From a virus (lineage: Duplodnaviria; Heunggongvirae; Uroviricota; Caudoviricetes): a stretch of DNA of 64,000 bases. How positions within the stretch are numbered: position 1 is the stretch's first letter; the number at the start of each line of letters is the position of its first letter. The DNA is taken from the IMG/VR virus record IMGVR_UViG_3300031134_000466. The stretch is one strand, 5' to 3'. The notes under the pieces are model-generated. The model was not told the origin of the DNA and searched no databases. It saw nothing but the letters and a program-made list of their open reading frames with translations. Below are positions 1 through 64,000 of this stretch, in pieces. A program made the position numbers and the translations under genes.

Positions 1-42
1 ATCAACGGTAAGATTCGTCCTGTAGAAAAAGCTCAAGGAGCA

Positions 43-1527
43 ATGTTCCAGTTGCGTCCCCACCAGCAAGAAGGTGCAGACCTTATCAAGAAGGCAGGAG
101 CGACCGGTGGACGAGGTTTCATCGTTGCTGACGCCACTGGGGTAGGTAAGAGTCTTACAGGTCTTATAGGGGCGTCAGAGGCTGCAAGAGCTAAAGGCTT
201 CACAGCTCAGAAGAAAGCTAAAATGCTCATCATCTGCCCAAACGGGGCTGTTCCTCACTGGAAGAACACCATTCGTCACTCAGGTGTTGACAATCTTCGA
301 TGCCTGGTCATCAACTACGAGCAATACAAGAAACTACTTACCGTTCCCAAATCTGCTGAGACAGTGAAGAAGACAAAAACGAAGAACAAGCACATTGCTG
401 AATCAGGGAAACCTTACATTTTGTGGGACTTCATTATCTGTGACGAGTCGCATAAAATCAAAAATCAGACTTCCCAGCGAACGCAGGCATTCGAACGGGT
501 TGCTCAATACAGTGCTGACGCATCCCGTGCACCTTTCGTGATTTGGATGTCAGCTACCATCGGGCAGACACCCTTAGAGTTAGGTTACTTAGCCCCACTG
601 ATTGGTCAATTCGCTGGACAGAATTTGACTATGGAAACTTACCCTGCTTGGTTGCATGCGAATGGTTTCCATGTGAAGAAATCAAAGAGTGGCACTTGGA
701 CTTGGGTGAAACCAGCAAGTCCTGAAGATGCAGTATCCAGAGCTCAACAGAAGCAGGACGTTGAAAGACTTGCTGCTACTCTGTTCCATCCTAAAGCTCC
801 TTCCATCCGCCGTAAACCAGAAGACATTGCCGGCTGGCCATCAGTGAACCGCATTGCTTTGCCAGTTACTTTAGGCATGGAGGCAGAGAAGGAATACCAG
901 AAACTGTGGACAGAGTTCCGCAAAGCCATGAATTTGAAGATGAAAGGTAAAAACCCTACATCAGTTCTTGCTGAGCAACTCAGATTCTCGCAGAAAGCAT
1001 CTCTGTTACGAACTGCACAAACAGTTGACAACATTGTTGATTTGTTAGAAAACGGCTACCAGGTTGCTGTTTCGGTTCGATTCATTGAGAGTCTGGAAGC
1101 CATCAAAAGTTCACTGAGCAAACTGGGAGTGGATGTATCAGAATACTCTGGACGTAAATTCATCAACAAAGAGCATGAAAGAATTCTGTTCCAGAAAGGT
1201 GACAACAAAGTTATCTTGTTCACAGTTGAAGAAGCAGTTTCTTTCCATGCGAAAGAGCAACTCCCTGACGGTTCGTTAGCTTCGCCATTCCCACGAGCCA
1301 CTCTTATTCATGACATGCGTTACTCCGCATTGTCCATGACTCAAATTATTGGTCGTACCCACCGTGATGGCCAGTTAGCTAACGCTTACTTCTTGTACGC
1401 AGAGGGTACTGTGGAGAAGACAATTATGGATATCATGCTGAACAAGATGGAGAATATGACTATTTTGTCGGGGGATGAAGAGGAAGATTCCATTATGGAA
1501 ATCATGGAGTCTGTCCTGGCAGGCTAA
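43..1527 (+). CDS. SNF2/DExH-family helicase (possibly 5'-truncated: frame is open to nt 1)
   Basis: Motif I-like LRPHQxEG, Walker A-like GVGKS, DExH box ICDESHK, motif VI QIIGRTHRDGQ; no stop between nt 1 and the first ATG. Confidence 0.8.
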   Translation: MFQLRPHQQEGADLIKKAGATGGRGFIVADATGVGKSLTGLIGASEAARAKGFTAQKKAKMLIICPNGAVPHWKNTIRHSGVDNLRCLVINYEQYKKLLTVPKSAETVKKTKTKNKHIAESGKPYILWDFIICDESHKIKNQTSQRTQAFERVAQYSADASRAPFVIWMSATIGQTPLELGYLAPLIGQFAGQNLTMETYPAWLHANGFHVKKSKSGTWTWVKPASPEDAVSRAQQKQDVERLAATLFHPKAPSIRRKPEDIAGWPSVNRIALPVTLGMEAEKEYQKLWTEFRKAMNLKMKGKNPTSVLAEQLRFSQKASLLRTAQTVDNIVDLLENGYQVAVSVRFIESLEAIKSSLSKLGVDVSEYSGRKFINKEHERILFQKGDNKVILFTVEEAVSFHAKEQLPDGSLASPFPRATLIHDMRYSALSMTQIIGRTHRDGQLANAYFLYAEGTVEKTIMDIMLNKMENMTILSGDEEEDSIMEIMESVLAG

Positions 1528-1533
1528 CTATAA

Positions 1534-1569
1534 TGGATAAGGGTCCTCCAAAATAAGGACCCTTATCCA
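1534..1569 (+). terminator. stem-loop (13-14 bp stem) downstream of helicase gene
   Basis: Inverted repeat tggataagggtcc ... ggacccttatcca immediately after the stop codon; no strong T-tract. Confidence 0.35.
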
Positions 1570-1635
1570 TTCATGAGTATGAATTGACCGATAAAGAGTA
1601 AGTAATTTCCTTTATCCCCTTGAAAGTTTCTATTC

Positions 1636-2751
1636 ATGCTTGCCCTCAATAAGGTTTTGCAGTCCTCTAAAGCTGCTATTGATTTAGCATCAATTATGGT
1701 TGGTGTCATCATCATTGGTTTGATCGGTGGTGTTATCGCTGCTACTGTTTTCGCTGTCATTCCTTGGTCTCAAGACAAAGCAGCGAAGCAGCAGCTGGAT
1801 TCTGTCCATACTGCAGAGAACGCGTTCTTTGGTTTATCCTCTGACCCAAGCCAGAATCTTGTTGGAGGCAAAAAGAACAGCTTTACGAACTCAGCTGAAT
1901 TAGCTTCAAATAATTTGCTGACTTCAAATGCTAACTACTGCGCAGTGAACACTGTTGACGGCAAAGACTACCACGCTTATGCTAAGTCTAGTTCAGGTAA
2001 AACATTCTATGCTTTGAACAGTAACAAACAAGCCCAGGTCTTCACTGGTGCCTACCCTTGTATCACTGATGCTAACGGAGTAGTTATTGTTGACCCTACC
2101 GTCGATAACGGCACAACTCCAGTGGGAACAACTCCTGGAACTGCCCCAACTACTCCTACCCCAACACCTGGTTCAGATTACGGAGTACCAGTCGGCACAG
2201 TAGTTTATTCTACTGATTTTGAAGGAGAAGCTTTCAACGCTCTTCCAGCTGGCTGGAATTACTATAATTCCAGCGGTACTAATGGCACTGGTGCGAACTT
2301 GAAAGTTAAGACAACAGACTCTAACGCAATATCCGCTAACCGGGCTCAATACTCTGGATTGTACGCAAACTTCAGTAGAATAAACGCCACAAAAGCCCTC
2401 GAAATGCGAAACGCAGCAAATAATGGTTATATAACCGGACCTACAGTAACTCTTACTCCAGGTACATATTCAGCTTCTGGTTATACGGCAAAAGGTGCAA
2501 ACGGTTCTTGGAACACCTGGACTTTGAGTGCTAAAAAAACTACTGGTGCAACAGTAGCATCGACAACATGGACTCCAGGGTTCCAATCTAACGGAGGGAC
2601 TTCAGCTTATGTTTGGGAGACCCATGGAGTAGATTTCACTGTAACAGAAGAAGGCACTTACTATCTCAACTGGACTGGAACTGATGCAGGGGAGACTACT
2701 TCTTATCTCATGATTGACGACGTGAAGATTATTAAGACCGGAACACTCTAA
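1636..2751 (+). CDS. Pilin/pseudopilin-like (TadE-like N-terminus) membrane-anchored surface protein, paralog A
   Basis: N-term basic stretch then AAIDLAS-IMVGVIIIGLIGGVIAATVF hydrophobic helix and VIPWSQDKAAKQQL, resembling type IV pilin/TadE N-terminal helix; Thr/Pro linker TPVGTTPGTAPTTPTPTPGS; C-terminal Gly/Thr-rich domain; first ~170 aa about 75% identical to the next ORF. Confidence 0.55.
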   Translation: MLALNKVLQSSKAAIDLASIMVGVIIIGLIGGVIAATVFAVIPWSQDKAAKQQLDSVHTAENAFFGLSSDPSQNLVGGKKNSFTNSAELASNNLLTSNANYCAVNTVDGKDYHAYAKSSSGKTFYALNSNKQAQVFTGAYPCITDANGVVIVDPTVDNGTTPVGTTPGTAPTTPTPTPGSDYGVPVGTVVYSTDFEGEAFNALPAGWNYYNSSGTNGTGANLKVKTTDSNAISANRAQYSGLYANFSRINATKALEMRNAANNGYITGPTVTLTPGTYSASGYTAKGANGSWNTWTLSAKKTTGATVASTTWTPGFQSNGGTSAYVWETHGVDFTVTEEGTYYLNWTGTDAGETTSYLMIDDVKIIKTGTL

Positions 2752-2846
2752 GTTATATAAAAATACGATAGAGATTCCAACAGTCAACTTAGAATCGTCG
2801 CAACCAATATCTTATCAAAATTATCCCCTAAAGAAAGTACCTAACT

Positions 2847-4235
2847 ATGCTTACCCTGAATAAGGTTTTGCAGTCCTCCAAAGCTGCTATTGACTTAGCT
2901 TCCATTATGGTTGGTGTCATCATCATTGGTTTAATCGGTGGAGTCATCTCAGCAACAGTTTTTGCTGTTATCCCTTGGTCCCAGGACAAAGCAGCAAAAC
3001 AGCAGTTAGAATCAATTCACACAGCTGAGAACGCTTTCTACGGCTTTAGTGCTGATGCGTCGACTACGCTGAAAAATAAAACAAACAGCACCCGCGAACT
3101 CAGGAATACATTTGCCGATTCAGCTGAACTGGCTTCCAACGCACTCCTGACATCAAACCCTAACTATTGTGTTGTACCTACTGCTGATGGCAAAGACTAT
3201 CACGCTTATTCAAAGTCTGGTTCAGGTAAGACTTTCTATGCTTTGAACAGCAACAAGCAAGCACAAGTTTTCACAGGCGCTTTCCCCTGTGTCGTTGACG
3301 CCTCTACTGGTGTTGTGGGTGTCGACCCAGCTGTAGACAACGGAACCTCCCCTGTAGGTGTTACTCCAGGAAGCACTGGCGGAACAGGTGGCGGAACAAC
3401 TGCACCTGGCACTGGTTCTGGTGGCACTGGCGGAGGAACAACTCCTACGGCTCCTGTGAATCCTCTTGCTTTGACCATCAACTGCCCTGCAAATATCAAT
3501 AAATATGCAACCCCAACAATTGATTTTGTCGGTAAAGCCCTTCTCAGCGATGGAGTAGAAAAAACTTACACGTCTCCTTCTAACCCAATTTTTGATGTCA
3601 CCCCAGGCAAAACTTACACTATTCAGATGACTGGTACTTACAGTCAGATGAGCAGTATTAGTGTAGCCAGTGCCCCTTGCTTGGTAAGTGTCGATTCATG
3701 GGGAGATACTTCTAAGTTCAACAACATCGCAAACGGTTTTTACGGTTCTACTAACTTAGTATCAGTTCCAGATACATTACCTCCGCTTATTACTACTTTA
3801 GCAAACACCTTTTACGGGGCAACTAAGTTCAACAGTCCCAACGTATCCAAATGGGACACCAGTAACGTAACAAAGATGAACAACACTTTCCGAGAAAATA
3901 CTGTGTTCAACCAAGATTTGAGCAAGTGGAACACCAGTAACGTAACAGATATGGTTGGTATGTTCTGGTTAGCTAATGCTTTCAATAGCAACATTAGTTC
4001 ATGGGACACCAGTAAAGTGACTGATATGTTTGCAATGTTCTACAAAGTGACATCGTTCAACCAAGACATCAGTGGATGGAACACCGTCAATGTGACTCGT
4101 ATGGCATCTATGTTTGATGGGGCTAAAGCTTTCAAGCAAAACCTGAGTGGATGGAATGTAGCGAAAGTTACAAATTATTCCAGCTTCAATACGAACGGCT
4201 TGTTGGTTGCAGCTGAACTTCCTAAGTTCAAGTAA
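2847..4235 (+). CDS. Pilin/pseudopilin-like anchored surface protein, paralog B, with C-terminal BspA/DUF285-type repeats
   Basis: Same N-terminal 170-aa module as paralog A; Gly-rich linker GSTGGTGGGTT...; about six repeats of the x(SKW/SSW/SGW)(D/N)TSNVT(x)M..MF..A..FNQDIS type typical of the Mycoplasma/BspA-like DUF285 LRR family. Confidence 0.55.
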   Translation: MLTLNKVLQSSKAAIDLASIMVGVIIIGLIGGVISATVFAVIPWSQDKAAKQQLESIHTAENAFYGFSADASTTLKNKTNSTRELRNTFADSAELASNALLTSNPNYCVVPTADGKDYHAYSKSGSGKTFYALNSNKQAQVFTGAFPCVVDASTGVVGVDPAVDNGTSPVGVTPGSTGGTGGGTTAPGTGSGGTGGGTTPTAPVNPLALTINCPANINKYATPTIDFVGKALLSDGVEKTYTSPSNPIFDVTPGKTYTIQMTGTYSQMSSISVASAPCLVSVDSWGDTSKFNNIANGFYGSTNLVSVPDTLPPLITTLANTFYGATKFNSPNVSKWDTSNVTKMNNTFRENTVFNQDLSKWNTSNVTDMVGMFWLANAFNSNISSWDTSKVTDMFAMFYKVTSFNQDISGWNTVNVTRMASMFDGAKAFKQNLSGWNVAKVTNYSSFNTNGLLVAAELPKFK

Positions 4236-4243
4236 CACTAATT

Positions 4244-4287
4244 AAATAGTTGAAGCCCTACTGAATTCAGTAGGGCTTCAACTATTT
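4244..4287. terminator. Perfect 22-bp-arm palindrome between convergent genes (bidirectional terminator candidate)
   Basis: aaatagttgaagccctactgaa|ttcagtagggcttcaactattt centred on GAATTC. Confidence 0.5.
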
Positions 4288-5107
4288 AACGACCGACATA
4301 ATGCTCTTTCAAAGCACTCCAAGACATAGGGATGATTTCCAAATCAAGAGTTGACAACTCCAAAAGAGCAAGGTTGTTTTTCGAACCATCCATGTCCAAC
4401 CCGATGCTGTGAAGAGTGTACTCATTCAGTCCATCATTCAGCACAGTTTCATGGTCTGCAAAGAAATGGTAATGACCATGAAGGAATAAGTCAGGTTTTA
4501 CTCCATCAACAGCTTGACGCATCATTGCACGTGACTGGTTTGCGTAACGCATCTCTGTTGGAGACCAGATACCATGGTCTTCTCGATGAGACCCGAACAG
4601 GTTCACCCCTGCAGGGCAGTCATGCGCCAGCATGATGTCAGCATGACCATGCATCACTGTCTTGAAGACATCATCCAGAGTAATCTGCTCAGCCTTCCAC
4701 CAGGTTCTATTCTCGGTACGACCAGTGAAGTCAATGCTGTTTGCTCCTCCAAGAGAGACAAAGGTACGACCATTCCACTCCCACCTTGCTCCACGGTCAG
4801 CTACAAGAATGTGAGGGTACTCAGGGTTGTAACGCCAGCCAGGGAACTGTGACGGTTGCAGCTGGCTGATTTGTACATAGTCCTCATGATTGCCCAAAGT
4901 CACGTACAAAACTTGCCCATTTGCCGCGAGACGTTTGTTAGTCTTGTAAAGATACTTTTGCCCATTGTTACCTGGCCAGAAACCGAAATCACCCAGATGA
5001 AGGATGTGCTTAATTCCAAGCTCAGCAAAACGTGCGATTGCGATACCAGCCCAGCCAGTATTACCATGCCAATCGCCTGCTACGCCAACAATGTCAAAAG
5101 TTTCCAT
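4286..5107 (-). CDS. Calcineurin-like metallophosphoesterase
   Basis: GDWHGN, GDFGFWPG, GNHED, HGHYH metal-ligand motifs in canonical order. Confidence 0.8.
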   Translation of the reverse strand: METFDIVGVAGDWHGNTGWAGIAIARFAELGIKHILHLGDFGFWPGNNGQKYLYKTNKRLAANGQVLYVTLGNHEDYVQISQLQPSQFPGWRYNPEYPHILVADRGARWEWNGRTFVSLGGANSIDFTGRTENRTWWKAEQITLDDVFKTVMHGHADIMLAHDCPAGVNLFGSHREDHGIWSPTEMRYANQSRAMMRQAVDGVKPDLFLHGHYHFFADHETVLNDGLNEYTLHSIGLDMDGSKNNLALLELSTLDLEIIPMSWSALKEHYVGR

Positions 5108-5148
5108 GACACAAGTGTATCACAGATGTTTGAAGAAAAGAACAAGAC

Positions 5149-5838
5149 TTAAGAACGCACAGCGATAGGGTTCAGTAAACCGTCAGTAGTTGGTGCCACT
5201 GGAGGGTTCTGCTCATCCCGTTCGGAAGAATACTTATTGGCGTTATCCATGAAGTCTTGGAAGGTTGGTTCTGAGAAAGCCATGCATGTTTGAGTTGCTC
5301 CCCATTGACTGAAAGCAATCAAACGACCAGAAGGCATGTCAGCATCAGCTGGCCAACTCAGAACAAGTAGCTTATCTTCATGAGTGTCATTCCATTTGTC
5401 AGCAAAGTCTCGAACGAACTCATACCCATCATCAGGGTAGTTAGTGGAAGTCCAAATAACTTTGTGACCTTCCCATTCAGCACGAAGAATCTCTTCGTTA
5501 CTGTAAGGATTACCTCGTGGTTCGATGCTCTCTATAGAGTCAGCGTCAAACGGAGCGGGTGACATGTACCCGTAAGCAGGGATAATCATTGGATGGCGGG
5601 GAACTTCTTCAGTGTAGTCTTCAGGAATGGTCCCGTACTGACCGTCCTTAGGGCTGAACACGAAAGTGTCACCACACTGGGTCAGGATACCGTTAGATGC
5701 GGGCGGAACACTGATACTGCCATAAGCGCTGTTCTGCTCAAGATTAGCTGAAGGTTGACTCAACGCTCCGAAAGCAAGCATAGAAACACCTGCCAGCAGA
5801 AAGCCAGACAAGATAAGTTTAGTTCCACGGTATAGCAT
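5149..5838 (-). CDS. Secreted protein of unknown function
   Basis: N-terminal signal peptide-like hydrophobic segment LILSGFLLAGVSMLAFGALS; no recognisable catalytic motif. Confidence 0.45.
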   Translation of the reverse strand: MLYRGTKLILSGFLLAGVSMLAFGALSQPSANLEQNSAYGSISVPPASNGILTQCGDTFVFSPKDGQYGTIPEDYTEEVPRHPMIIPAYGYMSPAPFDADSIESIEPRGNPYSNEEILRAEWEGHKVIWTSTNYPDDGYEFVRDFADKWNDTHEDKLLVLSWPADADMPSGRLIAFSQWGATQTCMAFSEPTFQDFMDNANKYSSERDEQNPPVAPTTDGLLNPIAVRS

Positions 5839-5887
5839 GATGACGTACTTATCGGCTTACACGTATAACCAGCCTATAATAGAGGTT

Positions 5888-6619
5888 ATGAATGATGTGG
5901 TTAGTGTCAACAGTCTGTTAGTGAAATACGAAGAGTTCACAGCAGTGAAAGATGTTTCTTTTTCCGTGGAAGCTGGTGAAGTGCGTGGTGTTCTGGGCGG
6001 AAACGGTGCAGGTAAATCCACAACCCTTCGAGTCCTTGGTGGAGTCATTAAACCCACCGCTGGTGAAATCACCATTGGAGGAGTGAGCACGAAAAGTTTC
6101 AAAGGCGCCAACAAAGCAAGAACGCTGACAGGGTATTGTCCTGACGTAGGTGGGCTTATTTCAGGAGCCACTCCTTTGGAACATGTTCGGCTTTTAGCTT
6201 CACTCCATCGAGACAAATCGCTGTATGAAAAAGGCCAAGTTGAAATCGAACGATTCAACTTAGCCGAATTTAAAAACACTCCAGTCTCTGGGTTCTCTCA
6301 CGGAATGATGAGACGACTCAGTGTTCTCCTTGCTTACATTTCAGCAGACAAATTACTCATTCTTGATGAGCCTTTCGACGGGGTTGACCCTCTTGGTGTT
6401 GACATTATTAACGCAGCTATCAGTGATGCTCGTGAAGCAGGCACAGCTGTCATTGTTTCCACACATCTTCAGAATCTTCTTGTTGATGTGTCAGACTCGG
6501 TAAACATCATGTCCAAAGGTGAACTGTTGCAGATTATCCCAGCTTCAGAGCTCATCGGTCCTGAAGGTGTGAACCGTTACACAACCATGCTGACTACCCA
6601 CACAGAGAAGAATGCATAA
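5888..6619 (+). CDS. ABC transporter ATP-binding protein (ABC-2/DrrA-like)
   Basis: Walker A GGNGAGKST, signature-like FSHGMMRRLSV, Walker B LLILDEPFDGVD, H-loop STHL; ATG at 5888 preceded by AGAGG; longer ORF begins 5837. Confidence 0.85.
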   Translation: MNDVVSVNSLLVKYEEFTAVKDVSFSVEAGEVRGVLGGNGAGKSTTLRVLGGVIKPTAGEITIGGVSTKSFKGANKARTLTGYCPDVGGLISGATPLEHVRLLASLHRDKSLYEKGQVEIERFNLAEFKNTPVSGFSHGMMRRLSVLLAYISADKLLILDEPFDGVDPLGVDIINAAISDAREAGTAVIVSTHLQNLLVDVSDSVNIMSKGELLQIIPASELIGPEGVNRYTTMLTTHTEKNA

Positions 6620-8191
6620 ATGAAACTGTTCTTTGCTGGGTTGAACGACTCATTCACTTTACTTGCCTTCCGTTTCGCTAACGCAAAACCATGGATGCAA
6701 ATAGCAGGCTTACTCTTCTTGCTTGGTGCAATCGGGGCTATTGCAGCGTCGCTGCAGACAACCTCATTCATCAGAGCAATCATGACAGCAACTCTGCCCG
6801 ATGATCCGACAGCAGAGACAGCCAGAGAGTTACAACAATTCCTGTCTGTATACCTGGAAATGTATACGACAGGTAACATGGAAGTATTCGTAACAGTAGC
6901 TGTAGCTCTGCTGTTAGGTTCCATTATCTTCGTACCGTTCTCAGGGTACGTAATTCACGGTATGGTGTCCCATAGTGAAATGGTTATTGTCAAGAATGGT
7001 GACACTTATAAAATCGGTGACAGTGTTCTGTTCCAGGTTATTTCATCCTTCACCCTTATCCAGCTCACTGGGTTGACCATTGCTGCCCAGCTGATAACTT
7101 TCGACTCGGCCTACCCTTCCTACGCTGTCATTTTTGCTTGGGGTATCTGGGTGTTCATGACAATCGTTACTGCTTTAGTTTCCTGGGTTGTCGAGTTCAT
7201 TTCCCGTAAGTTCGGTCGCAAAATGAGACTGTTGTTCTTAGGCATGTTCGTAGCAGTACTTGGACTTGTTCTGCTGATTGACCCTAAGCACGGAACCACA
7301 TTGTTCGGTGGAGCTAACACCGTGTTCGACTTCTTGAATCAGTTAGCAACTGGTGATGGAAAACTGCTGGTTGCATCGTTGGTCATCATTGCAGGCTTGA
7401 CAGCTGTTGCCATTTCAGCGTTGTCTTTGATGGCGTCACATACATTACAAATTCCAGAACCTTTGACGGTTTCTAAGACCAATGAGAAGCAAATCTCTGG
7501 AAGCTCTGTTCCTTTGAGTCCATTAGTGCTACTTACTCGTTTACTCTTCCGTTACAGCACTGTAACCAAACCAGTCATGACTTCCCTTGCATTCTCTCTC
7601 ATCATTGTTCTTCTACTCAAAGGTGAAAATGCTTTAACCACAACAATGATTGTGTTACCTCTTGCTGTTGGTGTTTCTTTCGGAGCGAACATCTTTGGTC
7701 TGATTAGCGGTTCAATCAACTGGTTGTTGTCAATCAACAAATGGCGGAGCAAGATGTTGAACGCTGGAATGATTGTCATTCTTGCCTCAATCGTCATCAT
7801 CTACGCTATTGTTTACGGCGTTGGTTTAGCTATTGGAACCATCGAATGGGACCAGTTGGTAAAAGTGATTCCCGCACTTATTTCTGTGACATCAGCAACA
7901 ACAATCATCTCCATCTACCTTTCAGTGAAGAAGCCTTTACCATTCTCAGGTAAATCTCGTGAGAACCTCATTTCTTCACCCACAGCTTTGATTGGTTATG
8001 TGTTTGTGCTGCTTGTCGGTGCCGGCGGTGCTGGTAACGTTGCACTCTTTGCCCCATCCCCATCATCATGGATTATCGCAGGAACAACACTGTTCATCAG
8101 CGTCATGAGCTACTTGTTACTTTACCGTACATGGATGAATACTGAAAAGTACACTAAGCGACTGTTGAAAGAAACCATCAACGCCGGTTAA
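6620..8191 (+). CDS. Polytopic membrane protein, probable ABC-2-type permease partner
   Basis: ATG overlaps/abuts the ATPase stop (TAAATG coupling); at least 10 predicted hydrophobic helices. Confidence 0.55.
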   Translation: MKLFFAGLNDSFTLLAFRFANAKPWMQIAGLLFLLGAIGAIAASLQTTSFIRAIMTATLPDDPTAETARELQQFLSVYLEMYTTGNMEVFVTVAVALLLGSIIFVPFSGYVIHGMVSHSEMVIVKNGDTYKIGDSVLFQVISSFTLIQLTGLTIAAQLITFDSAYPSYAVIFAWGIWVFMTIVTALVSWVVEFISRKFGRKMRLLFLGMFVAVLGLVLLIDPKHGTTLFGGANTVFDFLNQLATGDGKLLVASLVIIAGLTAVAISALSLMASHTLQIPEPLTVSKTNEKQISGSSVPLSPLVLLTRLLFRYSTVTKPVMTSLAFSLIIVLLLKGENALTTTMIVLPLAVGVSFGANIFGLISGSINWLLSINKWRSKMLNAGMIVILASIVIIYAIVYGVGLAIGTIEWDQLVKVIPALISVTSATTIISIYLSVKKPLPFSGKSRENLISSPTALIGYVFVLLVGAGGAGNVALFAPSPSSWIIAGTTLFISVMSYLLLYRTWMNTEKYTKRLLKETINAG

Positions 8192-8236
8192 ACGAATGAA
8201 GGCTGGAAGCCATATGACTTCCAGCCTTCATTCGTT
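8191..8236. terminator. 19-bp perfect stem-loop between convergent genes
   Basis: aacgaatgaaggctggaag ... cttccagccttcattcgtt. Confidence 0.5.
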
Positions 8237-8245
8237 TGTTACAGG

Positions 8246-8998
8246 TTAGCGAATCTGACGGTTTGCACGCTGCACCTGGATGTACTCAGGGTATTCGTCA
8301 AGGAGAGCGTTGTACAGCTCGGTGCTGGTCAGCTTGTCCACATCGCCAACAGGCTTGTAGTCAGCGTTGTCCACGTAACGAGTCTTCAGGTCGTCCAGCT
8401 TCACGAGGAAGGGGAACTCCTCGCTACCGATGGAGAGGAACTGCCAGAAGATGGGGACGAAGGAAGCCTTCACCAGGGACTCCTGGGCCAGCTTACGGCT
8501 GTCAGGGCTACCGTCTGTCAGGAAGGTGACGTGAACAGGAAGCTCAGCAGGAGCGGAGAGAGGAGCGTTAGGAGTGGCAGTCTTGCCGAAGAGGCCGCCG
8601 AGACCCTTCTTGGTGGGGAAGTAGTGGTCGCGGATGAGGTCGAAGGCAGCGTGGTAAGCGGTGCTGGTCTTGCGGCGGTTGCCAAGAAGCTTAGCGAGAC
8701 CGTCACGGAAGTTGTCGATGGTCAGTTCGCCCAGGTACTCAGCCTCACGACCGAAGATGAAGATGTCAATAGCACCATCATCGTCAATCTGCGAACCGAA
8801 AGCCAGAACCTTCTCAGCAAGACGCTGCATTGCACCGCTGTTGTAGTGGTTGGTCATGGACATGGAGAAGTCAAGGCAGAGGGCAACCTTCGCACGGTGA
8901 CCCTCCAGACCCTTGCTCTTCAGGGTGTGGTTAGCGTTCTTGGAGAGACTCAGAAGCTCAGGAGCCTTCTGCTCAATCTTATCAAGTGAAATAGCCAT
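8246..8998 (-). CDS. von Willebrand factor A (vWA) domain protein
   Basis: MIDAS motif D-x-S-x-S (LDFSMSM), later Thr and LTDGSPDS; overall vWA-like order. Confidence 0.65.
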   Translation of the reverse strand: MAISLDKIEQKAPELLSLSKNANHTLKSKGLEGHRAKVALCLDFSMSMTNHYNSGAMQRLAEKVLAFGSQIDDDGAIDIFIFGREAEYLGELTIDNFRDGLAKLLGNRRKTSTAYHAAFDLIRDHYFPTKKGLGGLFGKTATPNAPLSAPAELPVHVTFLTDGSPDSRKLAQESLVKASFVPIFWQFLSIGSEEFPFLVKLDDLKTRYVDNADYKPVGDVDKLTSTELYNALLDEYPEYIQVQRANRQIR

Positions 8999-9095
8999 AA
9001 CGGGTAAACCTTTCTAAAACTAATTGTTGTTACGTAAGTATTCGGTTCAAAACTGCAATAACTAAACCTTAGTCATCACAAAAGGGAAAGTCAAG

Positions 9096-9545
9096 TCAGT
9101 CCAGCAAAGACTCAATCTTTACTACCAACGGAGTCTTAGCAAGCCAGGTGTGAGCTGTCATGTCGATACATTTAGTTGCTTCTTCAATAAAATCTCGACG
9201 CTCCTGCTCAGAAGGCTTCAAATAATCATTCATGAACAGCATGATGTTAGTAGCATACCAGTCGATAATAGCAACCTGGTAATTTTCTGCTTCATTGAAG
9301 ATGAAACCCAGCACATTCACAAGGTAATCACGGTCCATTGATTCAAGCTTGAACACATCCCCTGTAATGTTCACCCAAAACTCATCCTGCATGAACACGC
9401 GTAAGTCAATACTACCATCAGTATGCTTTTCTTTAGGTTCAGGGAACTCTGGAAGCAAACCAGCTTCCACTAACCAAGTGTCATTCTGCACCTTCAAGGG
9501 CTGCCTCCTTCTCCTTGAATGCAATCCACTTCGGGCTAACCTCAT
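9096..9545 (-). CDS. Hypothetical protein
   Basis: ORF only; overlaps upstream gene end by 65 nt (11 nt if a GTG at 9491 is used). Confidence 0.4.
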   Translation of the reverse strand: MRLARSGLHSRRRRQPLKVQNDTWLVEAGLLPEFPEPKEKHTDGSIDLRVFMQDEFWVNITGDVFKLESMDRDYLVNVLGFIFNEAENYQVAIIDWYATNIMLFMNDYLKPSEQERRDFIEEATKCIDMTAHTWLAKTPLVVKIESLLD

Positions 9546-10065
9546 CCACGTAGGTGTTCACGTGGTCAAGAAGCTCGGCAAGGGTTGCGTACTGAATCTT
9601 ACCGTCAAAGCTCGGGGCGAAAGGCTGACCCTGCCATGTCATGCGACGGTAAACCCAGCCATGCTCACGCTTAGCGAAAGTGATGGTGTTGACACCAGAG
9701 TCGATGTCAAGCGAGCGGGCTTCAACCTGCTTCAGGTACCAACCAGTAAGCTGGGTCTTACGGTAACGGATGTACTGGGCGACAAGCTTAGCGTCTTCCT
9801 CATCAGGAGCAAGGTAGTTCATGTAGTTGCTGTACTCACTGCTGTTATCAGGAACCACCAGAGCAGCGATGAAGAACGTGCCTACATGCATGTCCCTAAC
9901 GACAGGGACACGGTACTGGGCGACCCACGGGTGGTTGATGTCAACCTGGCTCAGGGTGGTCTCAGTGTAACCTTCGGCAATATCTGTACTCATTTGAAGA
10001 ACTCCAATATGATGGGGAACAGGACGTATTAGCTCTACTCTACCAGACGCAGGTTCTAAAATCAA
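9481..10065 (-). CDS. Hypothetical protein
   Basis: ORF, 4-nt overlap with downstream-strand neighbour at 10062-10065. Confidence 0.5.
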   Translation of the reverse strand: MILEPASGRVELIRPVPHHIGVLQMSTDIAEGYTETTLSQVDINHPWVAQYRVPVVRDMHVGTFFIAALVVPDNSSEYSNYMNYLAPDEEDAKLVAQYIRYRKTQLTGWYLKQVEARSLDIDSGVNTITFAKREHGWVYRRMTWQGQPFAPSFDGKIQYATLAELLDHVNTYVDEVSPKWIAFKEKEAALEGAE

Positions 10066-10685
10066 CCCTTGTTCTGTTTAGCCCATTCTACACCAGCAAG
10101 GAAAGCATCACGAGGACGCTCGTCCTTCCAGGAATCAGCAATGGCAGCAGCTTCAGGGTCAACATCGTCCTTCGTCTTCACGAAAACATCGCTCACCAGC
10201 ATGAAAGTGATACGAAGTCTATCCTGCATGAACATCACATCTCGGGAAATGTACTCAAGCCCATCTTTGTACTTGACCTGCATAGGACTCTCATTGAGAA
10301 TTCCATCAGAAATAAAGTCGTCAATCTCCCAGCCTTTTGCCTGAAGTCGCTCAGTGATTGTCGATGCGTACTCAGTACGGTAAGCGTAACGCTCTTTCTT
10401 CTTTCGGTCGAAGTACTTGTCGCCGTAGCGATATGCAACGTAAAGACCTGCTGCAATGACTGCAAAACCGATGACGGTGCCAAAGAACTCGTTCACTGTC
10501 TTACCGAACATGGTGAAAAAGGGAACAAGGATGACAAGCGAGCCCAGGATGCCGGCAAGCATGAACAGGTTAGCTCGAAGCTTCTCGTCCCAGTCACTGA
10601 GACCGTAGAATCGCTTCATGTCAGGGTCAAAACTAATCCACTGCTCTTTGTAACGAGGAACAGGCTTGAAAGTCTCTACAGACAT
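10062..10685 (-). CDS. Membrane protein (2 TM), unknown function
   Basis: Two long hydrophobic helices (LFMLAGILGSLVILVPFF; VIGFAVIAAGLYVAY). Confidence 0.5.
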   Translation of the reverse strand: MSVETFKPVPRYKEQWISFDPDMKRFYGLSDWDEKLRANLFMLAGILGSLVILVPFFTMFGKTVNEFFGTVIGFAVIAAGLYVAYRYGDKYFDRKKKERYAYRTEYASTITERLQAKGWEIDDFISDGILNESPMQVKYKDGLEYISRDVMFMQDRLRITFMLVSDVFVKTKDDVDPEAAAIADSWKDERPRDAFLAGVEWAKQNKG

Positions 10686-10758
10686 TATGAATCTCCCAAA
10701 ATAAGTCTGGCGAATAATATAGTCGTCAGTCTACCAAGGAAAAGCAGGAAAAGCAACC

Positions 10759-11367
10759 TTAGTCGTCAGATACTTGCTGCCACGCAACTGCAGCATCATT
10801 CCACTCCAGAGCATTGTCGATGTCACCAACCCATTCTCTTACTGATGGCAGCCGGTCACCATTCAAGAAGTTCCGCTTGATTTTCAAGCGTGGGACATAG
10901 AAGCCACCGACTTTTTCTAAGGAACTATGCAAGTTCTCAGTGGGAAGGAACTTGTCAAGGATAGCTGCAAATTCGGGCACAGCTAACCATAGATTGTTCA
11001 CGGAAAGGAACGGAGCAGTGTCAACATGGATAGCACGGTAGAAGTTTACGTCTGAATCGTACATGTAACCGCTTGCTATCCCACCAAAGATTTGCGGTTC
11101 AAATTTGGGGCGGTAAGTGACTTTTCTTGTTTCACTCAACGGAGCATCAATTTTTATCAAGTCAGGAACATATCTTGATGCAGACTTCTCTGTTTTTAGG
11201 TGAAGCAGGTAACCTGTTTGGTCCCAAAAGATTAGACTGTTAGGTACGCTTTTCATCTGTTTCTTGCTCAATAAGTCAAGTTTCGCAAGTTCAGATTTTA
11301 GACTCAACCGACTGATGTCAGGATCGTTCGATAGCTCTTTTGTGTAAGAGTGTGAGGTAATGTTCAT
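10759..11367 (-). CDS. Hypothetical protein
   Basis: ORF only. Confidence 0.45.
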   Translation of the reverse strand: MNITSHSYTKELSNDPDISRLSLKSELAKLDLLSKKQMKSVPNSLIFWDQTGYLLHLKTEKSASRYVPDLIKIDAPLSETRKVTYRPKFEPQIFGGIASGYMYDSDVNFYRAIHVDTAPFLSVNNLWLAVPEFAAILDKFLPTENLHSSLEKVGGFYVPRLKIKRNFLNGDRLPSVREWVGDIDNALEWNDAAVAWQQVSDD

Positions 11368-11369
11368 GA

Positions 11370-12155
11370 TTAGTTATTCACCGTTTCAAAGTAGTATCTA
11401 TTATCGTCATGTTCAACGAAGTGACGTTCAGAAATGTTCTCATTCCCATCTACATACACTTTCAGCTTCCCGCTTCGAACAGTTCCTTCTGTGATAACGG
11501 AAGACTCTCGTCTGGTGGTGCCGTATTCAGTAGAAGCAACATTGTAGTTAGTGAGAATCCATTTTTCGACATCAGTACTGCTGTTGTCAGTGAACCATCC
11601 ACCAGGTAGGAACACTGATACCACAGCCGCGACCGCAAAAATAGATGTCAGAAGAGCTACATGAGCTCCCAGCACATGACCAACAACCTCTTTCCTCTCA
11701 CCCTTAGAGAAGACAACAAAAACCATAGCTAACAAACCAGCAAAAATGACTATGGCCACAACTCGTGCCACCCAGGTGATGATAGACGTTGAACCATCAA
11801 CCCACTCTAAATATTGTGGGTTGGTATAGATCAGATGACCTTTTACCCGAGGTCCGAACAAACCAAGAGAAATAGAGGTGATGTAGAACACAACCCCCAG
11901 GATGGCTAACCAGATCAGTGCTTTTGATTTGGATTTAGAATAAGCAGTTCCAATGTCATTGGCAGTGTCTTTGAAAAATGCTTTACTGTCACCAATCATA
12001 TTTTCTGGACTCAGAGGATCAGTTGAAGTGTTGGAAACAGTTTTAGGCTCAGGCTTTTTCTCTTCAAAATCATTTTTGGAGAAGCCGGTAATAAGATCAT
12101 CAGACATAGTATGTGATCCTATCATGAGTGCATTAGACGCATGAATAAAAGTCAA
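11370..12155 (-). CDS. Membrane protein, unknown function
   Basis: Three hydrophobic segments in the central region; 3-nt spacing from downstream gene. Confidence 0.5.
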   Translation of the reverse strand: MTFIHASNALMIGSHTMSDDLITGFSKNDFEEKKPEPKTVSNTSTDPLSPENMIGDSKAFFKDTANDIGTAYSKSKSKALIWLAILGVVFYITSISLGLFGPRVKGHLIYTNPQYLEWVDGSTSIITWVARVVAIVIFAGLLAMVFVVFSKGERKEVVGHVLGAHVALLTSIFAVAAVVSVFLPGGWFTDNSSTDVEKWILTNYNVASTEYGTTRRESSVITEGTVRSGKLKVYVDGNENISERHFVEHDDNRYYFETVNN

Positions 12156-12331
12156 ATCTTTAGCAAAAGAAAGTGTTTTAGGGGAATCAAAAATACTTTC
12201 TTAGCGTTATACAAAGACCACCAATACCCGATAGTTATTAACCCCATACCGCTCAATTTATCAAGTCTCAAAAACGTGCCTCAAAACAGGACGATGGTAG
12301 ACTTCCCGTACTGAACTACTAAGAAGGAAAC

Positions 12332-13324
12332 ATGTCAGAAGAAAACAACCTCGAACCTCGTGAGCAGCAGCACCCAGCTTATGAGGCAATCAACTGGAAC
12401 AACGTCGATGAGTTCGACAACGCTGTTTGGCAGAAACTTACCAGTAACTTCTGGTTGCCAGAAAAAGTCTCTGTTTCCAACGACCGTAAAACATGGGAAA
12501 CCTTGTCTGATGCAGAAAAGAAGCTGGTTCTCCATGTCTTTACTGGTCTGACAATGCTTGACACCATTCAGGGTCGTTTCGGTGCTTTGAGTATTATGAA
12601 AGATGCAACTTCGTTGTTCGAAGAAGCTGTGTACACAAACATTGCGTTTATGGAGAATGTTCACGCTAAGAGCTACTCTTCTATCTTCTCTACTCTGTCC
12701 ACCACAAAGGACATTAACCAGTCCTTCAACTGGTCACAGCATAATGAGTTCCTTCGTAAGAAGGAAGAAATCATCATGTCCTACTACCGCGACACCGAGC
12801 ACCCTTTAGCTCCTCAGCGTCGTAAGATTGCTTCAACCCTGCTTGAATCCTTCTTGTTCTACTCAGGTTTCTACCTTCCTCTGTACATGAACTCACAGGC
12901 TAAGCTCACAAACTCAGCTGACATCATCAAGCTGATTATTCGTGACGAAGCAGTTCACGGTTTCTACATTGGTAAAAAGTACCAGGACAGCATTGAAGAA
13001 CTGGATGAGGCTACTAAAGCTGAACTCAAAGACTTCACCTACGAATTGCTTCTCGACTTGTTCGATAACGAAATTCGTTACACTCAGGACTTGTATGATG
13101 AGTTCGGTCTTACCGAAGACGTAATTGCTTTCTTGAAGTACAACGCAAACAAGGCTCTTGCTAACTTGGGCTATGAGCCTTTGTTCCCTGACCCTGAAGT
13201 ATCTGCAGCTATCACTTCGCAGCTCAACGCAGGTTCTGACACGCACGACTTCTTCAGTGGAAGTGGAGCATCCTACGTGATGACCACTCGTGAAGAGTTG
13301 GCTGAAGAGGACTGGGACTTCTAA
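12332..13324 (+). CDS. Ribonucleotide reductase class I small (beta/R2) subunit
   Basis: Two ExxH di-iron ligand motifs (MENVHAKSY, RDEAVHGFY), radical Tyr-region SYSSIF, C-terminal acidic tail EEDWDF. Confidence 0.9.
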   Translation: MSEENNLEPREQQHPAYEAINWNNVDEFDNAVWQKLTSNFWLPEKVSVSNDRKTWETLSDAEKKLVLHVFTGLTMLDTIQGRFGALSIMKDATSLFEEAVYTNIAFMENVHAKSYSSIFSTLSTTKDINQSFNWSQHNEFLRKKEEIIMSYYRDTEHPLAPQRRKIASTLLESFLFYSGFYLPLYMNSQAKLTNSADIIKLIIRDEAVHGFYIGKKYQDSIEELDEATKAELKDFTYELLLDLFDNEIRYTQDLYDEFGLTEDVIAFLKYNANKALANLGYEPLFPDPEVSAAITSQLNAGSDTHDFFSGSGASYVMTTREELAEEDWDF

Positions 13325-13347
13325 TCTACACTGACATGTAGCTTCTT

Positions 13348-13391
13348 AGGAGGGCTGACACTGAATACAAATTTTCAGTGTCAGCCCTCCT
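13348..13391 (+). terminator. 16-bp stem-loop after RNR gene
   Basis: aggagggctgacactg ... cagtgtcagccctcct. Confidence 0.5.
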
Positions 13392-13537
13392 TGTGTTAAC
13401 AGACCAGAAACGTATCCCATTAGCCGCAGACGCCCATCTGCTGCCCTAATACCCTTCATTCACTCAAGTGGACGGCTTACACTACCCAACCTCTTAGACG
13501 CCGTTTTAGTAAGAAACTGCTTTATAGGGTTACCGAG

Positions 13538-14050
13538 TTGCATTCTTCGGACCTTCCTGCTAAGGTAAGGAACATACAGTCCTTATTCGTTCCACCAGGA
13601 AGAAACAAAGCTTTTATGTTTGATGAGATTGGCTCGGCGCCTCAGACCCGGTACAAGCCCCGTGCGGGCGTTGTGCAGTTCCCTGAGAAGACTGCTCTTT
13701 CCAACCGTCAGCGTTCCTACCTGGATATTGCTGTTCGCCTCGCTGAGTCCTCGGATGCAAGCTTCAAGCACGGAGCAGTTATTGTTCGTGGCGGCAGCGT
13801 TCTTGCTGTCGGAGTGAACAAGTGGAAGAATCGTGACCTTCCTCCGACTCCCCCTGATGTGTACAACCCTGACATCACTGTCCACGCTGAGATTGATGCT
13901 CTTTCCCGAGTGAAGGACGCTCGCGGAACCACTGTCTACATTGCCCGAGTCACCCGTAGCGGCGACGAGCGTTTCTCTCGCCCCTGCAACCGTTGCGAGA
14001 AGGCTCTCATCGAGGCTGGAGTCAAGCGGGTCGTCTACACGGTAGGCTAA
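13538..14050 (+). CDS. dCMP/CMP deaminase (CDA fold)
   Basis: Zinc-binding HAE (HAEIDAL) and PCxxC (PCNRCEKAL) motifs with dCMP-deaminase spacing; true start may be an internal Met. Confidence 0.8.
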   Translation: MHSSDLPAKVRNIQSLFVPPGRNKAFMFDEIGSAPQTRYKPRAGVVQFPEKTALSNRQRSYLDIAVRLAESSDASFKHGAVIVRGGSVLAVGVNKWKNRDLPPTPPDVYNPDITVHAEIDALSRVKDARGTTVYIARVTRSGDERFSRPCNRCEKALIEAGVKRVVYTVG

Positions 14051-14127
14051 GACAAATAATTCCTAAGGCTGAACGTTTTACTGATAAAGTAAACGTTCAG
14101 CCTTATCTGTTTAACGAAAGAACCCTG

Positions 14128-14343
14128 ATGACTTGTCCACACTGTGCAATGGTAAACGAATGGCATCAATACAATTGCCCCACTGTACCCAAATTCGAAG
14201 ACATCTATGATGGACACCATTATTGGATTGCCTTCATGGATAGCCCTTATGCTTCATGTGCCTGGTGTGGAAAGATGAAAGGCAAACTTTCGTCAGCCCC
14301 AGATGCCCAATGTCGAGGAATCGTAAGAGTAGGATTACGTTAA
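14128..14343 (+). CDS. Small Cys-rich zinc-ribbon-like protein
   Basis: CPHC ... C ... CAWC arrangement; ATG at 14128 with purine-rich RBS; longer overlapping ORF from 13993 is probably not used. Confidence 0.4.
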   Translation: MTCPHCAMVNEWHQYNCPTVPKFEDIYDGHHYWIAFMDSPYASCAWCGKMKGKLSSAPDAQCRGIVRVGLR

Positions 14344-14388
14344 CTGAAAGAAGCCCTGACTTATAACCAGTCAGGGCTTCTTTCAGTT
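14342..14388. terminator. 20-bp perfect stem-loop between convergent genes
   Basis: aactgaaagaagccctgact ... agtcagggcttctttcagtt. Confidence 0.5.
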
Positions 14389-14394
14389 AATCAG

Positions 14395-16512
14395 TTACAG
14401 TTCACGACGACCTGTACGCAGTTCACGAAGCATACGCTCGTAAGCATATCCTGTCATTTCAGCGTCATTGTAAGCACGGTGAGCGCCAAGGTAAGGAACA
14501 TTGTAGCGGGCAGTGAATGAAGAGAGCTTATCGTTCGGAACATCAGTCAGAAGACGACGAGACAGTTTCAAAGTGTCAAGAATTTTGATTTTCTTGTGCT
14601 TCACAGCATCAGCAAAACCAGGAACATGTGTGGACATCCAACGCTGTTCAAAAGTCTTGTTGTGAGCCATCATGATACCAACATTTGTCAGCTGGTCAAG
14701 AACAGCAGTACCTTCAGCAGGGTTCAAGAACTGACGCTTCTTCGCAATCTGAGTTTCAGTAATACCATGCACTTCACTGTTGCCTGTGCTGCGAGTCAGG
14801 AGAGCTTTCTTCGAAAGACCGTAAAGCTTGCTTGTCTTAGCTTTCTCAGTGTCATTACGAGTCAGAGTAGAGTTACGGTAGTTGGTACGAACGGATGCAC
14901 CATACTCGATGATGCTACCTGAAGTAGGCTGAGAACCGGCAGTTTCCAAATCAACACTCACATAGTCAGGAAGCGTTTCCTGCTTAGCTGCCGTGACGTA
15001 GAGGCTACGAAGCTGAGCCGCAACATAGGTTCGGTCTTTGCGATTCTCATCATCGAAGTTGCCAGCAAACTCCTGCTCAACAACCTTAGAATCAACACCA
15101 CGCATTGTTGCAACTTCAGTGAAGATTTCCTGCTTCTCTTTGTTACTCAAGCTGGAGTTCAGAGCGTTCTGAGAGAAACCACGAGCGCGGTTACGTCCTT
15201 CCCAAGTACCAGCCTTACGGGAAGCAAGCTCGGTGTTGAACTTCTTCACAGCTTCAAGGTTGCCAGCAGCTTCCTGCTCAAGCTCAGGAGTCATAGTGAA
15301 ATGGTATTCACGGTATTCACGGTCGTCAATGACAACTGCAACCATACCACGCTTGAAACCAGCAGCCTGAGCATACCAAAGAGTCTGAGCTCGGTAAGTG
15401 TCAGGAACACCATCCAAACCATCTTCAGGGTTACCCCATTTGCCAGCAACAGAAGCAGTCTTGATTTCGACAATACCGTCAGGGTTACCATCCTTGTCAG
15501 CCATCAGACCGTCAAAGTTAGCAAACTGGAACTCGTTCTCGTTGTGCTTCCAAGAAGACTTGCAGAAAGTGATGTTGTCGTCAGGGTTGTTCTGCACAAC
15601 CTGGAGGAAGATTCGCTTCTCCCAAGCGTTACCACGACCAGCCGCGCCAGCATACTCTTCGTTGTTCAGTGCCTGCTCAGCAACCTGCTCATCAGTGATG
15701 GGTTCAAGCTTGGACTGCATGATTTCTTCATAGCTGTTGTAAGCACCCTTGACTCGCTTGATGGCTCCAACATCTGAACCACCAATACCTTTCTGACGCT
15801 GCTCAAGCCATTCACGAGTACCTGACTCGAACTCAGCAGTCTTAGTGAGTTCATTCAGCGTCTCTTTGTCATACTCACGCCATTCGCCAGCTTCACGAAG
15901 ACGGTTCTCTTCAAGGTCGGCAAGGTGAGCCACAACAGGTGCTGCAACGTCTTTGTACTCGTTAATCTGACGGCGGAGGAGACTGACTTCTTCGTTGATG
16001 TCAATCATCGCAAGTTCCTTCTGACGAACATCTTCGTAAAGGAACGCAGGGTCTTCTTCCCACTTCTTCTTCAGAAGGTCACGGTCAGCTTTAGTCTCCT
16101 CAAGAAGCTGCATGTTTGCATCACGCTTCTCAAGCAGGGCAGTAAAGTCTTCAGAGTTGATACGGTCCTGGATGAAGCTTTCCATGGCTTCCTCATCACC
16201 TGATTCAATCAGGCGGGCAGCTTCAGCTTTATCCTCTTCAACGGTCTTCAGAGCTTTCTGGTGACCGTAGGAACTAACAGGAGTGTAGGTACGCTCCATA
16301 GCTTCCTTCAAAATAGACATAGCAAGCAGGCTCTCAACATCGTTTGTGTTGTTCAGCTGCTTCTCAACCAGCTCAGCATTCTTGTGCTGATGATACTGGT
16401 ACTCAGTCATGTGTTCTCCGTTTATCAGTGTGCATTTCTTCTGTGCAGGGCAACGGACCCAATCGCCTTGCCTCTTGCCTGATTGCTGTTTATGGTAGTT
16501 CTTCATGGTCAA
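14395..16512 (-). CDS. Dual exonuclease: YqaJ/lambda-Exo-like PD-(D/E)xK domain fused to C-terminal DnaQ-like DEDDh 3'-5' exonuclease, with N-terminal coiled-coil
   Basis: GIGGSDVGAI motif, DG...DGIVEIK, Y..Q.Q (YqaJ family); then DLETAG (Exo I), AHNKTFE (Exo II), HRAYNDAEMT (Exo III, DEDDh). Confidence 0.7.
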   Translation of the reverse strand: MTMKNYHKQQSGKRQGDWVRCPAQKKCTLINGEHMTEYQYHQHKNAELVEKQLNNTNDVESLLAMSILKEAMERTYTPVSSYGHQKALKTVEEDKAEAARLIESGDEEAMESFIQDRINSEDFTALLEKRDANMQLLEETKADRDLLKKKWEEDPAFLYEDVRQKELAMIDINEEVSLLRRQINEYKDVAAPVVAHLADLEENRLREAGEWREYDKETLNELTKTAEFESGTREWLEQRQKGIGGSDVGAIKRVKGAYNSYEEIMQSKLEPITDEQVAEQALNNEEYAGAAGRGNAWEKRIFLQVVQNNPDDNITFCKSSWKHNENEFQFANFDGLMADKDGNPDGIVEIKTASVAGKWGNPEDGLDGVPDTYRAQTLWYAQAAGFKRGMVAVVIDDREYREYHFTMTPELEQEAAGNLEAVKKFNTELASRKAGTWEGRNRARGFSQNALNSSLSNKEKQEIFTEVATMRGVDSKVVEQEFAGNFDDENRKDRTYVAAQLRSLYVTAAKQETLPDYVSVDLETAGSQPTSGSIIEYGASVRTNYRNSTLTRNDTEKAKTSKLYGLSKKALLTRSTGNSEVHGITETQIAKKRQFLNPAEGTAVLDQLTNVGIMMAHNKTFEQRWMSTHVPGFADAVKHKKIKILDTLKLSRRLLTDVPNDKLSSFTARYNVPYLGAHRAYNDAEMTGYAYERMLRELRTGRREL

Positions 16513-16555
16513 TCTCTAACCTACCGCATTAACGTTTGAACCGCAAATCGAGCTT

Positions 16556-17479
16556 TTAGTGAAGATGGGAGAAGTTTTTTACAGCATCAACAGAAACACC
16601 GTTGACTAACGGCTCTAACTCTTTAAGGAAAGAGTTCAGTTCACCTTCATCAGTAGCATGGAGTGTTTTTGAAGCGATTGTCAAAGCTCTACGACCAAGA
16701 AGAAGAGCTGCAAACTGATTCAAACCGTAATCACTCACTGATCTGCCCAGAAGAGTCTCATATTCTTGACGAGCAACTGTCCACAGTTCAGGACGACGCA
16801 TCCGGTGAACCAGGTGAAGATACAGATGAGCTAAATCATATTCGCGTGGAGCAGCTCTTGATTCTTCGAAGGAAGTCCAGACAACACTGTAGTCTTCTTT
16901 CATCACTAAGTTCTCTGGTGTGGCACGTCCATGACTGACAACATTGATTTCAGGTGTTGAAGAAATCATGTTGGTAACAGGCTGAATAATTACTTTGAAC
17001 AAATCCCGTAAACGGTTCTGATTCTCAGCAGTCAAATACTTGAACGAAGGAGAACCCAGCTTCTCTCCGTAGCGTAAGTAGTCATCATTGGAGCTTTCAT
17101 TCAACTGAGGATACTTCAAGCTGTTGTGGATGTAGAACAGTTCCCGTGCTGCGTGAGCTGCTTGCATGGGGTTCATGTTAGTCCCAATTGGATACAGACG
17201 TTCCCATTCCCAAGCGGACAGTACAAGAGGTAACCCTCGTGATGACCTATGGTGAACATTGTCGAATAGAGGGTTTGTACCGTAAGTGGTGTTTACTGCG
17301 AAATCAATTTCTGTTTGCAGAGGAGCTGGGTTAGTTTCTGGCCGGAGGAGCTTGACAAATACACGTTCGTTATCACTGAGAATGTGATGAGGGGAACGGT
17401 TCAAAGAGTCTAATCTCACGATACCGTAGGTGATGTAATTCTGGCTAAGAATTCGGCACACTTCGTGAACAAGATTCAT
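16556..17479 (-). CDS. Protein-kinase-like fold (APH/choline-kinase family-like) protein, possibly with altered catalytic Asp
   Basis: HGRATPENLV resembling HGDxxPGN catalytic loop with Asp replaced by Arg; downstream SFEES and YDLAHL resembling the DFE/DLA motifs. Confidence 0.3.
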   Translation of the reverse strand: MNLVHEVCRILSQNYITYGIVRLDSLNRSPHHILSDNERVFVKLLRPETNPAPLQTEIDFAVNTTYGTNPLFDNVHHRSSRGLPLVLSAWEWERLYPIGTNMNPMQAAHAARELFYIHNSLKYPQLNESSNDDYLRYGEKLGSPSFKYLTAENQNRLRDLFKVIIQPVTNMISSTPEINVVSHGRATPENLVMKEDYSVVWTSFEESRAAPREYDLAHLYLHLVHRMRRPELWTVARQEYETLLGRSVSDYGLNQFAALLLGRRALTIASKTLHATDEGELNSFLKELEPLVNGVSVDAVKNFSHLH

Positions 17480-17597
17480 GGGGGTTGGCGACTTCTTTCT
17501 TCCAGGTGCAAAGGCGTAACCCTTCTATTATCGGGTAATGAAAGCCTTACTGCAGAAACTGTGGCAAAAAGAGTTGATCCGATAGACTATTTTTACT

Positions 17598-18269
17598 ATG
17601 ACTGATAAGAAAACCTACCCCTCCCCTTCACTCCTGGTCCTTGCTTTCCACGAAACCTACGGCCAGCCTGTTCGCACTGAACCTGTTTATGATGTTCCTG
17701 AGAAGCTTATGCGATCCGAACTGATCCTTGAAGAAGCAAGCGAGTTCTGGGACGCCAACAAAGCTAACGATTTAGTCGAAATGGCTGATGCTTTAGCTGA
17801 CCTTGTTTACGTAGCTTACGGTGCAGCAATCACCCATGGTGTCGACGTTGACGCTTCCTTCGGTGGACACAAAGAAACCCCTGCTGAGGTCTTGCGTGTT
17901 GTTCACCGCCGCCAGCGTCAGAAGATTCGTCCAATTCCAACATTGAACGTTCTTTCCCGCAACATGACTGCCTCAGGTTTGAACAAAACAGCTGTTGCTT
18001 ACGACAACTACGTTCGTCACACTCTTGAAGGTAACCCAGACCAGATTCGTGCGTTATTGACCACAATCATCTCCAGTGCTTACTTTGCAGCTTTTTCCTT
18101 AGGCATCGACTTGGATGACGTTCTGGAAGAAGTGCAGCGTTCCAACATGTCCAAGCTTGGTGAAGACGGCAAGCCAATCTACCGTGAAGATGGAAAGGTT
18201 CTCAAAGGACCAAACTTCTTCACACCTGACATTGCAGCTGTTTTGAAGCGTCAAGGTTGGAAAGGCTGA
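17598..18269 (+). CDS. MazG-like nucleoside triphosphate pyrophosphohydrolase
   Basis: EExxE...E/D metal-binding helix pattern LILEEASEFWDA ... VEMADALADLVYVAYG typical of MazG/HisE all-alpha NTP-PPase. Confidence 0.7.
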   Translation: MTDKKTYPSPSLLVLAFHETYGQPVRTEPVYDVPEKLMRSELILEEASEFWDANKANDLVEMADALADLVYVAYGAAITHGVDVDASFGGHKETPAEVLRVVHRRQRQKIRPIPTLNVLSRNMTASGLNKTAVAYDNYVRHTLEGNPDQIRALLTTIISSAYFAAFSLGIDLDDVLEEVQRSNMSKLGEDGKPIYREDGKVLKGPNFFTPDIAAVLKRQGWKG

Positions 18270-18294
18270 AAAGCCCTGAACATTGAATTGTAAT

Positions 18295-18327
18295 TTTGTC
18301 CCCCACAAGAACCTTGTGGGGGACAAA
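18295..18327 (+). terminator. 15-bp stem-loop after mazG-like gene
   Basis: tttgtcccccacaag ... cttgtgggggacaaa. Confidence 0.5.
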
Positions 18328-18429
18328 ATACTTTAATAAACTTTCACTCACCCTTGGTTCAAACTGGCTTTTGTCGGAGGTTTCCGATAGAATAAAGTAA
18401 CCCAGTAAACAAGAAAGCAGGCACATTCG

Positions 18430-21147
18430 ATGGCCACCCTCATCGGCGTATCAGGAAAAATTGCGTCAGGTAAAGATTACTTGACTGACAAGCTTGTAAA
18501 CGAACTGAAACGTCTTGGTTTTACCATCGACTACACAGCCTTCGCTGCACCCCTGAAGCAGGAACTCAACGAAATCATCTCTCTGATTCGAGCTTTCCCT
18601 GAACAGGATGAACTGACTCTTTCTTTCTCCATCGCTCGTAATCTGGACATCAACTACGATGATGCTCTTCTGATTGCTACTAATCTGAGAACAGAAGTGC
18701 TTGCAGATGAAACTCTCAACGGTTACTCACGAACAGTCAAAATTCGTGAATCTCTTCAGTATCTTGGTACAGAGATTCGCAGGAAGCAGCGTCCTGAATA
18801 CTGGACTGACTTGTTCTTGAACTTCGTCAACAATTCAGAAACAGATTTCATTTTCGTTTCAGATGCACGTTTTCCTAATGAAATGGACACGGTTGTCGAC
18901 AATCAAGGTGTTGCTCTACGTCTTGACATTCCAGAAGAAGTTCTTGCAGAGCGTCGAAACAAGCGTGACGGCATCAAATACACTGATGAGCAGTTGAATC
19001 ATATCTCAGAAACTGCACTGGATGATTACACCAAATTTGACATGATGATTGGTGTGCAGTTCAACGAACGTGAAATCGTAGAGAATATCCTGAAAAAAGT
19101 TGAACGACTTCAGGAACTTCCTGCAAAAGCTTCTCGCGTCCTGAAAGCCAAAATCGCAGAGCATACACCTTCAGTGTCAGATAAGAAAGATGTTTACCCA
19201 GAGGTGAATTTACCTGAAGGCCAGTACAAAGTGTTGTCTTTGTTTGCAGGTGCAGGTGGATTAGATTTAGGTTTTGAGTTAGCTGGATTAGAAGCAGTTC
19301 ACGGTAAAGAAAAAGTGGACGCTGCTTACAAAGACAAAAAAGCATTTGACGAGCTCCGCAAAGAGAACCTCATTCACACGGTCTACGTAAATGACAACTT
19401 CAAAGATGCAATAGCTTCCTACCGTCAGAACTTTCCTGAAACGTTTATTGACGAACGAGATATCAAAAAAATCAGCAGCTTCCCTGATGCAGACCTTCTG
19501 TTAGGTGGATTCCCTTGCTTCCCTAAAGGAACAGGTGTAGCTACAGAGACAGGTTACAAAAACATTGAAGATGTCGAGAAAGGTGATTTTGTTCTCACTC
19601 ATGAAGGTCGTTACCGTGAAGTAACAGACACCATGACACGCAATGTGAACAAATCAGCCACTCTACATGCTTACGGTTCTCTTCCTTTGGTCTCAACGGT
19701 GAATCATCCTTACTGGGTGAAAGAAACTGTCGATTCTGAACCTAAATGGGTTCATGCTGAGAACATTCAGCCAGGTTGGTTTGTGTCTCATCCAATCAGC
19801 ACATTCAGTACAGATGAAGTAACCGAAAAAGAAGCCAAGTTTGCTTACTTAGCCGGCGTCTTCGCTCAGTGTGGTACAAAAACTTTGAACGACGAGCACA
19901 AGCCAAGCTATCTCACTCCTTACAATGATGAGGAGTTCCTGGCTTTGCTGGCTGAAATTGATGCTGTCTGTTCAAAAGAAGGCAAAAACGTCATCGTCCA
20001 CAGTGAACAGCTGAACAAGATGATGAAATTGTTCGGAACTACCAAATGGAACAAAGTCATTCCTGAAGAGGTCCACCAGAAACCACGAGCTTGGCAGAAA
20101 GCTTTCCTTGACGGCTTCCTGTTCCACAACTCTGACCAGGAAGTGCACAGCAAGAACTTGGCTGTTGGCGTGGCTCGAATTATTCGTAGTTTGAACCCTA
20201 CACAGGATGTTATCGTGTCCTCACCCAAATACAGTTCCTGGATTGTAACTGCAACTGACACTACCGTAGCTCATCATGATGACAACTATGTATGGGTTCC
20301 TGTGGAGCGTTTGCAAGTAAGAAACGAAATGGGAGTACTTCCTGTTTACGATATTACTGTAGCCGAAGACGAATCATTCGTAGCAGATGGATTTGTAGTT
20401 CACAACTGCCCTGGCTTCTCAGCAGCAGGTCTTCGCATGTTAGATGACCCTCGCAACTTCCTGTACCTGCATTTCGTACGAGCTGTTGTTGACGCTCAAC
20501 CAAAGATTTTCGTAGCAGAAAACGTAAAAGGTCTACTCACTCATGGTCAAGGTGAAGCTTTCAACCAGATAGTCGAAGACTTTGCAGCAGCAGGTTACAC
20601 CATCTACTACAAGCTGATGAAAGCAATTCAGCATGGTGTACCTCAGATGAGAGAGCGATTGATTATTGTTGGTGTGCGAAACGACATTGATTTTGAATAC
20701 CAGCATCCTGCTGCCACTCATGGTGAAGGTCTACTTCCATACAAAACTCAAAGAGACGCTTTCTACGATTTGAGGGACCTGAACGATGAACACTACGAAG
20801 GAGACTTCTCTTCTCGCTACCGTTCCAGAAGGTTCAAACTGGACTGGGATGTACCGTCAAAGACCATTTTGGCAACAGGGCGGCACCTGCCTTTGCACCC
20901 TGACGGAGTGCCTCAGGAGAAGCTGGAGCAGGACTTGTGGAGTTTAGACGCTGCAGACCGTAGATTCACTGTAAGAGAAGCTGCACGAATCCAGACATTC
21001 CCTGACTGGTATGATTTCGTGACAACCTCTCGCGGAACAACCAACACAGTCCTGGAGAAACAGTACCGTCAGATAGGTAACGCTGTTCCTGTCGAACTGG
21101 GACGAGTTGTTGCTGAACCTATTGTTCAGTTCCTGAAAAGTCTGTAA
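18430..21147 (+). CDS. Fusion protein: T4 gp1-like dNMP kinase (N-terminal) + DNA (cytosine-5)-methyltransferase interrupted by an intein
   Basis: N-term GVSGKIASGKDY...AAPLKQEL and SDARFPNEMD match dNMP-kinase P-loop and DxR motifs; MTase motif I FAGAGG, motif IV GGFP-C...PGFSAAG (split by intein), ENV (motif VI), QMRER (VIII), GNAVPV (X); one continuous frame. Confidence 0.85.
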   Translation: MATLIGVSGKIASGKDYLTDKLVNELKRLGFTIDYTAFAAPLKQELNEIISLIRAFPEQDELTLSFSIARNLDINYDDALLIATNLRTEVLADETLNGYSRTVKIRESLQYLGTEIRRKQRPEYWTDLFLNFVNNSETDFIFVSDARFPNEMDTVVDNQGVALRLDIPEEVLAERRNKRDGIKYTDEQLNHISETALDDYTKFDMMIGVQFNEREIVENILKKVERLQELPAKASRVLKAKIAEHTPSVSDKKDVYPEVNLPEGQYKVLSLFAGAGGLDLGFELAGLEAVHGKEKVDAAYKDKKAFDELRKENLIHTVYVNDNFKDAIASYRQNFPETFIDERDIKKISSFPDADLLLGGFPCFPKGTGVATETGYKNIEDVEKGDFVLTHEGRYREVTDTMTRNVNKSATLHAYGSLPLVSTVNHPYWVKETVDSEPKWVHAENIQPGWFVSHPISTFSTDEVTEKEAKFAYLAGVFAQCGTKTLNDEHKPSYLTPYNDEEFLALLAEIDAVCSKEGKNVIVHSEQLNKMMKLFGTTKWNKVIPEEVHQKPRAWQKAFLDGFLFHNSDQEVHSKNLAVGVARIIRSLNPTQDVIVSSPKYSSWIVTATDTTVAHHDDNYVWVPVERLQVRNEMGVLPVYDITVAEDESFVADGFVVHNCPGFSAAGLRMLDDPRNFLYLHFVRAVVDAQPKIFVAENVKGLLTHGQGEAFNQIVEDFAAAGYTIYYKLMKAIQHGVPQMRERLIIVGVRNDIDFEYQHPAATHGEGLLPYKTQRDAFYDLRDLNDEHYEGDFSSRYRSRRFKLDWDVPSKTILATGRHLPLHPDGVPQEKLEQDLWSLDAADRRFTVREAARIQTFPDWYDFVTTSRGTTNTVLEKQYRQIGNAVPVELGRVVAEPIVQFLKSL
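19516..20406 (+). mobile_element. Intein (297 aa) with LAGLIDADG homing-endonuclease motifs, inserted at the catalytic Pro-Cys of MTase motif IV
   Basis: Starts with Cys (CFPKGTGVATETG...GDFVL block A), block B TVNH, two dodecapeptide motifs (YLAGVFAQCGT; FLDGFLFHNSD), ends VVHN followed by +1 Cys; excision restores GGFPCPGFSAAG. Confidence 0.8.
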
Positions 21148-21762
21148 TCAGTTGATGGCGTGAATGCGGTTCAACGGCCACATCACGAACTTAGGCTGGC
21201 CCAGGATGCTATCCACTGGCACGAAAGGGTCATTAGGGTGGTACCTGGAGTCAGCTGAGTTCAACCGGTTGTCGCCCAGGACAAACACTTGCCCTGCTGG
21301 GACAGTGTAAGAGAATTCTTTGTTGACATCGTTCACACCATCTTTGATGTAATTCTCATTAAGTTCCTCGCCATTGAGAAGAAGCTTCCCATCATCAGAG
21401 CAGCAAGAGATGGTGTCACCACCAACAGCTATCACACGTTTCACAAACACTGTTCCAGCAGGTTCACCCCAAGATGCTGGAGGGTTGAAAACGACAACAG
21501 TGCCACGGTCAGGAGCCTGCCTGTTGTCCAAAGCAGGAACAGATACCATGTAATCCTTGACTTGCAAAGTATTCGTCATGGAGGAAGAAGGGACAACATA
21601 GCTGTCCACGAAGAATAGATTCAGAATGATTCCTACTACCAGACCAAAGATGATCGTGTCGAGGAAACCAATTTTGTGTTTTTTCTTAGAACGAGTTACA
21701 ACCTCAGAGGAGGGGGTAATGTCGTCGTCCATCAAAATTCTTCCTATCATTACAGTAACCAT
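21148..21762 (-). CDS. Signal peptidase I (S26 family)
   Basis: N-terminal TM anchor, catalytic Ser box SSSMTNTL, Lys box VFVKRVIAVGGD, box D/E GDNRLNSADSRY. Confidence 0.8.
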   Translation of the reverse strand: MVTVMIGRILMDDDITPSSEVVTRSKKKHKIGFLDTIIFGLVVGIILNLFFVDSYVVPSSSMTNTLQVKDYMVSVPALDNRQAPDRGTVVVFNPPASWGEPAGTVFVKRVIAVGGDTISCCSDDGKLLLNGEELNENYIKDGVNDVNKEFSYTVPAGQVFVLGDNRLNSADSRYHPNDPFVPVDSILGQPKFVMWPLNRIHAIN

Positions 21763-21881
21763 TCTGGGTACTGGATCGTTCTATATGTCTGCCGTGCTGA
21801 TATTAGAAACAGCAGCAAAGTGGGCTAAATCAGAAAAACTGTAGAATAGCTACAGTGTAACACAACAAATTAGGGTTTTCA

Positions 21882-23186
21882 TTGATTTCAACACTACGAC
21901 ACTCCCAGAAATTTCAAGACAGCTTTGTTGTCTGGATTTTTGTACTTCTTTTCGCCGGTCAGGGTTTCAGGAACCTAATCGGCCTCATCTGTTACGGCAC
22001 TATCAGCCTGGTGACTGTAAGCGTAGCCGTTTGGCTCTTTTGGAATACCTGGAGTAAACGCCGAACCCCGTTTTTGCTGGGTGCTTTTGTAACTTTAGCA
22101 GCTCTGTCCACAATTTGGTCCACTTACCGTCTGGAAACATTCATAGCCAGTATCATTCTGGCGGCCACCAGCCTCATAGGACTTTTAGTTGCCTCAGCTT
22201 ACAAATGGAAAAAACTGATAGTCCTTTTAGGTTACGGACTGCAAATCTGCGTGGTCGGCAGTTTAGTCTTTGAAACAATCGTCGCCACTGTGTTTAGGAG
22301 ACCAGTTCTACCTGTCTTCATGGAATTTGTGGGCCTTACTGACATTGAGAAAAATTCTGGTGTGTTGAACTGGTCAGAGAACAATTTGTTTGCAGGTGGT
22401 CCAATTCAGGGTTTCATGGGTAACAGAAACTTGTTAGGTTTTGTTGCATTGCTTCTAATTGTTGTGTCAGTAGTGACTTTGTTGGAGAAACTCACAAACA
22501 AATGGGTGAGCCTTAGCTGGATAGCTGTAGGGTTAGGAACACATTTTCTGACAGTCTCAGCTACCATCTCTTTGGCTCTGCTGGCTGTTGTCATCATCGT
22601 TGCTGGTGCGATGTTTATACGATTTACGCCAGAAAAGTTCAGACGGATAACATCCTGGTCCTTCGTGGGACTCTGTATCGTTCTTGGTGTTGCTGCGTTG
22701 AAGAACTACGACAAACTGTTTGGTGTTTTTGACCGTGACCCGAACCTTACTAACCGCACTGAAATCTGGAAACGAGTGGCTGATCTGGCTTTGCAGAAAC
22801 CTGAAGGTTGGGGATGGGTTAGTTACTGGCCTGTATGGAAAGAGCCTTTCAACGGAATACTCACATTAGGTGGAGTGCCTGTAGCTCATGCCCATAATGC
22901 ATATTTGGATGTATGGTTCCAACTGGGTGTAGTTGGCGTCATTCTTCTAGCAGCTATGACTTTGTACATTTTAGGAAGCTCTTGGCGTTTAGTGGAACAT
23001 GCAGGAAGGAGTTCAAGCTTCTTACCTCTTGGTTTGTTCCTTCTTGGTGGTTGCTTGTTCATTCAAGCTCTTACAGAATCCCGTCTGCTACTTGAGGGTA
23101 ATTGGATGCTGTTGACTGTGTTGCTTGTGTATACGCCATCTGCTTTCCGAAAAACAAACCTGAAGGCGTTAGAGCCGATATCGTAA
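21882..23186 (+). CDS. O-antigen ligase/Wzy_C-family polytopic membrane protein (PglL/PilO-like O-oligosaccharyltransferase candidate)
   Basis: About 10 TM helices and a periplasmic-loop motif AHAHNAYLDVWFQLGVVG matching the Wzy_C H-N-x-x-L signature. Confidence 0.55.
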   Translation: MISTLRHSQKFQDSFVVWIFVLLFAGQGFRNLIGLICYGTISLVTVSVAVWLFWNTWSKRRTPFLLGAFVTLAALSTIWSTYRLETFIASIILAATSLIGLLVASAYKWKKLIVLLGYGLQICVVGSLVFETIVATVFRRPVLPVFMEFVGLTDIEKNSGVLNWSENNLFAGGPIQGFMGNRNLLGFVALLLIVVSVVTLLEKLTNKWVSLSWIAVGLGTHFLTVSATISLALLAVVIIVAGAMFIRFTPEKFRRITSWSFVGLCIVLGVAALKNYDKLFGVFDRDPNLTNRTEIWKRVADLALQKPEGWGWVSYWPVWKEPFNGILTLGGVPVAHAHNAYLDVWFQLGVVGVILLAAMTLYILGSSWRLVEHAGRSSSFLPLGLFLLGGCLFIQALTESRLLLEGNWMLLTVLLVYTPSAFRKTNLKALEPIS

Positions 23187-23188
23187 CC

Positions 23189-23380
23189 ATGACTACGAAT
23201 GACCTTGCTCCCATGCAACTACCTCCTTTTAAAGAGGGGGAAATGAAGAAAGTTGCTTTAGGGTTCCGTGAAGTTGACGGTAAAGTGGAAGTGACAGTGA
23301 CTTCACACAATATGAACGATGATATTAACGAAATTGCTGTGTTCTTGTCATTTGCGTTGGAAAAAATGCTCGAAGACTGA
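23189..23380 (+). CDS. Small hypothetical protein (63 aa)
   Basis: ATG 2 nt after upstream stop; longer in-frame ORF from 23102 overlaps the previous gene. Confidence 0.3.
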   Translation: MTTNDLAPMQLPPFKEGEMKKVALGFREVDGKVEVTVTSHNMNDDINEIAVFLSFALEKMLED

Positions 23381-23433
23381 TATGGTGTGCAGCAGATAAG
23401 ATTTTTCTTGCTATCTGTTAGGAATACAAAACT

Positions 23434-24246
23434 ATGTGCAAACGCAAACCATACCCTCGTTGCAGCTACCATGCTCGCATCAAACTTGAAGCTGCAGAAA
23501 AGTCTGGTGATCTTGAACGCATCAAGCTTGCAAGAAGGAACTATTTCACTTCATTAGCTGGTATTGCTGACCTCAAAGCTCAGGGTAAAGATGCATTAGC
23601 TGCAAAATATGAGACTCGTAGAGCAAATCTCATTGCTCAAGCTGAACGTGAGACTAACCTCCGCAAGACACCCCTGGTTTTGGCGTTGGATGTAGACAAC
23701 ACCAGTGGTGACTTCACAGAATCCATTCGTAACCATGTCATGAAGACACAAGGACTTACTCCTGAACAGGCTGAAACACTTCTTCCTAGCCCTCCAACTC
23801 ACTACTCTTTCGTAGACTCAGGCTGGTTCACTGACGTTAACTCATTCCTGGATGCTTTCCATTCAGCGGAAGAGAATGGTGTTTACTCCAAGATGAAAGC
23901 TTTTGACGGAGTAAGCAAGACTCTTCGCACTTTGGTCAGTAATCGTGACGTTGAAGTTCGTGTTGTGACGGCCCGTGGTAACAGATGGAATGAAGAGACC
24001 CGTCAGTGGTTGCGTCGTCATCGTATTCCTTTCACTTCCATCACTCACACTGAGGACAAAGAGAAAGTCCCAGGTATCGATGTGTACATTGATGACTCTG
24101 ACAAGCAGATTAACACTCTGCAGAAGAACGGTAAGACAGTTATTGCGTTCGAGAATGCATACAACGCAACTGTTCCTTCTAAGTATCGTGTAAAGAAGTG
24201 GAAAGAAGTGCCGGCAGTTCTGAAACTCATCGCACAAGCCAAATAA
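23434..24246 (+). CDS. HAD-superfamily phosphatase carrying the N-terminal Cys-KP-RCS-H module shared with the three ADP-ribosyltransferases
   Basis: N-term MCKRKPYPRCSYHA; HAD motif I LDVDNT, motif II VVTARG, motif IV YIDDSD. Confidence 0.7.
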   Translation: MCKRKPYPRCSYHARIKLEAAEKSGDLERIKLARRNYFTSLAGIADLKAQGKDALAAKYETRRANLIAQAERETNLRKTPLVLALDVDNTSGDFTESIRNHVMKTQGLTPEQAETLLPSPPTHYSFVDSGWFTDVNSFLDAFHSAEENGVYSKMKAFDGVSKTLRTLVSNRDVEVRVVTARGNRWNEETRQWLRRHRIPFTSITHTEDKEKVPGIDVYIDDSDKQINTLQKNGKTVIAFENAYNATVPSKYRVKKWKEVPAVLKLIAQAK

Positions 24247-24260
24247 CAAACCATCAATAT

Positions 24261-24300
24261 GGCGGTCCAGGATGCTAATTGTCCTGGGCCGCCCTTGTTT
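24261..24300 (+). terminator. 12-bp stem-loop (one G.U) followed by T-tract
   Basis: ggcggtccagga ... tcctgggccgcc cttgtttt. Confidence 0.5.
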
Positions 24301-24391
24301 TCTCAATTAGGTGTTATGGGAACCTGTGAAAAGCTTGTTAATTACCGATACTTTTTTCAGCTACCTAACCCCCTTAGAGAGAAGAATCTGT

Positions 24392-26083
24392 ATGTCTGCT
24401 GGCAGCACGCACCCGACTATTCAAAACTACACAAAAATACGAGCAGCTTTTAGCTCCTCACAAGCCGCTATCGACTTAGCTTCCATCATGGTGGGTGTCA
24501 TCGTAATCGGACTTATTGGTGGAGTAATCTCTGCCACAGTATTCGCTATCATTCCTTGGGCACAGGACAAAGCAGCGAAAGCATCTCTCTCCTCAGTACA
24601 CACAGCAGAATCAGCATATGCTGGGTTCAGTGTTGGTGATGACGGAGAGAAGAAACAAACTTTTGGTAACTACGACGACTTGAAAGCTGAACATGGAGGT
24701 TTGCTTCAAGAATCTGAACGTCTAATAGTTTCCACCGGAACAAACAACAAAGACTGCTATGTTGCTGTCATTACCTCAGAGACAGGAAACCGTTTCTGGA
24801 TTGACAACAAGATCAGTGCACCTCGCATGTACCAAGAAGGTGACCAGTCAGAGTGTCTGAACCTTGAAGACATGTTCGGTGATGACAACGGTGGTATTGG
24901 ATACAACTCCTCCCTTGATGGTACTTACTTCGAAGGGCAAGGTTTTGCAGCTGTTGTTCACATTCGTAACAGTGCAATCAACTATGGTGTTGAACCAGAC
25001 CCAACTTGTGAGCCTACTGACCCAGCCACACAGGTAACACAGGTAAAAGCTTACTTAGACAGTGAAGAAATTGAAATTGCTGGTAGCTGGGAATACATGC
25101 AATCATCAGACGGAATTCAGACAGCAGTAGGCATCCAAACCACTAACGGATACATTGGTGCTACCACAGAGGAAGCTCAAACTTTCGCTGAAAGAGGACA
25201 AGTAATTTTCTTACCAGCTGGTTGTGCTGATTCAATCACCATCAACGTATCAGGAACATCCACTCCTCCAGGTGGTGACGACGGCGGTGGTGACCAACCT
25301 GTTGAACTATGCAGCAAGTACAATAACATGTTCACTGACGCCCAAACAACCAGTGAAACCACTGGAACTACTTTCTATGTTGACCCAAGCTGCAACACCA
25401 GCATGACTGCAATGTTCACATCCTTTGAGTCGATGTTCCAAACAATGGGACAGCCAACACTTACCGCTCGTACTGACGGTTGCTGGTCAGAACAGGGAAC
25501 TTATAAGAAAGTTGCCTGTGACCCAACAGGACAAGCTTACTACTACAGCCCAGGAAGCATGGAACAGTTCTGGACTTCAGCTAACGGAACAACAGTTGAA
25601 TTGTACCTCAACGGTTCAAGTACCCCATTCTTCTCCCAGGCATCAAACACTCCAAGTGAGTTCTACTACGAAGTTCCTCGTGAAGATAGGACAGATTCCT
25701 ACACTCAGAGCTCATACAACGCTGACGCTCCAACTGTCGGAATTGATGTCACAAGTAGCTACAGAATGACCAACTTCTACCGTGCAGCTAAACCAGCTGC
25801 AGGAACAACTTCAAACTCTTGCTTGGATGAACTTCAAGCGGGTAAGCTTCCAACCACTTACCAAGGCGAGTATGGTGTAGCTAACTGCCAAGGTGAAGAT
25901 GACTTCCGTATCTATGACTGGGACATCTCAGGTAACTTCGGTAATGCCGATGAAGCAACTTACGAAAACATCAAAACAGTCAGTGAACAAGGCGGTATGG
26001 TCAAGTTCACAACAACAGAAGGTAAAACTTCAACCATCCAGCTGAACCCAGGAGCTTTGAACCCAGAACCACAAGCTTCATAA
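24392..26083 (+). CDS. Pilin/pseudopilin-like anchored surface protein, paralog C, with Cys-rich C-terminal domain
   Basis: SSSQAAIDLASIMVGVIVIGLIGGVISATVFAIIPWAQDKAAK...VHTAESAYAGF matches first 60 aa of paralogs A/B; rest unrelated, at least 10 Cys; ATG 24392 chosen over the longer TTG-initiated ORF at 24311. Confidence 0.55.
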   Translation: MSAGSTHPTIQNYTKIRAAFSSSQAAIDLASIMVGVIVIGLIGGVISATVFAIIPWAQDKAAKASLSSVHTAESAYAGFSVGDDGEKKQTFGNYDDLKAEHGGLLQESERLIVSTGTNNKDCYVAVITSETGNRFWIDNKISAPRMYQEGDQSECLNLEDMFGDDNGGIGYNSSLDGTYFEGQGFAAVVHIRNSAINYGVEPDPTCEPTDPATQVTQVKAYLDSEEIEIAGSWEYMQSSDGIQTAVGIQTTNGYIGATTEEAQTFAERGQVIFLPAGCADSITINVSGTSTPPGGDDGGGDQPVELCSKYNNMFTDAQTTSETTGTTFYVDPSCNTSMTAMFTSFESMFQTMGQPTLTARTDGCWSEQGTYKKVACDPTGQAYYYSPGSMEQFWTSANGTTVELYLNGSSTPFFSQASNTPSEFYYEVPREDRTDSYTQSSYNADAPTVGIDVTSSYRMTNFYRAAKPAAGTTSNSCLDELQAGKLPTTYQGEYGVANCQGEDDFRIYDWDISGNFGNADEATYENIKTVSEQGGMVKFTTTEGKTSTIQLNPGALNPEPQAS

Positions 26084-26095
26084 ATAACCAAACTG

Positions 26096-26136
26096 TTGAA
26101 GCCTCCCACCTGTAGTAATAAGGTGGGAGGCTTCAA
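26096..26136 (+). terminator. 16-bp perfect stem-loop
   Basis: ttgaagcctcccacct ... aggtgggaggcttcaa. Confidence 0.5.
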
Positions 26137-26336
26137 CCATGCTAAGATGTATGAAACCCCATACCTAACGAAAGAAATCTATGGACGAGTATTCAGCTTT
26201 TGAGAAACGAAACAAAGTAATTCGAGTCGTCGCAATTGTCACAGTAATAGCTGTTGCCGGCTCAGGAATCGCAGCAGCCTTCTTCGGAGCATTCTAAAAA
26301 TACCTGATGAGAGCGTCTTTTTGATTCAAAATTAGA

Positions 26337-26365
26337 GTTGCAAACCTCCGAAAACGTGCTATAAT
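26337..26365 (+). promoter_or_regulatory. Near-consensus sigma-A/sigma-70-type promoter (TTGC(C)A - 16/17 nt - TATAAT) ending about 7 nt before the PARP ATG; implies a leaderless transcript
   Basis: ttgc(c)aaacctccgaaaacgtgc TATAAT aagagc ATG; no room for a Shine-Dalgarno. Confidence 0.45.
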
Positions 26366-26371
26366 AAGAGC

Positions 26372-27676
26372 ATGGGAAAAATCATTGAAGAGACAATGCT
26401 TGTCATGGTTGACACAAAGAACAACAACAACAAGTTCTACCATGTCACATTGGATGATGCTAACGTCGTCACCAAGCGCTGGGGACGTGTAGGAGCTGAA
26501 GGAGCGAGTTCCGTCGAGACAACAGGCAAGATTGGTTACGAGCGAGCCATCAAGTCCAAAGAGAAAAAGGGCTACAAGGTCTCACCTATTGTTAGCACAG
26601 GTGTCACAGTCAAGAGTTCTGTCAACCACCTTGACGAAGTAGCTAAGAAGTTTCTGTCCAAGGACAGCGGAGACAGCCTTATCAGCAACCTCATTGACCG
26701 ACTCATCGCATCAAACCAGCACCAGATTATGGAGCAGTCCGGTGGTATGATTAAGATTACCGACGACGGAACCGTAAAGACCGCTCTCGGTGTTGTTGAC
26801 CTTTGCTCCATCAACTCTGCCCGAGACCTCATTGGTGAGATGCAGAAGAAGAAAACAGGGCAGACCAAGCTCCTGGAAGATTACCTCACCCTCATTCCTC
26901 AGAACATTGGGTACCGTCGTGGTTGGGAAGAGGACTTCCTGAAGACGGAAAACTTTGCCAAGCAGATGGACTTCTTGAAGCAGCTTGAGGATTCTGTGCA
27001 GTGGCGAAACACCACCGCACAGGTCACCACAGATGACGAAGACAAGTTCGACATCGATGCTCACAAAGACCTGTTCCGCATGAACCTTGCGAAGATTTCC
27101 GACAGCGGAAAAGACTTCGACCGTATCAACAAGATGTTTAAAGAAACACGCAACAACATGCACACATCACGTAACCTCAAACTTGTGAACGTGTATGCAG
27201 TGGAAGATGTCAAGGGCAAGGAAGCTTACGAAGCTGCTCAGAAGAAGTATGGAAACGTACGTGAACTCTGGCACGGAACAAAAGCCTCCAATGTTCTCTC
27301 CATTCTCACAAAGGGATTGTTCGTGCCTAACGCAGGTAGCGGTATCCCTGTGACAGGAAGAATGTTCGGTGATGGTGTCTACTTCAGTGACCAGAGCACC
27401 AAAAGCTTGAACTACGCCAACGGTTACTGGGATGGTTCACGCACCAGCCAGAACTGTTTCATGCTTCTGAACGATGTTGTCATGGGTCATGAGTACCGCC
27501 CTCAGCGTTGGGACTACAGCTCTCTCCGTCAGGCACACAAGGGCGTTGGAACTTCAGGTAAGCCTTACCAGTCCATCAGCGTTCGTGGTGGAACCTGTAA
27601 CGTTCGAAACAACGAAATGATTATTTGGAACACTGACCAGGTGGCTGTACGTTACCTCTGCGAATTTGGTAGCTAA
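26372..27676 (+). CDS. Poly(ADP-ribose) polymerase (PARP)-like protein: WGR domain + helical regulatory region + catalytic domain with H-Y-E triad
   Basis: WGR motif KFYHVTL...VVTKRWGRVGAEG...KKGYKV; catalytic LWHGTKASNVLSIL (His), GVYFSDQSTKS (Tyr), YANGY, NEMIIWN (Glu) in PARP order. Confidence 0.85.
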   Translation: MGKIIEETMLVMVDTKNNNNKFYHVTLDDANVVTKRWGRVGAEGASSVETTGKIGYERAIKSKEKKGYKVSPIVSTGVTVKSSVNHLDEVAKKFLSKDSGDSLISNLIDRLIASNQHQIMEQSGGMIKITDDGTVKTALGVVDLCSINSARDLIGEMQKKKTGQTKLLEDYLTLIPQNIGYRRGWEEDFLKTENFAKQMDFLKQLEDSVQWRNTTAQVTTDDEDKFDIDAHKDLFRMNLAKISDSGKDFDRINKMFKETRNNMHTSRNLKLVNVYAVEDVKGKEAYEAAQKKYGNVRELWHGTKASNVLSILTKGLFVPNAGSGIPVTGRMFGDGVYFSDQSTKSLNYANGYWDGSRTSQNCFMLLNDVVMGHEYRPQRWDYSSLRQAHKGVGTSGKPYQSISVRGGTCNVRNNEMIIWNTDQVAVRYLCEFGS

Positions 27677-27745
27677 TTGACAGCTTTTAGCCTATCTGCT
27701 GAAAATCACCAGAAAAGAAATATCGTATCAGTGATGCTGGTAAAG

Positions 27746-28399
27746 CTAATTGTGTTTTTTTGCAGGTACAGGTCTACTCATTGAATTTGCACTTCCTAAT
27801 ATGAATATTAACGCTGTGCTGGCTAAATTCAATATATTACTAAACGTTAAAACTAAATTTAGCCTTGATTGTTTTGTTTCACGGATTTCAGGATTGTAAA
27901 CATATTCTGGTACTTCTGCCAAGCATTTTTCTTTAGGAGTTAGGTTGTTGTACCAGGCAGCTGTTTGGGGCATGGAACCGGCACTATTTGAAACATTCGC
28001 ACATCGTTCGGCGGGAGTCATATTCTCTATTCGGGCGTCATTCAAAGAAGTTCCAATTACAATACTTTGCAGAAGGAAAGATATAACACTCAAAGTCAAG
28101 ATAAGACCAGGTAATTTTGATAAAGATTTTGTGTCATTGCCTCTTCTAAACCATAGGCTAATTGTAGGGGCTAAAATAGCTATAGTGAATATCAACGTGA
28201 GTACGTAAAATTGTTTCGTACTTATAAACTCAGCATATCGCATAAGTAACAAAACGATATTTACAGAAACATAAAATAACATCCAATACCAAAATTCACT
28301 TTTACTGGCTGTTCCTTGGGGCTTGAAACTACGTTCAAATCCATGGCGTATTGCTCTGAAAAAATTAACAGATTCTGCAACAGGGGGTATATAAGTCAT
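27746..28399 (-). CDS. Membrane protein (4-5 TM), unknown function
   Basis: Multiple hydrophobic helices; no motif recognised. Confidence 0.45.
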   Translation of the reverse strand: MTYIPPVAESVNFFRAIRHGFERSFKPQGTASKSEFWYWMLFYVSVNIVLLLMRYAEFISTKQFYVLTLIFTIAILAPTISLWFRRGNDTKSLSKLPGLILTLSVISFLLQSIVIGTSLNDARIENMTPAERCANVSNSAGSMPQTAAWYNNLTPKEKCLAEVPEYVYNPEIRETKQSRLNLVLTFSNILNLASTALIFILGSANSMSRPVPAKKHN

Positions 28400-28538
28400 A
28401 CATCTATATTCGGTTCAAAAGAACAAAATAACACTTAGATAACAGGCTATTGATCGGATGTAGAGAGGATGACATGTTTCTATAGTGCGTGTATCTCAGA
28501 TAATCTAAGGTTGTAATTCGCCTTGTTAGACATAAACT

Positions 28539-29579
28539 ATGACCACTGCTACTAAATGTGCCAAACCAAAAGGGGTATATTGCCGTTTGCACAACCCTGA
28601 ACCTCGTGGGTATGCTTCTGCATCAGAAGCGTTAAATAAAGCAGAGCAGGACTTCAACAAAGCCAACCCGATCAAATCTTCTTCTCCTGGTGTTTCTTTT
28701 CATAAAAACGGTGAGACTCGCACATTGCACAAAAGTGTTCCAGAGAACATTGCTGACCATATTGCTTTGAATCAAGAACAACTGTCTCACTTGTCAGACA
28801 TGCAGAAGAAAGCTTTGAACGGTTACACCGGCTTTGCTGCAGGTGTTTGCAATAGTGTGTTGTTAGCAAAAGAATTCGCTTATGAGTATTACGAAGATGC
28901 CCCTCTATGGAAAGAAGCCCCAGGAGGAGCGTGTGACTTTGTTTCTCGTGAAGATTTAGTTGACTACATGGAAACAATGGATGGTATCCTTGCTTCCCGC
29001 CAGGAACAATCCCGAGTTCTATACCGTGGTATTCCTATTTACTCAGAACTGCATGACGAGATTGGTAATGGCATAGGTAAAAAGCTGCCTTTCGCTGATG
29101 CTACTGGCTTAGCAGAGGGTTTGAGTGAATATTACAAGCCTGGTACTGTCATTAAGCATGACCATTACTTGTCCACAACAGCATCAGCGTATTATGCAGC
29201 TGACCGTACAGACAATTCCATCGGGACAAAAAAGAGCTATTACGATAGCAATGATGTACCAGTCGGTATTGTCTTTGAGCTGAAAACCAATGCTGGTTTG
29301 GATGTTACAGCTGCAGCTCGTCATCATTCTTATGAACGTGAAGTGGTGTTACCTCGTGAAACTTACTTCAAAGTTGTCAACGTGGACGTGAATCCACAAG
29401 CTTATGACACTGTTTCAGGATTCGATACGCTCAACCATCCTGAGGAGCGAGAGCAGAAAACTTTCACTCGCTTAGCTGCTGTTGTTCAGATGGTCGAAGT
29501 AGACAAAAACGGCAAAGAAATAACAGGTACTGCACCTCATAATCCAGAGAGAAAAATCAGCGACATCATTCCTGGATGA
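28539..29579 (+). CDS. Mono-ADP-ribosyltransferase (R-S-E class) with N-terminal Cys-KP-C-H module
   Basis: N-term KCAKPKGVYCRLH; Arg motif VLYRGI, Ser-Thr motif YLSTTAS, catalytic YEREVVLPRETYFKVV (E-x-E). Confidence 0.7.
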   Translation: MTTATKCAKPKGVYCRLHNPEPRGYASASEALNKAEQDFNKANPIKSSSPGVSFHKNGETRTLHKSVPENIADHIALNQEQLSHLSDMQKKALNGYTGFAAGVCNSVLLAKEFAYEYYEDAPLWKEAPGGACDFVSREDLVDYMETMDGILASRQEQSRVLYRGIPIYSELHDEIGNGIGKKLPFADATGLAEGLSEYYKPGTVIKHDHYLSTTASAYYAADRTDNSIGTKKSYYDSNDVPVGIVFELKTNAGLDVTAAARHHSYEREVVLPRETYFKVVNVDVNPQAYDTVSGFDTLNHPEEREQKTFTRLAAVVQMVEVDKNGKEITGTAPHNPERKISDIIPG

Positions 29580-29610
29580 CAGCACCTTTGTTGGATTACT
29601 CCAAATATAG

Positions 29611-29660
29611 TTAAAAAGCTGTGGCGCCACCTCTACAAAGGTGGCGCCACAGCTTTTTAA
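29611..29660. terminator. 21-bp perfect stem-loop between convergent genes
   Basis: ttaaaaagctgtggcgccacc tctacaaa ggtggcgccacagctttttaa. Confidence 0.55.
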
Positions 29661-29884
29661 CTTCTCATTTTCCTCTTATTAGCCATCTCCAATATTCTGT
29701 TGTATTCAACAACCTGCAGTAGAGCAGCACGTAGAGTATCTTCTAAGAACGCACCGTCTTTGTTTCGGTAGTCGGTACTGACTGAGATGTGATTGCCGTT
29801 CACAGTGAAGCGGATGAAGTTGGCTTCATGAGGCTGTGAGGCCGGGGATGGTTTTCCGAGGTGGAGTGATACGTTTTTTGACAT
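29657..29884 (-). CDS. Small hypothetical protein (75 aa)
   Basis: ATG at 29884 with GAAAGGA RBS; longer ORF to 29953 lacks RBS. Confidence 0.35.
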   Translation of the reverse strand: MSKNVSLHLGKPSPASQPHEANFIRFTVNGNHISVSTDYRNKDGAFLEDTLRAALLQVVEYNRILEMANKRKMRS

Positions 29885-30049
29885 GGTTATCCTTTCAGTT
29901 GGTGTTATTGACTGAAAAGATAAATTTGCGTTACATGTCTTAGATAGTATCACATTCGTTTAGGACTCGGACAGAATCACTTATCGGCTACTTGCTCGAA
30001 AGTGTGATGTTTTCAACTAAGCTGCATTCAAATATGGTAACCTGTAATT

Positions 30050-30460
30050 ATGACTAACGAAAACCTGACCATGCATGATGTCGAAGTTGATGACCAAGTA
30101 GAAATTATTTTCACTAACGGTGACCGAATCACAGGGACTGTGACTTCTCCTAACATCAGCTCCACAATGCGTATCCAGACCATTTTTGCTGGGGACACAT
30201 ACATCTCTTTGCACAACGTAGACAGCTACACGGTAAAGAAGGTCCACGACAAGCAGGAACCTTTCGAACCTGAAGGTGAAGGAGAAATCTGGGGTTACAT
30301 CCAGTACCAGGTTCGAGGTTTCGCTGCAATCAACAAGAAGCAGGTCCACCGTGACGCTAAGGGGCTATGGCACATGGATGGCAAGTCAGGAACCTGGGCG
30401 AGACTTCAGTTCAACATTGGTCAGGACTTCACATTTGTTCAGTTGGTGGAAGCTAACTGA
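30050..30460 (+). CDS. Hypothetical protein
   Basis: ORF only. Confidence 0.45.
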   Translation: MTNENLTMHDVEVDDQVEIIFTNGDRITGTVTSPNISSTMRIQTIFAGDTYISLHNVDSYTVKKVHDKQEPFEPEGEGEIWGYIQYQVRGFAAINKKQVHRDAKGLWHMDGKSGTWARLQFNIGQDFTFVQLVEAN

Positions 30461-30499
30461 GGTTGGTAGCATATGCTTACATCTTGTTAGAGATTAGGT

Positions 30500-31465
30500 A
30501 TGTGCTACCCCAAACCTGGTCCTCGCTGTTCAGCTCATGCTGCAGTTAAACTGGCGACTGTAAAACTCGCTTCTACCAGCGGTAGTCAAGATTTTGCCGA
30601 GTACTTAGCTCATCAGGAGCGTCTTGAAGAAGCTCAGCTGGAGTATGACATCACGCCAGCAGGTTTGAAAGATTTACAGGATTTAGTGGGTCAACGAAAT
30701 GACCCTGACGCTGAGCTCCGTTATTCCAAAGCTAAAGCCCTGAGAGCAAAGAAGTTGGCTTTGTTGCATGAAGACCAGAAACAAGAGCAAGGTCATACTC
30801 TTGCAAGGGTTCAAGGGGTAAATGAAGATTTTTGTTCTGATGAAATTGTTCGTTCTAACAAAGATGCTGGAATCACATCCGCAGCTTTAGTAGCTGAAGC
30901 TGAACCGTGGTTTAATCAGTTGAACGATGATGAACTTTCTCAAATGCACTGGATGACCGACTATGGTTCAATGGAAGCTAATACGCACATCGCAGGAACC
31001 AATGACCATAAACGTTTTGGTGGTCTATTCTCTGCAGAGAACTTGGAATCTCGTATGGTTCAAGTTGACTCGGCTTTGAGTAAGTTTGAGTCACATCATG
31101 ATGAAGTTGTCTACAGGGGCTTTCGTGAAGGCTCTCTTCCCTCTGCTATGGCAAACAACTACCGGGTATCAGATGATGTGAAGCAAGCTGCAGTTCTGAA
31201 ATCTTTCACCGTAGGTGAAGTCTACAAGTCTGATTTCTACATGCCAACTTCTGTACAGCCTGAAGAGGCTGCTCGTTTTGCTGATTTCGGTTGCGTCATG
31301 GAAATCAAAACCCGCAAAGCTGCTCCTGTATCTGCCATTTCTGAAGTTCCCCGTGAGTCAGAAAAACTGATTGGTCGTAACAGTGAATTCAAAGTCGTGG
31401 CAATCAAAGAGAACATCATGTACGGCATTAAGAGAATGACTGTTGTTCAGTTAGAGCAACTCTAA
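30500..31465 (+). CDS. Mono-ADP-ribosyltransferase (R-S-E class) with N-terminal MCYPKPGPRCSAHA module
   Basis: Arg motif VVYRGF, Ser-Thr motif YMPTSV, catalytic PRESEKLIGRNSEFKVV (E-x-E). Confidence 0.7.
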   Translation: MCYPKPGPRCSAHAAVKLATVKLASTSGSQDFAEYLAHQERLEEAQLEYDITPAGLKDLQDLVGQRNDPDAELRYSKAKALRAKKLALLHEDQKQEQGHTLARVQGVNEDFCSDEIVRSNKDAGITSAALVAEAEPWFNQLNDDELSQMHWMTDYGSMEANTHIAGTNDHKRFGGLFSAENLESRMVQVDSALSKFESHHDEVVYRGFREGSLPSAMANNYRVSDDVKQAAVLKSFTVGEVYKSDFYMPTSVQPEEAARFADFGCVMEIKTRKAAPVSAISEVPRESEKLIGRNSEFKVVAIKENIMYGIKRMTVVQLEQL

Positions 31466-31547
31466 TTTTCATTCATAAGCCTTTTCTGAGGCGTTTCACA
31501 AGAATCTGCTAGGCTCCTGCTAAGAAACATTAGTTAAGGAGACTCTC

Positions 31548-32480
31548 TTGGTCGGTTTCATTATTTTTGCAGTGATCGCGTTCATCGCTGTTATTGTTTG
31601 GCGTAAATTCTCTAAACAGTCAAAACTTGTCAGTCGCACAGCCGGCGGTGCAGGTGTTCTGTTCGGTCTGATCGCTGCAGCATGCCTGGTAGGGGCTATG
31701 GCGTACACTCAGGACCCTGGTGAGGCTGTTGTGCAGCGTGACACCATCACAGGTAAGATCGTCGGTCAGACGACCACTGAAGGCTTGTACTTCAAAGCTC
31801 CTTGGGTTGACACTGTGACTTTCAACATTCGAAACCAGAAAGTATCTTTCGCTGGAAGTGCTGAGACCGGCTACAACGACAACGCTGGTGGTGCAGCTGA
31901 CGGAGCTCAGGTCACTGTGCAGGACAAAGAAGGTGTTTCTTCCAACATTGACATCACCTTACGTTATTCGATCAAAGCTGATTCAGTGACTGACATCTAC
32001 CGTCAGTTCAAAGATGAAGACAACTTCAAGAGTTCCTTCATTACTCAGGACATCCGTTCCGTAGTTCGTTCAGTGCCAACACAGTTCACAACCCTTGAAC
32101 TCATCACTAAGCGAGGCGAAATCGAAGCTCAGATTCTTGAAGCTTTGGAAGACCGTTGGAAATCAGAAGGCGTCATCATTGATTCAATCTCCTTACAGGA
32201 AATCCGAGTACCTGAAAGCGTGAAAGAAGCTTACGCTTCAGCCCAAGAAGCTCAGATTAACGTTGAGAAAGAACGATCCAACTTGGAAGCTGAAGAAGTG
32301 AAAGCTCAGCAGAAAGTCGCTAACGCTACAGCTGAAGCAGAAGCTAACCGACTGCTTACCGAATCTTTGAACGACAACGTTCTGAAGCAGCGATACCTGG
32401 ACACTTTGAGTGAACTTGGTAAAGACGGTAACGTCATTGTTGTTCCTGAAGGATTCAACGCTTTAGGTTCAATCAAGTAA
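31548..32480 (+). CDS. SPFH/Band-7 (stomatin/prohibitin/HflK-like) membrane protein
   Basis: N-terminal TM helix, SPFH core, C-terminal Ala/Glu-rich coiled coil (EAQINVEKERSNLEAEEVKAQQKVANATAEAEANRLL). Confidence 0.7.
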   Translation: MVGFIIFAVIAFIAVIVWRKFSKQSKLVSRTAGGAGVLFGLIAAACLVGAMAYTQDPGEAVVQRDTITGKIVGQTTTEGLYFKAPWVDTVTFNIRNQKVSFAGSAETGYNDNAGGAADGAQVTVQDKEGVSSNIDITLRYSIKADSVTDIYRQFKDEDNFKSSFITQDIRSVVRSVPTQFTTLELITKRGEIEAQILEALEDRWKSEGVIIDSISLQEIRVPESVKEAYASAQEAQINVEKERSNLEAEEVKAQQKVANATAEAEANRLLTESLNDNVLKQRYLDTLSELGKDGNVIVVPEGFNALGSIK

Positions 32481-32486
32481 TTTCTC

Positions 32487-32542
32487 CTTAACTAAGTAAC
32501 GGGAACCCATAGATATTACTGGGTTCCCGTTACTTAGTTAAG
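32487..32542. terminator. 23-bp perfect stem-loop between convergent genes
   Basis: cttaactaagtaacgggaaccca ... tgggttcccgttacttagttaag. Confidence 0.55.
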
Positions 32543-32545
32543 CTG

Positions 32546-32866
32546 TTAGTCGCAGCCGCCGCCTCCACCGCTGTCGCTACTGCCGCCTGAATCGCTTCCG
32601 CCAGAGTAACCTCCGCTGGAGCCGCTGTCACCAGAGTAGCTGCTGAACCAGGTGGAAGTTCCAGAATCTGAAGAACTTGAGCTGAAAGATGAACGAGACG
32701 AACGACCAGCGCTTGAACGGTGAGTGGTCTGAGTTGAGTTGAAACTCTCAGAAAGAGTAGGCTCTCGGTACGTCTGCGAAGATGACCTACTGCGGAACAC
32801 CAGCACTGCGATAACAGCTACAACAGCGATAGCTGCCAGAATCAGGATAATAGTAAGGGTTGTCAT
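32546..32866 (-). CDS. Small single-TM protein with Ser/Gly-rich low-complexity tail
   Basis: MTTLTIILILAAIAVVAVIAVLVF anchor then SSxSSSDSGGG repeats. Confidence 0.4.
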   Translation of the reverse strand: MTTLTIILILAAIAVVAVIAVLVFRSRSSSQTYREPTLSESFNSTQTTHRSSAGRSSRSSFSSSSSDSGTSTWFSSYSGDSGSSGGYSGGSDSGGSSDSGGGGGCD

Positions 32867-32920
32867 GGTCTGATGCTAACATAGAAGGAAGGCAAAAGTC
32901 AACAACCCGATAAGGTAGAC

Positions 32921-33580
32921 ATGGTAGACGTAAAGATTTTAGACTCATTTCCTTCTTCTGAAGAGCTGCAAAAGCGTGCAGAGTTGTCAGTAGAGATTCA
33001 GTTAGCGTTAGAAGAAAGTCAAGGCTGGACTCATCCGTTCAGTAAGAAAGATTTGTTTTCTCAGAAGTCAGACTCGGTTGGTGGTTACACTGAATACCAT
33101 TGGGAAGATGGTGGTGGACAGTCACTGACAATTTTCTTTGCAGACAACCAAATTCTCTTACTGGCTTATGACCACGAATGCTCATCTAACTTCTATTCAG
33201 GGGAAGACGAAGATATTGCTAATCAAATTGCTATGTATGAAGGCGTACCAGAAAACCTGATGCGTTTTGTCTCTAACGTAGATGAAAATCCTTGGAATCT
33301 GAACATCGAACTGGATGATGACGGAGAAAAGACAATCTCTTCTGCTTCGTTCGTTGCATGGTTTGATGGTGAAAAGTGGAACCATGCACCTAACCTGGAA
33401 CAGTTACTGGGTAGATACAATGAAGACGGCGGGTTAGGGTATTGTTCAGCACATCTCGTCCCAGAAGAAAAGGTTCTGTCCGAAGAAAGCGTTCGTCAGT
33501 ACTATTTCGAAGCTGGTTATGACGAAGACGAACTGCTGGAGGTAGTTGTAGCAACGTACAGAAAGTTCATGGCTTCATGA
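32921..33580 (+). CDS. Hypothetical acidic protein
   Basis: ORF; 4-nt overlap with next gene. Confidence 0.45.
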   Translation: MVDVKILDSFPSSEELQKRAELSVEIQLALEESQGWTHPFSKKDLFSQKSDSVGGYTEYHWEDGGGQSLTIFFADNQILLLAYDHECSSNFYSGEDEDIANQIAMYEGVPENLMRFVSNVDENPWNLNIELDDDGEKTISSASFVAWFDGEKWNHAPNLEQLLGRYNEDGGLGYCSAHLVPEEKVLSEESVRQYYFEAGYDEDELLEVVVATYRKFMAS

Positions 33581-34143
33581 GAGAACAAGAAGAACTGTTC
33601 TTCCAAGCACTAAGAGCTAAACACAACAAAGCAGCCATCCTCAAAGAAGTCACCATGCCTGACGAACCAGCTGCATTAATTTACCGCACTCGTCAAGCAC
33701 AATCGTCTCCACGGTACAGAGCCTGGTTCGATAAAAAAGGACTTACTTACGATGGTGTGGTTCCTGATGATTACGACATGGCTAAAGCTAAGCTCACCAG
33801 ACGTATTGACTTTCTCATGTTCGAAGGCCCCTCAGTAACAGCCATCGAGATGAAAGTTTCCAAAGCTGATTTCAGAAGAGATACTGAGGACAAAAGGAGA
33901 GCTTGGAAAGCTGTCACAAACCGATTTGTTTACCTCACGCCTAAAGGATTGTTATCCCCTGAGGATATCCCCGAAGGTTGCGGGTTGTGGGAGTTTGAGA
34001 ATGGAAAAATTGTTGTCATCAAAAAGTCTAAAACGAATAACGATCCAGAGCCTTTCCCAGCATCCATGGTGAAATATTTTGCTTGGAGAGCCTTCGCTGC
34101 TGAAGCAACTAATCCAAGAAGAGCCAGAAGACGTAGACGCTAA
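33577..34143 (+). CDS. Hypothetical protein, possible PD-(D/E)xK nuclease-like core, basic C-terminal tail
   Basis: D...EMKVSKADF arrangement; RRARRRRR tail; weak call. Confidence 0.3.
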   Translation: MREQEELFFQALRAKHNKAAILKEVTMPDEPAALIYRTRQAQSSPRYRAWFDKKGLTYDGVVPDDYDMAKAKLTRRIDFLMFEGPSVTAIEMKVSKADFRRDTEDKRRAWKAVTNRFVYLTPKGLLSPEDIPEGCGLWEFENGKIVVIKKSKTNNDPEPFPASMVKYFAWRAFAAEATNPRRARRRRR

Positions 34144-34350
34144 ATCGCTGAAAATGACTTTACCTCAAAAAAGCTGTTAAACTTATGGGGCAGTAGAAAA
34201 ACGGCAAGCGTCATCAAATTTCTTTTGAAGAAAATACCTTTTAGTTCGGTTAAGGATGAAAATCGTCCGATAACATTAAAAGGTTAGTTCTTCTTGATTC
34301 GGGGGATAAAGAAAACTGATGACATGTGTAACTTTCTTCCGTTACACACT

Positions 34351-34392
34351 GCGGGGCCCAGGTACTAAGTACTTGGGCCCCGCATCTTTTTT
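34351..34392 (+). terminator. GC-rich 16-bp stem-loop followed by T6 run (classic intrinsic terminator)
   Basis: gcggggcccaggtact aa agtacttgggccccgc atctttttt. Confidence 0.55.
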
Positions 34393-34403
34393 ACCTGTAA
34401 CAG

Positions 34404-35891
34404 TTAGCCTACGAAGGTTACTCCAGTAGTGGTTCTGTCATACTGTGTCCATGTTGTTCCGTTGGATGGTCCATAGAAATGGGTAGTCAAACTACCTGTC
34501 TTTGTATCAAACTCCAGAGTTCGTACAGGGTTGGTGGTGTTTGAATGGAATGTTCCCAGGTAAGAAACAATCTTGTTGCCGTTCACTCCCACATCTTCAC
34601 GGTAACCAGCTTCACCGACATGGCCAGATAAGACAACTTTGATGTTTGGGTACTGCTTGACAAGGTTGTCATACACATACTGAGCTGAGTTACTTCCATA
34701 ACTGGCTGACTGGTCAATACTTCCATCACCGTTCAAATACGAATGAGTGGAAACAATAACATTGTAGTCAGGATGTGCAGCTACGACAGTTTTTGCCCAG
34801 TCAACGACCTCAGTGCGTGGCCAGAGTTCCAGAGTCAAAACCAACCACTTTTTGTCAGCAGCGTTGAAAGTCTGGTAAGCATTGTCAACTTTTCCAGTTT
34901 CGAAGGTTGTGATACCTGGGTAACGTGAAGGACTGAAGTAGCTATTGAAAGTGGTGGTGTTTCGCACTAAAGTGCGAGTGTTCTTAGGGTCAGCAGCAGA
35001 ACCGCCAACACCTACAGCAGCTGTATCATGGTTTCCGATGGTAAGAGAATTCTGGATTTTGTTGTCATCTAACACCTTCATGGCTTTGGATGCAACAGCG
35101 TACTGTTCGTGATTTGGAGTATCCCAATTGACGACATCACCAGTATGGTTCACATATCGCAAATCTAAAGCGTTTTTGTTATCAACAAGCCATTGTGTAC
35201 GGTTCACAAATCGAGTGTCTGTTCCAACTTCTTGTTGGGTGTCTGGAATCACAGCCATTGTGAACTTGCCGTCAGCATCAGCAGGATTTACTGGCGGAGT
35301 TGTTGGTGGTGTAACAACAGGGGAAGGTTTAGCTCCGTAGAATGAGATTCCTTCGGCTGCCCAGCCGGCTGTTGTCAGGGCAGTTCTTTCGGCTTCAGTT
35401 GTCGCATAACGATGCTTACCACTTTTTTGGAAACGGTAGACTGGTTGGCTGCCAGAAAGGTTTTTGGTTGAAGCGTAGAAATTGATTCCTTGCTCTGTGT
35501 AACCATATTTACTTTGGGCAACGGCAAGTTCATTAGAGGAAGAAGATTTTGCTATCCAGATGAAATCGCCGTTCTTGTGAAGACGGTAGACTGGCACTAA
35601 CCCTGTTTTTTGGTCGTGGTTAGCTTTGAAAACAATCCCTTTGGTTTCTGTGAAGCCATAGCTGTTTTTAGCACTGTCAATTTCTTTTGAGTTGACAGTG
35701 AGTAGATTAGCTTGGCTTTTAGGGTTGATTGACTGATAAACATCTGTCGTCATTGAAGACAGAATAGATGCATCAGAGGGAGCGGTCGCAGCTGAAGCGG
35801 ATGTAGCTGTAGCGAAAGGTAGAACAAGTGTAGCTAATAGTACGACGCCTAAAGTCCTAAATCGGACAGGTTGCGTTTGATTGTGGTTCAC
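34404..35891 (-). CDS. Secreted metallophosphoesterase with N-terminal tandem ~45-aa repeats
   Basis: Signal peptide; repeats PVYR(L/F)xKxG....Y....E........GW..EGI.FY x2-3; C-terminal AVIPDTQQE, NHTGDVVN, GNHD, STHSY, GHVGE phosphoesterase motifs. Confidence 0.7.
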   Translation of the reverse strand: MNHNQTQPVRFRTLGVVLLATLVLPFATATSASAATAPSDASILSSMTTDVYQSINPKSQANLLTVNSKEIDSAKNSYGFTETKGIVFKANHDQKTGLVPVYRLHKNGDFIWIAKSSSSNELAVAQSKYGYTEQGINFYASTKNLSGSQPVYRFQKSGKHRYATTEAERTALTTAGWAAEGISFYGAKPSPVVTPPTTPPVNPADADGKFTMAVIPDTQQEVGTDTRFVNRTQWLVDNKNALDLRYVNHTGDVVNWDTPNHEQYAVASKAMKVLDDNKIQNSLTIGNHDTAAVGVGGSAADPKNTRTLVRNTTTFNSYFSPSRYPGITTFETGKVDNAYQTFNAADKKWLVLTLELWPRTEVVDWAKTVVAAHPDYNVIVSTHSYLNGDGSIDQSASYGSNSAQYVYDNLVKQYPNIKVVLSGHVGEAGYREDVGVNGNKIVSYLGTFHSNTTNPVRTLEFDTKTGSLTTHFYGPSNGTTWTQYDRTTTGVTFVG

Positions 35892-35979
35892 GTATTACCC
35901 CTTTATTATCCCCTGTTTAGGTTGCAAAGGTAATCGGCTTCTATCCCTCGTTTGGGGGTCAAGAACGTGAATTTATTAT

Positions 35980-36441
35980 TTAATACTCTGTACGCAGCTG
36001 ATACTCGCCCCAAGTCGTGAAAGGCTGAACAGAATTGTCCAGGATAATTCGTTCAGCAACATCACCAGATGCAAGCTTCTCATAAAATGCTGCATCGTCA
36101 AAACCAGCATTCGCCGCATCATAACGGTCAGCAGAAAACACAATACGGTCAACACGAGACCATAAAGCAGCACCTAAACACATAGGGCAAGGTTCACAGG
36201 ATGAATAAAGAACACATCCTTCCAGGTTGAACACTTTAGCCTTGGCACAAGCAGCCCTAATAGCATTCACTTCCGCATGAGCGGTAGGGTCAATCGTGGT
36301 GGTGACAGAGTTTCCCGCAGCAACCGTGCTGCCGTTAGGGAAAAGGATTACAGCCCCAAAAGGTCCACCATTGCCGCTTTCCACGTTCTTTACAGCTGTA
36401 TCAATAGCAAGCTTAAGATAGTCAGCGTCGTTCATATTCAA
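35980..36441 (-). CDS. CDA-fold nucleoside/nucleotide deaminase (TadA/guanine-deaminase-like)
   Basis: HAEVNAIR and CEPCPMCLGA zinc-binding motifs. Confidence 0.8.
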   Translation of the reverse strand: MNMNDADYLKLAIDTAVKNVESGNGGPFGAVILFPNGSTVAAGNSVTTTIDPTAHAEVNAIRAACAKAKVFNLEGCVLYSSCEPCPMCLGAALWSRVDRIVFSADRYDAANAGFDDAAFYEKLASGDVAERIILDNSVQPFTTWGEYQLRTEY

Positions 36442-36526
36442 AACTCCTCAATAGTGACAACTTCATTTTATGGCACTTTTCAGGTAAAAGCAAATCGCAG
36501 CAACAAACCTGTTAGAATGAATCATC

Positions 36527-37519
36527 ATGCTTACAGTCTCCTCTTCCCTGAAAAGCTATAAAGCGTCAGGGTTATTCTTTGGGAGTCTACTACTCATACT
36601 GGCAGCGTTTGCTCTACTCCCTAAGAAGAGCTTCACTGGGTTGCTGAATGATTTCTTCATGCTTAGCTTCAGTGTGATTGTTGAATCTGTGCCGTTCTTG
36701 ATCCTGGGTAGCGTCCTTGCTGCACTGGTGCAAATTTTTGTCTCGTTTACCTGGCTGACAAGAATACTCCCTAACAACCCTCACCTGAAACGCTTCTTCC
36801 TGTCATTGTTCGGTGTTTTCTTACCGGTATGCGAATGCGGGAACATTCCTATGGCTCGGGGACTGATGCTAAAAGGATTCACTGTGTCAGAAGCAATGGT
36901 CTTTTTGCTCGCTGCACCCATTGTTAACCCTGTCACCATAATCACAACCCATCAAGCTTTTGGATGGGATTCAGGCATCCTCATTTGCCGTATTTTAGGT
37001 GGACTTGCCATAGCGAACTTCATTGGCTGGCTCTTCTCCCGCCAACAAGATGCAACCCAGTTTCTCACCCCTTCATTCGAACATTCATGTCGAGTTGAAG
37101 CAGGCGTTGTAGAAAAGAAAAGCATTTTCAACATAGCAAACAAAACAGCCTCGGAGCTGATCCTTCTATTCCCAGCTTTGATCGTGGGTGCAGGCATTGC
37201 TGCGTTCATTCAAGTGATTGTACCGAGGAGTACATTGTTAGCCATTGGTGAAGACCCAGTACTCTCAGTTCTTGTTATGCTCCTACTGGGAATCATCGTA
37301 GCAATATGTTCAAACGTGGATTCATTCTTTGCTCTATCATTCGCTAGCACTTTCACGAATGGAAGCCTCATCACATTCCTTCTGGCAGGTCCCTTAGTCG
37401 ATGTGAAGATGATCGCATTGATGAAATCCACTTTCACATCCAGAGCTGTCCTATATATTGTACTACTGGTGGTATGTGCCAGCGTTAGCATTGGGTTAGG
37501 AGTCAATCTTGTCTCTTGA
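36527..37519 (+). CDS. DUF318-family (ArsP-like) permease
   Basis: 8 TM helices and the family's VCECGNIP Cys-x-Cys motif in a loop. Confidence 0.65.
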   Translation: MLTVSSSLKSYKASGLFFGSLLLILAAFALLPKKSFTGLLNDFFMLSFSVIVESVPFLILGSVLAALVQIFVSFTWLTRILPNNPHLKRFFLSLFGVFLPVCECGNIPMARGLMLKGFTVSEAMVFLLAAPIVNPVTIITTHQAFGWDSGILICRILGGLAIANFIGWLFSRQQDATQFLTPSFEHSCRVEAGVVEKKSIFNIANKTASELILLFPALIVGAGIAAFIQVIVPRSTLLAIGEDPVLSVLVMLLLGIIVAICSNVDSFFALSFASTFTNGSLITFLLAGPLVDVKMIALMKSTFTSRAVLYIVLLVVCASVSIGLGVNLVS

Positions 37520-38231
37520 TAAGATAACTAAAACCCTACAATGGGTGACACTTGCAGTAACTATGAGCTTCATCCTCTGGCTCATATTCACAGGTAAGCT
37601 GTCATTGTTCATTCATCCTCGATATAACCTCTTCACCGCCATCATGGTTATTCTGGGAGCAGCTTTAGTGACAATAAGCTTTACTAAGAAGCAACCTTCA
37701 GGACATGAACATCAGCATGATGAGAAAAAGAACCCAAAACAGAAGCTGGTGATTGCTGCAATCGTTTTGGTAGCCACTTCCAGCATGTTCGTTGTCGCCC
37801 CAGGAGCTTTATCTTCCACCTTTGCTTCAGATAAAGTTGTCAACGGAGGGGTAGTGTCCACAAATCAAGACCTTGCTAATCCTGAAGGAGACTACCAAGA
37901 TTTTACTGTCAAAGACTGGGCTTTACTTGCCGAATCTGACATCAAGTATGAGTTCACAGGAAAAGAAGTCGATTTAGTAGGATTTGTTGTTCCCATTGAT
38001 GAAAACAATTTCTACTTGTCTCGATTTGTTGTGTACTGCTGTGCTGTTGACGCCCAACCAGTTGGTGTGCCAGTACATCAAGAGAATTGGCAGCAAGATT
38101 TCCAAGAAAATGATTGGGTTGAAGTGAAAGGGGAGTTCAGTGATACTACAAGTAACAGCGGTTATCAAGCTGAGCTCATCCCTGTTCGTGTTACTAAAAC
38201 TGTAGAACCAGAGGCTCCTTATGAGTACTGA
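37509..38231 (+). CDS. TIGR03943-like membrane protein, conserved partner of DUF318 permeases
   Basis: Two N-terminal TM helices, His-rich loop, C-terminal VVYCCAVDAQP Cys pair; 11-nt overlap with permease gene. Confidence 0.5.
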   Translation: MSLDKITKTLQWVTLAVTMSFILWLIFTGKLSLFIHPRYNLFTAIMVILGAALVTISFTKKQPSGHEHQHDEKKNPKQKLVIAAIVLVATSSMFVVAPGALSSTFASDKVVNGGVVSTNQDLANPEGDYQDFTVKDWALLAESDIKYEFTGKEVDLVGFVVPIDENNFYLSRFVVYCCAVDAQPVGVPVHQENWQQDFQENDWVEVKGEFSDTTSNSGYQAELIPVRVTKTVEPEAPYEY

Positions 38232-39276
38232 ACAAACCAAATCTCAGCATAGTCTAAACCGCAGTATAGTGGTGTCATTGTTACTCGTCCTGGCGTTAGT
38301 TGCTGCTTTGTTCGTCAAAGATGGCATCGCTCAGCAAACAAAAGTAAACAATGTTGACGGCTACTATTTAGCTGATTCCTCTTTCTACCATCAAAAAGGA
38401 ACCAACCCAGGTGAGGAAGTCTACTCTGGTCCAGAGTCAATTCTTTCTTTTTCATTGACTCATTCACATGCGTTACTCGTTACCTCTGCCCAGAAGATAC
38501 TACTTGTAGATTTAGCTTCAGGTAAATCTGAGGACATCACTACTCCTGGTTGTTCTGTACTTCAGACCAGCTCTGCATTCGACAGGTATTTTGTGTACCT
38601 AAACTCTTGCGATACAGACACAACAGCCCAACGTTTTGTTTCATATGACACTCAAACGAATAAGGAAACAACAACAGAAGTACAAGCATCCTCACAATGG
38701 CAAGTGAACCCTAAAACAGGAAACGTTGTATACCAGGCTGGTTTGACCAGTACTGTTTATTCAGGAAACATGGATAAGTCTGGCCAATGGCAACCGTTTG
38801 TGCAGTTAGGTCAGATGGGTTATCTCGGAGGTTTCTACAACAAAGGGAACACTTTGTTCTTATGGGGAACCGAAGCTGATGCTTCAACCCCAATCTCGTA
38901 TAACCTAAACGACTTGAATACTGTGAAGCTAGTTTTACCTGAAGCTGCAGATTCTAAAACACAGATAGCGTCAGGAACAACTGCTATTGATAGAACCAGT
39001 ATTTTGTGGGCTGTGACCGCTTATTCTCCAGAAGAAGATGCATATTACGAGTACGTCATCAAAGACACAAATCTTGGAGCTACTTTACTGGTTGACTTAT
39101 CTACTCTCGGGTATACGTTAGGTAACCGATTATCGTATGATGCAAAGAATGATGTAGTTGCAATTCCGGTGACACAGTACAACGGCGGGGATGTGTCTAC
39201 ACTGTTTGCTGATGCAGAAACAGGAAAAATTCTTTACCAGTTGCAGTTCACTACAGCGTTTCAATTTGCACCTTAA
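38221..39276 (+). CDS. N-terminally anchored extracytoplasmic protein, unknown function
   Basis: Single N-terminal TM (IVVSLLLVLALVAALFV); overlaps upstream gene by 11 nt. Confidence 0.45.
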   Translation: MSTEQTKSQHSLNRSIVVSLLLVLALVAALFVKDGIAQQTKVNNVDGYYLADSSFYHQKGTNPGEEVYSGPESILSFSLTHSHALLVTSAQKILLVDLASGKSEDITTPGCSVLQTSSAFDRYFVYLNSCDTDTTAQRFVSYDTQTNKETTTEVQASSQWQVNPKTGNVVYQAGLTSTVYSGNMDKSGQWQPFVQLGQMGYLGGFYNKGNTLFLWGTEADASTPISYNLNDLNTVKLVLPEAADSKTQIASGTTAIDRTSILWAVTAYSPEEDAYYEYVIKDTNLGATLLVDLSTLGYTLGNRLSYDAKNDVVAIPVTQYNGGDVSTLFADAETGKILYQLQFTTAFQFAP

Positions 39277-39277
39277 A

Positions 39278-39326
39278 TTATGAAAGCCGACCCGACAGAA
39301 ATTCTTTGTCAGGTCGGCTTTCATAA
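39278..39326. terminator. 15-bp stem-loop between convergent genes
   Basis: ttatgaaagccgacc ... ggtcggctttcataa. Confidence 0.5.
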
Positions 39327-39327
39327 T

Positions 39328-40449
39328 TCAGTCAGCAGTTTTTCCGTTCAAGTTCCAGAATGGCTTCTCAAACTCAGGCTGAATCATTTTCCAGATGATG
39401 TCAGAGATTTTCTTCTCAGACCTGGTATCAAAATGACCTCCGCTGTGACGAGAGAATAACAAACCAGTAATGCGTTTGTCTTCTTTCTGTACAGCTGCAG
39501 CGTAGTCCTTCTGAGTGTATCCTTCAGGAAGTTCAGAAAGAATACGGTTGTAAGTTTCCTCAACTGTTGCACGCAATTCAGCATGCTCTGCAAGTAGTCG
39601 GTCACGAGTTGTTTCGACATACTCAACGAACTCATCAGGGAGACCAACAATCCATGAAGTGAAGTCACCGTCAGCTACAAGCAGCTCCCAGATGCGACGC
39701 GAAGAAGCACCTGTGATGACACGGTGAAGCTGAACGTAGTCATCCTGTTTCACTTTCACTCGAACATCACTATCCAGGAAGTGAACAACAACGCCTTCTT
39801 TGTTCTCACGACCAGGAGCGGCCAAAGCTTCAGTAAGGCTGTTGTATTCAAACTGCTCAACCTTCAACCAAGTCCATTCATCAACCTGTGATGCTGGTAC
39901 AGAGCGACCTGTTGCTGTGTTCACTCGGGCAATCAAGATGAGGTCATCCAAATCACCGTAGTTAACAACGATACGGTTTGTAGGGTAGATGATTTCCCAG
40001 ATGTAAGTTTCACCAGCAAGTGGCTCCCATTTTCCGTCGTACAGCTCCTGGTAACGTGCTGTGGCATGCAGAGCCTGCTCAGAGCTGAATGAACCTCGTG
40101 TGGAGATGTTCAGTCGACCAGTTTCAGGGTTTACATATGAAACACCCATAGAACCATCTGCTTTGTCTGTGACAACGATAGGTCCAGTCAGTGCATCCTG
40201 AGGAACATCTGGTTCGCCGTGGTTAAAGAACTTACCAAGAGGGCGGGAGACAATCTCCTGGGTGGAACCGTCAACGATAAGTCCTCGTGAAGCTAATGTT
40301 GCAGCGTTCCAGGCTCGGTCAAACTGGCATACCTGTGAGTAGTCAAAGATAGCCAGGTCAAGCGTAGGGTGAACCTGACGATTGATGTGCTTGTTCTGGA
40401 ATTCAGCTGCCCAAAGTTCAGCAGGAGCGATATCGTAAATGTGTACCAT
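39328..40449 (-). CDS. ATP-dependent RNA ligase (Rnl family), paralog 1
   Basis: Nucleotidyltransferase motif I TDKADGSMG (KxDG), same order of downstream motifs as ORF 54122. Confidence 0.7.
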   Translation of the reverse strand: MVHIYDIAPAELWAAEFQNKHINRQVHPTLDLAIFDYSQVCQFDRAWNAATLASRGLIVDGSTQEIVSRPLGKFFNHGEPDVPQDALTGPIVVTDKADGSMGVSYVNPETGRLNISTRGSFSSEQALHATARYQELYDGKWEPLAGETYIWEIIYPTNRIVVNYGDLDDLILIARVNTATGRSVPASQVDEWTWLKVEQFEYNSLTEALAAPGRENKEGVVVHFLDSDVRVKVKQDDYVQLHRVITGASSRRIWELLVADGDFTSWIVGLPDEFVEYVETTRDRLLAEHAELRATVEETYNRILSELPEGYTQKDYAAAVQKEDKRITGLLFSRHSGGHFDTRSEKKISDIIWKMIQPEFEKPFWNLNGKTAD

Positions 40450-40536
40450 GATGGTTCTTTCGTTAGATCAGTATTTCATCAACGATAGCAGAAGACAGGT
40501 CTCCAAGTCAACTAATATGCATCCGATTGTTTAGAG

Positions 40537-40809
40537 ATGGATGTTAGAAGAATGAGCGTTACTGATTTAGTAGCGATTGTCGTGGCTGCGGGCAAAAAAC
40601 CTCGACATGCTCAAAATGTTTTGCTTCGTCATGTTGTTACTGAACAGGTTGCTGTTACTTCCGATCATTACATTGAAGACAGTGAAGGCTCAGTATCAAC
40701 AATGCTATTGTTCTTTTTTGCTAAGTATAAGATTGATTACGATAAGCTCATCGATCATCCGGAGTTGAGTTTCGAAATCAAACAAAGGCTTTATCAACTT
40801 ACGGTATAA
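40537..40809 (+). CDS. Hypothetical protein
   Basis: ORF only. Confidence 0.35.
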   Translation: MDVRRMSVTDLVAIVVAAGKKPRHAQNVLLRHVVTEQVAVTSDHYIEDSEGSVSTMLLFFFAKYKIDYDKLIDHPELSFEIKQRLYQLTV

Positions 40810-40813
40810 AAGA

Positions 40814-41173
40814 TTGGTTATGACGTTTATGAATACTACAACACTATGGCGCCCAGTAGGACCAAAAGAACTGGAACTAATAGCTCAGACTGGATTTACC
40901 CATTTCCCACCCAGATTACCAGAACAACCCATTTTTTATCCTGTGCTGAATCAGGAATACGCAGTAAAGATTGCTAAAGAATGGAACGTAAAACATGATG
41001 GTGCTGGTTATGTGAGCGAATTCCAAGTAGAAACCAGCTTTTTGTCTAATTACCCTATCCAGCAAGCTGGAGGTAGAACCATTCTCGAATATTGGATACC
41101 TGCAGAGGATTTAGATGCTTTCAACGATTCGATAGTGGGTATTATTAAAATCGTCAACACTTTTCTTTCTTGA
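40814..41173 (+). CDS. Hypothetical protein
   Basis: ORF only. Confidence 0.45.
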   Translation: MVMTFMNTTTLWRPVGPKELELIAQTGFTHFPPRLPEQPIFYPVLNQEYAVKIAKEWNVKHDGAGYVSEFQVETSFLSNYPIQQAGGRTILEYWIPAEDLDAFNDSIVGIIKIVNTFLS

Positions 41174-41178
41174 AACCT

Positions 41179-41213
41179 TTATGTTGTAGTTTTTTACAGA
41201 TACTACAACATAA
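41179..41213 (+). terminator. 12-bp AT-rich stem-loop
   Basis: ttatgttgtagt ... actacaacataa. Confidence 0.4.
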
Positions 41214-41293
41214 GGAACCGCCTAATTTGCTTGTCATTGAAATATAATGTAAGCTGGTGCTAACGTTCAAAATACGGAAAGATTACTGTTATT

Positions 41294-42706
41294 ATGCCAA
41301 TTGGTCAAAAAATTGTAGGAGTAGCTGTAGCAGCTACAGTTTCATTAAGTGCGGTAGCTTTTGTGGCTTCTCCAGCACTTGCTGATGAGGCAGCTCCTAC
41401 GACAACACAAGACGTTCCTACGGAAGTAGAAACTGGGACTGAGGGAGTTGCTCCAGCAGCTGACCCTGTTGAGGAAGAAGTACCTGCTCCTGAGGTTGCA
41501 GTACCAGAAGAGACTGAACCTGAAGTAGTTGTTCCATCTGAAGAAGCACCAGTAGAAGAAGTACCTACTGAAGAAGCACCTGTTGAAGAAGTTCCTGTCG
41601 AAGAGGTCCCTGCAGAGGAAAATGCTTTGGTAGCAACAACATTTGCTTTGACTTTTGGTGGTGACACATCAACTGTTCCTGAAAACCTGACACTTGAAGT
41701 TCACTATACTTCTTTGGTGAATGATGAAGTGCAGGATAATGTTGTTTACCTAACCCGCGATGTCCCTCCTACTGCCATTGACATCCCTGAAGGTTCTACA
41801 GTTCAGGTTTCAGTAACTGGTTTACCTGACATCGAAAACACAACACTAAACCCAGTTGTTCTGCTCAATGGGAATCCTTTGCCTGCTGATGGTGTTACAT
41901 TAGTGTCTGGTGAAGTGTATGATTTTTCTGTAGCTATTGATGCAGTAACAGAAAACCCTGCACCTTCAGACGCTCCTGCTATTCAGCAGGATGAAGCTCT
42001 TCCTGTTGATGTAGAAAACCTTATTTCTGTAAATGCTGCAGTTGCTTTCCCTGGTGACACTATAACTGTTTCTGCTTCAAGCGTTGCTACTCCTGAATCT
42101 TGGGTTTCAGTATGGCTTCATTCCACTCCTGTGCTTCTCGCTGGTTGGGTTCAGACTGACGTGAATGGAAACATTGATGTCACAATTCCAGCAGGTACCG
42201 AAACTGGTGAACACCGTATTGTTGTGTCTGACGCAGACAACAACATTGTAGGTTGGACAAGCATTCTTGTTGTCAACCAGGATGATGAAGTTATCGTTCC
42301 TGGAGAAGACCCTGAAACCCCTGTAGACCCTGAAACGCCTACAGACCCTACCCTTCCTGTGGACCCTACAACTCCTACTGACCCAGAAGTGCCAGTTACT
42401 CCTACAAACCCAGATGCAGGAGTAACTCCTGAGACTGAACCAGAAACAACTCCTCGTGACCCTTCTTCTGGCGGAGTATCCATCATTCCTGAGGAAGAGT
42501 TCAACACTGGAGGTTACGACAATGATGAGTTGGGTAACGTAACAGACCGTGGTGACCGCTCAGACATTAACACCAGAGCTTTGGCTTACACTGGTTCTGA
42601 CTCCAACTCCACGGTGTTCCTCACCTTCATGGGTGGTCTCATGTTGATTGGTGGTTTCGTCCTCCGCAGACTTCCTCGTCTGCGTGCTGCACGTCGCAAT
42701 AGCTGA
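41294..42706 (+). CDS. Cell-wall-anchored surface protein with LAxTG sorting signal and acidic Pro/Glu/Val repeats
   Basis: Signal peptide; EEAPVEEVPTEEAPVEEVPVEEVPAEE repeats; DPxTPTDP repeats; C-terminal LAYTG + hydrophobic segment + RRLPRLRAARRNS tail. Confidence 0.75.
   Translation: MPIGQKIVGVAVAATVSLSAVAFVASPALADEAAPTTTQDVPTEVETGTEGVAPAADPVEEEVPAPEVAVPEETEPEVVVPSEEAPVEEVPTEEAPVEEVPVEEVPAEENALVATTFALTFGGDTSTVPENLTLEVHYTSLVNDEVQDNVVYLTRDVPPTAIDIPEGSTVQVSVTGLPDIENTTLNPVVLLNGNPLPADGVTLVSGEVYDFSVAIDAVTENPAPSDAPAIQQDEALPVDVENLISVNAAVAFPGDTITVSASSVATPESWVSVWLHSTPVLLAGWVQTDVNGNIDVTIPAGTETGEHRIVVSDADNNIVGWTSILVVNQDDEVIVPGEDPETPVDPETPTDPTLPVDPTTPTDPEVPVTPTNPDAGVTPETEPETTPRDPSSGGVSIIPEEEFNTGGYDNDELGNVTDRGDRSDINTRALAYTGSDSNSTVFLTFMGGLMLIGGFVLRRLPRLRAARRNS
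41527..41625 (+). repeat. Imperfect ~30-nt tandem repeats encoding (E/V)E(A/V)P(V/T)EE
   Basis: gaagaagcaccagtagaagaagtacctact / gaagaagcacctgttgaagaagttcctgtc / gaagaggtccctgcagaggaa. Confidence 0.5.
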
Positions 42707-42720
42707 GAATAGCAAATAAG

Positions 42721-42751
42721 AAAAACCTGAGTCACCACGACTCAGGTTTTT
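42721..42751 (+). terminator. 13-bp stem-loop followed by T-rich tract
   Basis: aaaaacctgagtc accacg gactcaggttttt cttattt. Confidence 0.55.
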
Positions 42752-42761
42752 CTTATTTAAT

Positions 42762-42790
42762 TTGTCTTATCCCCCAAAATGGTGTACTAT
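42762..42790 (+). promoter_or_regulatory. Candidate promoter TTGTCT-17-TACTAT upstream of dnaK, containing the TTATCCCCC motif
   Basis: ttgtct tatcccccaaaatggtg tactat; about 35-nt leader with AAAGAAAGGG RBS. Confidence 0.3.
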
Positions 42791-42792
42791 GA

Positions 42793-44685
<1,893 letters not shown>

Positions 44686-44697
44686 TTTCTGAGATAC

Positions 44698-44741
44698 TCT
44701 GAAAGGGACGCTACTGTGATAATGGTAGCGTCCCTTTCAGA
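44698..44741 (+). terminator. 17-bp perfect stem-loop after dnaK
   Basis: tctgaaagggacgctac ... gtagcgtccctttcaga. Confidence 0.5.
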
Positions 44742-44761
44742 TTGCATTTAAACGATAAAGT

Positions 44762-44795
44762 AGAAAGGCCCTGACTAAAGAGTCAGGGCCTTTCT
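44762..44795. terminator. Second 15-bp stem-loop between dnaK and convergent gene
   Basis: agaaaggccctgact aaag agtcagggcctttct. Confidence 0.45.
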
Positions 44796-44797
44796 AC

Positions 44798-45427
44798 TTA
44801 GTTCTTTTTAGCTATGTATTCCCAGGTGATGATACCTTTTTCACAAGTCAGAACATAATGGCTATTGTACCATTCTCCACCTGCGTTGTAGTTATATTCA
44901 TGATAACCAGTTGTGTATCCTTTTGCTACCCATGTGTCTGCAGATGGAGGAACATCTTGATGAGGTCGAGCGTCAGAAGGCTGGAAGCTTTGTACCTGAT
45001 TGATTCGTAACTTCAATTCCTTATGAAGTTCTTCGAACTTGATAGCGACAGACTTACGTCCCTGTTCATCTTCATTCACATACAGAGAAGTATCACTTTC
45101 GTTCCAACCATTGCTGTCACCTAACATGCTCAGGCGGTAAGAAATAACCACAGTAACCTGAAGTTCTGCTCCTGTGCGTTGAGCTTCAAAGATTTCATCT
45201 AAAGTCAATGCAGTGACTACTCGTGTAGCTTCAGGAACTGGGATAAGCTTAGCCCATTCGCCATGAGCGTAATGAGCAAGTTCTCTTTTAGGTAATGTGC
45301 CGAGGACATCAGCTATTTTAGCTGGTCGTTTGTTCGTTTCTTTAGCCATTAGGTGTTTCAACCATTCTGTCTTGGTATCCAAGTATATCAAACAAATTAG
45401 GTAAAAGGCATAAATAGTGTGGAACAA
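44798..45427 (-). CDS. Hypothetical protein
   Basis: ORF begins with TTG; internal ATG at 45349 (MAKETNK...) may be the true start. Confidence 0.4.
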   Translation of the reverse strand: MFHTIYAFYLICLIYLDTKTEWLKHLMAKETNKRPAKIADVLGTLPKRELAHYAHGEWAKLIPVPEATRVVTALTLDEIFEAQRTGAELQVTVVISYRLSMLGDSNGWNESDTSLYVNEDEQGRKSVAIKFEELHKELKLRINQVQSFQPSDARPHQDVPPSADTWVAKGYTTGYHEYNYNAGGEWYNSHYVLTCEKGIITWEYIAKKN

Positions 45428-45511
45428 AGAAATGGCATAGTTCGGCCTGGGTCATCACCATTGTGTTACAATTGACCTGTACAACACCAATAAAGCGTAA
45501 CAGGAGTTACC

Positions 45512-46171
45512 ATGGACAACATTAAAGTAGAAGCTAACGGTAAATGGGTCAAGCTGGTAGAAAAAGCAGCATATGATGCACCTCCTACGTGGCATTTGGA
45601 AACCCCAGAGGGCGAGTTCCATATTTCTGTACCTATGCAGTCCACTCAGTTTGAATTGGTAAAACAATACCAGCGTGTATATGACAGTCAGAAAGATATA
45701 GGAATTCCTATTGCTGACGACTTAATGGTTGAGTTAGTTGAATCCGACTGGGGTTTTGTCGGTAACGAAGATGATGTATGGAAGTTCATCTTTACTTCTG
45801 TTGGTTATGACCAGAAGAATCTGATTGAGGACAAAGCAGAGCTGAAAGAACTGGTTCAGGATGCAGCTGAGCAGTTAGAAATCCTCAAACATGATGTTGA
45901 AGCCTCTGCTATCAGCTTCGACCCTGAAGTTGACACTAACACTGGCGATTTCTTTGAGTTTACATCTGCAACATTGAGTGATATGACAAAGCTACTTGCT
46001 GAAACTAAAAAGTCTTTGAAGCGTTACAAGGTACTTTTAGAAGCAGCTGAAAGATGGGTAGCTAAAGAATCGATGGGCCTGAACTGGACTAACGAGACAT
46101 TCCTTAGTAACTATGGTGAAACTCCTGAAGCTAAAAGGCTAATGGCTACGTACGAAGCACACCAAAAGTAG
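45512..46171 (+). CDS. Hypothetical acidic protein
   Basis: ORF with AGGAG RBS 8 nt upstream. Confidence 0.5.
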   Translation: MDNIKVEANGKWVKLVEKAAYDAPPTWHLETPEGEFHISVPMQSTQFELVKQYQRVYDSQKDIGIPIADDLMVELVESDWGFVGNEDDVWKFIFTSVGYDQKNLIEDKAELKELVQDAAEQLEILKHDVEASAISFDPEVDTNTGDFFEFTSATLSDMTKLLAETKKSLKRYKVLLEAAERWVAKESMGLNWTNETFLSNYGETPEAKRLMATYEAHQK

Positions 46172-46365
46172 CGAACAACATACCAAAAAGTTGTCAGAGT
46201 GGAGTAAAGATGGTAGACTTGTCTCAGTTGGCGATAACAGTCGCCCGTCTCAAGTGGTTACTCCTACGCGGTTTCGCTGTTGAGAGCAAGGTCCCGAGGA
46301 TTCTGTTATCTCACCATCATTCTATTTGACGGTTGAGCGTAGGTTGACTGTCAGAAAATAGGTAA

Positions 46366-47154
46366 ATGATGACTACAAACAGTTTCCAGAAAAAAGCCAT
46401 TCGTGAACGAATGAAGCACACTGGTGAACCGTACCTCGAAGCTTCCCGCCAGCTTTATGGAACCTCTGACAAGTTTCCTACTCCATGGTCTGAACTCAAT
46501 AAAGTTTTGGACGGTGGACTAAGAAAAGGTTCAGTTACTCTTCTTGGCTCTGGACCAGGAGGAGGTGCCACAAGCACAGCTATCAGCATCGCAGAAGGTG
46601 CTAAAAATAAGAGAGCTTTGTATGTTTCCTCGGAAATCTATGGACAAGAATTTCGCACTTTGGACAGTAAGCGGGATGATGATTCTTCTGACCTTATTTT
46701 CATCTACATCGGGCGAGAACAGTTTGGTAACTTAGTCGGCTCTTTGAAAGGGATGGTGTCATCAGTACATGACATCAAAGATGAACCTGATGTCGAGCTT
46801 ATTGTTATTGACTCTTTCGACTTTCTGACTCCTGAACTGCCTACGGTCCAAGAAGCAGCTGCTATGTCTGCTCAAATTAAGAAAATGGCTATCGAGCTTA
46901 ACCTTCCAGTAGTTCTTCTTACTCATTTGAGTACACAATCTGCACACGAAAAAAACCACTTCAGACATTCTTCTGATTTGGTCCAAGACTCTGATGTAAT
47001 ACTCACCTCTCATGTTGAAGGAGAGGGTGTCAACTTAGTTGTTCGCAAAAACAGATTCGGGGACTACGGTCAAAAGATTGCTTTAGATTGGGACAAAAAG
47101 AACTGCTTAATGACATCGAAAAAGTCTACTAATAACTCCTCAGAAACCAACTGA
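46366..47154 (+). CDS. DnaB-helicase C-terminal-domain-like (RecA-fold) protein with degenerate Walker A
   Basis: LNKVLDGGLRKGSVTLLGSGPGGGATS (Walker A without Lys), Walker B ELIVIDSFDFL, LPVVLLTHLS, and DnaB hallmark VVRKNRFGDYGQKIALDWD; no N-terminal DnaB domain. Confidence 0.55.
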   Translation: MMTTNSFQKKAIRERMKHTGEPYLEASRQLYGTSDKFPTPWSELNKVLDGGLRKGSVTLLGSGPGGGATSTAISIAEGAKNKRALYVSSEIYGQEFRTLDSKRDDDSSDLIFIYIGREQFGNLVGSLKGMVSSVHDIKDEPDVELIVIDSFDFLTPELPTVQEAAAMSAQIKKMAIELNLPVVLLTHLSTQSAHEKNHFRHSSDLVQDSDVILTSHVEGEGVNLVVRKNRFGDYGQKIALDWDKKNCLMTSKKSTNNSSETN

Positions 47155-47248
47155 CGTTAGATATAGTAGTGCAGGTAAAACTGTGTTATCTAACTCCTTT
47201 ATTGCGCCGCCTTCTCACTGAGGCGGCGCAATTGGTTAAATTGCCGAC

Positions 47249-47668
47249 ATGAAGAAAACAAGCTATAATCATTGCATGCTCCCTGAAGGTATAATCACCC
47301 ATCGTAAGATCATTCAACTGCAATTTACTGATATTGCAGGCGATAATTACAGTATTGCTCAAATGGATGACAGCAATGCAGCTGTTGGACATTGCGAAGA
47401 TGTTTCCAGAACCATTCTCAACTCAGGTCTTCTTGAAAATGCTGAGTTAGTAAGTGTCGAAGCTCTCACAGGGAGTGAAGTCTGGTGGCATGTAGCGGTA
47501 GGTATCACTGATCCTGTTTCAGAAGAGCTCACAGTGTACGACTACACTGCACGTCAATTCAGTGCTAATTTGCCTTTCCCTTTAATTCAGCATTATGACA
47601 CATGGGTAAACACCATTGAAACACACGCTAAGAAAGGAACGCTGGCTTTCAGCGAACTCGTATGGTAA
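47249..47668 (+). CDS. Hypothetical protein
   Basis: ORF only. Confidence 0.4.
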   Translation: MKKTSYNHCMLPEGIITHRKIIQLQFTDIAGDNYSIAQMDDSNAAVGHCEDVSRTILNSGLLENAELVSVEALTGSEVWWHVAVGITDPVSEELTVYDYTARQFSANLPFPLIQHYDTWVNTIETHAKKGTLAFSELVW

Positions 47669-48114
47669 ACATGACCCCAACACTTGACTTGAAAGAAAGT
47701 TTCACAGTCCAACGCTTCTACTCTGAGCTGAAAAGGCTAATCAGTTCTTTGGAAGCTGGCACACCAGTTACTGATGACGAGCGTATTTGGCTTATCGTGT
47801 TGAATGCAGGACTTGATAACTTCCAAGGCAGTTTCTATGCAGCAGAAGAACCTCAGCCAGACACTGTAGAAAACTGGTTACTTTTTGCGAACAACATTCA
47901 GATTAGCTTGTACGCATTATCCGATGAACAAGGATGGTTCTTCTTTAGAACAGGAACTCCAGGTGCAACGGTAAAAGAACTGCTCAAGTCTGAAGTGTCA
48001 TCCAACCTTCTTTCATCTACTGATTGGGATGCTTTGGTGTCCCAGCTGGAGAATGATGAGAGTAACGAAATGTTTATCGATGGCGAAGTGTACGTTTGTA
48101 ACGTGCGGTTCTAA
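47662..48114 (+). CDS. Hypothetical protein
   Basis: ORF; 7-nt overlap with upstream ORF. Confidence 0.4.
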   Translation: MVNMTPTLDLKESFTVQRFYSELKRLISSLEAGTPVTDDERIWLIVLNAGLDNFQGSFYAAEEPQPDTVENWLLFANNIQISLYALSDEQGWFFFRTGTPGATVKELLKSEVSSNLLSSTDWDALVSQLENDESNEMFIDGEVYVCNVRF

Positions 48115-48133
48115 GAATCCGATATAGGTCGAC

Positions 48134-48655
48134 ATGAATAAACTTGTAGTTGCCTGTGATGGTTCATGCCTAAAAAATCCAGGCGGCGCAATTGGATGGT
48201 CCTGGGCGGACAGCAAAGGACGCTGGCAAGCAAACGGTTTACCCACCGGGACAAACCAGGTAGCTGAACTTATTGGGTTATTGTCTGTCCTTTACGCTTT
48301 TCCTAATACAGACCTTCACATCAAAATTGACTCACGTTACGCTATGGACATCTCAACCAAATGGATGTTTACCTGGAAGAAGAATGGTTGGTGGCGTGAC
48401 ACTCAGCAGACAAAAGCAGTTAGCAACCTCACCCACGTGAAAGCTCTTTATGAAGCTCTTCGAATTAGAAAAAAGAAGAACCTTGTAACAACATTCGAAT
48501 GGGTGAAAGGCCATGCTTCTGACACTTTGAACAACAAAGCCGACAAAGAAGCTCAAGCAGCTGCCAGGCGAGTCAAAGCCGGCAAACTAGCGTATGCTGA
48601 CTCAGCAAAGAACACAACTTCTGAACGACAAACAAGAATGTTAGAAACCCTGTGA
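48134..48655 (+). CDS. rnhA: Ribonuclease HI
   Basis: DEDD catalytic set in RNase H order: VACDGSC..NPG.GG, NQVAEL, IKIDSRY, KGHASDTLNNKADKEA. Confidence 0.85.
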   Translation: MNKLVVACDGSCLKNPGGAIGWSWADSKGRWQANGLPTGTNQVAELIGLLSVLYAFPNTDLHIKIDSRYAMDISTKWMFTWKKNGWWRDTQQTKAVSNLTHVKALYEALRIRKKKNLVTTFEWVKGHASDTLNNKADKEAQAAARRVKAGKLAYADSAKNTTSERQTRMLETL

Positions 48656-49461
48656 CTCTCACTATTGCTTCATACAACATCCAAGTGCCTGCCGCTAAAG
48701 CTGAATTCCATGGCTGGGAGGGGAGGAAAGAAGAACTGTTGGCAACGTTGCCAACTTTAGGTGATCTGTTTGGTTTACAAGAAGTTTCATACGTAGATAC
48801 TCAAGGGTCAGAGGTTTCAACCCAGCTACGTAACAACGGATTTGATGGTTATGAACCTTCACATAACGACTTTAGCGAATATGATGACGAATTCCATCAG
48901 AGAAATCCTATCTTCTGGAAAGCTGACAAATTTGAACTCAAACAAAGCCATGTAAGGCTACTCACTACAGGAACTGTCGAAGAGCAGCAAGAGCTTCCCA
49001 ATATTGAAAACAGATACAGCACTCACGTATTGCTGGAGCATGTTTCAGGTGATTTGATCCATTTCTTCAACCTTCACCAGCAGCATGTTCCCATTGAACT
49101 AACAGATGAAGAACTCATTGCCAAATATGCAGCGGTGCAGGTAAAAGGTCTGATAGCTTTGCACGAATTTGCTCAGGAAGTCAACCCAGAAAATAATCCT
49201 GCAATCATTGTTGGAGATTTCAACTCTGTTTCCCCAACTGTCATGGGGTTCACCTGTGCCAAGAAAGCCGCTAACGAAAACGTGAATGGCCAGTACAACA
49301 GCTACCACGGCTATGTAGAAGAAACGGCTGCTAACGGTGACTACATAATTGACCATATACTGTCAAATTTCCCAGCTGGTGACATTCTTCGCACTGAGAC
49401 TTTGATAGAAGACAAAGGCAGCGACCATTACCCTCTGCAAGCATCATTCAAACACTGCTGA
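48652..49461 (+). CDS. Endonuclease/exonuclease/phosphatase (EEP) family protein
   Basis: TIASYNIQ N-terminus, GDFNS, SDHYPL motifs; 4-nt overlap with rnhA. Confidence 0.7.
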   Translation: MTLTIASYNIQVPAAKAEFHGWEGRKEELLATLPTLGDLFGLQEVSYVDTQGSEVSTQLRNNGFDGYEPSHNDFSEYDDEFHQRNPIFWKADKFELKQSHVRLLTTGTVEEQQELPNIENRYSTHVLLEHVSGDLIHFFNLHQQHVPIELTDEELIAKYAAVQVKGLIALHEFAQEVNPENNPAIIVGDFNSVSPTVMGFTCAKKAANENVNGQYNSYHGYVEETAANGDYIIDHILSNFPAGDILRTETLIEDKGSDHYPLQASFKHC

Positions 49462-49519
49462 CGATAGTAAAAAATAGACTTCCGGTAGACTTGAACTCTG
49501 CCTAACCAGATTTGGAACC

Positions 49520-50176
49520 ATGAGAATAGTAGTAGCTGATTGTTCAGTCATTTACACAGGAAGAGGAGACACCCGTCTTCCCCGAGCAGTCCGAGCGATC
49601 ATTGTCAAAGATGATGGTTCAATCTCAGTGCATAACGACAAAAGTAACAAACCTTTGAACTATATGGGTAAAGGTAACGAGCTTTCAGAAGTTGAGCTGG
49701 AAGATTGTAAACTATGGTTCTTTGACACAAGGCAAGAAAGTCTCCGCATTACTTTACATGAAGTTATTTCTGACACTGATTTCCTCCTTGATCGAAACGA
49801 TGAAGGACTGATCCGTGACGGCACAGAGAAGCAGCTGCAGGCTTGGTTAGCAGAGAACCCAGAAGCATTAGGTGAAGGCTATACTTTCGTTCAAAGAGAA
49901 TATCAGACAGGTGCAGGAGCTGTTGATTTGTTAGTCACTGACCCTGAAGGTAACCCTGTGGCGGTAGAAGTGAAACGAGTGGCCATGATTAACAGTGTGA
50001 GCCAGACACAACGTTATGTTGAGTCGATGAAAGAGGACCCTGAGTTTGCCAATACCACTGGCATTATCGCCGCTTTAGACATTCGACCTAACACTGTGAA
50101 GTTAGCGGACAAAAAGAAAATCCGCTGTGTCACTTTACCAACATGGTGGCGTGACCCAGCGGATACTTCAATGTAA
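49520..50176 (+). CDS. NucS/EndoMS-like PD-(D/E)xK nuclease
   Basis: N-terminal beta-rich region then GAVDLLVTDPEGNPVAVEVKR (D...EVK) C-terminal RecB-like core. Confidence 0.5.
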   Translation: MRIVVADCSVIYTGRGDTRLPRAVRAIIVKDDGSISVHNDKSNKPLNYMGKGNELSEVELEDCKLWFFDTRQESLRITLHEVISDTDFLLDRNDEGLIRDGTEKQLQAWLAENPEALGEGYTFVQREYQTGAGAVDLLVTDPEGNPVAVEVKRVAMINSVSQTQRYVESMKEDPEFANTTGIIAALDIRPNTVKLADKKKIRCVTLPTWWRDPADTSM

Positions 50177-50177
50177 T

Positions 50178-50666
50178 TCAGCCGTCAAACTTTTCGACAT
50201 CTTGAGGTGCTACACGGTAAGCGTATTCTGTTTTTGCTGACAGGTAGTACACGTACAGCTTGTCAGTTTTGTCAGTACTGGTTTCCAGAATGTAATTACG
50301 TTTTGCATCTTCATCCAAGAACCCGTTCTGATTGTGAAGCATCTCAAGCGATTCTTCTTTTGTAAGGCCAAGATAAGAGTAGTTCTTGTCAAACCATTTC
50401 AAATAGCTTTTTTCTGAAATAGCTACTTTCTGTTGGGGCTGGAAGAATGAAATGTGCCAGAAGCTGAAACCGGCAGCTCCTACAAGAAGGAGAGTGAATA
50501 GCCAGGTCAGGATAACAGGAAGTTGCCTGATGGCAGGGATAATCATGCCCAGGATGAGTAACCCTGCTGGGATGAGGAGGAACCAGAAGTTGAAGTTCTC
50601 ATACCCAGATAGATCATGAGGAGGCAACCAACCAGTGAGGTCTTCCAGTGTGATGTCGTTGGGCAT
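50178..50666 (-). CDS. Membrane protein (3 TM), unknown
   Basis: Hydrophobic helices in N-terminal half. Confidence 0.45.
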   Translation of the reverse strand: MPNDITLEDLTGWLPPHDLSGYENFNFWFLLIPAGLLILGMIIPAIRQLPVILTWLFTLLLVGAAGFSFWHISFFQPQQKVAISEKSYLKWFDKNYSYLGLTKEESLEMLHNQNGFLDEDAKRNYILETSTDKTDKLYVYYLSAKTEYAYRVAPQDVEKFDG

Positions 50667-50800
50667 GATTCTAATGTTCCTTAATCGTTGTCAGCTTTAT
50701 GAGCGGTCAAAGAATTCTATCATCAACGGCTAAAGCACATAGTATTTGACAGCTGGCTGGGTTTCATGGTAAGTTGGAGTATCTTAAGTTAGGAAACAAA

Positions 50801-51706
50801 ATGTCACAGATAATGCGGATTCACCGTGGAGTGCAAGGCTCTGGTAAATCCACAGAAGCCATCCGTTGGGTGAACCAGGACCCGTTAAACCGTGCCCGTG
50901 TGAACCGTGATGACATTCGTCTCAGCCAGTTCGGCTCCTACGAGCTTCCTCAGGAACTCGAAGTTGCTGTTACCAAAGTAGAGCATGCCATCATCACCGC
51001 ACTTCTTGCTGCACGCAAAAGTGTTGTTGTTGACAATGTGAACCTGAAAGCCAAGTACGTTAAAGAGTACCTGCTTATTGCGGAGAAAGCCAACGTACCT
51101 GTTGTGCATCAGGACTTCCCTGTGGAGTTGGAGACAGCTCTTGCTCGTAACGCTGCTCGTGACCGTAAAGTCCCTGCACATGTGATTGAGACAACATTCA
51201 AGCGTTACATTCAGAGTGGCAAGTTCCCTCCGTTCCCCGTACTTGACTACGAAGCCGCTGCAGCAGGAATCTATGTTCCTGATGAGACTCTGCCTAAAGC
51301 TATCCTTTTGGATGTTGACGGCACAGCCATGAAGATGGGTTCACATCGTGGACCGTTTGACTGGCACAAAGTCATTGATGACGAGCCTAACCCGCCTGTT
51401 GTTGAAACAGTAAAAGCTTTGCATGCTCAGGGCTACAAAGTTGTTGTCATGTCTGGTCGTGATGAAGTCTGCAAAACAGACACGTTACTTTCTCTGGAAG
51501 TAGCTGGTGTTCCTGTGGATGAAATCTACATGAGACCCCACAACGATTACCGTAAAGACAACATCATCAAGCGTGAACTTTTTGATGCTCACATTCGGGA
51601 GCGTTTCAACATCCTGTTAGCTTTGGATGACCGGAACCAGGTTGTGGACGCTTACCGTCGTGAGCTGGGTCTTCCTGTCTTTCAGGTTGACTACGGAGAC
51701 TTCTAA
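50801..51706 (+). CDS. Polynucleotide 5'-kinase/3'-phosphatase (T4 Pnkp architecture)
   Basis: N-terminal P-loop GVQGSGKST and kinase core, C-terminal HAD phosphatase LLDVDGT ... MSGRDE ... LDDRNQ; ATG 50801 with AGGAAA RBS. Confidence 0.8.
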   Translation: MSQIMRIHRGVQGSGKSTEAIRWVNQDPLNRARVNRDDIRLSQFGSYELPQELEVAVTKVEHAIITALLAARKSVVVDNVNLKAKYVKEYLLIAEKANVPVVHQDFPVELETALARNAARDRKVPAHVIETTFKRYIQSGKFPPFPVLDYEAAAAGIYVPDETLPKAILLDVDGTAMKMGSHRGPFDWHKVIDDEPNPPVVETVKALHAQGYKVVVMSGRDEVCKTDTLLSLEVAGVPVDEIYMRPHNDYRKDNIIKRELFDAHIRERFNILLALDDRNQVVDAYRRELGLPVFQVDYGDF

Positions 51707-51717
51707 GTCAGCATGAG

Positions 51718-51752
51718 TAAAGCCCCGAATCGTAACTTGATTCGGGGCTTTA
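51718..51752. terminator. 14-bp stem-loop between convergent genes
   Basis: taaagccccgaatc ... gattcggggcttta. Confidence 0.5.
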
Positions 51753-51757
51753 CCTGT

Positions 51758-52729
51758 TTAAATTTCTCGCAGCTGCACAATTGTCAGTTCAGTTGCTTCA
51801 CCTTTTTTATTGACCCTTTTGACTTTCACATCATTAGCAACAACTTCGAATTTTGCACCACGAGGAATGATGAACTCATACTCTCTTGGACCTTGCGATG
51901 AAATAGCTGTGATTGGGGCTCCACTTTTTGTAAGAATCTGTAAAGAAACATTGATGTTGTCTTTGGAAGGTAAATCTTGAGGATTCAAACTTGTCGATAA
52001 GAAGAATTTAGGTTCGTAAGTGCTACCAACAGGGAAATGTTTGTCGAGGTTTTGAGCGTCATCACTTGAATGATATCCTTTTTCATCATAAAGATGATGA
52101 CGGCGGTAAACCATCACGCCTTCTTCTGCTGGTTCGTGTTTAGCAAAAGCATCATCCAGGATAGTTACAGCTGCATCCAACGTTTCAGGTGCAACATTTT
52201 TTGCGTACGGATTTGTTGAAGCTGAAAGATGGCCGTTGATGTCAGCATAGCCATCTTCTGAATACCAGCGAAGAGTAGCTATTTCAGTATCATCCAGTTT
52301 GGCACTCCAGTTTTGGGAATCTGCCATGCTGTTCAACAGGTCAGCATGTTTGTAATGCATCTCTTCAAGAGTGTCACCAGTTTCGAAAAACGTCGGAGAA
52401 GTGTAAGCAGCTTTTTGTGCTTTTTTGTGGGTGATGACTTTACGATCCGCAACAGCAGCTAATCTTCTGGCTCGTTCTTGAGAAAGCGCTTCGTATTCTT
52501 CTGCATGCCATTCCTGCGTTGGATTCTTTTTGATCTGTCTTTCCAAAGACTTTAGATAAGCTGGTGTTAGTTTGTACTCTGCTTCAGCTTTTCTTCTTAC
52601 CGCTATTAGCTTCTCAAGCTCTGGGTCTTTGCGGTTGTCCATGAAAGCACTGAGAACCGCTTGATGAGCTTTAGCGTAGGTGGCTGCAGCATGAGCTGAA
52701 CAACGGGGACCAGGTTTTGGGTAACACAT
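51758..52729 (-). CDS. Mono-ADP-ribosyltransferase (R-S-E class) with N-terminal MCYPKPGPRCSAHA module
   Basis: Arg motif MVYRRH, classic STS motif FLSTSLN, catalytic PREYEFIIPRGAKFEVV (E-x-E); N-terminal 100 aa paralogous to ORF 30500. Confidence 0.7.
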   Translation of the reverse strand: MCYPKPGPRCSAHAAATYAKAHQAVLSAFMDNRKDPELEKLIAVRRKAEAEYKLTPAYLKSLERQIKKNPTQEWHAEEYEALSQERARRLAAVADRKVITHKKAQKAAYTSPTFFETGDTLEEMHYKHADLLNSMADSQNWSAKLDDTEIATLRWYSEDGYADINGHLSASTNPYAKNVAPETLDAAVTILDDAFAKHEPAEEGVMVYRRHHLYDEKGYHSSDDAQNLDKHFPVGSTYEPKFFLSTSLNPQDLPSKDNINVSLQILTKSGAPITAISSQGPREYEFIIPRGAKFEVVANDVKVKRVNKKGEATELTIVQLREI

Positions 52730-52811
52730 GCTCCATTTCTAACAGCTTGACATCCCATCATTTATCCGATACTGTTGTTACTATACGAACCGAATAGCAG
52801 ATTGAGGTTAT

Positions 52812-53015
52812 ATGCCTGGAATGATGGCTTCCAACAAGAACCGTGCCGTGAACAACGTTGACAGCACTATGTTCGATGATGGTTTCTGGCAGCACCGACA
52901 CTTCAAAGGTAAGCGTCGCACTGGAGCTGCAACTGGTGGTCGCGGTTGGCGTCGAGCTCTTCGCAAGAAGGAGAAGCAGAGCGTCAAAAAGGACATCCGT
53001 AACGACGAAATGTGA
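52812..53015 (+). CDS. Small highly basic protein (67 aa)
   Basis: Lys/Arg-rich (GKRRTGAATGGRGWRRALRKKEKQ); followed directly by a terminator hairpin; alternative antisense ORF exists. Confidence 0.3.
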   Translation: MPGMMASNKNRAVNNVDSTMFDDGFWQHRHFKGKRRTGAATGGRGWRRALRKKEKQSVKKDIRNDEM

Positions 53016-53021
53016 ACTGTA

Positions 53022-53065
53022 AATAGGGTCAAAATCCTGATAAACTCAAGGATTTTGACCCTATT
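53022..53065 (+). terminator. 16-bp stem-loop followed by T-tract
   Basis: aatagggtcaaaatcc ... ggattttgaccctatt ttgtt. Confidence 0.5.
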
Positions 53066-53146
53066 TTGTTGCTGGATACCGTGTTCTGTGGTAGACTTGA
53101 GTAACATACAACGCAGCATCACACAGTTCACTGAAAGGGTTCCATT

Positions 53147-54028
53147 ATGACTACAAATTTAGGTTTCAGAGCTGAGGTCTCATACGACGCAGTGAAAGAT
53201 TTGACTCTCATGAGTTCATCATCTTCAGACTTCTCTTCTCCTCTTAACTTTGCCCTCACACGAGGTTCTGACGAGGACAAAGCCGTCAGGGCTCTCCTCG
53301 AAGACCAGGGACGAGTAGAATTCGTCAAGTCAGCGGTTTCTTTGAACAACCTTTCCCAGGTAGGTTCTTTCGGTGTTAGAACAGACGGTAATCCTTCCCG
53401 AGCTGACCTGGGTGTTCACAAGAACCTCACTATCGCAGGTAAAGATGGTTCAGGTGTTCTGAACTTCGTCAGAAACTATCTTCTTTGGGCTTACGCTACA
53501 AACACTCGAATCTATGCTGTGAACGCTCCAGCTGACATGTACGGTGCTGTGAATTACTTGCGTACTGACAAACTGGTTCGTATCGACTCAGGAGATGAGC
53601 CGAACATTGATTCCATCTGGAGTCAGTACGATGCTGATGTTGCTGCTGGTCGTCCTGTGCTTGTGTTGGTGAACAGCATTGGTGATATCGAAGACCAGGA
53701 TGAGGTGGTTGCAAGTTTCCTTGCCCATGTTGACACACGCAAGTTCGAAGTTTACGCTCTTTCTTTCTCAACATTCCAGGAAGAGCTTCCAGAAGACACT
53801 CATTACGAGAACTTCTTCTGGCGAGTTGGTGTTGACGCTGAGCACACTACAGGTTTCATTGGTGACACTCTTCCTGAGATTGCATCTTACATGATGAAAG
53901 AACATGTAGGAATTCCTCATGAGAACCCTCGTGGCGTGCTGTGGTTAAACAGAAATGCTGAGCGTTACGAACGAGTTATCACCTATGTGGTGCCTCGTCG
54001 TTTCTGGGAAGACAGCCTGAACTTCTGA
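53147..54028 (+). CDS. Hypothetical protein
   Basis: ORF only. Confidence 0.5.
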   Translation: MTTNLGFRAEVSYDAVKDLTLMSSSSSDFSSPLNFALTRGSDEDKAVRALLEDQGRVEFVKSAVSLNNLSQVGSFGVRTDGNPSRADLGVHKNLTIAGKDGSGVLNFVRNYLLWAYATNTRIYAVNAPADMYGAVNYLRTDKLVRIDSGDEPNIDSIWSQYDADVAAGRPVLVLVNSIGDIEDQDEVVASFLAHVDTRKFEVYALSFSTFQEELPEDTHYENFFWRVGVDAEHTTGFIGDTLPEIASYMMKEHVGIPHENPRGVLWLNRNAERYERVITYVVPRRFWEDSLNF

Positions 54029-54037
54029 TTTCAGACA

Positions 54038-54080
54038 ATTGAGGGACCTGTGCTTGTAATTAAAGTGCAGGTCCCTCAAT
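54038..54080 (+). terminator. 13-bp stem-loop followed by T5 (intrinsic terminator)
   Basis: attgagggacctg ... caggtccctcaat tttttg. Confidence 0.55.
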
Positions 54081-54121
54081 TTTTTGTATTCTGCTGTCTG
54101 TTTCTTTGTTAGTAATAGGGC

Positions 54122-55363
54122 ATGTCAACTACAAGAAAACCTCCTTATCATCACAGCGATGGTACAAACTGCTGGACTAAAGATTGTTCGATCAGAGGCC
54201 GTGAAGATACAGAAAAAGCTGCTTTCTTCAAGCAAGTAGAAACAGCTGCTGAGACTGTTGTTCCAACCAATGAATTGCCTCCTCTGTCAGCTTTTCAGAA
54301 AGCCTATGATGATGGTCGCATTGAGTGCAGCCGCCACCCTGAACATCCTTATGTGACTTACAAGTATTCCAGAACAACTCAGTTTGCTTCTGACTGGGAT
54401 GATGTGACCTTAGCGTCTCGTGGTGTCATCTTCAATGAGGAGACAGGCGAGATTGTTGCTCGTCCATTTGCTAAGTTCTTCAACCATAACGAACCGTCAG
54501 TTCCCAGAGACAAATTACATGGCCGTATTAGTGTAACTGACAAGCTGGACGGTTCTTTAGGAATTGGTTATGTTGATGAGAACGGTAAGTTCAACATTGC
54601 AACCTCTGGAAGCTTTATCTCTGAACAGGCAAAACGTTCTACAGAGCTCTATCATGAGCGTTATGAAGGCAACTGGAAGCCAAATCCTAAGTTGACCTAC
54701 ATGTGGGAAATCATCTACCCAGAAAATCGTGTCGTGGTCAACTATGGCGATGAAGATGACTTGCATCTCATCGGTGCTGTCAACAAACGAACTGGTAAAT
54801 CAGTTCCGTTGCGTGACATCAAAGAATGGAAGTGGAAAAGAGCTGAAGAGTACAAAGACTTCTCCTCCTTGGATGCTGTTCTTCACTCTCCTGAAAGAGA
54901 AAACCGTGAAGGTTTCATTGTTCATTACATCGATACTGATACCCGCGTGAAATACAAGCATGCAGATTATCTTGAGCTCCATCGTAACCGTACTGGCGTG
55001 ACTTCCAAAACTATCTGGCGTAAAATGCGTATGGGTGAAGATATGGCAGGTTGGAAAGAGAACATGCCTGAAGAGTTCAGTGAGTTCGTATCCACTCGTC
55101 AAGCTAAAATCACTGCCGGATATAACAAAGAAATTGCCCAAATTACTGATGAGCATGGCACTTTCAAAGCAACTCTTCCTGCTGGTTATGACCGTAAGAC
55201 TTTTGCTACCACTTTGAAAAACTCACCTCTTGTACCAGCCGAAAACAAAGCTTTCGTCATGAACCTTGAGTTCAACGGCAGTGCTGTTGGAAGTGTTGTT
55301 CAATCTCATAAGATTTGGGACCGTGTGAAACCTGAGGACGAGAACACCTTGTGGAACATGTAA
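54122..55363 (+). CDS. ATP-dependent RNA ligase (Rnl family), paralog 2
   Basis: Motif I TDKLDGSLG; collinear with ORF 39328 (SRG..F..E....ARP.AKFFNH.EP, GSF.SEQA, YMWEIIYPENRVVVNYGD, REG.VVH). Confidence 0.7.
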   Translation: MSTTRKPPYHHSDGTNCWTKDCSIRGREDTEKAAFFKQVETAAETVVPTNELPPLSAFQKAYDDGRIECSRHPEHPYVTYKYSRTTQFASDWDDVTLASRGVIFNEETGEIVARPFAKFFNHNEPSVPRDKLHGRISVTDKLDGSLGIGYVDENGKFNIATSGSFISEQAKRSTELYHERYEGNWKPNPKLTYMWEIIYPENRVVVNYGDEDDLHLIGAVNKRTGKSVPLRDIKEWKWKRAEEYKDFSSLDAVLHSPERENREGFIVHYIDTDTRVKYKHADYLELHRNRTGVTSKTIWRKMRMGEDMAGWKENMPEEFSEFVSTRQAKITAGYNKEIAQITDEHGTFKATLPAGYDRKTFATTLKNSPLVPAENKAFVMNLEFNGSAVGSVVQSHKIWDRVKPEDENTLWNM

Positions 55364-55364
55364 T

Positions 55365-55652
55365 TCAAGTAAAGAGGTTCCACAAAAAGTCTCCGACCCC
55401 GAAGATAATAAAGAACAAGTTTATCATTAGAGCAGAAAAGAAAATTTTTTGCGAAACATTGGAGGCTTGACTTTGATTATCAATAAGATTACCAGCTCCA
55501 GCAAATAAGAGGACCAAACCCCACCAAGCCGCTCCCTTAAAAACAAAAATATAAATTACAGCCAGAACAACCAAGATAACATAATAAAACGCGGCAAAAT
55601 AAAGAAGTGCTTGAGTATCTTGTTGTTCTTCATTGGTAGAATTAGTTTTCAC
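55365..55652 (-). CDS. Small membrane protein (2 TM)
   Basis: Two hydrophobic helices. Confidence 0.35.
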   Translation of the reverse strand: MKTNSTNEEQQDTQALLYFAAFYYVILVVLAVIYIFVFKGAAWWGLVLLFAGAGNLIDNQSQASNVSQKIFFSALMINLFFIIFGVGDFLWNLFT

Positions 55653-55746
55653 CTTGGACCTCCTAATTTTAAATCGGCTGATTATTTTACGAATTGTACT
55701 GTAATTATAGTCATTCTGACGATAAAGATGGTATGATTAGGATGTT

Positions 55747-56412
55747 ATGAAGAACACATACGGAATTCTCGGCGGATATGGGGCGGTAGCCACCCTACAT
55801 CTCCAGCAGCTGCTCGTGAAGCGAGTCCTCAGCACTGGACAGTACGCTGATATTGCCTTCCCTCGTATGGTAATTTCCAATCTGCCTGAAGACATCATCA
55901 ATGCTGAAGGACATATCAGCAGCCTTGGTAGCCTGCGGACTGAACTTGGTAAAACAGCTCCTCTATTCCAAGGAGCCACAGATGTTTATGTCATTTGTAA
56001 CACCTTCCATGTCGAAGAAGAGTTCATGCAGCGAGTCTTCGCTAACAAACTACATTCTGTTCCGGCTTTAACCAGTCAAGCTGTCGTAGATGCTGGATAC
56101 TCCAAACCTCTTATCGTAGGTTCCAAGCTGACTTCTCAGGATAACCTGTACAGTCATACAGCTTACACCTCAACTAACATGTTTGCGGATGAGCTAATCA
56201 CTGCTGGAATGAAGTACCAGACATCTCACTCTCAGCTGGCAGATGTCATAGCTGCTGCCAAACAGGCTAGCTCAGACTGCATTGTTTTAGGTTGCACAGA
56301 TTTGTCCGTGATGGCTGACACTCTCCGAACCATGACTGCACTTCCCGTAATCGACTCCGTTGAAGCAGTCGCCAACCATATTTACAACTCCCATACGAAA
56401 GATGAATCGTGA
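55747..56412 (+). CDS. Asp/Glu/hydantoin racemase-family protein
   Basis: N-terminal ILGGYGAVATLH (GGMG-type motif) and second-half VLGCTDLS (GCTE-type) with the two catalytic-Cys-region positions. Confidence 0.65.
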   Translation: MKNTYGILGGYGAVATLHLQQLLVKRVLSTGQYADIAFPRMVISNLPEDIINAEGHISSLGSLRTELGKTAPLFQGATDVYVICNTFHVEEEFMQRVFANKLHSVPALTSQAVVDAGYSKPLIVGSKLTSQDNLYSHTAYTSTNMFADELITAGMKYQTSHSQLADVIAAAKQASSDCIVLGCTDLSVMADTLRTMTALPVIDSVEAVANHIYNSHTKDES

Positions 56413-57374
56413 AAGTCTACAACGACACAGTAACCATGACTGCAGAGCTGGCTCAGACCTTAGAGCAATTGAGAGCTGTGCGGGCTTTTGACGCTACAGA
56501 ATGGATTGAGCGTAAGGTTGTCCTAATCAACCAGTACTTCGCTCAGAACAAGCTCTCAGGGGCTGTAGTAGGTGTTTCTGGTGGCATCGACTCAGCTGTA
56601 GCCCTTTCACTTCTTGTCAAAGCATCCCAGCAAGACAACAGCCCAATTCAGAAGATTGTCCCTCTTCTACTTCCTGCTCTTTCTTACGAAGGTGCAACTA
56701 ACCAAGACGGGGCAGTTCAGCAGGCTACTGACCTATGCCAGAACCTTGGACTGAAGCCAGCTGTTTTCACTAAGCTCACATCTCTTTCCCAAGTGATTAC
56801 TTCTGAACTGGAAGACATTCTGGACATCAAATCAACAGACTGGGCTAAAGGACAGCTAGTGGCTTACACCAGAACCCCAGTCCTGTACAACACCTGCTCA
56901 ATCCTTACTGACGCCGGCTACCCTGCACTGGTTGTAGGAACCACAAACCTTTCCGAAGGTGGATACCTCGGTTATGTCGGAAAAGCTTCAGATGGTATGG
57001 TTGACCTGCAAGTAATTTCTGATTTGTACAAGTCAGAAGTGTACAAAGTCGCAGCTTTACTTGAAGTTCCTGAAAGCGTTATGAAAGCTACTCCTACAGG
57101 GGACATGTACGACGGTCGTGAAGATGAAACAGTTTTCGGAGCTTCTTACGACTTCGTAGAGCTGTTTCATCTATGGCTACAGGCACGCAGCGTCCCATTG
57201 AAACTTCTTCGAGATGCCCACTTTGTCACAGGAGCTAAAAACCTGCAAAAACTGCACGACTACAACGCACATAAGTACACCTACGGAACTCCATCCATTC
57301 ACCTGGACATTATGAACGCAGCAATCCCAAACGGATGGAACAATCAGCCTTGGAGGCCCCAGAATGGCAACTAA
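56409..57374 (+). CDS. Divergent NAD+ synthetase (NadE)-like PP-loop amidotransferase
   Basis: PP-loop VGVSGGIDSAVA; GTTNLSEGGYLGYVGKASDGMVDLQVISDLYKSEVYKVA matches NadE GT.N.SE...GY.TKYGDG..D..P; 4-nt overlap with upstream gene. Confidence 0.7.
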   Translation: MKVYNDTVTMTAELAQTLEQLRAVRAFDATEWIERKVVLINQYFAQNKLSGAVVGVSGGIDSAVALSLLVKASQQDNSPIQKIVPLLLPALSYEGATNQDGAVQQATDLCQNLGLKPAVFTKLTSLSQVITSELEDILDIKSTDWAKGQLVAYTRTPVLYNTCSILTDAGYPALVVGTTNLSEGGYLGYVGKASDGMVDLQVISDLYKSEVYKVAALLEVPESVMKATPTGDMYDGREDETVFGASYDFVELFHLWLQARSVPLKLLRDAHFVTGAKNLQKLHDYNAHKYTYGTPSIHLDIMNAAIPNGWNNQPWRPQNGN

Positions 57375-58104
57375 ATTCGTAAACCAAGTCAACTTCGAAA
57401 TCCCTACTGTTGCTCACACAGTTCAAGTGAGACCGTTCCCTGAACTTGACCGTACAGCGGTAGTGATTCCTGAACTCGTCCCTGCCGAGGAAAAAGTCAG
57501 TATCATGGCAGCGTTGGAAGACTCCAACTGGCAGCCAGTGTCAGTGACAGGAATGTCAGGAAACTGGAAAGAAGGTGACCCTATTGGTTCTTACCGTGCT
57601 TCCAACTACACTCCTGAGTATGCTGAAGTTCTGTGGAACAGAATCAAACACGGTTTCCCTACTGTACGCACATTCACAGATGCTGATAACACCGACTTCG
57701 ATGGTCATGAGCTGTGGGAACCCATTGGCGTGTCACCTCTTCTTCGATTCATCAAATATGAAGAAGGCGGCTGGCTTGTAGTTCATTACGATGCTCCGTA
57801 TGTCGAATCAGAAGATGTTCGCACACTCCAAAGCCTTGTCGTATATCTGGAACACCCAGGTGAACTTCACGGAGGAGCAACCCGCTACCTTCATGACCCT
57901 CAGGCTCATCTTCCTGTTACTCAGCGTGAACTCAACGACGAATACCGTGCTGCTGAAGAAGATGAAGTGAGACTCCGCTTCGCTCCTGAAGATGGAACAG
58001 CTGTAGTCTTCGACCACCGCCTTCTGCATGACGCTGAAAAGGTCACAGGAACTGGCACAAAAACAATCATTCGAACAGACATTATGTACAGGAAAGTACG
58101 ATGA
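57364..58104 (+). CDS. 2OG-Fe(II) oxygenase-superfamily-like protein
   Basis: HYDAPY (HxD) and downstream His (LEHPGELHGG) with distal RxS-like region; weak call. Confidence 0.4.
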   Translation: MATKFVNQVNFEIPTVAHTVQVRPFPELDRTAVVIPELVPAEEKVSIMAALEDSNWQPVSVTGMSGNWKEGDPIGSYRASNYTPEYAEVLWNRIKHGFPTVRTFTDADNTDFDGHELWEPIGVSPLLRFIKYEEGGWLVVHYDAPYVESEDVRTLQSLVVYLEHPGELHGGATRYLHDPQAHLPVTQRELNDEYRAAEEDEVRLRFAPEDGTAVVFDHRLLHDAEKVTGTGTKTIIRTDIMYRKVR

Positions 58105-59624
58105 ATTTAGACAGATACTTCCAGGCTCTTTACGAAAGAACCAATAGTAAGCAGGACTTAGTAACAGCAGGTTGGATTGAAAACAAGCCGCTACGCATCA
58201 ACCCGCATGTGCGATTCTACACAACCCCTCTGCAAGCTATTCGTGACGCGGGCAAAAAGGACGTATCTGTCTTGTTCTACCCTGGTTGTTTCGCTCCAGT
58301 CCATGAAGGTCACCTTGGGGCTATGAGGCTGGCCAAAGAAGCAATTGAAACCCAGACAGGCGAGACTGTAGCTGCAGGCTATTTCACCCCTGACCATGAT
58401 AACTACATCATGCGTAAAACTCATGACGAACGTTTCATCGCACCTAACCGCATCGCTCTTCTCCATGAAGCAGTAGAAAATGAACCCTGGATGCAGGTGG
58501 ACGACTGGGCTTCACTGTACGCTCCCACTGATTTGAACTTCACAACACTATATGACAGGTTCAACCTTTACCTGAAGCGTTGGTTACCTGACTTGAACAT
58601 CAAGCTGTACATGGTTTTTGGTGGAGACAACTACATGTTTGCGAACAGTTTCACTGAATACGGACACGGTGTTTGTGTGCCAAGAGAAGGAGCTCAGATG
58701 GACTTGAGCTTAGTTCACCCTGATGCCAAAAAGCGGGTTATTTTCAGCGAAAAAGTCTGTACAGACCATTCTTCTACAGCTGCACGAGCAGCAAACCCTG
58801 GAGCTATCGATATCCACGGCAGAAGTGCATTAGGTTCCACCTATGTACTTCGTGAAGACTTGGACTTAGCTTTCCGAGAGAACCCTACTACTTACTCGAA
58901 CAAAATTATTGCTGACTCTGTAGCTATTCTTTTGCAGGCGCATGTGCCGTACGAGAAAGTCAAAGTGAAAAGAGTTCCCATTATCAGGCAGATGGCTAAC
59001 CATACTGAGACAGAGAATGTGATTTCCTTAGACTGTTTCTGGAAAGCAGAGCAGAACCTTGAAATTTCTCGCCTGTTTTCAACTGGAGGCAGTCAGCACC
59101 ATGCCATCAAATACGTCAACCGTCCTGGCTCGCCGGCTCTTCAAGAGCAGGTAGAAGCAATTCCTGCTGGAGTGTACACTCTCGTAGATGATGACATTGC
59201 TACTGGGGAGACAATGAGTTTTGTTTCCAACATGCTGGAAACGCACGATGTTGTTGTTGATAAGCAGGACAGCCTGATTTCCGAGCTGGGTTCTGACTTG
59301 TACGATGTAGTTGATTTGCGAGACTTTGTTCTTGGAACCGAACACGGCGGACTGACGGTTGCAACTCCTACAGGAGAAACGACAAGAATGCCTTACATCG
59401 CTCCTTATGTGAATCTTGTAAGCCGTGCTCGCATTAACCCTGACCGGGTGTTCAGTTTCTCCACCGAACTGTGGAAATTGAACTATGCACTTTACCGTAA
59501 TACGAAAACTACAGTAGGTGACATCAAAGAACATCAGGACTTCACCATGTTCGGTTTTGCCGAAGACATGACAGTGGCTGACTTGTGCCAAAAGCATCTT
59601 CAATTGATGACTGAATTGCAGTAA
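58101..59624 (+). CDS. Bifunctional NMN/NaMN adenylyltransferase (NadM-type) fused to a type I phosphoribosyltransferase-like domain
   Basis: Nucleotidyltransferase (H/T)xGH motif FYPGCFAPVHEGH and C-terminal SSTAARA motif; second domain with PRPP-binding loop VYTLVDDDIATGETM. Confidence 0.7.
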   Translation: MNLDRYFQALYERTNSKQDLVTAGWIENKPLRINPHVRFYTTPLQAIRDAGKKDVSVLFYPGCFAPVHEGHLGAMRLAKEAIETQTGETVAAGYFTPDHDNYIMRKTHDERFIAPNRIALLHEAVENEPWMQVDDWASLYAPTDLNFTTLYDRFNLYLKRWLPDLNIKLYMVFGGDNYMFANSFTEYGHGVCVPREGAQMDLSLVHPDAKKRVIFSEKVCTDHSSTAARAANPGAIDIHGRSALGSTYVLREDLDLAFRENPTTYSNKIIADSVAILLQAHVPYEKVKVKRVPIIRQMANHTETENVISLDCFWKAEQNLEISRLFSTGGSQHHAIKYVNRPGSPALQEQVEAIPAGVYTLVDDDIATGETMSFVSNMLETHDVVVDKQDSLISELGSDLYDVVDLRDFVLGTEHGGLTVATPTGETTRMPYIAPYVNLVSRARINPDRVFSFSTELWKLNYALYRNTKTTVGDIKEHQDFTMFGFAEDMTVADLCQKHLQLMTELQ

Positions 59625-59641
59625 GATGATAGACATGATGC

Positions 59642-60238
59642 ATGCTTGAAATACTTACAGCGGTAGGTCTTGCTTTAGCGGCAGGGTTGAACGCTTACAT
59701 TCCTCTGATTGCTGTCAGTTTGTTATCAAAGTTCACTGATTTTTTCACTCTTCCAGGAAACTGGTCATGGATGGAAGACAACTGGACATTAGCGATCTTG
59801 ATTGCTTTAGCTTTAGTAGAGTTCTTTGCTGACAAAATAGCTGCAGTTGACTCGTTGAATGATGTCATCCAAACAGCAGTCCGTCCAACATCAGGCGGAT
59901 TGCTGTTTGCTGCAGGTACCCATGTAACAGATGTTCCTGTGACTCAGATTAGTAATTTTGTGAGTTCTCCAGGCTTTCCTATGTTCATCATTGGTTTGAC
60001 TGTTGCTTTGCTTCCTCATTTGATGAAGATGTTCATCAGGCCGCTTATTAACGCAACGATGAGTGGAATGGTGACACCCATTGTCAGTTTTGGTGAAAAC
60101 ATTCTTACAGTAGGTTTGGTTGCTATGGCTATATTCATTCCAGTGCTGGTACCAGTAGCAGTAATACTGGTCATTGTTATAGGAGTACGGATTTTCCGAA
60201 ACCTCACCGCGAAAAAGAGTAAAACAGCAACAGCCTGA
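59642..60238 (+). CDS. DUF4126-like membrane protein
   Basis: LALAAGLNAYIPLIAVSLL ... LVEFFADKIAAVDSLNDVIQTAVRPTSGGL matches the DUF4126 pattern from memory. Confidence 0.45.
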   Translation: MLEILTAVGLALAAGLNAYIPLIAVSLLSKFTDFFTLPGNWSWMEDNWTLAILIALALVEFFADKIAAVDSLNDVIQTAVRPTSGGLLFAAGTHVTDVPVTQISNFVSSPGFPMFIIGLTVALLPHLMKMFIRPLINATMSGMVTPIVSFGENILTVGLVAMAIFIPVLVPVAVILVIVIGVRIFRNLTAKKSKTATA

Positions 60239-60330
60239 AGTTGTTCCGATAGACTGAGTTAGCATGCTTAGCATGTCTGCCCTGGCAGTAAACCAGTTTA
60301 TTCGATTTAGACAACAAAGGAGTACCTATC

Positions 60331-61548
60331 ATGGTGCAAAAACCAGAACGCGGGCGTTACTTAGAGCTTGAAGGTGTACGTGTTTCGTATAAACACAAAG
60401 ATGATTCCATCCACCTCACAGCAACAGACCCAGATGTTCCTCAGATAAACATCACCCTAAACAAAGGGACAGCGACAGAAGATTCGCTTAGAGATTTGCT
60501 CGTAGAGTACGGTTTAATTAGAGAATCAGAGTCTAATGCTGTTACCGAAATGGAACCTATCCCATATTACGCGGGTAACCCATTCTCAGCATTGCTGGCA
60601 GAATCACATATCCCGTCAGACAGAGCCAAGAACATTCTTCTTACAGGACAGCCAGGTTCAGGTAAAACCGTGGCCGCATCCTATGCAGCATTTCTTGCAC
60701 AAGGAATGAACATGCCTACTTTCGTCATGGGGCTTGCAGTTGACTATCTGAAAACGCTCAATGAAGACACCCAGGTTCTGATGCTGACAAAAATGGAATC
60801 AGGCTACCTGAATCCATTCAAAACAAAAATGTCAACAGAGCAGATTCTTCACTTTATCAACACTTTGACACTTCCAAGAGATGCTTACTATCAAGCACGA
60901 GCAAACCAGACGATAACAACACTCATCAAACAACAGTATGAAACTAAGCAGCCTTCATTGACTGGACTGCTACAAGTAATCAGCAAGTATGAAGAACTCC
61001 AATATGAAACAGCTGCTCTTTCCCATTTGGGTCTTAGCCCTGTAGGAGCTCCATTCTTTGGATACTCAGAGAACGTATTAGTGATTGATCCTGACAAGGA
61101 TTATGTCTTTGATGCCGCTGAAGTTCCGCTTGTAGCACCAGTAGAAGCATTGGACACTACTCAGGCAAGACAGAACACTGCAATCATTCAAGCAGTGTTC
61201 CATTTTGTTAGACAGCATTCACGACCAAGTAGTCAACCAAAAATGCTGATTGTCGACGGGAGGAATTACCAGTATGTTACTGAACTGAACCAGCTCAGTA
61301 GGTTAGCCCGAAGCCTAAATTTGGTTATGCTCACAGTAGGTGAACTTGAAGAAAATAACAGTCAATACTCTGACTTCATGGCTTACCGCTCTTCAACCGC
61401 AGAGACATCTGAACTTTTTGGTAAAAGGCTTGACACGCTTTCTTCAGGTCAATCTTATTGGAGAAACGAAGACGGAGAGGTCTTCTTTGTCCCTCGACCT
61501 ACCCTTCCAGCATCGTTTGCAAGAATTTTTGACACAATACCCAGATAA
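60331..61548 (+). CDS. P-loop NTPase of unknown function
   Basis: Walker A LLTGQPGSGKTVAAS; Walker B-like LIVIDPD/MLIVDG. Confidence 0.45.
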   Translation: MVQKPERGRYLELEGVRVSYKHKDDSIHLTATDPDVPQINITLNKGTATEDSLRDLLVEYGLIRESESNAVTEMEPIPYYAGNPFSALLAESHIPSDRAKNILLTGQPGSGKTVAASYAAFLAQGMNMPTFVMGLAVDYLKTLNEDTQVLMLTKMESGYLNPFKTKMSTEQILHFINTLTLPRDAYYQARANQTITTLIKQQYETKQPSLTGLLQVISKYEELQYETAALSHLGLSPVGAPFFGYSENVLVIDPDKDYVFDAAEVPLVAPVEALDTTQARQNTAIIQAVFHFVRQHSRPSSQPKMLIVDGRNYQYVTELNQLSRLARSLNLVMLTVGELEENNSQYSDFMAYRSSTAETSELFGKRLDTLSSGQSYWRNEDGEVFFVPRPTLPASFARIFDTIPR

Positions 61549-61590
61549 TACCTGCCAAACACACAGGTTATCTCATGGTAGAATAGTTAA

Positions 61591-62238
61591 ATGAACACCA
61601 TCCAGTTCCACGCCCAACACGGTGAAGACCCAAACACTGTAACTATTCAGCCCAGTGAAAGTAGCAAGTTTGCTGACATTATCAACAATATAGGTAAAGC
61701 TTTTCTTCAGCCTGCCTGGAATCAAGACATCCTTCGTAAAGCAATAGCAGCAGAGAACTCTCTTTCGCAAGAGACAAGAGATATAGTGCGCTGGGCTGAA
61801 CAGTTCACCACTAAGTTCAATAACAAGGAATTCAACCTTGTTGTAGAAGAGCAGGTATTGGATAGTTACAGTATCAACTTGAACACAGTGCAAAGCGTTG
61901 GCAACAACAGTATGAAACTCCTTGCCAGGCTTCACCATGCGACCCGAATGTGGATTGCTGTAGAAGATACAGACTGGGTAGCAGATATCATCCAAGATGC
62001 CCACCCCGACATCTTTCAGAAGGACAAAGGCTGGCTGGATGTCATCAATCTTCTCAGACAGAATCATGCTGTCCCTGTCATTGTCACCAGTAATAACAAC
62101 AGTTGGAATTGGAACACAGATAAGGCTGAAGAGTTGACGTTTGAACAGCAGCTCACTCCGCACACATGGGAAAGTTACATGTATGGGCACGGATATGATG
62201 CATTGGCAGTCGTTCGAAAACTTTCTCAAAGGAAATAG
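61591..62238 (+). CDS. Hypothetical protein
   Basis: ORF only. Confidence 0.45.
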
Positions 62239-62312
62239 TCACAAAAACGTGCTTTTTCGTCAATATGACGATATACTGTAATAAGAATGGTCTAAGGAAG
62301 GAAACCCGTATC

Positions 62313-63158
62313 ATGACCAAGCTCCAGAAACAGATTATTAACACTCTTGGGGTAAAACCCGTCATCAATGCCGAACAGGAGCTACGCACTCGTGTAGATT
62401 TCCTCAAAGACTTCACCCGTAATGCTGGCACCAGAGGATTTGTACTTGGAATCAGTGGTGGACAGGACTCTGCTCTTGCCGGCTACATTGCACAGACAGC
62501 TGTCCGTGAACTCCGCGACGAGACGGGTGAGAACTACCAGTTCTTAGCTCTTCTTCTTCCTTACGGGACTCAGAAAGACGCTGATGATGCAATCACCATC
62601 GCCCGTGACTTCATCAAGGCTGACCAGGTAATTGAGTACAACATCAAGCCTGCAGTGGATGCTTTCACTGACCAGTACAATGACATCGCTGGCTGGTCAG
62701 GCGATGAAGCTGATAACCTCAGCGATTACCATAAAGGTAACGTCAAAGCCCGCACCCGTGCCGTAACACAGTACGCTTACGCTGGTACCCATCAGCTGCT
62801 TGTTGTAGGTACAGACCATGCTGCTGAGGCAGTATCAGGCTTCTTCACCAAGTTCGGTGACGGTGCAGCTGACGTTCTCCCTTTGAGCGGTTTGAACAAA
62901 CGTCAGGGCAAAGAGCTTCTTCGCTTGGCAGGTGCTCCCGAGTTCGTCATCACCAAAGCTCCCACAGCGGACCTTCTGGACAACAAAGCAGGTCAGGCTG
63001 ATGAGACTGAGCTGGGTATTACATACGATGTTCTTGACGACTACCTTGAAGGTAAAGATGTCAATGTAGTTGCAGCTCAGAAAATTGAACTGCGTTACCT
63101 GATGACAGAACACAAGCGTCAACTCCCAGTTGACCCTGCAGCAACATGGTGGAAGTGA
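62313..63158 (+). CDS. nadE: NH3-dependent NAD+ synthetase
   Basis: Near-collinear with E. coli NadE from the N-terminus ([34 protein letters not shown]...[13 protein letters not shown]); ATG 62313 with AAGGAAGG RBS. Confidence 0.9.
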
Positions 63159-63173
63159 CCCTCTACTGAACAA

Positions 63174-63224
63174 TAGCGTTAGTGCTACAACTCCGTGTGA
63201 TATGGATTTGTAGCACTAACGCTA
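63174..63224 (+). terminator. 17-bp stem with 19-nt loop after nadE
   Basis: tagcgttagtgctacaa ... ttgtagcactaacgcta. Confidence 0.4.
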
Positions 63225-63269
63225 CTTAATGGGTGTGTCAACTAAGTGTGGGCTACTCTTGAATAGAGA

Positions 63270-63632
63270 ATGCTGTTACCTACAATTCGAGGTAGCAAAG
63301 TTGACAAGTTGAGCAAAGGTAAAAACGTGGACAGTTACATCTTTTGGAGAGTGTCCAACTCAGAAGACAATATCTCATGGATAGCCGCTCAAGAAGATTT
63401 TGGTGAACACCGAATTTTCGTGTGGGTAGGCAATACAAGACTTTGGCATCATCACGACGATTTGGAAAATGATTTCTATAACCGTGACAGAATAATGACC
63501 TACCTAAGGATCACTGCTGAAGAAGTAAATAGTCAGCTACCGTTCCAAGCATTGTTTGGTGAACGAACTGAGTGGATTTTGGACATTCTAAAGCAAGCTC
63601 CTGTTCGAACACATCAAGAAATAGGGTTATAA
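63270..63632 (+). CDS. Hypothetical protein
   Basis: ORF only. Confidence 0.4.
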   Translation: MLLPTIRGSKVDKLSKGKNVDSYIFWRVSNSEDNISWIAAQEDFGEHRIFVWVGNTRLWHHHDDLENDFYNRDRIMTYLRITAEEVNSQLPFQALFGERTEWILDILKQAPVRTHQEIGL

Positions 63633-63655
63633 CAATTTGACTTACTTTCAACTGA

Positions 63656-63973
63656 ATGGTAGAATCAGATATGACTATCAATATTGCTATTAACAGTCCC
63701 CTTACCGAGAACTATTCTTTGGATCAGAAGAACGCTTTAGCTAAACAAATTCTTGCTTTGATTGAAGCCAACAAAATCGATTTTGTCACCACTGTTGGAG
63801 AAGCTCGTCCTTACATTGGTCGGAATATCAGCATGTGGAGTTTTTCTGGGAACGATATTGAAGGTGTCCTGGAGCAGGTTGGATTCTCCGCTCAGGATAA
63901 TCGAGACTACGTTGTCGTAGACGGTAAAACTCATTACACTATCAAATCTTTCCCTATTACTGTAAAGCCTTAG
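63656..63973 (+). CDS. Hypothetical protein
   Basis: ORF only. Confidence 0.4.
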   Translation: MVESDMTINIAINSPLTENYSLDQKNALAKQILALIEANKIDFVTTVGEARPYIGRNISMWSFSGNDIEGVLEQVGFSAQDNRDYVVVDGKTHYTIKSFPITVKP

Positions 63974-64000
63974 CCTGGAGTCCCCTACCCTCATCATGAT

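Follow-up and report, generated by a model that had tools for sequence, protein, structure and literature searches.

The capsid-targeting sequence of phage T4, found on the internal proteins IPI-III and on Alt, is a leader of about 10–20 residues that contains no cysteines and is removed by the prohead protease. ADP-ribosyltransferases (ARTs) packaged in phage heads have been documented, as have effector sets that phages and conjugative elements deliver with their DNA (PMC9503650, PMC5512222). In polyvalent proteins, 2–15 domains are strung together in a single polypeptide (Iyer et al. 2017, PMC5512222). The locus described here lies in a stretch of 64,000 nucleotides of a Caudoviricetes record (the window), in which three separate enzymes begin with one and the same N-terminal domain of ~75–95 residues. 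These enzymes are members of a large, previously undescribed family.

Genes Carrying the Domain in the Window

A sequence-only reading of this DNA had described a short cysteine-containing N-terminal module on four otherwise different enzymes, namely a HAD phosphatase (ORF 23434) and three ARTs (ORFs 30500, 51758, and 28539). The positions and N-termini quoted for the four ORFs were correct, and the observation was partly confirmed, as the full domain is present in 23434, 30500, and 51758, whereas 28539 has the cysteine clasp only (HMM E = 1). The description of the enzymes as otherwise different did not hold for 30500 and 51758, which are full-length paralogues (BLASTP E = 6e-30).

The HAD/NT5C gene (23434..24246, plus strand) encodes the module followed by a 5'-nucleotidase domain (Pfam NT5C, PF06941, 63.7 bits against a cutoff of 24.8, residues 142–267). 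Motif I, DVDNT, is found within LALDVDNT at residues 83–90, and matches to phrog_420 and phrog_415 cover residues 77–264. The module occupies residues 1 to ~78 (23434..23667, plus strand) and consists of the clasp MCKRKPYPRCSYHA and helices; it matches profile positions 1–87 and represents a divergent subtype (K3, Y7) that also occurs in the protein P0119. The second gene (30500..31465, plus strand) encodes the module and an R-S-ExE ADP-ribosyltransferase (Pfam ADPrib_exo_Tox, 57.1 bits, residues 135–313). Its module, with the clasp MCYPKPGPRCSAHA and four helices, spans residues 1 to ~96 (30500..30787, plus strand; profile positions 1–95). The third gene (51758..52729, minus strand) encodes the module, residues 1 to ~97 (52439..52729, minus strand), in front of an Alt/VIP2-type ADP-ribosyltransferase with a match to the Alt-like phrog_802. 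For this protein ADPrib_exo_Tox (PF03496) scored 74.6 bits, so that both 51758 and 30500 lie above the cutoff of 23.4, while 28539 (28539..29579, plus strand), a divergent ART behind a clasp, lies below it with 19.9 bits; PF03496 is borne by most of the 109 homologues of 28539. The ART motifs are readable in the window sequences as YRG/YRR, STS/STT/PTS, and EYE/ESE/ERE.

The N-Terminal Domain and Its Family

The consensus of the domain starts at the initiator methionine with a near-invariant clasp, M-C-Y-x-K-P-G-P-R-C-S-x-H-A, followed by four helices with the motifs EY..TPAG.K.L and R...L.A.K. A profile HMM trained on 144 family members from metagenomes, none of them a protein of the window, matched 30500 (E = 2.2e-25), 51758 (E = 3.7e-23), and 23434 (E = 6.3e-10) from residue 1. 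Since these independent matches cover residues 1 to ~78/97, the similarity extends well past the first 6–8 residues, to which the earlier reading had allowed that it might be limited by chance. The pattern C-x4-G-x2-C-x2-H with C2, P8, R9, and C10 is likewise present in 30500, 51758, and, as the K3/Y7 variant, 23434. The helix (A/E)EY..TPA.LK.L, noted earlier in 30500 and 51758, turned out to be a family-wide motif in which conservation reaches at least 90% at each of T55, P56, G58, and L62, and the HAD protein carries it as well. The first 15 residues of 30500 and 51758 are identical yet encoded by different synonymous codons, which indicates selection at the protein level; the remainder of the two proteins shows 28% identity.

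An exhaustive profile search (E <= 1e-3) retrieved 640 cluster representatives, almost entirely from metagenomes, and it was required because homologue searches based on a word index, with the module profile as query, gave a single protein. Among the best 150 of the 640 representatives, the match begins at residue 1 in 149, M1, C2, P8, R9, and C10 are invariant (150/150), and residues 15–110 are free of further cysteines in 130. The Cys...Cys-x-x-His spacing previously reported was in register in all four ORFs, but His13 is retained in just 133 of these 150 representatives (replaced in 11%). The clasp is nearly identical in genomes with 36–69% GC, and its net charge lies without exception between +1 and +4. 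Although the median pI of the module is 9.1, its net charge spans −9 to +16, and basicity is therefore not conserved.

An AlphaFold2 model of residues 1–105 of 51758 (pLDDT 91) predicted a four-helix bundle (helices at 11–31, 36–53, 56–68, and 73–94) topped by a beta-bridge between Cys2 and Cys10. The clasp is probably metal-stabilised. No entry for the module was found in Pfam, NCBIfam, or PHROGs, in agreement with the earlier reading, which had not recognised it, and structural searches returned only generic bundles, with no match to a solved, viral, or nucleic-acid-binding fold. In IMG/VR, a pattern search with tblastn confirmed no module and the exact DNA pattern gave 0 matches. Among the INPHARED phages, there was no DNA match to the locus and no credible match to the module, the only ones being to endonuclease VII with E of at least 6. 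A domain family of 640 clusters is recognised by none of the libraries searched.

Searching with the family profile revealed ART, LRV/HEAT, RNase T, and other C-termini behind the module. The earlier suggestion of a polymorphic effector family agrees with the 640 representatives and the many unrelated C-terminal domains among the best 150, where 17 Pfam families follow one module, an architecture typical of polymorphic effectors or toxins. ADPrib_exo_Tox was the most frequent (44 representatives), followed by LRV (10) and RNase_T (2), with single cases of YqaJ, AAA_33, Zeta_toxin, HD_4, and LPD29; about half of the 150 had no Pfam match. Further fusion partners in the family include HEAT repeats and P-loop kinases. 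Nine of the 150 are stand-alone modules of <130 aa, for example P0001 (84 aa, no cargo). Tandem arrays also occur, with six module genes in 10 kb at locus L081 and three at L012.

The clasp of 28539 (residues 7–18, CAKPKGVYCRLH; 28557..28592, plus strand) is in exact family register, with C, G at +5, C at +8, and H at +11 (hhalign P = 5e-4); these four residues are kept, while P8 and R9 are absent. Full family membership of 28539 was considered and dropped, as no helical domain follows the clasp. The likeness is nevertheless not due to chance because orthologues of 28539 conserve the clasp as KC[SA]KP.G.YCRLHNP.P. Among the orthologues, the N-terminal Cys motif is swapped between three types (classes A, B, and C), and class A clasps are entirely without the helical bundle. 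At locus L017, one of these motifs is common to an ART and an unrelated 229-aa protein. N-terminal tags are thus exchangeable between orthologous ARTs.

Upstream Element of the Tagged Genes

The element GTTAGNNAT precedes the ATG of all six window genes whose products have an N-terminal Cys pair and none of the 59 others (Fisher p = 1.2e-8), its end lying 5 nt from the start codon or, in one case, 8 nt. The exception is 23434, preceded by GTTAGGAAT at 23417..23425 (plus strand). The elements at 5 nt are GTTAGACAT before 28539 (28525..28533, plus strand), GTTAGAGAT before 30500 (30486..30494, plus strand), GTTAGAAAT before 51758 (52735..52743, minus strand), and GTTAGTAAT before the gene of an Rnl1-type RNA ligase (54122-55363; element at 54108..54116, plus strand), whose product starts with a different N-terminal Cys-pair motif (..PYHHSDGTNCWTKDCS). 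The sixth, again GTTAGAGAT (16512..16520, minus strand), lies 5 nt before ATG 16506 of a YqaJ/RecE-RNase T exonuclease gene (14395-16506). This ATG is likely the true start of the gene, and the product read from it begins MKNYHK..WVRCPAQKKC. At other loci, GTTAGNNAT precedes 20 of 89 module genes compared to 7 of 436 other ORFs (p = 2e-11). Of 36 non-redundant ORFs located directly after the element, 33 start with a Cys pair, against a background of 58/464. In high-GC copies from bacteria and plasmids, the domain is retained but the upstream element is missing.

The association shows that the tagged genes of the phage-like genomes are marked by GTTAGNNAT, and they would form a regulon in which a dedicated upstream element implies co-expression. 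GTTAGNNAT 5 nt before the ATG is probably a −10-only promoter giving leaderless mRNAs; a sigma-70 scan called no promoters at the GTTAGNNAT sites. A terminator-like hairpin follows the HAD gene (24261..24293, plus strand), and similar hairpins are located after 28539 (29612-29659) and 30500 (31442-31460), so that the tagged genes appear to be transcribed individually. The tag and a DNA element at fixed distance together provide a straightforward criterion by which all effectors of such a genome can be listed.

Carriers and Genomic Context

The carriers comprise megaphage-like contigs of 0.73–0.89 Mb with as many as 39 arrayed tRNA genes, integrative/conjugative regions of Micrococcales, and linear plasmids of Rhodococcus; that is, they are mobile genomes linked to Actinomycetota, and the window's genome would itself be that of a megaphage. 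Arrays of 23–39 tRNA genes and a tmRNA gene were situated beside module genes on contigs of 215–791 kb. The Micrococcales copies are flanked by an integrase, TrbL/VirB6, and a NikA-like protein. In one Rhodococcus plasmid, the RefSeq start codon is called downstream of the domain. The neighbours of module genes are RNA-repair and NAD genes; neither the 64-kb window nor a set of 150 neighbour proteins yielded a capsid, portal, terminase, or tail gene. Assignment of the window to a cellular genome (CPR or small actinobacterial) is less likely given the redundant arrays of 23–39 tRNA genes, the tmRNA, the scattered chaperone genes, and the dense orphan ORFs. Two further associations were considered and dropped: a strict coupling to genes for type IV pilins, since pilin-like genes were adjacent in only ~4 of 10 independent loci, and a telomere-proximal position in the Rhodococcus plasmids, where positions were mixed. 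The genomes of the carriers may be larger than any phage genome reported to date, and the domain ties a diverse arsenal of host-modifying enzymes to actinobacterial phages, plasmids, and integrative elements.

Possible Functions of the Domain

The explanation that best accounts for these observations, held tentatively and at somewhat less than an even chance, is that the domain serves as an address or adaptor tag for a co-regulated set of polymorphic effectors, which takes the position of the MuF domain and may serve in delivery. A common address label is suggested because the domain heads hundreds of effector enzymes and the genes share an upstream signal. The clasp domain would dock co-expressed, otherwise unrelated enzymes onto one common partner, and the docked effectors would be loaded and delivered, or deployed together, on entry of the element into a cell; the tag would then do the job performed in other phages by the MuF domain, the T4 capsid-targeting leader, or polyvalent-protein fusions. 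Evidence on position comes from the ART domain of 51758, whose nearest relatives in cultured phages are fusions of a minor-capsid (MuF) domain with an ART (26–28% identity over residues 75–297), plus a head-protease fusion, so that the module sits at the place of a capsid-packaging domain. The sequence-only reading, which had suggested a virion-packaging or injection signal as one possibility, is partly supported in its interpretation, and packaging is a plausible candidate role. A capsid-specific signal cannot be the whole story, since the family also occurs in plasmids and integrative/conjugative regions without a capsid. Points against a delivery tag are the lack of structural genes in the surroundings, the stand-alone modules, which have no cargo, and the presence of just two invariant cysteines, with a variable His13, for the putative metal site. 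A tag that proved to be a delivery label could be exploited for loading foreign cargo. Its pairing with the upstream element makes it possible to test directly how giant phages direct their numerous effectors.

Docking to a host target is the strongest rival, although we consider it rather unlikely. Here, the clasp and bundle would bind a conserved actinobacterial hub (such as RNA polymerase, the ribosome, or a chaperone), so that different enzymes, made inside the cell in the usual way, would converge on one piece of host machinery; neither packaging nor transfer would be involved. A conserved host partner fits better than a fast-evolving virion partner with a clasp that stays near-identical across the GC range given above and across phage-like genomes, integrative/conjugative regions, and plasmids; stand-alone modules and LRV/HEAT scaffold fusions make sense as binders or inhibitors, and the genes lie amid RNA-repair and NAD genes and not among structural genes. 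Against this, some of the fused enzymes (the NT5C nucleotidase, exonucleases, and kinases) have small molecules or the ends of nucleic acids as substrates, for which a protein hub is unnecessary. In addition, the nearest phage ARTs bear capsid domains at the same position, and the differing, exchangeable tags on orthologous ARTs are more readily understood as routing labels than as a single binding surface.

A doubtful further possibility is that the clasp and GTTAGNNAT-N5-ATG define a dedicated cargo regulon of actinobacterial megaphages of >0.75 Mb, in which the exchangeable labels are read by a sorting machine or form a non-covalent polyvalent complex. ARTs, nucleotidase, exonuclease, and RNA ligase would be transcribed together as leaderless mRNAs, and the task of the sorting machine might be capsid loading, ejection, or protein import into a compartment. 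If true, this would be a protein-addressing system without a described counterpart.

We regard as improbable a role in assembly, where the two cysteines of each chain, with or without the histidine, would contribute to an inter-subunit metal site similar to the Rad50 zinc hook and the effectors would co-assemble into a non-covalent "polyvalent" complex. The restriction to two invariant cysteines, with no further ones in most members, agrees with this proposal, as do the several members per genome, the tandem arrays, the apparent co-regulation, and a repertoire that overlaps that of polyvalent proteins (LPD29, Zeta toxin, ART; PMC5512222), but the AlphaFold2 monomer is already a confident closed four-helix bundle and the class A clasps lack the bundle altogether.

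A nucleic-acid-binding knuckle, in which a basic clasp would steer end-processing enzymes and nucleic-acid-modifying ARTs to DNA or RNA ends, appears very unlikely. The constant positive charge of the clasp, the basic median pI, the RNA-repair neighbours, and partners such as RNase T, YqaJ, AAA_33/PNK-like kinases, HAD phosphatases, and the RNA ligase (with its different Cys-pair tag) speak for it; the wide range of module charge, a spacing and ligand set unlike known CCHC knuckles, the LRV/HEAT and stand-alone members that fit poorly, and the lack of a match to a nucleic-acid-binding fold in the structural searches speak against it. A classical zinc knuckle, as proposed earlier, is weak as well, because two cysteines are invariant, the histidine is 89% conserved, and most members contain no further cysteine. 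Finally, the idea that the 5' end has no protein function, being a recombination relic that moves a promoter/start cassette or a nascent-peptide or translation-control element, has in its favour the upstream element and first codons always found together at fixed spacing and a proline-rich clasp (PKPGP) that could slow translation, but it is highly improbable and largely refuted by protein-level conservation, with invariant amino acids over varying synonymous sites, a predicted fold of ~95 residues whose conserved core positions lie well away from the N-terminus, and high-GC copies that hold the domain without the element.

Comparison with Known Systems

When compared to zinc knuckles and the Rad50 zinc hook, the clasp is likewise a short loop with two cysteines, paired in the model, and a nearby histidine. 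The retroviral knuckle has the spacing C-x2-C-x4-H-x4-C, in contrast to C-x7-C-x2-H in the module, which offers three candidate ligands, one of them variable, and has no fourth conserved Cys or His. The LXG/WXG100 trafficking domains resemble the module in their helical N-terminus with a conserved turn, polymorphic C-termini, and paralogue arrays. The turn is TPAG here and W/LxG there, the cysteine clasp at residue 1 is without counterpart, and most module carriers are phage-like genomes; no Pfam LXG/WXG100 match was found in the four window proteins or the 150 representatives, and no type VII secretion genes were seen near module genes.

The T4 capsid-targeting sequence shares with the module its place as a conserved extreme N-terminal leader on unrelated proteins, including an Alt-type ART, and the T4 internal proteins appear to be co-expressed, as does the tagged set. 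We know of no sequence similarity between the two, and a folded domain follows the clasp in our family. Polyvalent proteins have in common with the module family the ART, Zeta-like kinase, HD, LPD29, and nuclease domains, as well as phages, conjugative elements, and plasmids as carriers (PMC5512222), whereas the domains here are separate effectors, each with the same small N-terminal domain. The module is not mentioned in that paper, and a term search of the NAD-ADPr paper yielded no account of it either.

MuF (SPP1 gp7)-toxin fusions, such as that of mycobacteriophage McProf, differ in that the ~95-aa clasp and bundle are unrelated to MuF in sequence and fold, in that module genes are not beside head genes, and in that the family extends to plasmids. 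No Pfam or PHROG match to a MuF, portal, or capsid-associated domain was obtained in the four window proteins or among the 150 representatives, and no location among head-morphogenesis genes was found in the 64-kb window or the 150 neighbour proteins. Both groups combine a constant N-terminus with variable effector C-termini, and in both ARTs are the commonest cargo and several members occur per element.

N-Terminal Domain and Predicted Fold

The sequence-only reading had proposed an N-terminal cysteine module common to four otherwise different enzymes, and this finding is real for three of the proteins and partial for the fourth. All four ORFs were recovered at the coordinates and with the N-termini it had reported, namely ORF 23434 (23434-24246, + strand; MCKRKPYPRCSYHA), ORF 28539 (28539-29579, + strand; MTTATKCAKPKGVYCRLH), ORF 30500 (30500-31465, + strand; MCYPKPGPRCSAHA), and ORF 51758 (51758-52729, - strand; MCYPKPGPRCSAHA). 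The proposed C-terminal domains were matched by Pfam in 23434 (NT5C/HAD, 63.7 bits), 30500 (ADPrib_exo_Tox, 57.1 bits), and 51758 (ADPrib_exo_Tox, 74.6 bits), while the ADP-ribosyltransferase (ART) match of 28539 fell below the cutoff (ADPrib_exo_Tox, 19.9 bits). An HMM built from 144 unrelated family members, excluding the window's own proteins, matched 30500 (E = 2.2e-25), 51758 (E = 3.7e-23), and the HAD protein 23434 (E = 6.3e-10) from residue 1 to about residues 78-97, well beyond a short chance similarity. ORF 28539 gave no helical-domain match (E = 1) and carries only the two-cysteine start of the module, the clasp; this lies in exact register with the family (C, G at +5, C at +8, H at +11; hhalign P = 5e-4), preserving the proposed Cys...Cys-x-x-His spacing, and is kept by its orthologues as KC[SA]KP.G.YCRLHNP.P. 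The enzymes differ as HAD versus ART, but 30500 and 51758 are paralogues over their full length (28% identity, E = 6e-30). Both start with the same 15 residues, encoded by different synonymous codons, so selection acts on the peptide and not on the DNA. The downstream helix noted earlier corresponds to the family motif EY..TPAG.K.L.

Neither Pfam, NCBIfam, nor PHROGs contains the domain. When 1.84 billion representatives were searched exhaustively with the profile, 640 matched at E <= 1e-3 (107 of them at E <= 1e-10), and in all but one of the best 150 the match began at residue 1, the exception being a mis-called start. Among 150 representatives, M1, C2, P8, R9, and C10 were conserved in every sequence, P6 and G7 in 149, Y3 in 148, S11 in 143, A14 in 138, and H13 in 133 (elsewhere S, Y, E, or D); residues 15-110 held no further cysteine in 130. 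A further helix with a ~90%-conserved arginine (R...L.A.K) takes the domain to ~95 residues. The C-terminal Pfam families of these representatives were ADPrib_exo_Tox (44), ART (19), LRV (10), LRV_2 (9), HEAT (4), DUF7226 and RNase_T (2 each), and AAA_33, LPD29, YqaJ, Zeta_toxin, and HD_4 (one each); about half had no Pfam match, and nine were stand-alone modules shorter than 130 aa, such as the 84-aa P0001. This is a new N-terminal domain heading a polymorphic effector family, a possibility already raised from the sequence and borne out by the many unrelated C-terminal families found behind it. Module genes also occur in tandem arrays, with six in 10 kb at L081 (Ga0209100_1002825, 10.4 kb), four each at L036, L077, and L030, and three in 16 kb at L012. 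All ten clusters looked up consisted of unnamed metagenomic proteins.

An AlphaFold2 model of residues 1-105 of 51758, computed from an alignment of 51 sequences, reached a pLDDT of 91.3 and a pTM of 0.76, in agreement with an earlier 73-residue model. It predicts helices at residues 11-31, 36-53, 56-68, and 73-94, and a beta-bridge joining residues 2 and 10, which are the two invariant cysteines. The suggested zinc knuckle is unsupported in its classical four-ligand form, as there are only two invariant cysteines and a variable histidine; a loop closed by a metal or a disulfide, possibly completed in trans, is a plausible form for the modelled clasp. In about a third of members, a conserved K..D.GD(I/V).H motif directly follows helix 4 (residues ~95-105; ADRKVITH in 51758), and it is a candidate for either a fourth metal ligand or a site of processing.

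Exchangeable Tags and the Upstream Element

The N-terminal tags are exchangeable. Among 109 homologues of ART 28539, at least three alternative N-termini precede one catalytic body: class A, a C-x7-C-x2-H clasp behind a variable leader of ~4-20 residues; class B, MCRGGKDG..KRCK...; and class C, KYHI.P....C.A..G.C.(Y/F)GS...HF. At locus L017, the N-terminus ..RC.AKDPATCS.H.P heads both an ART and the unrelated 229-aa protein encoded beside it. In the window, class-C-like cysteine pairs head the RecE/YqaJ-RNase T exonuclease (14395-16506, - strand; MKNYHK..WVRCPAQKKC) and the Rnl1-type RNA ligase (54122-55363, + strand; ..PYHHSDGTNCWTKDCS), whose motif, YH...C-x4-5-C, resembles class C of the ART orthologues; both genes are preceded by GTTAGNNAT-N5-ATG. 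In the close relative L013, the homologues of 28539 and 30050 flank an additional class-A-tagged ART gene (11062-12072), which is absent from the window, where 29580-30050 instead holds a strong bidirectional hairpin with a 20-bp stem (29612-29659) and a small minus-strand ORF.

A dedicated cis-element accompanies the tagged genes. The window contains 14 copies of GTTAGNNAT, six of which lie upstream of a long ORF with a gap of 5 nt (8 nt in the case of the HAD gene) to its ATG, and these ORFs are exactly the window's six genes with an N-terminal cysteine pair; none of the 59 other window genes has the element at that position (Fisher p = 1.2e-8). The element predicts that the true start of the 14395-16512 gene is ATG 16506. 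Across 76 independent metagenomic loci with 89 module genes, 20 of these genes had it 3-9 nt before the start, compared with 7 of the 436 other ORFs (p = 2e-11), and GTTAG occurred within 50 nt in 37/89 and 28/436, respectively. Conversely, 33 of the 36 non-redundant ORFs behind the element at loci L009-L094 began with a cysteine pair (background, 58/464), including ~14 of the 17 ORFs other than canonical members, several of which are mutually orthologous. The sites have no conserved -35 box and a sigma-70 scan called none of them; we infer a -10-only promoter yielding leaderless mRNAs in the window genome. In genomes of other loci it is found 30-40 nt upstream, ahead of a Shine-Dalgarno sequence, and it was absent from the ~40 nt examined before high-GC chromosomal copies and one inspected Rhodococcus plasmid copy. 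Each tagged gene is followed by a terminator-like hairpin of its own.

Genomic Context of the Carriers

The window (45% GC) had no DNA match to deposited phages, and no capsid or tail gene was found in its 64 kb. It encodes two RNA ligases, PNKP, an RNR subunit, RNase H, a nucleotidyltransferase, and the RecE/YqaJ-RNase T exonuclease. NucS (NucS_N + NucS_C) and DnaK lie apart from the genes with which they usually form operons, and GrpE stands alone beside a module gene in L009; the window DnaK N-terminus appears to resemble that of M. tuberculosis DnaK. A WGR+PARP gene (26372-27676, + strand), an NAD synthetase (58101-59624, + strand), and a cytidylyltransferase-like, NMNAT-type gene (62265-63158, + strand) together form an NAD-centred island; the first lies between tagged ART genes, and its promoter, TTGCAA-16-TATAAT, ends 6 nt before the ATG. 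A 905-aa dNMP-kinase-like and C5 cytosine DNA methylase fusion (18430-21147, + strand) is split by a Hint/intein, the Pfam DNA_methylase match falling into two parts on either side of Hint_2 and Intein_splicing. Three pilin-like proteins (1636-2751, 2847-4235, and 24311-26083, all + strand) combine an unusual prepilin-type N-terminus (..SSKAAIDLASIMVGVIIIGLI..), also noted at L001 724-2442, with large variable C-terminal domains, and the gene for one of them immediately follows the tagged HAD gene. In Citricoccus (L003) and Demequina (L006), module genes are likewise flanked by pilin genes, there of the canonical GFTLIE type.

The carriers are mobile elements linked to Actinomycetota. L013 (JGI 3300055143 Ga0540644_0000002; 776,377 bp) is syntenic with the window and ~97% identical in the one protein compared, a second assembly measures 776,559 bp, and the window's own genome appears to be ~0.78 Mb. 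Canonical members were located on contigs of 725, 789, 791, 879, 883, and 885 kb, most with 3-5 members found, and homologues of ART 28539 on contigs of up to 1.0 Mb; the relatives (L013, L022, L025, L041, L044, L046, L066) measure 0.73-0.89 Mb, and contigs of nearly the same length turn up in separate samples. Some members adjoin arrays of 23-39 tRNAs that are partly redundant, and a 215-kb human-skin metagenome contig has members next to 24 tRNAs and next to 11 tRNAs plus a tmRNA. From these arrays, together with the dispersed chaperone genes and the density of orphan ORFs, we infer megaphage-like genomes. A small cell rather than a phage is the less likely alternative; as phages, the carrier contigs would exceed the record, since a 2026 review puts the largest known phage genome at ~735 kb (PMC13282480).

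The domain was also found in Micrococcales chromosomes (Citricoccus, Agrococcus, Demequina with two copies, and Microbacterium), adjoining an integrase, a DNA methylase, TrbL/VirB6, and a NikA-like protein, on contigs with WhiB, SSB, and FtsK-like genes, and on Rhodococcus linear megaplasmids, where the RefSeq CDS start is placed downstream of the module. On the Rhodococcus sp. PD04 plasmid NZ_CP142144.1 (L095, locus 6001-7164), the MCKPKPGPRCTPHM... N-terminus is unannotated because WP_272269927.1 starts downstream of it, and this may have contributed to the family having gone without a name. Recurrent families among 150 neighbour proteins were RNA ligases, PNKP/HAD_SAK_2, AAA_33, further ARTs, and DsbA-like thioredoxins, and the 25 commonest included no structural or type IV secretion protein.

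Possible Role of the Tag

The tag would dock co-expressed effectors onto one common partner, and we favour a role in delivery or loading. Among cultured phages, the closest ARTs are fused to a minor-capsid (MuF) domain or to a head protease, so the module occupies the place of a packaging domain; moreover, the family's effector repertoire matches that of proteins which phages and conjugative elements are believed to deliver along with their DNA (PMC5512222, PMC9503650). That the tagged proteins are packaged is our hypothesis for the mechanism. The main rival is binding of the tag to a conserved host partner, which is favoured, at the expense of delivery, by the absence of structural neighbours, the presence of the domain in plasmids without a capsid, the stand-alone copies, and the conservation of the clasp across very different genomes. 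Assembly of tagged proteins through an inter-subunit metal site and nucleic acid binding by the module are weaker alternatives. The synonymous variation and the confidently predicted fold largely exclude an explanation at the level of DNA alone or of the nascent peptide.

Compared with known systems, the family follows an established principle, a constant N-terminal handle on variable effectors. The domain itself is undescribed, and the coupling of an N-terminal tag to an upstream element at a fixed distance is unusual.

Follow-up and report, generated by a model that had tools for sequence, protein, structure and literature searches.

A complete, apparently active PARP2/3-like enzyme encoded in a giant phage-like genome

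Does a phage-like element encode a complete PARP of the DNA-dependent kind, and what would it use such an enzyme for? The question is raised by a single open reading frame with an ATG start at positions 26372..27676 (plus strand, stop codon included) of a 64 000-nucleotide stretch of DNA from IMG/VR record IMGVR_UViG_3300031134_000466, which we call the window. A first-pass annotation had described the 434-amino-acid product as a complete enzyme consisting of a WGR domain, a regulatory helical domain (HD) and an ADP-ribosyltransferase (ART) domain with an H-Y-E triad.

Domain architecture and conserved residues

This description holds. The order WGR–HD–ART is obtained by combining Pfam, phmmer, AlphaFold2 (AF2), Foldseek and PHROG, and all of the motifs on which the description was based are present: KFYHV (aa 21–25), RWGRVG (36–41), KKGYKV (65–70), LWHGT (299–303, containing H301), GVYFSD (335–340, containing Y337) and NEMIIW (414–419, containing E415). 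Of the three Pfam families expected, two are found above their curated cutoffs: PF00644 (PARP) with E = 2.4e-29 and 102.7 bits versus a cutoff of 26.7 (aa 247–432, profile positions 2–197 of 199) and PF05406 (WGR) with E = 1.1e-10 and 42 bits versus a cutoff of 22 (aa 8–69). The third, PF02877 (PARP_reg), has no match in the protein at E ≤ 1. In phmmer, residues 4–405 align through the HD to the WGR–HD–ART fragment of human PARP1 (E = 1e-20), and the profile of PHROG 23333 matches the protein from end to end (E = 4.5e-65). No NCBIfam model matches. The identification as a PARP is far beyond chance.

The AF2 model has a pLDDT of 81.7 and a pTM of 0.70. Its best Foldseek matches are full WGR–HD–ART chains from complexes of PARP2 and of PARP1 with DNA breaks (E of about 1e-24 to 1e-22), with TMq values of 0.61–0.65 except for 7aeo_A (0.50). 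The whole chain is aligned to PARP2 (6x0l_P, TMq 0.63) and to PARP1 (4opx_C and 4dqy_C), and a structure search of BFVD returns full-length viral PARPs with a best TM of 0.76. With its WGR domain of the PARP2/3 type and without zinc fingers or a BRCT domain, the protein is closer to PARP2 and PARP3 than to PARP1. Judged from sequence and model, the product genuinely belongs to the DNA-dependent PARP clade, as an ADP-ribosyltransferase with three domains, and is probably active.

The WGR domain comprises residues 4–71 (26381..26584; this and all other features of the gene are on the plus strand) and is delineated by Pfam and by alignment to the WGR domains of PARP3 and PARP2. A profile of this region finds the PARP3 WGR domain as its best PDB match (E = 8.7e-9), and the PARP2 WGR domain with E of about 8e-7. 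The NNNKFY segment (aa 18–23, 26423-26440) aligns to NNNKFY in PARP3 and to NNNKYY (Asn127–Tyr132) in PARP2, while RWGRVG is identical. Within it, W37-G38-R39 (26480-26488) is equivalent to Trp151–Arg153 of PARP2. In this alignment Asn18, Asn19, Asn20, Lys21, Tyr23, Trp37 and Arg39 correspond to PARP2 Asn127, Asn128, Asn129, Lys130, Tyr132, Trp151 and Arg153. Mutation of PARP2 Asn127, Lys130, Tyr132, Trp151 or Arg153 reduces or abolishes DNA-dependent activation, and the Asn127, Trp151 and Arg153 mutants lose the stable complex with DNA (PMC6294510). Among the homologues, Asn18, Asn20, Lys21, Tyr23 and Arg39 are invariant and Asn19 is nearly so, and the position of Trp37 is occupied by Trp or Tyr. 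Lys63, Gly67 and Tyr68, where the last WGR strand begins, are also invariant. The alignments end before, or blur at, the region of PARP2 Tyr201 (the 5'-phosphate sensor) and Lys179/Lys183, and Tyr68 is a candidate for the former by position only. PARP2 Gln159 is replaced by Ala. A low-confidence linker (aa 72–85, 26585..26626; pLDDT below 50 for aa 77–84) connects the WGR domain to the HD.

Because PF02877 does not pick up the helical domain (aa 86–234, 26627..27073), the domain was established by alignment and structure (phmmer, AF2 and Foldseek). The AF2 model contains five helices between residues 102 and 234, and Foldseek matches it to HD–ART fragments such as 1pax (TMt 0.68). In the phmmer alignment, where PARP1 residue numbers are those of the aligned chain plus 517, LIPQNIG (26891-26911) is equivalent to LIPHDFG of PARP1, and Leu202 and Leu205 (26975-26986) are equivalent to Leu765 and Leu768. 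Five homologues with 45–47% identity (P0037, P0040, P0042, P0048 and P0053) do carry precomputed PF02877 matches. Most bacterial PARPs likewise have no match to this family, and their HD-core leucines are conserved and their helical domains could be modelled (PMC5966428). Sequence alignment and the predicted model together indicate that the segment between the WGR and ART domains is a helical domain of the regulatory, autoinhibitory type, homologous to that of PARP1 and PARP2.

The ART domain spans residues 237–433 (27080..27670; Pfam, phmmer and homologue alignment). Its catalytic residues His301 (27272-27274), Tyr337 (27380-27382) and Glu415 (27614-27616) occur in the canonical order noted at first reading: the former two align to PARP1 His862 and Tyr896 and Glu415 aligns to the catalytic glutamate of PARP2 in NYNEYIVY. 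The three-domain fold is recovered in the model. Lys344, Ser345 and Tyr348 are equivalent to Lys903, Ser904 and Tyr907 of PARP1. Residues His301, Gly302, Tyr337, Lys344, Tyr348 and Glu415 are invariant in 46 homologues of 42–76% identity; with all of the catalytic and NAD+-site residues that were checked being invariant in this set, we reject the reading as a pseudo-enzyme. The position of PARP1 Tyr986 is occupied by Asn413, an asparagine that is invariant in the clade, and chain elongation may therefore differ from that in PARP1 and PARP2. PARP3 has the H-Y-E triad yet is a mono-transferase. The triad is thus necessary but insufficient for the synthesis of ADP-ribose polymers, and the present enzyme may add chains or single units.

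Relatives and known counterparts

The first-pass statement that PARPs are rare outside eukaryotes turned out to be exaggerated. An exhaustive search at E ≤ 1e-30 gives 323 clusters (50% identity); of these, the 150 that are listed consist largely of compact proteins of full length. GTDB species genomes contain confirmed relatives at 84 places, and further ones were confirmed on 43 IMG/VR contigs. The closest cellular PARPs are those of the Microbacteriaceae Leifsonia (46% identity), Rathayibacter (43%) and Agromyces (42%), and no PARP of the present lineage is found in 185,579 GTDB species genomes, where the best match is that at 46%.

The kind of enzyme is already catalogued in bacteria and in large phages, and the present gene is a further family member. 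Lists of phage PARPs go back to at least 2014 and PARP-carrying "NAD-jumbo phages" were described in 2024; previous publications cover both the enzymes and their association with NAD+ synthesis by phages (PMC4245714, PMC7824862, PMC9503650, PMC11662467), including the jumbo-phage context with NAD+ genes (PMC11662467). Catalogued examples come from Xanthomonas phages Xoo-sp13 and XacN1, Stenotrophomonas phages CM1 and RAS14, Klebsiella phage FBKp34, whose protein is already annotated in GenBank with WGR, regulatory and catalytic domains, and Cellulophaga phages phi4:1 and phi17:2. They are full-length homologues (98–99% coverage, 31–41% identity) belonging to PHROG 23333 and to the 'PART' family of Iyer et al., but the present copy forms part of a separate clade. 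Its identity is at most 41% to GenBank phage copies and at most 38% to IMG/VR copies, and no near-identical DNA is present in GenBank phages.

Human PARP2 and PARP3 share with the present protein the domain order, the H-Y-E triad, an identical or nearly identical NNNK[FY]Y and RWGRVG, and the HD hallmarks LIPxxxG and two αF leucines. Nevertheless, overall identity is only about 20%, the present protein has no disordered basic N-terminal tail, and its WGR domain is shorter: KKGY directly follows the helix, whereas the PARP3 domain runs past the aligned region. Partners corresponding to HPF1, XRCC1 or PARG are neither known nor found here. The compact architecture of about 430 residues is that of the bacterial WGR-PARPs HaPARP and CdPARP, in which family Pfam also often misses PARP_reg although the helical domain can be modelled (PMC5966428). 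The conserved blocks of the present family match the three WGR regions highlighted in CdPARP (Asn34–Tyr39, Tyr57–Gly61 and Lys88–Tyr93; PMC5966428), which we read as NNNKFY, [WY]GRVG and K..KGY. The Herpetosiphon enzyme (HaPARP) requires DNA and makes long PAR chains (PMC4245714), and CdPARP from C. difficile is active (PMC8120803). Bacterial enzymes differ from the present protein in that they are chromosomal, in that many have Tyr (YGR) where it has Trp (WGR), and in their neighbourhood, with regulators at the bacterial loci versus ARTs, NAD+ and RNA-repair genes here and no PARG near the phage-type copy. One such protein, at a cyanobacterial locus, looks by eye like a TetR-type regulator. 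We know of no established physiological role for bacterial PARPs.

Gene neighbourhood and nature of the element

A promoter-like site (26338..26365, plus strand) precedes the gene and consists of TTGCAA, a 16 nt spacer and a TG-extended TATAAT that ends 6 nt before the ATG (10 of 12 positions match and the TG is present). From this site, the PARP mRNA is predicted to be leaderless or nearly so. The orthologues and eight other genes in the window have the same start geometry, and TGNTA at −12 is common to the PARP, three mono-ARTs and one Rnl1-type RNA ligase. Upstream, a perfect 13 bp hairpin with no T-run (26098..26134, plus strand) follows the preceding gene and appears to separate it from the PARP transcription unit; a terminator scan around the PARP gene found none.

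All three mono-ARTs announced in the first-pass annotation are present, two of them solid and one weak. The weak one (28539..29579, plus strand) is a divergent R-S-E enzyme with YRG, STT and ERE motifs and a TGTTAGA-N6-ATG start; its PF03496 match (E = 4.9e-4) is below the cutoff and it was recognized from pairwise ART alignments. The other two, at 30500..31465 (plus strand, E = 2e-15) and 51758..52729 (minus strand, E = 8.6e-21), are R-S-E enzymes of the Pfam family ADPrib_exo_Tox with a PARP-like start architecture. The NAD+ genes were likewise borne out by Pfam. One block (56409..59624, plus strand) encodes a NadE-like NAD synthase (56409-57374), a 2OG-Fe oxygenase (57364-58104) and a 507-residue NMNAT-like protein of the cytidylyltransferase fold (58101-59624), and a second NadE follows at 62265..63158 (plus strand, E = 1.1e-65). 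The end-processing enzymes are mostly in a block at 48134..51706 (plus strand) with RNase H (48134-48655), an EEP nuclease/phosphatase (48652-49461), NucS (49520-50176) and the kinase-phosphatase Pnkp (50774-51706), all found with Pfam; the ORF list places an unannotated 162-residue gene on the minus strand between the latter two (50178-50666). Two Rnl1-type RNA ligases, also confirmed by Pfam, lie at 39328..40449 (minus strand, PF09511, E = 1.4e-11) and at 54122..55363 (plus strand), the latter being the one with the TGNTA leaderless start. The genes said to share a locus with the PARP are thus real, but they are spread over some 38 kb of separately transcribed genes and form no operon.

Erasers of the PARG, macro or ARH type are not found by Pfam among the 64 predicted genes of the window (ORFs of at least 90 aa) or in the Pfam tables covering ±10 kb around the relatives. 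In PADLOC-DB 2.0, the three ARTs and four other window proteins (two of which, a DUF805 and an SPFH protein, are close neighbours of the PARP) have no match; the only one is a weak match of an AAA protein at 60331 to mad8.

As a sign of selection for the gene, the PARP keeps its syntenic position in relatives at 57–100% identity, while its immediate flanks vary. The ART cluster (28.5–31.5 kb) adjoins it in the window and in one relative (L002), and two others (L003 and L132) have the PARP with no adjoining ART. Clustering of the ORFs at 127 loci gives no universally conserved partner gene, the best neighbour cluster being present at 16 of 123 loci. An Rnl1, an ATP-dependent DNA ligase or a CCA-adding enzyme is found within 3.5 kb of the PARP at 17 of 41 IMG/VR loci, compared with a ligase or CCA-enzyme neighbour within 8 kb at 2 of 70 genome loci (Fisher p = 3e-7 per locus). 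After de-replication by PARP sequence cluster the numbers become 6 of 17 viral versus 2 of 12 genome clusters (p = 0.41, not significant), and we therefore treat the association as a lead and not as a result; it could simply mean that genes of nucleic-acid metabolism lie close together in large phages. In two viral groups the PARP and an Rnl1 are the only genes in common within ±8 kb, and in Cellulophaga phage phi17:2 the PARP stands directly between a CCA-type enzyme and a DNA ligase. No ligase adjoins the PARP in the window, where the nearest two lie 11.7 and 26.4 kb from it.

The PARP is a conserved core gene of a phage-like element of about 0.85 Mb that represents an undescribed lineage. 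All contigs on which its clade occurs are unclassified and at most 0.88 Mb long. Those of the lineage are 0.83–0.88 Mb long, and a DnaK that is 73–75% identical to Microbacteriaceae DnaK suggests a link to Actinobacteria of this type. The GC content of the window is 45%, far below that typical of Microbacteriaceae. Identity with the 841 kb phage BF3 is ruled out by its GC content of 55%. With its YqaJ-RNase T exonuclease as the query, no member of the lineage is retrieved from IMG/VR, and GenBank phages give only partial matches (24–31% identity, covering about 30% of the query). Exact-match look-ups with the genes at the ends of the window gave no record by which it could be extended. None of the virion hallmarks terminase, portal and major capsid is encoded in the 64 kb window and no virion family is found among ten ORFs compared with PHROGs, so the term phage-like refers to gene content only.

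Proposed mechanism and alternatives

The literature searched contains no experimental characterization of any phage PARP, and for this reason we infer the activity, activator and targets of the enzyme, as well as its biological role. Our preferred reading, which we hold with slightly better than even confidence, is that of a break-activated, NAD+-fed PARP that reports breaks and coordinates the enzymes that heal and seal ends. As long as nucleic acids are undamaged, the helical domain would block productive binding of NAD+. Binding of the WGR domain to a 5'-phosphorylated nick or end would be relayed by Arg39 and Asn18–Asn20 to the helical domain, which would loosen, and the H-Y-E site would then move ADP-ribose from NAD+ to the PARP itself and to other targets, the products possibly being chains as with the Herpetosiphon enzyme. 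The enzyme would be made from its own leaderless transcript, with a promoter class that it has in common with the three mono-ARTs, and the NAD+ it consumes could be replenished by the element through its two NadE and its NMNAT-like proteins. The most likely role would be to report nucleic-acid breaks during infection and so to coordinate end healing and sealing. It has been suggested independently that phage PARP senses DNA damage and draws on NAD+ made by the phage (PMC11662467).

Adjacency to the ART cluster in the window and in L002, the leaderless extended −10 start common to the PARP and all three ARTs, and the NAD+ synthesis genes in the window would also fit an enzyme that acts together with the mono-ARTs on host proteins, RNA polymerase or translation factors for example, and attaches ADP-ribose or poly(ADP-ribose) to them. 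The trigger could then be DNA ends from degradation of the host chromosome and the link to repair would be incidental. In the proposal of Iyer et al., phage PARPs resemble the ARTs in their action, except that they add chains (PMC7824862). The parallel is T4 Alt, ModA and ModB, which are phage-encoded, NAD+-consuming modifiers of the same general type as the three R-S-E ARTs; for the PARP it is one of function only, as the T4 enzymes belong to the R-S-E and not the H-Y-E clade and have no WGR or HD sensor. We regard such a takeover of the host as unlikely, although it deserves some weight: L003 and L132 keep the PARP without an adjoining ART, the complete WGR and helical break-sensing apparatus is retained and the data do not explain why a constitutive effector would need it, ligase or CCA-enzyme adjacency recurs in other viral lineages, and there is no head-packaging fusion or virion-module context as is typical of injected ARTs (PMC9503650). 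Modification of nucleic-acid ends themselves, with ADP-ribose placed on the terminal phosphates of DNA or RNA breaks and proteins as secondary targets, would resemble what PARP2/3 do to DNA in vitro; it would protect these ends from host exonucleases as a cap or flag them for the neighbouring ligase and Pnkp. It agrees with the PARP2/3-type WGR domain and its best match to PARP3, with the Rnl1, DNA ligase and CCA-enzyme adjacency, with Pnkp, EEP and NucS in the window, and with the reported ADP-ribosylation by PARP2 of DNA as well as proteins (PMC8190142). Nevertheless, no enzyme of the macro, NADAR or PARG type that would be dedicated to taking ADP-ribose off nucleic-acid ends was found in the window and the association loses significance upon de-replication, which leaves this proposal improbable.

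Two further alternatives concern the nature of the genome and the consequence of NAD+ use. In length, contigs of 0.83–0.88 Mb are comparable to very small cellular genomes. The gene could then belong to a drastically reduced actinobacterial cell or to a megaplasmid and serve endogenous DNA-damage signalling as in Herpetosiphon, which would suit the Microbacteriaceae affinity of both DnaK and the closest cellular PARPs, the many envelope-type genes (signal peptidase, Wzy_C, SPFH and permeases) and the lack of a virion gene in the window. We nonetheless consider a cellular origin quite improbable: scans of the window give no tRNA and no Rfam family, none of its 64 genes scanned is a translation or core-metabolism gene, its DnaK has no GrpE or DnaJ nearby, its content is phage-like (paralogous Rnl1, NadE and dCMP deaminase, three ARTs, YqaJ, MazG, Pnkp and an intein-split methylase), its GC content is 45% and the PARP lineage is absent from the GTDB species genomes. 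In eukaryotes, hyperactivation of PARP depletes NAD+. By analogy, break-triggered runaway PARylation could drain NAD+ and kill the cell or block competing phages, and NAD+ is a known battleground of phage–host conflict (PMC7824862). Such a device is highly implausible here: no defence-system protein model in PADLOC-DB 2.0 matches the PARP, the element itself invests in NAD+ synthesis, which is the opposite of depletion, and the gene is conserved and syntenic, outside variable defence islands.

The preferred reading of a break-activated enzyme can be extended to a bolder proposal, to which we give rather little credence. The WGR-PARP of large phages would provide the sensor in a compact two-part module for sensing and sealing breaks, with Rnl1, a DNA ligase or a CCA-adding enzyme as its partner, carried here by undescribed actinobacterial 'megaphages' of about 0.85–0.88 Mb. 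If this is true, the module would be the viral equivalent of PARP-dependent nick repair in eukaryotes; its substrates might be nicks in RNA or tRNA, or it might ADP-ribosylate nucleic-acid ends. The 'megaphages' would be at or above the size of the largest published phage genome (841 kb).

For a first biochemical study of a phage PARP the enzyme is well suited, since it is compact, its recognizable sensor and catalytic residues are intact, and its genome carries an NAD+ supply, ARTs and a set of end-healing and sealing enzymes. Activation by breaks, polymer formation and cooperation with RNA or DNA ligases in phage PARPs are open to such testing. Phage-like genomes may reach a greater maximum size than known so far if the element is counted among them. 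The outcome of a biochemical test would also bear on the origin of eukaryotic PARP signalling, because Iyer et al. see the bacterial-conflict and phage versions as its precursors.

Domain structure and active site of the PARP

A single long open reading frame at 26372-27676 (+) starts with ATG and encodes a protein of 434 amino acids. The first-pass annotation had read it as a complete PARP consisting of a WGR domain, a regulatory helical domain (HD) and an H-Y-E catalytic domain (ART), and every WGR and H-Y-E motif that it quoted is found in the translated frame in the order claimed. Pfam profiles locate the WGR domain at residues 8-69 (PF05406, E = 1.1e-10, 42 bits against a cutoff of 22) and the PARP domain at residues 247-432 (PF00644, E = 2.4e-29, 102.7 bits against a cutoff of 26.7). 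PF02877 (PARP_reg) gives no match even at E ≤ 1, and no NCBIfam model matches the protein. The absent PF02877 match is an issue of profile sensitivity; the same gap is on record for bacterial PARPs (PMC5966428).

The three-domain architecture is borne out by sequence alignment through the HD, by the predicted helices and by full-chain structural matches. In a phmmer search against PDB sequences, the human PARP1 WGR-HD-ART fragment 4opx_C aligns with residues 4-405 (E = 1e-20) and the alignment is unbroken through the HD. The AlphaFold2 model, obtained from an alignment of 46 homologues (mean pLDDT 81.7, pTM 0.70), shows a β-rich WGR domain (residues 4-71) followed by a disordered linker, five helices within residues 102-234 and the ART domain. 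At the top of the Foldseek list for the PDB stand complete WGR-HD-ART chains from DNA-break complexes of PARP2 and PARP1, among them 6x0l_P (PARP2; E = 9.6e-25, TMq 0.63, 499 columns) and 4opx_C/4dqy_C (PARP1; TMq 0.65). Full-length viral counterparts are present in BFVD, the best with 39% identity and a TM of 0.76-0.78. The observation is confirmed, with a match strength far above chance.

Using PARP1 numbering from the 4opx_C alignment (chain offset 517), the catalytic His and Tyr are H301 (PARP1 H862) and Y337 (Y896), while K344, S345 and Y348 are the counterparts of K903, S904 and Y907. E415 takes the catalytic Glu position, since the C-terminal VRNNEMIIWNTDQVAVRYLCE aligns with LNYNEYIVYNPNQVRMRYLLK of PARP2. 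In the HD, the motif LIPQNIG aligns with LIPHDFG of PARP1, and the positions of L765 and L768, HD-core leucines whose mutation de-represses PARP1, are taken by L202 and L205. Equivalent conserved leucines are found in bacterial PARPs (PMC5966428). Among the 46 homologues (42-76% identity), H301, G302, Y337, K344, Y348 and E415 are invariant on the ART side and N18, N20, K21, F22, Y23, G38, R39, K63, G67 and Y68 on the WGR side, together with P176 and L205.

Compared with solved structures, the WGR domain is closest to that of PARP3, with PARP2 second. Its NNNKFY stretch is identical in PARP3 and equivalent to N127-N128-N129-K130-Y131-Y132 of PARP2, and RWGRVG is identical in all three proteins. 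The PARP2 counterparts of these residues touch the DNA break, and activation depends on them: N127 and R153 are indispensable, W151 stacks against the 5'-terminal ribose and K130 and Y132 make contacts on the 5'-phosphate side, whereas PARP1 has a Gly at the N127 position (PMC6294510). Gln159 of PARP2 is replaced by Ala45, and prokaryotic WGR domains are shorter in the region of Tyr201, the 5'-phosphate sensor of PARP2. The invariant Y68 in KKGY is, by position only, a candidate for this role. Because of its PARP3/PARP2-type WGR domain, the protein is best described as a minimal PARP2/3-like enzyme.

The host element and its lineage

Orthologues of the PARP (57-76% identical) share a conserved gene order on contigs 412-880 kb long (the largest being ena:ERZ27247389:k141_483817, 880,409 bp). 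The order is MazG, dNMP kinase, signal peptidase, Wzy_C, NT5C, a variable segment, PARP, a second variable segment and SPFH, with RNase H, EEP and NucS farther on. As the immediate flanks vary while the PARP stays, it is a retained core gene of the lineage. The flanks across the clade carry a GDSL lipase, CHAP, dCMP deaminase or small ORFs. A DUF805 membrane-protein gene (27746-28399, -) directly downstream of the PARP is absent from contig SRR23625914_656 (11305-11405), where the PARP is 100% identical, and there is therefore an indel at the 3' flank. On the 412-kb contig (L003), an IS605 OrfB/TnpB (Cas12f-like) gene (12444-13553, -) lies 1.1 kb downstream of the orthologue. Upstream, a single 905-residue ORF (18430-21147, +) joins an N-terminal dNMP-kinase-like region to a Hint/intein insertion and a C5 cytosine DNA methylase; its relatives are shorter (553 residues with no Pfam match on record in the 880-kb contig, 227 residues and kinase only in L003). 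The 590-residue upstream neighbour (24311-26083, +) has no Pfam or PHROG match; by eye, a hydrophobic N-terminal segment of type IV pilin-like appearance precedes a Ser/Thr/Gly-rich region.

For the full-length Hsp70/DnaK of the window (42826-44685, +), own-clade relatives that share 80% identity are encoded on four contigs (828, 858, 879 and 883 kb). Outside the clade its best matches are Microbacteriaceae DnaK proteins (73-75% identity; Leifsonia, Lacisediminihabitans, Microcella and Rhodoglobus), and the closest cellular PARPs are likewise from Microbacteriaceae, which hints at an actinobacterial host despite the 45% GC of the window. No GrpE or DnaJ gene lies beside dnaK, the window holds no tRNA, Rfam family or translation gene, and searches of GTDB, IMG/VR and GenBank phages yield nothing above 46% identity for the PARP or the YqaJ-RNase T protein. 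Added to the phage-like gene content, these points favour a giant phage, or another extrachromosomal element, over a cell. No virion gene was seen in the 64 kb. Contigs of 828-883 kb with syntenic relatives turn up for several distinct protein clusters and data sources. If viral, these contigs match or surpass BF3 (841,704 bp), which is the largest published phage genome that we found; at 55% GC, BF3 itself was rejected as a member of the lineage.

Neighbouring genes and a probable shared promoter class

Pfam scans of the 64 predicted window genes verified all mono-ARTs, NAD+ genes and end-processing genes listed in the first-pass annotation. Two R-S-E mono-ARTs are clear (30500-31465, +, E = 2e-15; 51758-52729, -, E = 9e-21), while a third is weak (28539-29579, +, E = 5e-4) and aligns with the other two across YRG, STT and ERE (R-S-ExE). 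RNase H, EEP, NucS and Pnkp occupy 48134-51706, and Rnl1-type RNA ligases lie at 39328-40449 (-) and 54122-55363 (+). Two NadE-type NAD synthases (56409-57374 and 62265-63158) belong to a segment, 55747-63158, that may constitute a Preiss-Handler-type NAD+ module. The NadE pair flanks a 2OG-Fe(II) oxygenase, an NMNAT-like protein, DUF4126, an AAA ATPase (a weak PADLOC mad8 match) and an unknown gene. The NMNAT-like protein (58101-59624, 507 residues) has a cytidylyltransferase (NMNAT-like) domain at residues 59-230 as its sole match, which leaves its C-terminal 280 residues with none. No eraser (PARG, macrodomain or ARH) is detected among the 64 genes by Pfam, and PADLOC reports no defence system for the PARP or the ARTs.

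The PARP is preceded by a σ70-like site (TTGCAA, a 16 nt spacer and a TG-extended TATAAT) that ends 6 nt 5' of the ATG, and a perfect 13-bp hairpin stands 3' of the upstream gene. TGNTA with its TA exactly 12 nt 5' of the start codon occurs in 9/64 genes (0.26 expected per position), with starts at 5107 (-), 26372, 28539, 30050, 30500, 52729 (-), 54122, 59642 and 61591. Besides the PARP and the three ARTs, the nine comprise a metallophosphoesterase, DUF4126, the Rnl1 at 54122 and two proteins of unknown function. This extended -10-like motif is mostly TGTTAGA. Shine-Dalgarno-like sequences are scarce (19/64 genes with a lenient pattern). This spacing points to a single promoter class with leaderless transcripts, and the PARP would then probably share its regulation with the ARTs. 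Orthologues in the 880-kb contig and in L003/L004 keep the same start geometry; in L003/L004 an in-frame ATG lies 6 nt after a TGTTAGAAT motif, a spacing that fits the start geometry of the window, and the true start is probably 21 nt upstream of the called one (about 9980-10003).

Clustering of the ORFs around 127 PARP loci, with annotation of the recurrent clusters, brings out no universal partner gene. In two viral PARP sequence groups the gene directly upstream, in the same orientation and 21-1087 bp away, encodes an Rnl1-type RNA ligase (IMG/VR loci L088-L091, L095, L104, L106, L112-L114, L116 and L118); the two groups have nothing else in common within ±8 kb. In other lineages the PARP adjoins an ATP-dependent DNA ligase (L094, L101, L107) or a CCA-adding/poly(A)-polymerase-type enzyme (CCA-adding type in L107, L125, L021), and these lineages include the isolate Cellulophaga phage phi17:2 (L130). 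Such enzymes are near the PARP in 17/41 viral loci (≤3.5 kb) versus 2/70 genome loci (±8 kb; Fisher p = 3e-7), but de-replication by PARP cluster leaves 6/17 versus 2/12 (p = 0.41). The adjacency, of which we found no description in the literature searched, is thus a lead and no demonstrated association.

A conserved protein of ∼180-210 residues with no Pfam match closely follows the PARP in viral loci of three PARP sequence clusters (5-262 bp downstream in L096, L104, L106, L108, L112, L114, L116 and L123; 0.7-2.3 kb away in L113, L118 and L120). It could be an accessory factor, and has no homologue in the window. By eye, GyrA/GyrB-type topoisomerase II look-alikes lie 2-7 kb upstream of the PARP in actinobacterial chromosomal loci (L011, L014, L019, L020 and L072; Mycobacterium/Mycolicibacterium and an uncultured actinomycete MAG) and in one viral group (L088-L095).

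Proposed role and place in the family

The reading with the best support is that of an ADP-ribosyltransferase activated by nucleic-acid breaks, which would work like PARP2/3. The WGR domain would bind a 5'-phosphorylated break, thereby releasing HD autoinhibition and allowing transfer of ADP-ribose from NAD+. The enzyme would be expressed together with the three mono-ARTs, its NAD+ being supplied by element-encoded synthesis. As to what this activity would serve, we favour signalling or coordinating the repair of nuclease-inflicted breaks. Pure takeover of the host, capping of nucleic-acid ends by the PARP and depletion of NAD+ are each less favoured than such break-repair signalling.

Bacterial WGR-(HD)-PARPs have been described previously; the Herpetosiphon enzyme depends on DNA and synthesises long PAR chains, and activity is also known for the PARP of C. 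difficile CD160 (PMC4245714, PMC8120803, PMC5966428). For phages, a 2014 listing already has PARPs from Aeromonas phage Aeh1 and Cellulophaga phi4:1; a 2021 account notes them in jumbo phages, and a 2022 count places them with the most frequent viral ARTs (PMC7824862, PMC9503650). In 2024, 'NAD-jumbo phages' were described that encode both NAD+ synthesis and a PARP, the latter suggested to sense DNA damage (PMC11662467). We found no experimental work on any phage PARP in the literature searched. In GenBank phages, tblastn matches 16 records, several labelled 'poly (ADP-ribose) polymerase', and the annotation of Klebsiella phage FBKp34 names all three domains. PHROG 23333 matches end to end (E = 4.5e-65). 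An exhaustive phmmer search of 1.84 billion cluster representatives gives 3157, 1219 and 323 proteins at E ≤ 1e-3, 1e-10 and 1e-30, and the 150 matches listed are mostly compact full-length proteins of ∼400-480 residues. Among GTDB species genomes, relatives are confirmed at 84 places (in Actinobacteria, Cyanobacteria, Acidobacteria, Armatimonadota and others), and IMG/VR contributes a further 43 contigs. The family is sporadic yet well populated, and the finding is correct yet ordinary in kind, a new and divergent member of a known family. What it adds is modest and concerns the promoter class, the link to ligases and an unusual host element.

Follow-up and report, generated by a model that had tools for sequence, protein, structure and literature searches.

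The R-S-E mono-ADP-ribosyltransferases (ARTs) of phage T4, namely Alt, ModA and ModB, modify RNA polymerase and translation factors. ARTs of the Alt/VIP2 family are among the commonest viral ARTs, and T4 ModB, an R-S-ExE enzyme, carries out protein RNAylation by way of NAD-capped RNA (PMC9503650). MuF-ART fusions and polyvalent phage proteins represent ARTs that are packaged in the phage head and injected (PMC9503650). Large phages are described as commonly having Alt/VIP2 ARTs, PARTs and NAD synthesis (PMC9503650, PMC11662467). In the passages covered here, the paper on NAD-jumbo phages presents PARP as a phage sensor of DNA damage that serves repair; nowhere does its text use the term 'ADP-ribosyltransferase' (PMC11662467).

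The window considered here, the whole stretch of 64,000 nucleotides that was analyzed, encodes three diverged R-S-E mono-ART (PF03496) paralogues with a probable host-takeover role, in an uncultivated and very large phage-like element. The first-pass annotation had reported three such ORFs. All three exist at the coordinates it gave, and the quoted motifs occur in the order given there:

28539..29579, plus strand: ART A, 346 aa, N-terminal Cys knuckle followed by the R-S-E ART domain
28557-28592, plus strand: Cys knuckle of ART A, C7-x7-C15-x2-H18
29022-29030, plus strand: catalytic Arg motif of ART A, Y162-R163-G164
29166-29180, plus strand: Y-L-S212-T213-T of ART A (YLSTT, aa 210-214)
29334-29342, plus strand: E266-R-E268 of ART A (EREVV, aa 266-270)
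30500..31465, plus strand: ART B, 321 aa, N-terminal module at aa 1-~100 (30500-30799), ART domain at ~aa 135-321
31112-31120, plus strand: Y-R206-G of ART B (YRG, aa 205-207)
31238-31252, plus strand: Y-M-P249-T-S of ART B (YMPTS, aa 247-251), with Pro instead of the first Ser in S-T-S
31355-31363, plus strand: E286-S-E288 of ART B (ESEKL, aa 286-290)
51758..52729, minus strand: ART C, 323 aa, N-terminal module at aa 1-102 (52424-52729), then the ART domain
52100-52108, minus strand: Y-R209-R of ART C (YRR, aa 208-210)
51989-52003, minus strand: F-L-S245-T-S of ART C (FLSTS, aa 243-247)
51875-51883, minus strand: E283-Y-E285 of ART C (EYEFI, aa 283-287)

The presence and order of these motifs are far beyond chance. 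ART C (74.6 bits, E 8.7e-21) and ART B (57.1 bits, E 2e-15) match PF03496 above the gathering threshold of 23.4 bits, and the two proteins share 28% identity (E 6e-30) with identical first 15 residues. ART A alone reaches 19.9 bits, below the same threshold, and a phmmer search of it against the PDB gave no match. On these two points it could be argued that the R/S/E motifs arose by chance and that the ORFs are not ARTs, but the probability of this is negligible: conservation, profile comparison and fold agree in ruling it out. PF03496 is present in most of the 109 homologues of ART A, and Y162, R163, G164, Y210, S212, T213, E266 and E268 are invariant among 28 homologues. Comparison of the A-family and B/C-family profiles with hhalign gave a probability of 99.7% (E 1.6e-25), with the R, S-T and E-x-E columns lined up. 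The catalytic Arg and E-x-E are invariant in the B/C family (32 homologues); the E-x-E of A, B and C is invariant in all aligned homologues and lines up with the corresponding motif in VIP2 and Vis. For the A-family profile, the Vis toxin is a match at E 6e-5 (ExE aligned). ART C matches VIP2, CDTa and iota Ia at ~1e-7 with motifs in register, and in all four toxins, VIP2, iota Ia, CDTa and Vis, the same R/S/E residues are aligned.

The AF2 model of ART A (pLDDT 89.2) places R163 on strand 159-166 and is matched by Foldseek to Plx2a, VIP2, C2-I and C3bot (E 6e-9, probability 1.0). The ART B model also matches solved ART toxins by fold, with R206 on strand 202-207. Each protein has the ART fold, with an NAD-binding Arg at the strand end, a strand carrying S-T-[ST] and a turn with E-x-E. 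The earlier placement in the R-S-E clade of C3, iota/VIP2 and T4 Alt/Mod therefore holds for A, B and C by Pfam, profile, fold and aligned residues. The check proposed with it, a search for the ART fold and for alignment of the R/S/E positions, came out in its favor, as both modelled proteins, A and B, resemble solved ART toxins and the catalytic residues lie on the expected strands and in the expected alignment columns. The suggestion that each protein is probably a new ART variant does not stand. B and C, as well as most homologues of A, belong to PF03496, dozens to ~100 metagenomic homologues exist per family, and Alt/VIP2 ARTs have already been described as common (PMC9503650). The catalytic domains are fairly ordinary, those of NAD-using protein modifiers like the T4 host-takeover enzymes. 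The ORFs are intact, and the genes are under purifying selection, with dN/dS of 0.06-0.07 (0.067 for ART A against its L002 orthologue).

One close parallel is T4. As with Alt and the Mod proteins, a single large phage-like genome has several diverged R-S-ExE paralogues, together with T4-type Pnk and Rnl1. The PHROG 802 'Alt-like' profile matches ART C (E 1.3e-8) and ART A (E 5e-3), with no match for ART B, while a BFVD search with the model of ART B matched Alt proteins of the T4 type (E ~2e-6), along with minor-capsid and head-morphogenesis ART fusions. Searches with tblastn revealed no direct similarity of A, B or C to T4 Alt/Mod or T4-like phages, so that the link to Alt is made through the PHROG profile and fold matches. 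In contrast to Alt, the three proteins are half its size (the PHROG 802 profile has 674 positions), and their N-terminal region is a Cys-knuckle module. The three enzymes would use NAD+ to mono-ADP-ribosylate arginine, the acceptor being predicted from the E-x-E rule, which points to arginine modification (PMC3000352). As with Alt, ModA and ModB of T4, each would act on different host proteins while the host is being taken over; by this analogy, the earlier proposal of different host targets for the three paralogues is plausible.

It is also conceivable, though unlikely, that these are real ARTs acting on something other than host-protein arginine, through RNA attachment via NAD-capped RNA, ADP-ribosylation of DNA or RNA, a mainly NAD+ glycohydrolase activity or an anti-defence role. 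T4 ModB, which is likewise R-S-ExE, RNAylates proteins (PMC9503650), the partners carrying the same N-terminal tag are nucleic-acid enzymes (exonuclease, RNA ligase, nucleotidase), and the ART in L006 adjoins a KptA/Tpt1-type RNA 2'-phosphotransferase. A reading of the locus as a defence system was rejected, as PADLOC gave no match for A, B, C, the PARP or their neighbors.

The signature of region 2, [YF]-x-S-T-[SQT], is complete in ART A (Y-L-S-T-T) and ART C (F-L-S-T-S) and is absent from ART B. The column of the first Ser is occupied by Ser in 30 of the 32 B/C-family members, and Pro is found only in ART B and its 94% orthologue P0138, a departure that the first-pass annotation did not remark on. 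Pro at this position may mean altered or weaker chemistry. On one reading, ART B would be a pseudo-enzyme with impaired catalysis that is retained for a binding or regulatory role, leaving only A and C as active transferases. A second change, Gly292 where 26 of 32 family members have Pro, points the same way, and both changes recur in P0138. Nevertheless, impairment appears doubtful: R206, E286 and E288 are kept, Thr250 and Ser251 are still present, dN/dS is 0.061, and for at least one ART the STS motif is reported as not strictly needed (PMC3000352).

Among solved structures, bacterial exotoxins come closest, and it is necessary to consider whether A, B and C could be toxins that a cell or megaplasmid secretes or delivers by contact, directed against eukaryotes or rival bacteria, rather than phage takeover enzymes. 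Besides the structural matches, the occurrence of the N-terminal module on Rhodococcus megaplasmids and in one Demequina chromosome, and of relatives on contigs of 0.6-1.0 Mb, is compatible with this. Identity to C3, VIP2, iota Ia, C2-I, CDTa, Vis and Certhrax is only 12-20%, and ART B has P-T-S instead of the S-T-S of the exotoxins. Binary actin toxins (iota, C2, VIP2, CDT) consist of tandem adaptor and catalytic domains with a separate translocation component, an arrangement not found here: A, B and C have a single ART domain each, with no inactive ART-like adaptor domain, no B component and no secretion signal. Their N-termini are hydrophilic, no signal peptide can be seen in the sequences, and no binding or translocation component, PAAR, Rhs or immunity gene was recognized nearby. 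As the gene content is phage-like and the module occurs in almost no GTDB genomes, export as a toxin is very unlikely.

The surroundings contain the following features, of which the WGR-PARP protein and the NAD+ synthesis genes had escaped the first-pass annotation:

26372..27676, plus strand: WGR + PARP catalytic domain protein (H-Y-E clade), a fourth ART-superfamily gene, 860 bp upstream of ART A
29612..29659, no strand assigned: hairpin with a perfect 20-bp stem and A and T runs at its flanks
29657..29884, minus strand: 75-aa ORF between A and B, found only in close relatives
30050..30460, plus strand: 136-aa ORF directly upstream of B, found only in close relatives
56409..63158, plus strand: NAD+ synthesis genes, NadE-like (56409-57374), NadD-like adenylyltransferase (58101-59624) and NadE (62265-63158)

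ARTs A and B had been called adjacent. They are indeed neighbors on the same strand, but 920 bp containing the hairpin and the two ORFs lie between them. From its sequence, the hairpin reads as a bidirectional terminator for ART A and the convergent 75-aa ORF; at its site, the related contig L002 has 1086 bp with an extra A-type ART. No match to the 75-aa ORF was found in Pfam (searched as a longer 98-aa reading, 29657-29953) or PADLOC. The 136-aa ORF is conserved in L002 (dN/dS 0.12) and has no family match in Pfam, PHROG or PADLOC.

The WGR-PARP protein matches PF00644 (E 2.4e-29) and PF05406 (E 1.1e-10), and its gene has a dN/dS of 0.06. It is ~40% identical to the annotated poly(ADP-ribose) polymerase of the Xanthomonas jumbo phages Xoo-sp13 and XacN1, and equally close homologues occur in two Stenotrophomonas jumbo phages. 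In the NAD+ synthesis region, NF001979 scores 346.9 bits (cut-off 250); the genes there could supply the ART substrate. Together with the WGR-PARP protein and NadD/NadE, the three ARTs form part of an NAD-centered toolkit. A single large phage-like genome that combines NadD/NadE with PARP and further NAD-consuming enzymes resembles the NAD-jumbo phages, which pair NAD+ synthesis with NAD+ consumption (PMC11662467); the three R-S-E ARTs would add a takeover arm here.

The phage-like content of the window comprises the T4-type Pnk, two Rnl1-like ligases, the jumbo-phage-type PARP, PHROG matches and many ORFans; no tRNA was found in it. As genes for capsid, portal and terminase are lacking from the window, the 'phage' status of the element is inferred. 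Neither IMG/VR nor 50,697 phage records (INPHARED) yielded relatives, a megablast search with the locus in collections of phages and plasmids returned nothing, and relatives are absent from nearly all GTDB species genomes. They lie on contigs of 0.6-1.0 Mb, the closest on contigs of 776 kb to 1.0 Mb, which exceed the 735 kb quoted in June 2026 for the largest phage genome. ART clusters recur in related elements, with up to 3 within 12 kb. The 776-kb contig, JGI 3300055143 Ga0540644_0000002, is 95% identical and has one extra ART; because copy number differs between genomes this similar, the ART gene class turns over rapidly.

The N-terminal regions are less conventional than the catalytic domains; neither the module described here nor the upstream motif that accompanies it had been noted in the first-pass annotation. 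A Cys knuckle stands at the N-terminus of each of A, B and C, and B and C have a full module of ~100 aa with Cys-x7-Cys and four helices, following the pattern M-C-Y-x-K-P-G-P-R-C ... T-P-A-G ... G-D-x-x-H. In an HMM comparison, the ART A knuckle was not significantly similar to the B/C module (E ~1), and the likeness is therefore kept as a resemblance only. An exhaustive profile search found the module in 960 protein clusters, always starting at residue 1; a word-indexed search with the N-terminal profile yielded only 4 matches. It is joined to at least eight enzyme types, including ARTs, nucleases, RNA ligase, nucleotidase, HD, GNAT-like and DUF7226. Neither a scan of IMG/VR for MCYPKPG nor a tblastn search of phage records with the module gave a match, and the module is nearly absent from GTDB species genomes.

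The best ART matches among cultured-phage records (tblastn) are MuF-ART fusions of Mycobacterium prophages. These follow the same principle as the present proteins, in which a single N-terminal module is combined with exchangeable effector domains. Unlike in the fusions, the module here is not MuF but a helical domain of ~100 aa with M-C-Y-x-K-P-G-P-R-C from residue 1; the N-terminal regions have no Pfam match of any kind, and no N-terminal MuF (head morphogenesis) or portal domain is present in A, B or C.

The motif (T/G)GTTAGNNAT abuts the ATG of all six tag-carrying genes in the window:

28524..28533, plus strand: motif TGTTAGACAT, 5 nt ahead of the ART A ATG, conserved in L002
30485..30494, plus strand: motif TGTTAGAGAT, 5 nt ahead of the ART B ATG, conserved in L002
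52735..52744, minus strand: motif TGTTAGAAAT, 5 nt ahead of the ART C ATG
23434..24246, plus strand: NT5C-type deoxyribonucleotidase (PF06941) with an N-terminal module of this kind (MCKRKPYPRCSYHA...), upstream motif at 23416-23425
54122..55363, plus strand: Rnl1-like RNA ligase with a Cys-x4-Cys knuckle at its N-terminus, upstream motif TGTTAGTAAT (54107-54116)
14395..16506, minus strand: RecE/YqaJ-like + DnaQ-like exonuclease with knuckle C18-x5-C24-x6-H31, motif GGTTAGAGAT, then 5 nt and the ATG

RNA ligases of the same type in related elements (P0263, P0271) have the full MCY..PGPRC module, as do proteins with a similar YqaJ-type + DnaQ-type layout (P0238, P0262). A standard sigma-70 -10 box was rejected, as the 7-mer TAGNNAT misfits A(-11)/T(-7), and for this reason the motif is named only promoter-like; unlike it, TAGAAT and TATAAT boxes stand before other genes. 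The pairing of tag and motif on the ARTs, nucleotidase, RNA ligase and exonuclease points to a co-regulated, commonly addressed enzyme set, to which the ARTs would belong. It is tentatively proposed, as less likely than not, that the module and its short knuckle variants form an undescribed addressing domain for co-regulated enzymes, whose genes look leaderless, in phage-like elements of 0.7-1.0 Mb from Gram-positive, probably actinobacterial, hosts. The tag could load enzymes into the virion for co-injection, in a role comparable to that of MuF fusions or of the capsid-targeting sequence of T4, or it could bring them to a single shared hub belonging to the host or the phage.

The catalytic domains alone add little, since phage Alt/VIP2-type ARTs, PARPs and NAD synthesis are all documented. 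The unusual parts are the undescribed N-terminal tag and the promoter-like motif, common to the ARTs and other enzymes of this genome. A module at residue 1 of many enzymes, combined in this genome with one promoter-like motif, is what a shared address label would look like, and its binding partner would reveal the way in which sets of takeover enzymes are deployed by very large phages.

The window encodes three R-S-E ADP-ribosyltransferases (ARTs), designated A, B and C, whose ORFs lie where the first-pass annotation had placed them:

28539-29579, + strand: ART A, ORF of 346 aa
30500-31465, + strand: ART B, ORF of 321 aa
51758-52729, - strand: ART C, ORF of 323 aa

The catalytic motifs quoted there are present in all three proteins, in the order Arg, Ser-Thr, Glu-x-Glu. 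When all six reading frames of the window were scanned with HMMs, no further R-S-E ART emerged. A and B had been called adjacent; they are neighbours, but not strictly adjacent, as the interval holds two ORFs, one of 75 aa (- strand) and one of 136 aa (+ strand), and a perfect hairpin with a 20-bp stem (29612-29659) flanked by A and T runs.

The assignment to the ART family stands. PF03496 (ADPrib_exo_Tox, Pfam) matches B (E 2e-15) and C (E 8.7e-21), and A reaches only 19.9 bits, with a cut-off of 23.4. In PHROGs, C and, weakly, A match 'Alt-like RNA polymerase ADP-ribosyltransferase', while B and C match 'ADP-ribosyltransferase exoenzyme toxin'. Searches of PDB sequences link C to VIP2, CDTa and iota Ia (~1e-7) and B to VIP2 (4e-4), with the Y-R, S-T-S and E-x-E of both in register with the catalytic residues of the toxins; A searched alone has no match in this set. 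The majority of the 109 homologues of A carry PF03496, and an alignment of 28 sequences, 36-74% identical to A, leaves Y162, R163, G164, Y210, S212, T213, E266, R267 and E268 invariant. The profile of A aligns with that of the B/C family with the three motifs in register (probability 99.7%, E 1.6e-25), and also with the Vis toxin (6e-5). The AlphaFold model of A (pLDDT 89.2, pTM 0.81) retrieves Plx2a, VIP2, C2-I, C3bot, Vis and iota Ia in Foldseek at ~6e-9 and probability 1.0. The predicted topology has the Arg at the end of one strand, S-T within the strand that follows and the second Glu at the start of a strand, matching the published description of regions 1-3 in this group of toxins (PMC3000352). 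Profile, fold and motif alignments agree on the R-S-E class, and neither outcome that the first-pass annotation named as refuting it, a missing ART-fold prediction or R/S/E positions out of structural register, was observed.

By sequence, B and C are clearly paralogues (28% identity, E 6e-30), and A is much more distant from both (~21% identity, profile level). A fits the canonical R-S-E pattern exactly; C also fits, its Y-R-R resembling R295-R296 of iota toxin. B departs from the pattern, with Pro249 at the first Ser of S-T-S, a column that holds Ser in 30 of the 32 family members and Pro only in B and its 94% orthologue. The low dN/dS of B (0.061) relative to L002, a closely related metagenomic contig, indicates that the gene is not decaying; A (0.067) and the PARP gene described below (0.06) are likewise under purifying selection. 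E-x-E is present in A, B and C. In this toxin group E-x-E accompanies arginine targets, and Q-x-E accompanies Asn, Gln or Cys (PMC3000352); by analogy, arginine would be the target residue of all three enzymes. The suggestion that each is probably a new ART variant was overstated, the catalytic parts being fresh examples of an established type.

The recognisable genes around them are typical of large phages: a helicase, the small subunit of ribonucleotide reductase, a dCMP deaminase and, among those listed here, the exonuclease, the kinase-methylase fusion, DnaK, the polynucleotide kinase and the RNA ligases. Many window ORFs belong to no family. The list gives further genes with their positions:

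14395-16506: RecE/DnaQ-type exonuclease, typical of large phages, with a Cys-Cys knuckle start
18430-21147, + strand: dNMP-kinase-like and cytosine DNA methylase fusion, 905 aa, interrupted by a Hint/intein (Pfam, L002 orthologue)
26372-27676, + strand: WGR and PARP catalytic protein (H-Y-E clade ART; PF00644, E 2.4e-29), 860 bp upstream of A
39328-40449, - strand: Rnl1-like RNA ligase, one of two
42826-44685, + strand: full-length DnaK, 59% identical to DnaK-like sequences in Staphylococcus/Enterococcus/Listeria phage records
50774-51706, + strand: T4-type polynucleotide kinase/HAD phosphatase, immediate neighbour of C
54122-55363, + strand: the other Rnl1-like RNA ligase, with a Cys-Cys knuckle start
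55747-56412: racemase-like gene
56409-57374, 58101-59624 and 62265-63158: downstream NAD+ synthesis genes, comprising one clear NadE, a second NadE-like protein and a NadD-like nicotinate-nucleotide adenylyltransferase

The kinase and the two ligases form a T4-style RNA repair kit, and a KptA/Tpt1 RNA 2'-phosphotransferase adjoins the ART at another compared locus (L006). The closest annotated relatives of the PARP protein, ~40% identical, belong to Xanthomonas and Stenotrophomonas jumbo phages. With A, B, C and this protein, and with NadD and NadE, the window combines four ART-superfamily enzymes with others that catalyse the final NAD+ synthesis steps. Viral ARTs are a documented theme in large phages (PMC9503650), as is NAD+ synthesis (PMC11662467). 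The window has no tRNA and no megablast match to phage and plasmid records. Since it contains no capsid, portal or terminase gene, the element is called a phage by inference.

L002 (776,377 bp) is 94-95% identical to window 18084-38585, and contigs of 0.6-1.0 Mb carry further homologues. The contigs of the closest relatives, which may be phages, plasmids or another kind of element, measure 776, 788, 821, 908 and 981 kb and 1,000,729 bp; all six are longer than the 735 kb that a review of June 2026 gives for the largest phage genome (PMC13282480). The window and L002 differ by two cassettes. In the first (window 27677-28522, L002 9592-9984), a DUF805 membrane-protein gene (27746-28399) replaces an 82-aa L002 ORF. 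In the second (window 29573-29661, L002 11035-12120), 89 bp with the terminator hairpin stand in place of 1086 bp encoding an additional, 336-aa ART of A type. Clusters of three ARTs within 12 kb occur in other relatives. Given this extra copy and these clusters, ART number varies even among near-identical genomes. One ART of these clusters, at L008/L009 (11019-12017), is split into a 42-aa ORF with the N-terminal knuckle/module and a 286-aa ORF with the rest; a sequencing error, a frameshift or a pseudogene could account for this.

B and C share a common N-terminal tag, a module of ~100 aa with the pattern MCYxKPGPRC ... TPAG ... GDxxH. Their first 15 residues are identical, MCYPKPGPRCSAHAA, and the codons differ synonymously. 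The module occurs at these positions, and also in homologues P0157-P0160, P0238, P0247, P0263 and others:

23434-~23660: module of an NT5C deoxyribonucleotidase (23434-24246, start MCKRKPYPRCSYHA), the fourth window protein concerned
30500-30799: module of B
52424-52729, - strand: module of C

Across 32 sequences, no variation is seen at M1, C2, Y3, K5, P6, G7, P8, R9, C10, S11, T52, P53, R82 and H99 (numbered as in B), and four helices are predicted after the knuckle. The region matches no Pfam family and no PDB entry. With a profile built on residues 1 to ~100, a search of 1.84 billion representative proteins retrieved 960 clusters (E <= 1e-3), of which 329 reach E <= 1e-10, and the module starts at residue 1 in 150 of 150 among the matches listed. 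PF03496 follows in 54 of 135 members scanned; the others have DUF7226 (4), RNase_T (3), YqaJ (2), T4-type RNA ligase (2), LPD29 (1), HD (1), RNase H (1) or no known domain. Some proteins consist of the module alone (~110 aa). Enzymes of related elements that resemble the window's knuckle-bearing exonuclease and RNA ligase have the full module: P0238 and P0262 combine it with YqaJ-type plus DnaQ-type exonuclease regions, P0263 and P0271 with a ligase region of Rnl1 type. The knuckle of A, C7-AKPKGVY-C15-RLH18, is shorter, with the C-x7-C-x2-H spacing of B and C but without significant HMM similarity to their module; several alternative Cys-Cys knuckles fill this position in the family of A.

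The module was absent from 50,697 phage records, and the exact MCYPKPG motif from IMG/VR. Outside these elements it was found only in three actinobacterial replicons, a chromosome and two megaplasmids, where MCY/MCK-x-KPGPRC heads the proteins:

Demequina sediminis chromosome NZ_AP027736 (L005), 4697-5827 and 10001-11107: two module proteins beside pilin-like (N-methyl motif) genes
Rhodococcus opacus pRop44186_a (L012), 5974-7125: unannotated module ORF near Fic, cutinase, restriction endonuclease and GIY-YIG nuclease genes
R. ruber pmega_1 (L011), ~6001-7062: unannotated module ORF near Fic and cutinase genes

The C-terminal part of the Rhodococcus ORFs looks like a putative acetyltransferase. 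Virion packaging and co-injection would be an attractive role for the tag by analogy: polyvalent proteins and MuF-ART fusions are built on this logic (PMC9503650), and such fusions are the best cultured-phage matches to C. That plasmids and a chromosome also encode the module would agree equally well with docking on one shared hub, cellular or replicative, or with metal-mediated oligomerisation.

All six knuckle-bearing genes also share a common upstream motif, (T/G)GTTAGNNAT, 5 nt before the ATG (8 nt for NT5C):

~16512-16521, - strand: exonuclease
23416-23425: NT5C
28524-28533: A
30485-30494: B
52735-52744, - strand: C
54107-54116: ligase

A relaxed scan found the motif before no other main ORF start; its remaining matches lack the GTTAG core (18111, 59960) or precede an internal GTG by 10 nt (11891). 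For the exact 10-mer there are 7 occurrences where 2.2 are expected. In L002 the motif keeps its placement ahead of four genes (NT5C, A, B and the extra ART), as it does ahead of the ART in L008/L009; at the equivalent position, GATAGACAC or GTTATACAT stands in more distant relatives. Boxes of TAGAAT or TATAAT type precede the start codon of many other window genes by 5-9 nt, as in the PARP gene (TGCTATAAT-AAGAGC-ATG, the -10 box ending 6 nt from the ATG), and this spacing suggests that leaderless transcripts are widespread. A protein at 41294-42706 (+) contains a weak LPXTG-type (cell-wall anchor) match that falls below threshold, and 2847-4235 (+) encodes a DUF285 (BspA-like) repeat protein. 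These two proteins and the DnaK hint at a Gram-positive host; the leaderless spacing, the LPXTG-type protein and the actinobacterial module occurrences together hint, with low confidence, at a Gram-positive and possibly actinobacterial one.

By analogy with Alt, ModA and ModB, A, B and C would mono-ADP-ribosylate arginines of host proteins in an NAD+-dependent manner. NadD and NadE may help to maintain the NAD+ supply, and the tag would send a battery of enzymes to one destination. The catalytic domains are of a well-known kind; the architecture that joins a previously undescribed module to an ART, together with the putative regulon defined by tag and motif, is a new variation on the phage ART theme.
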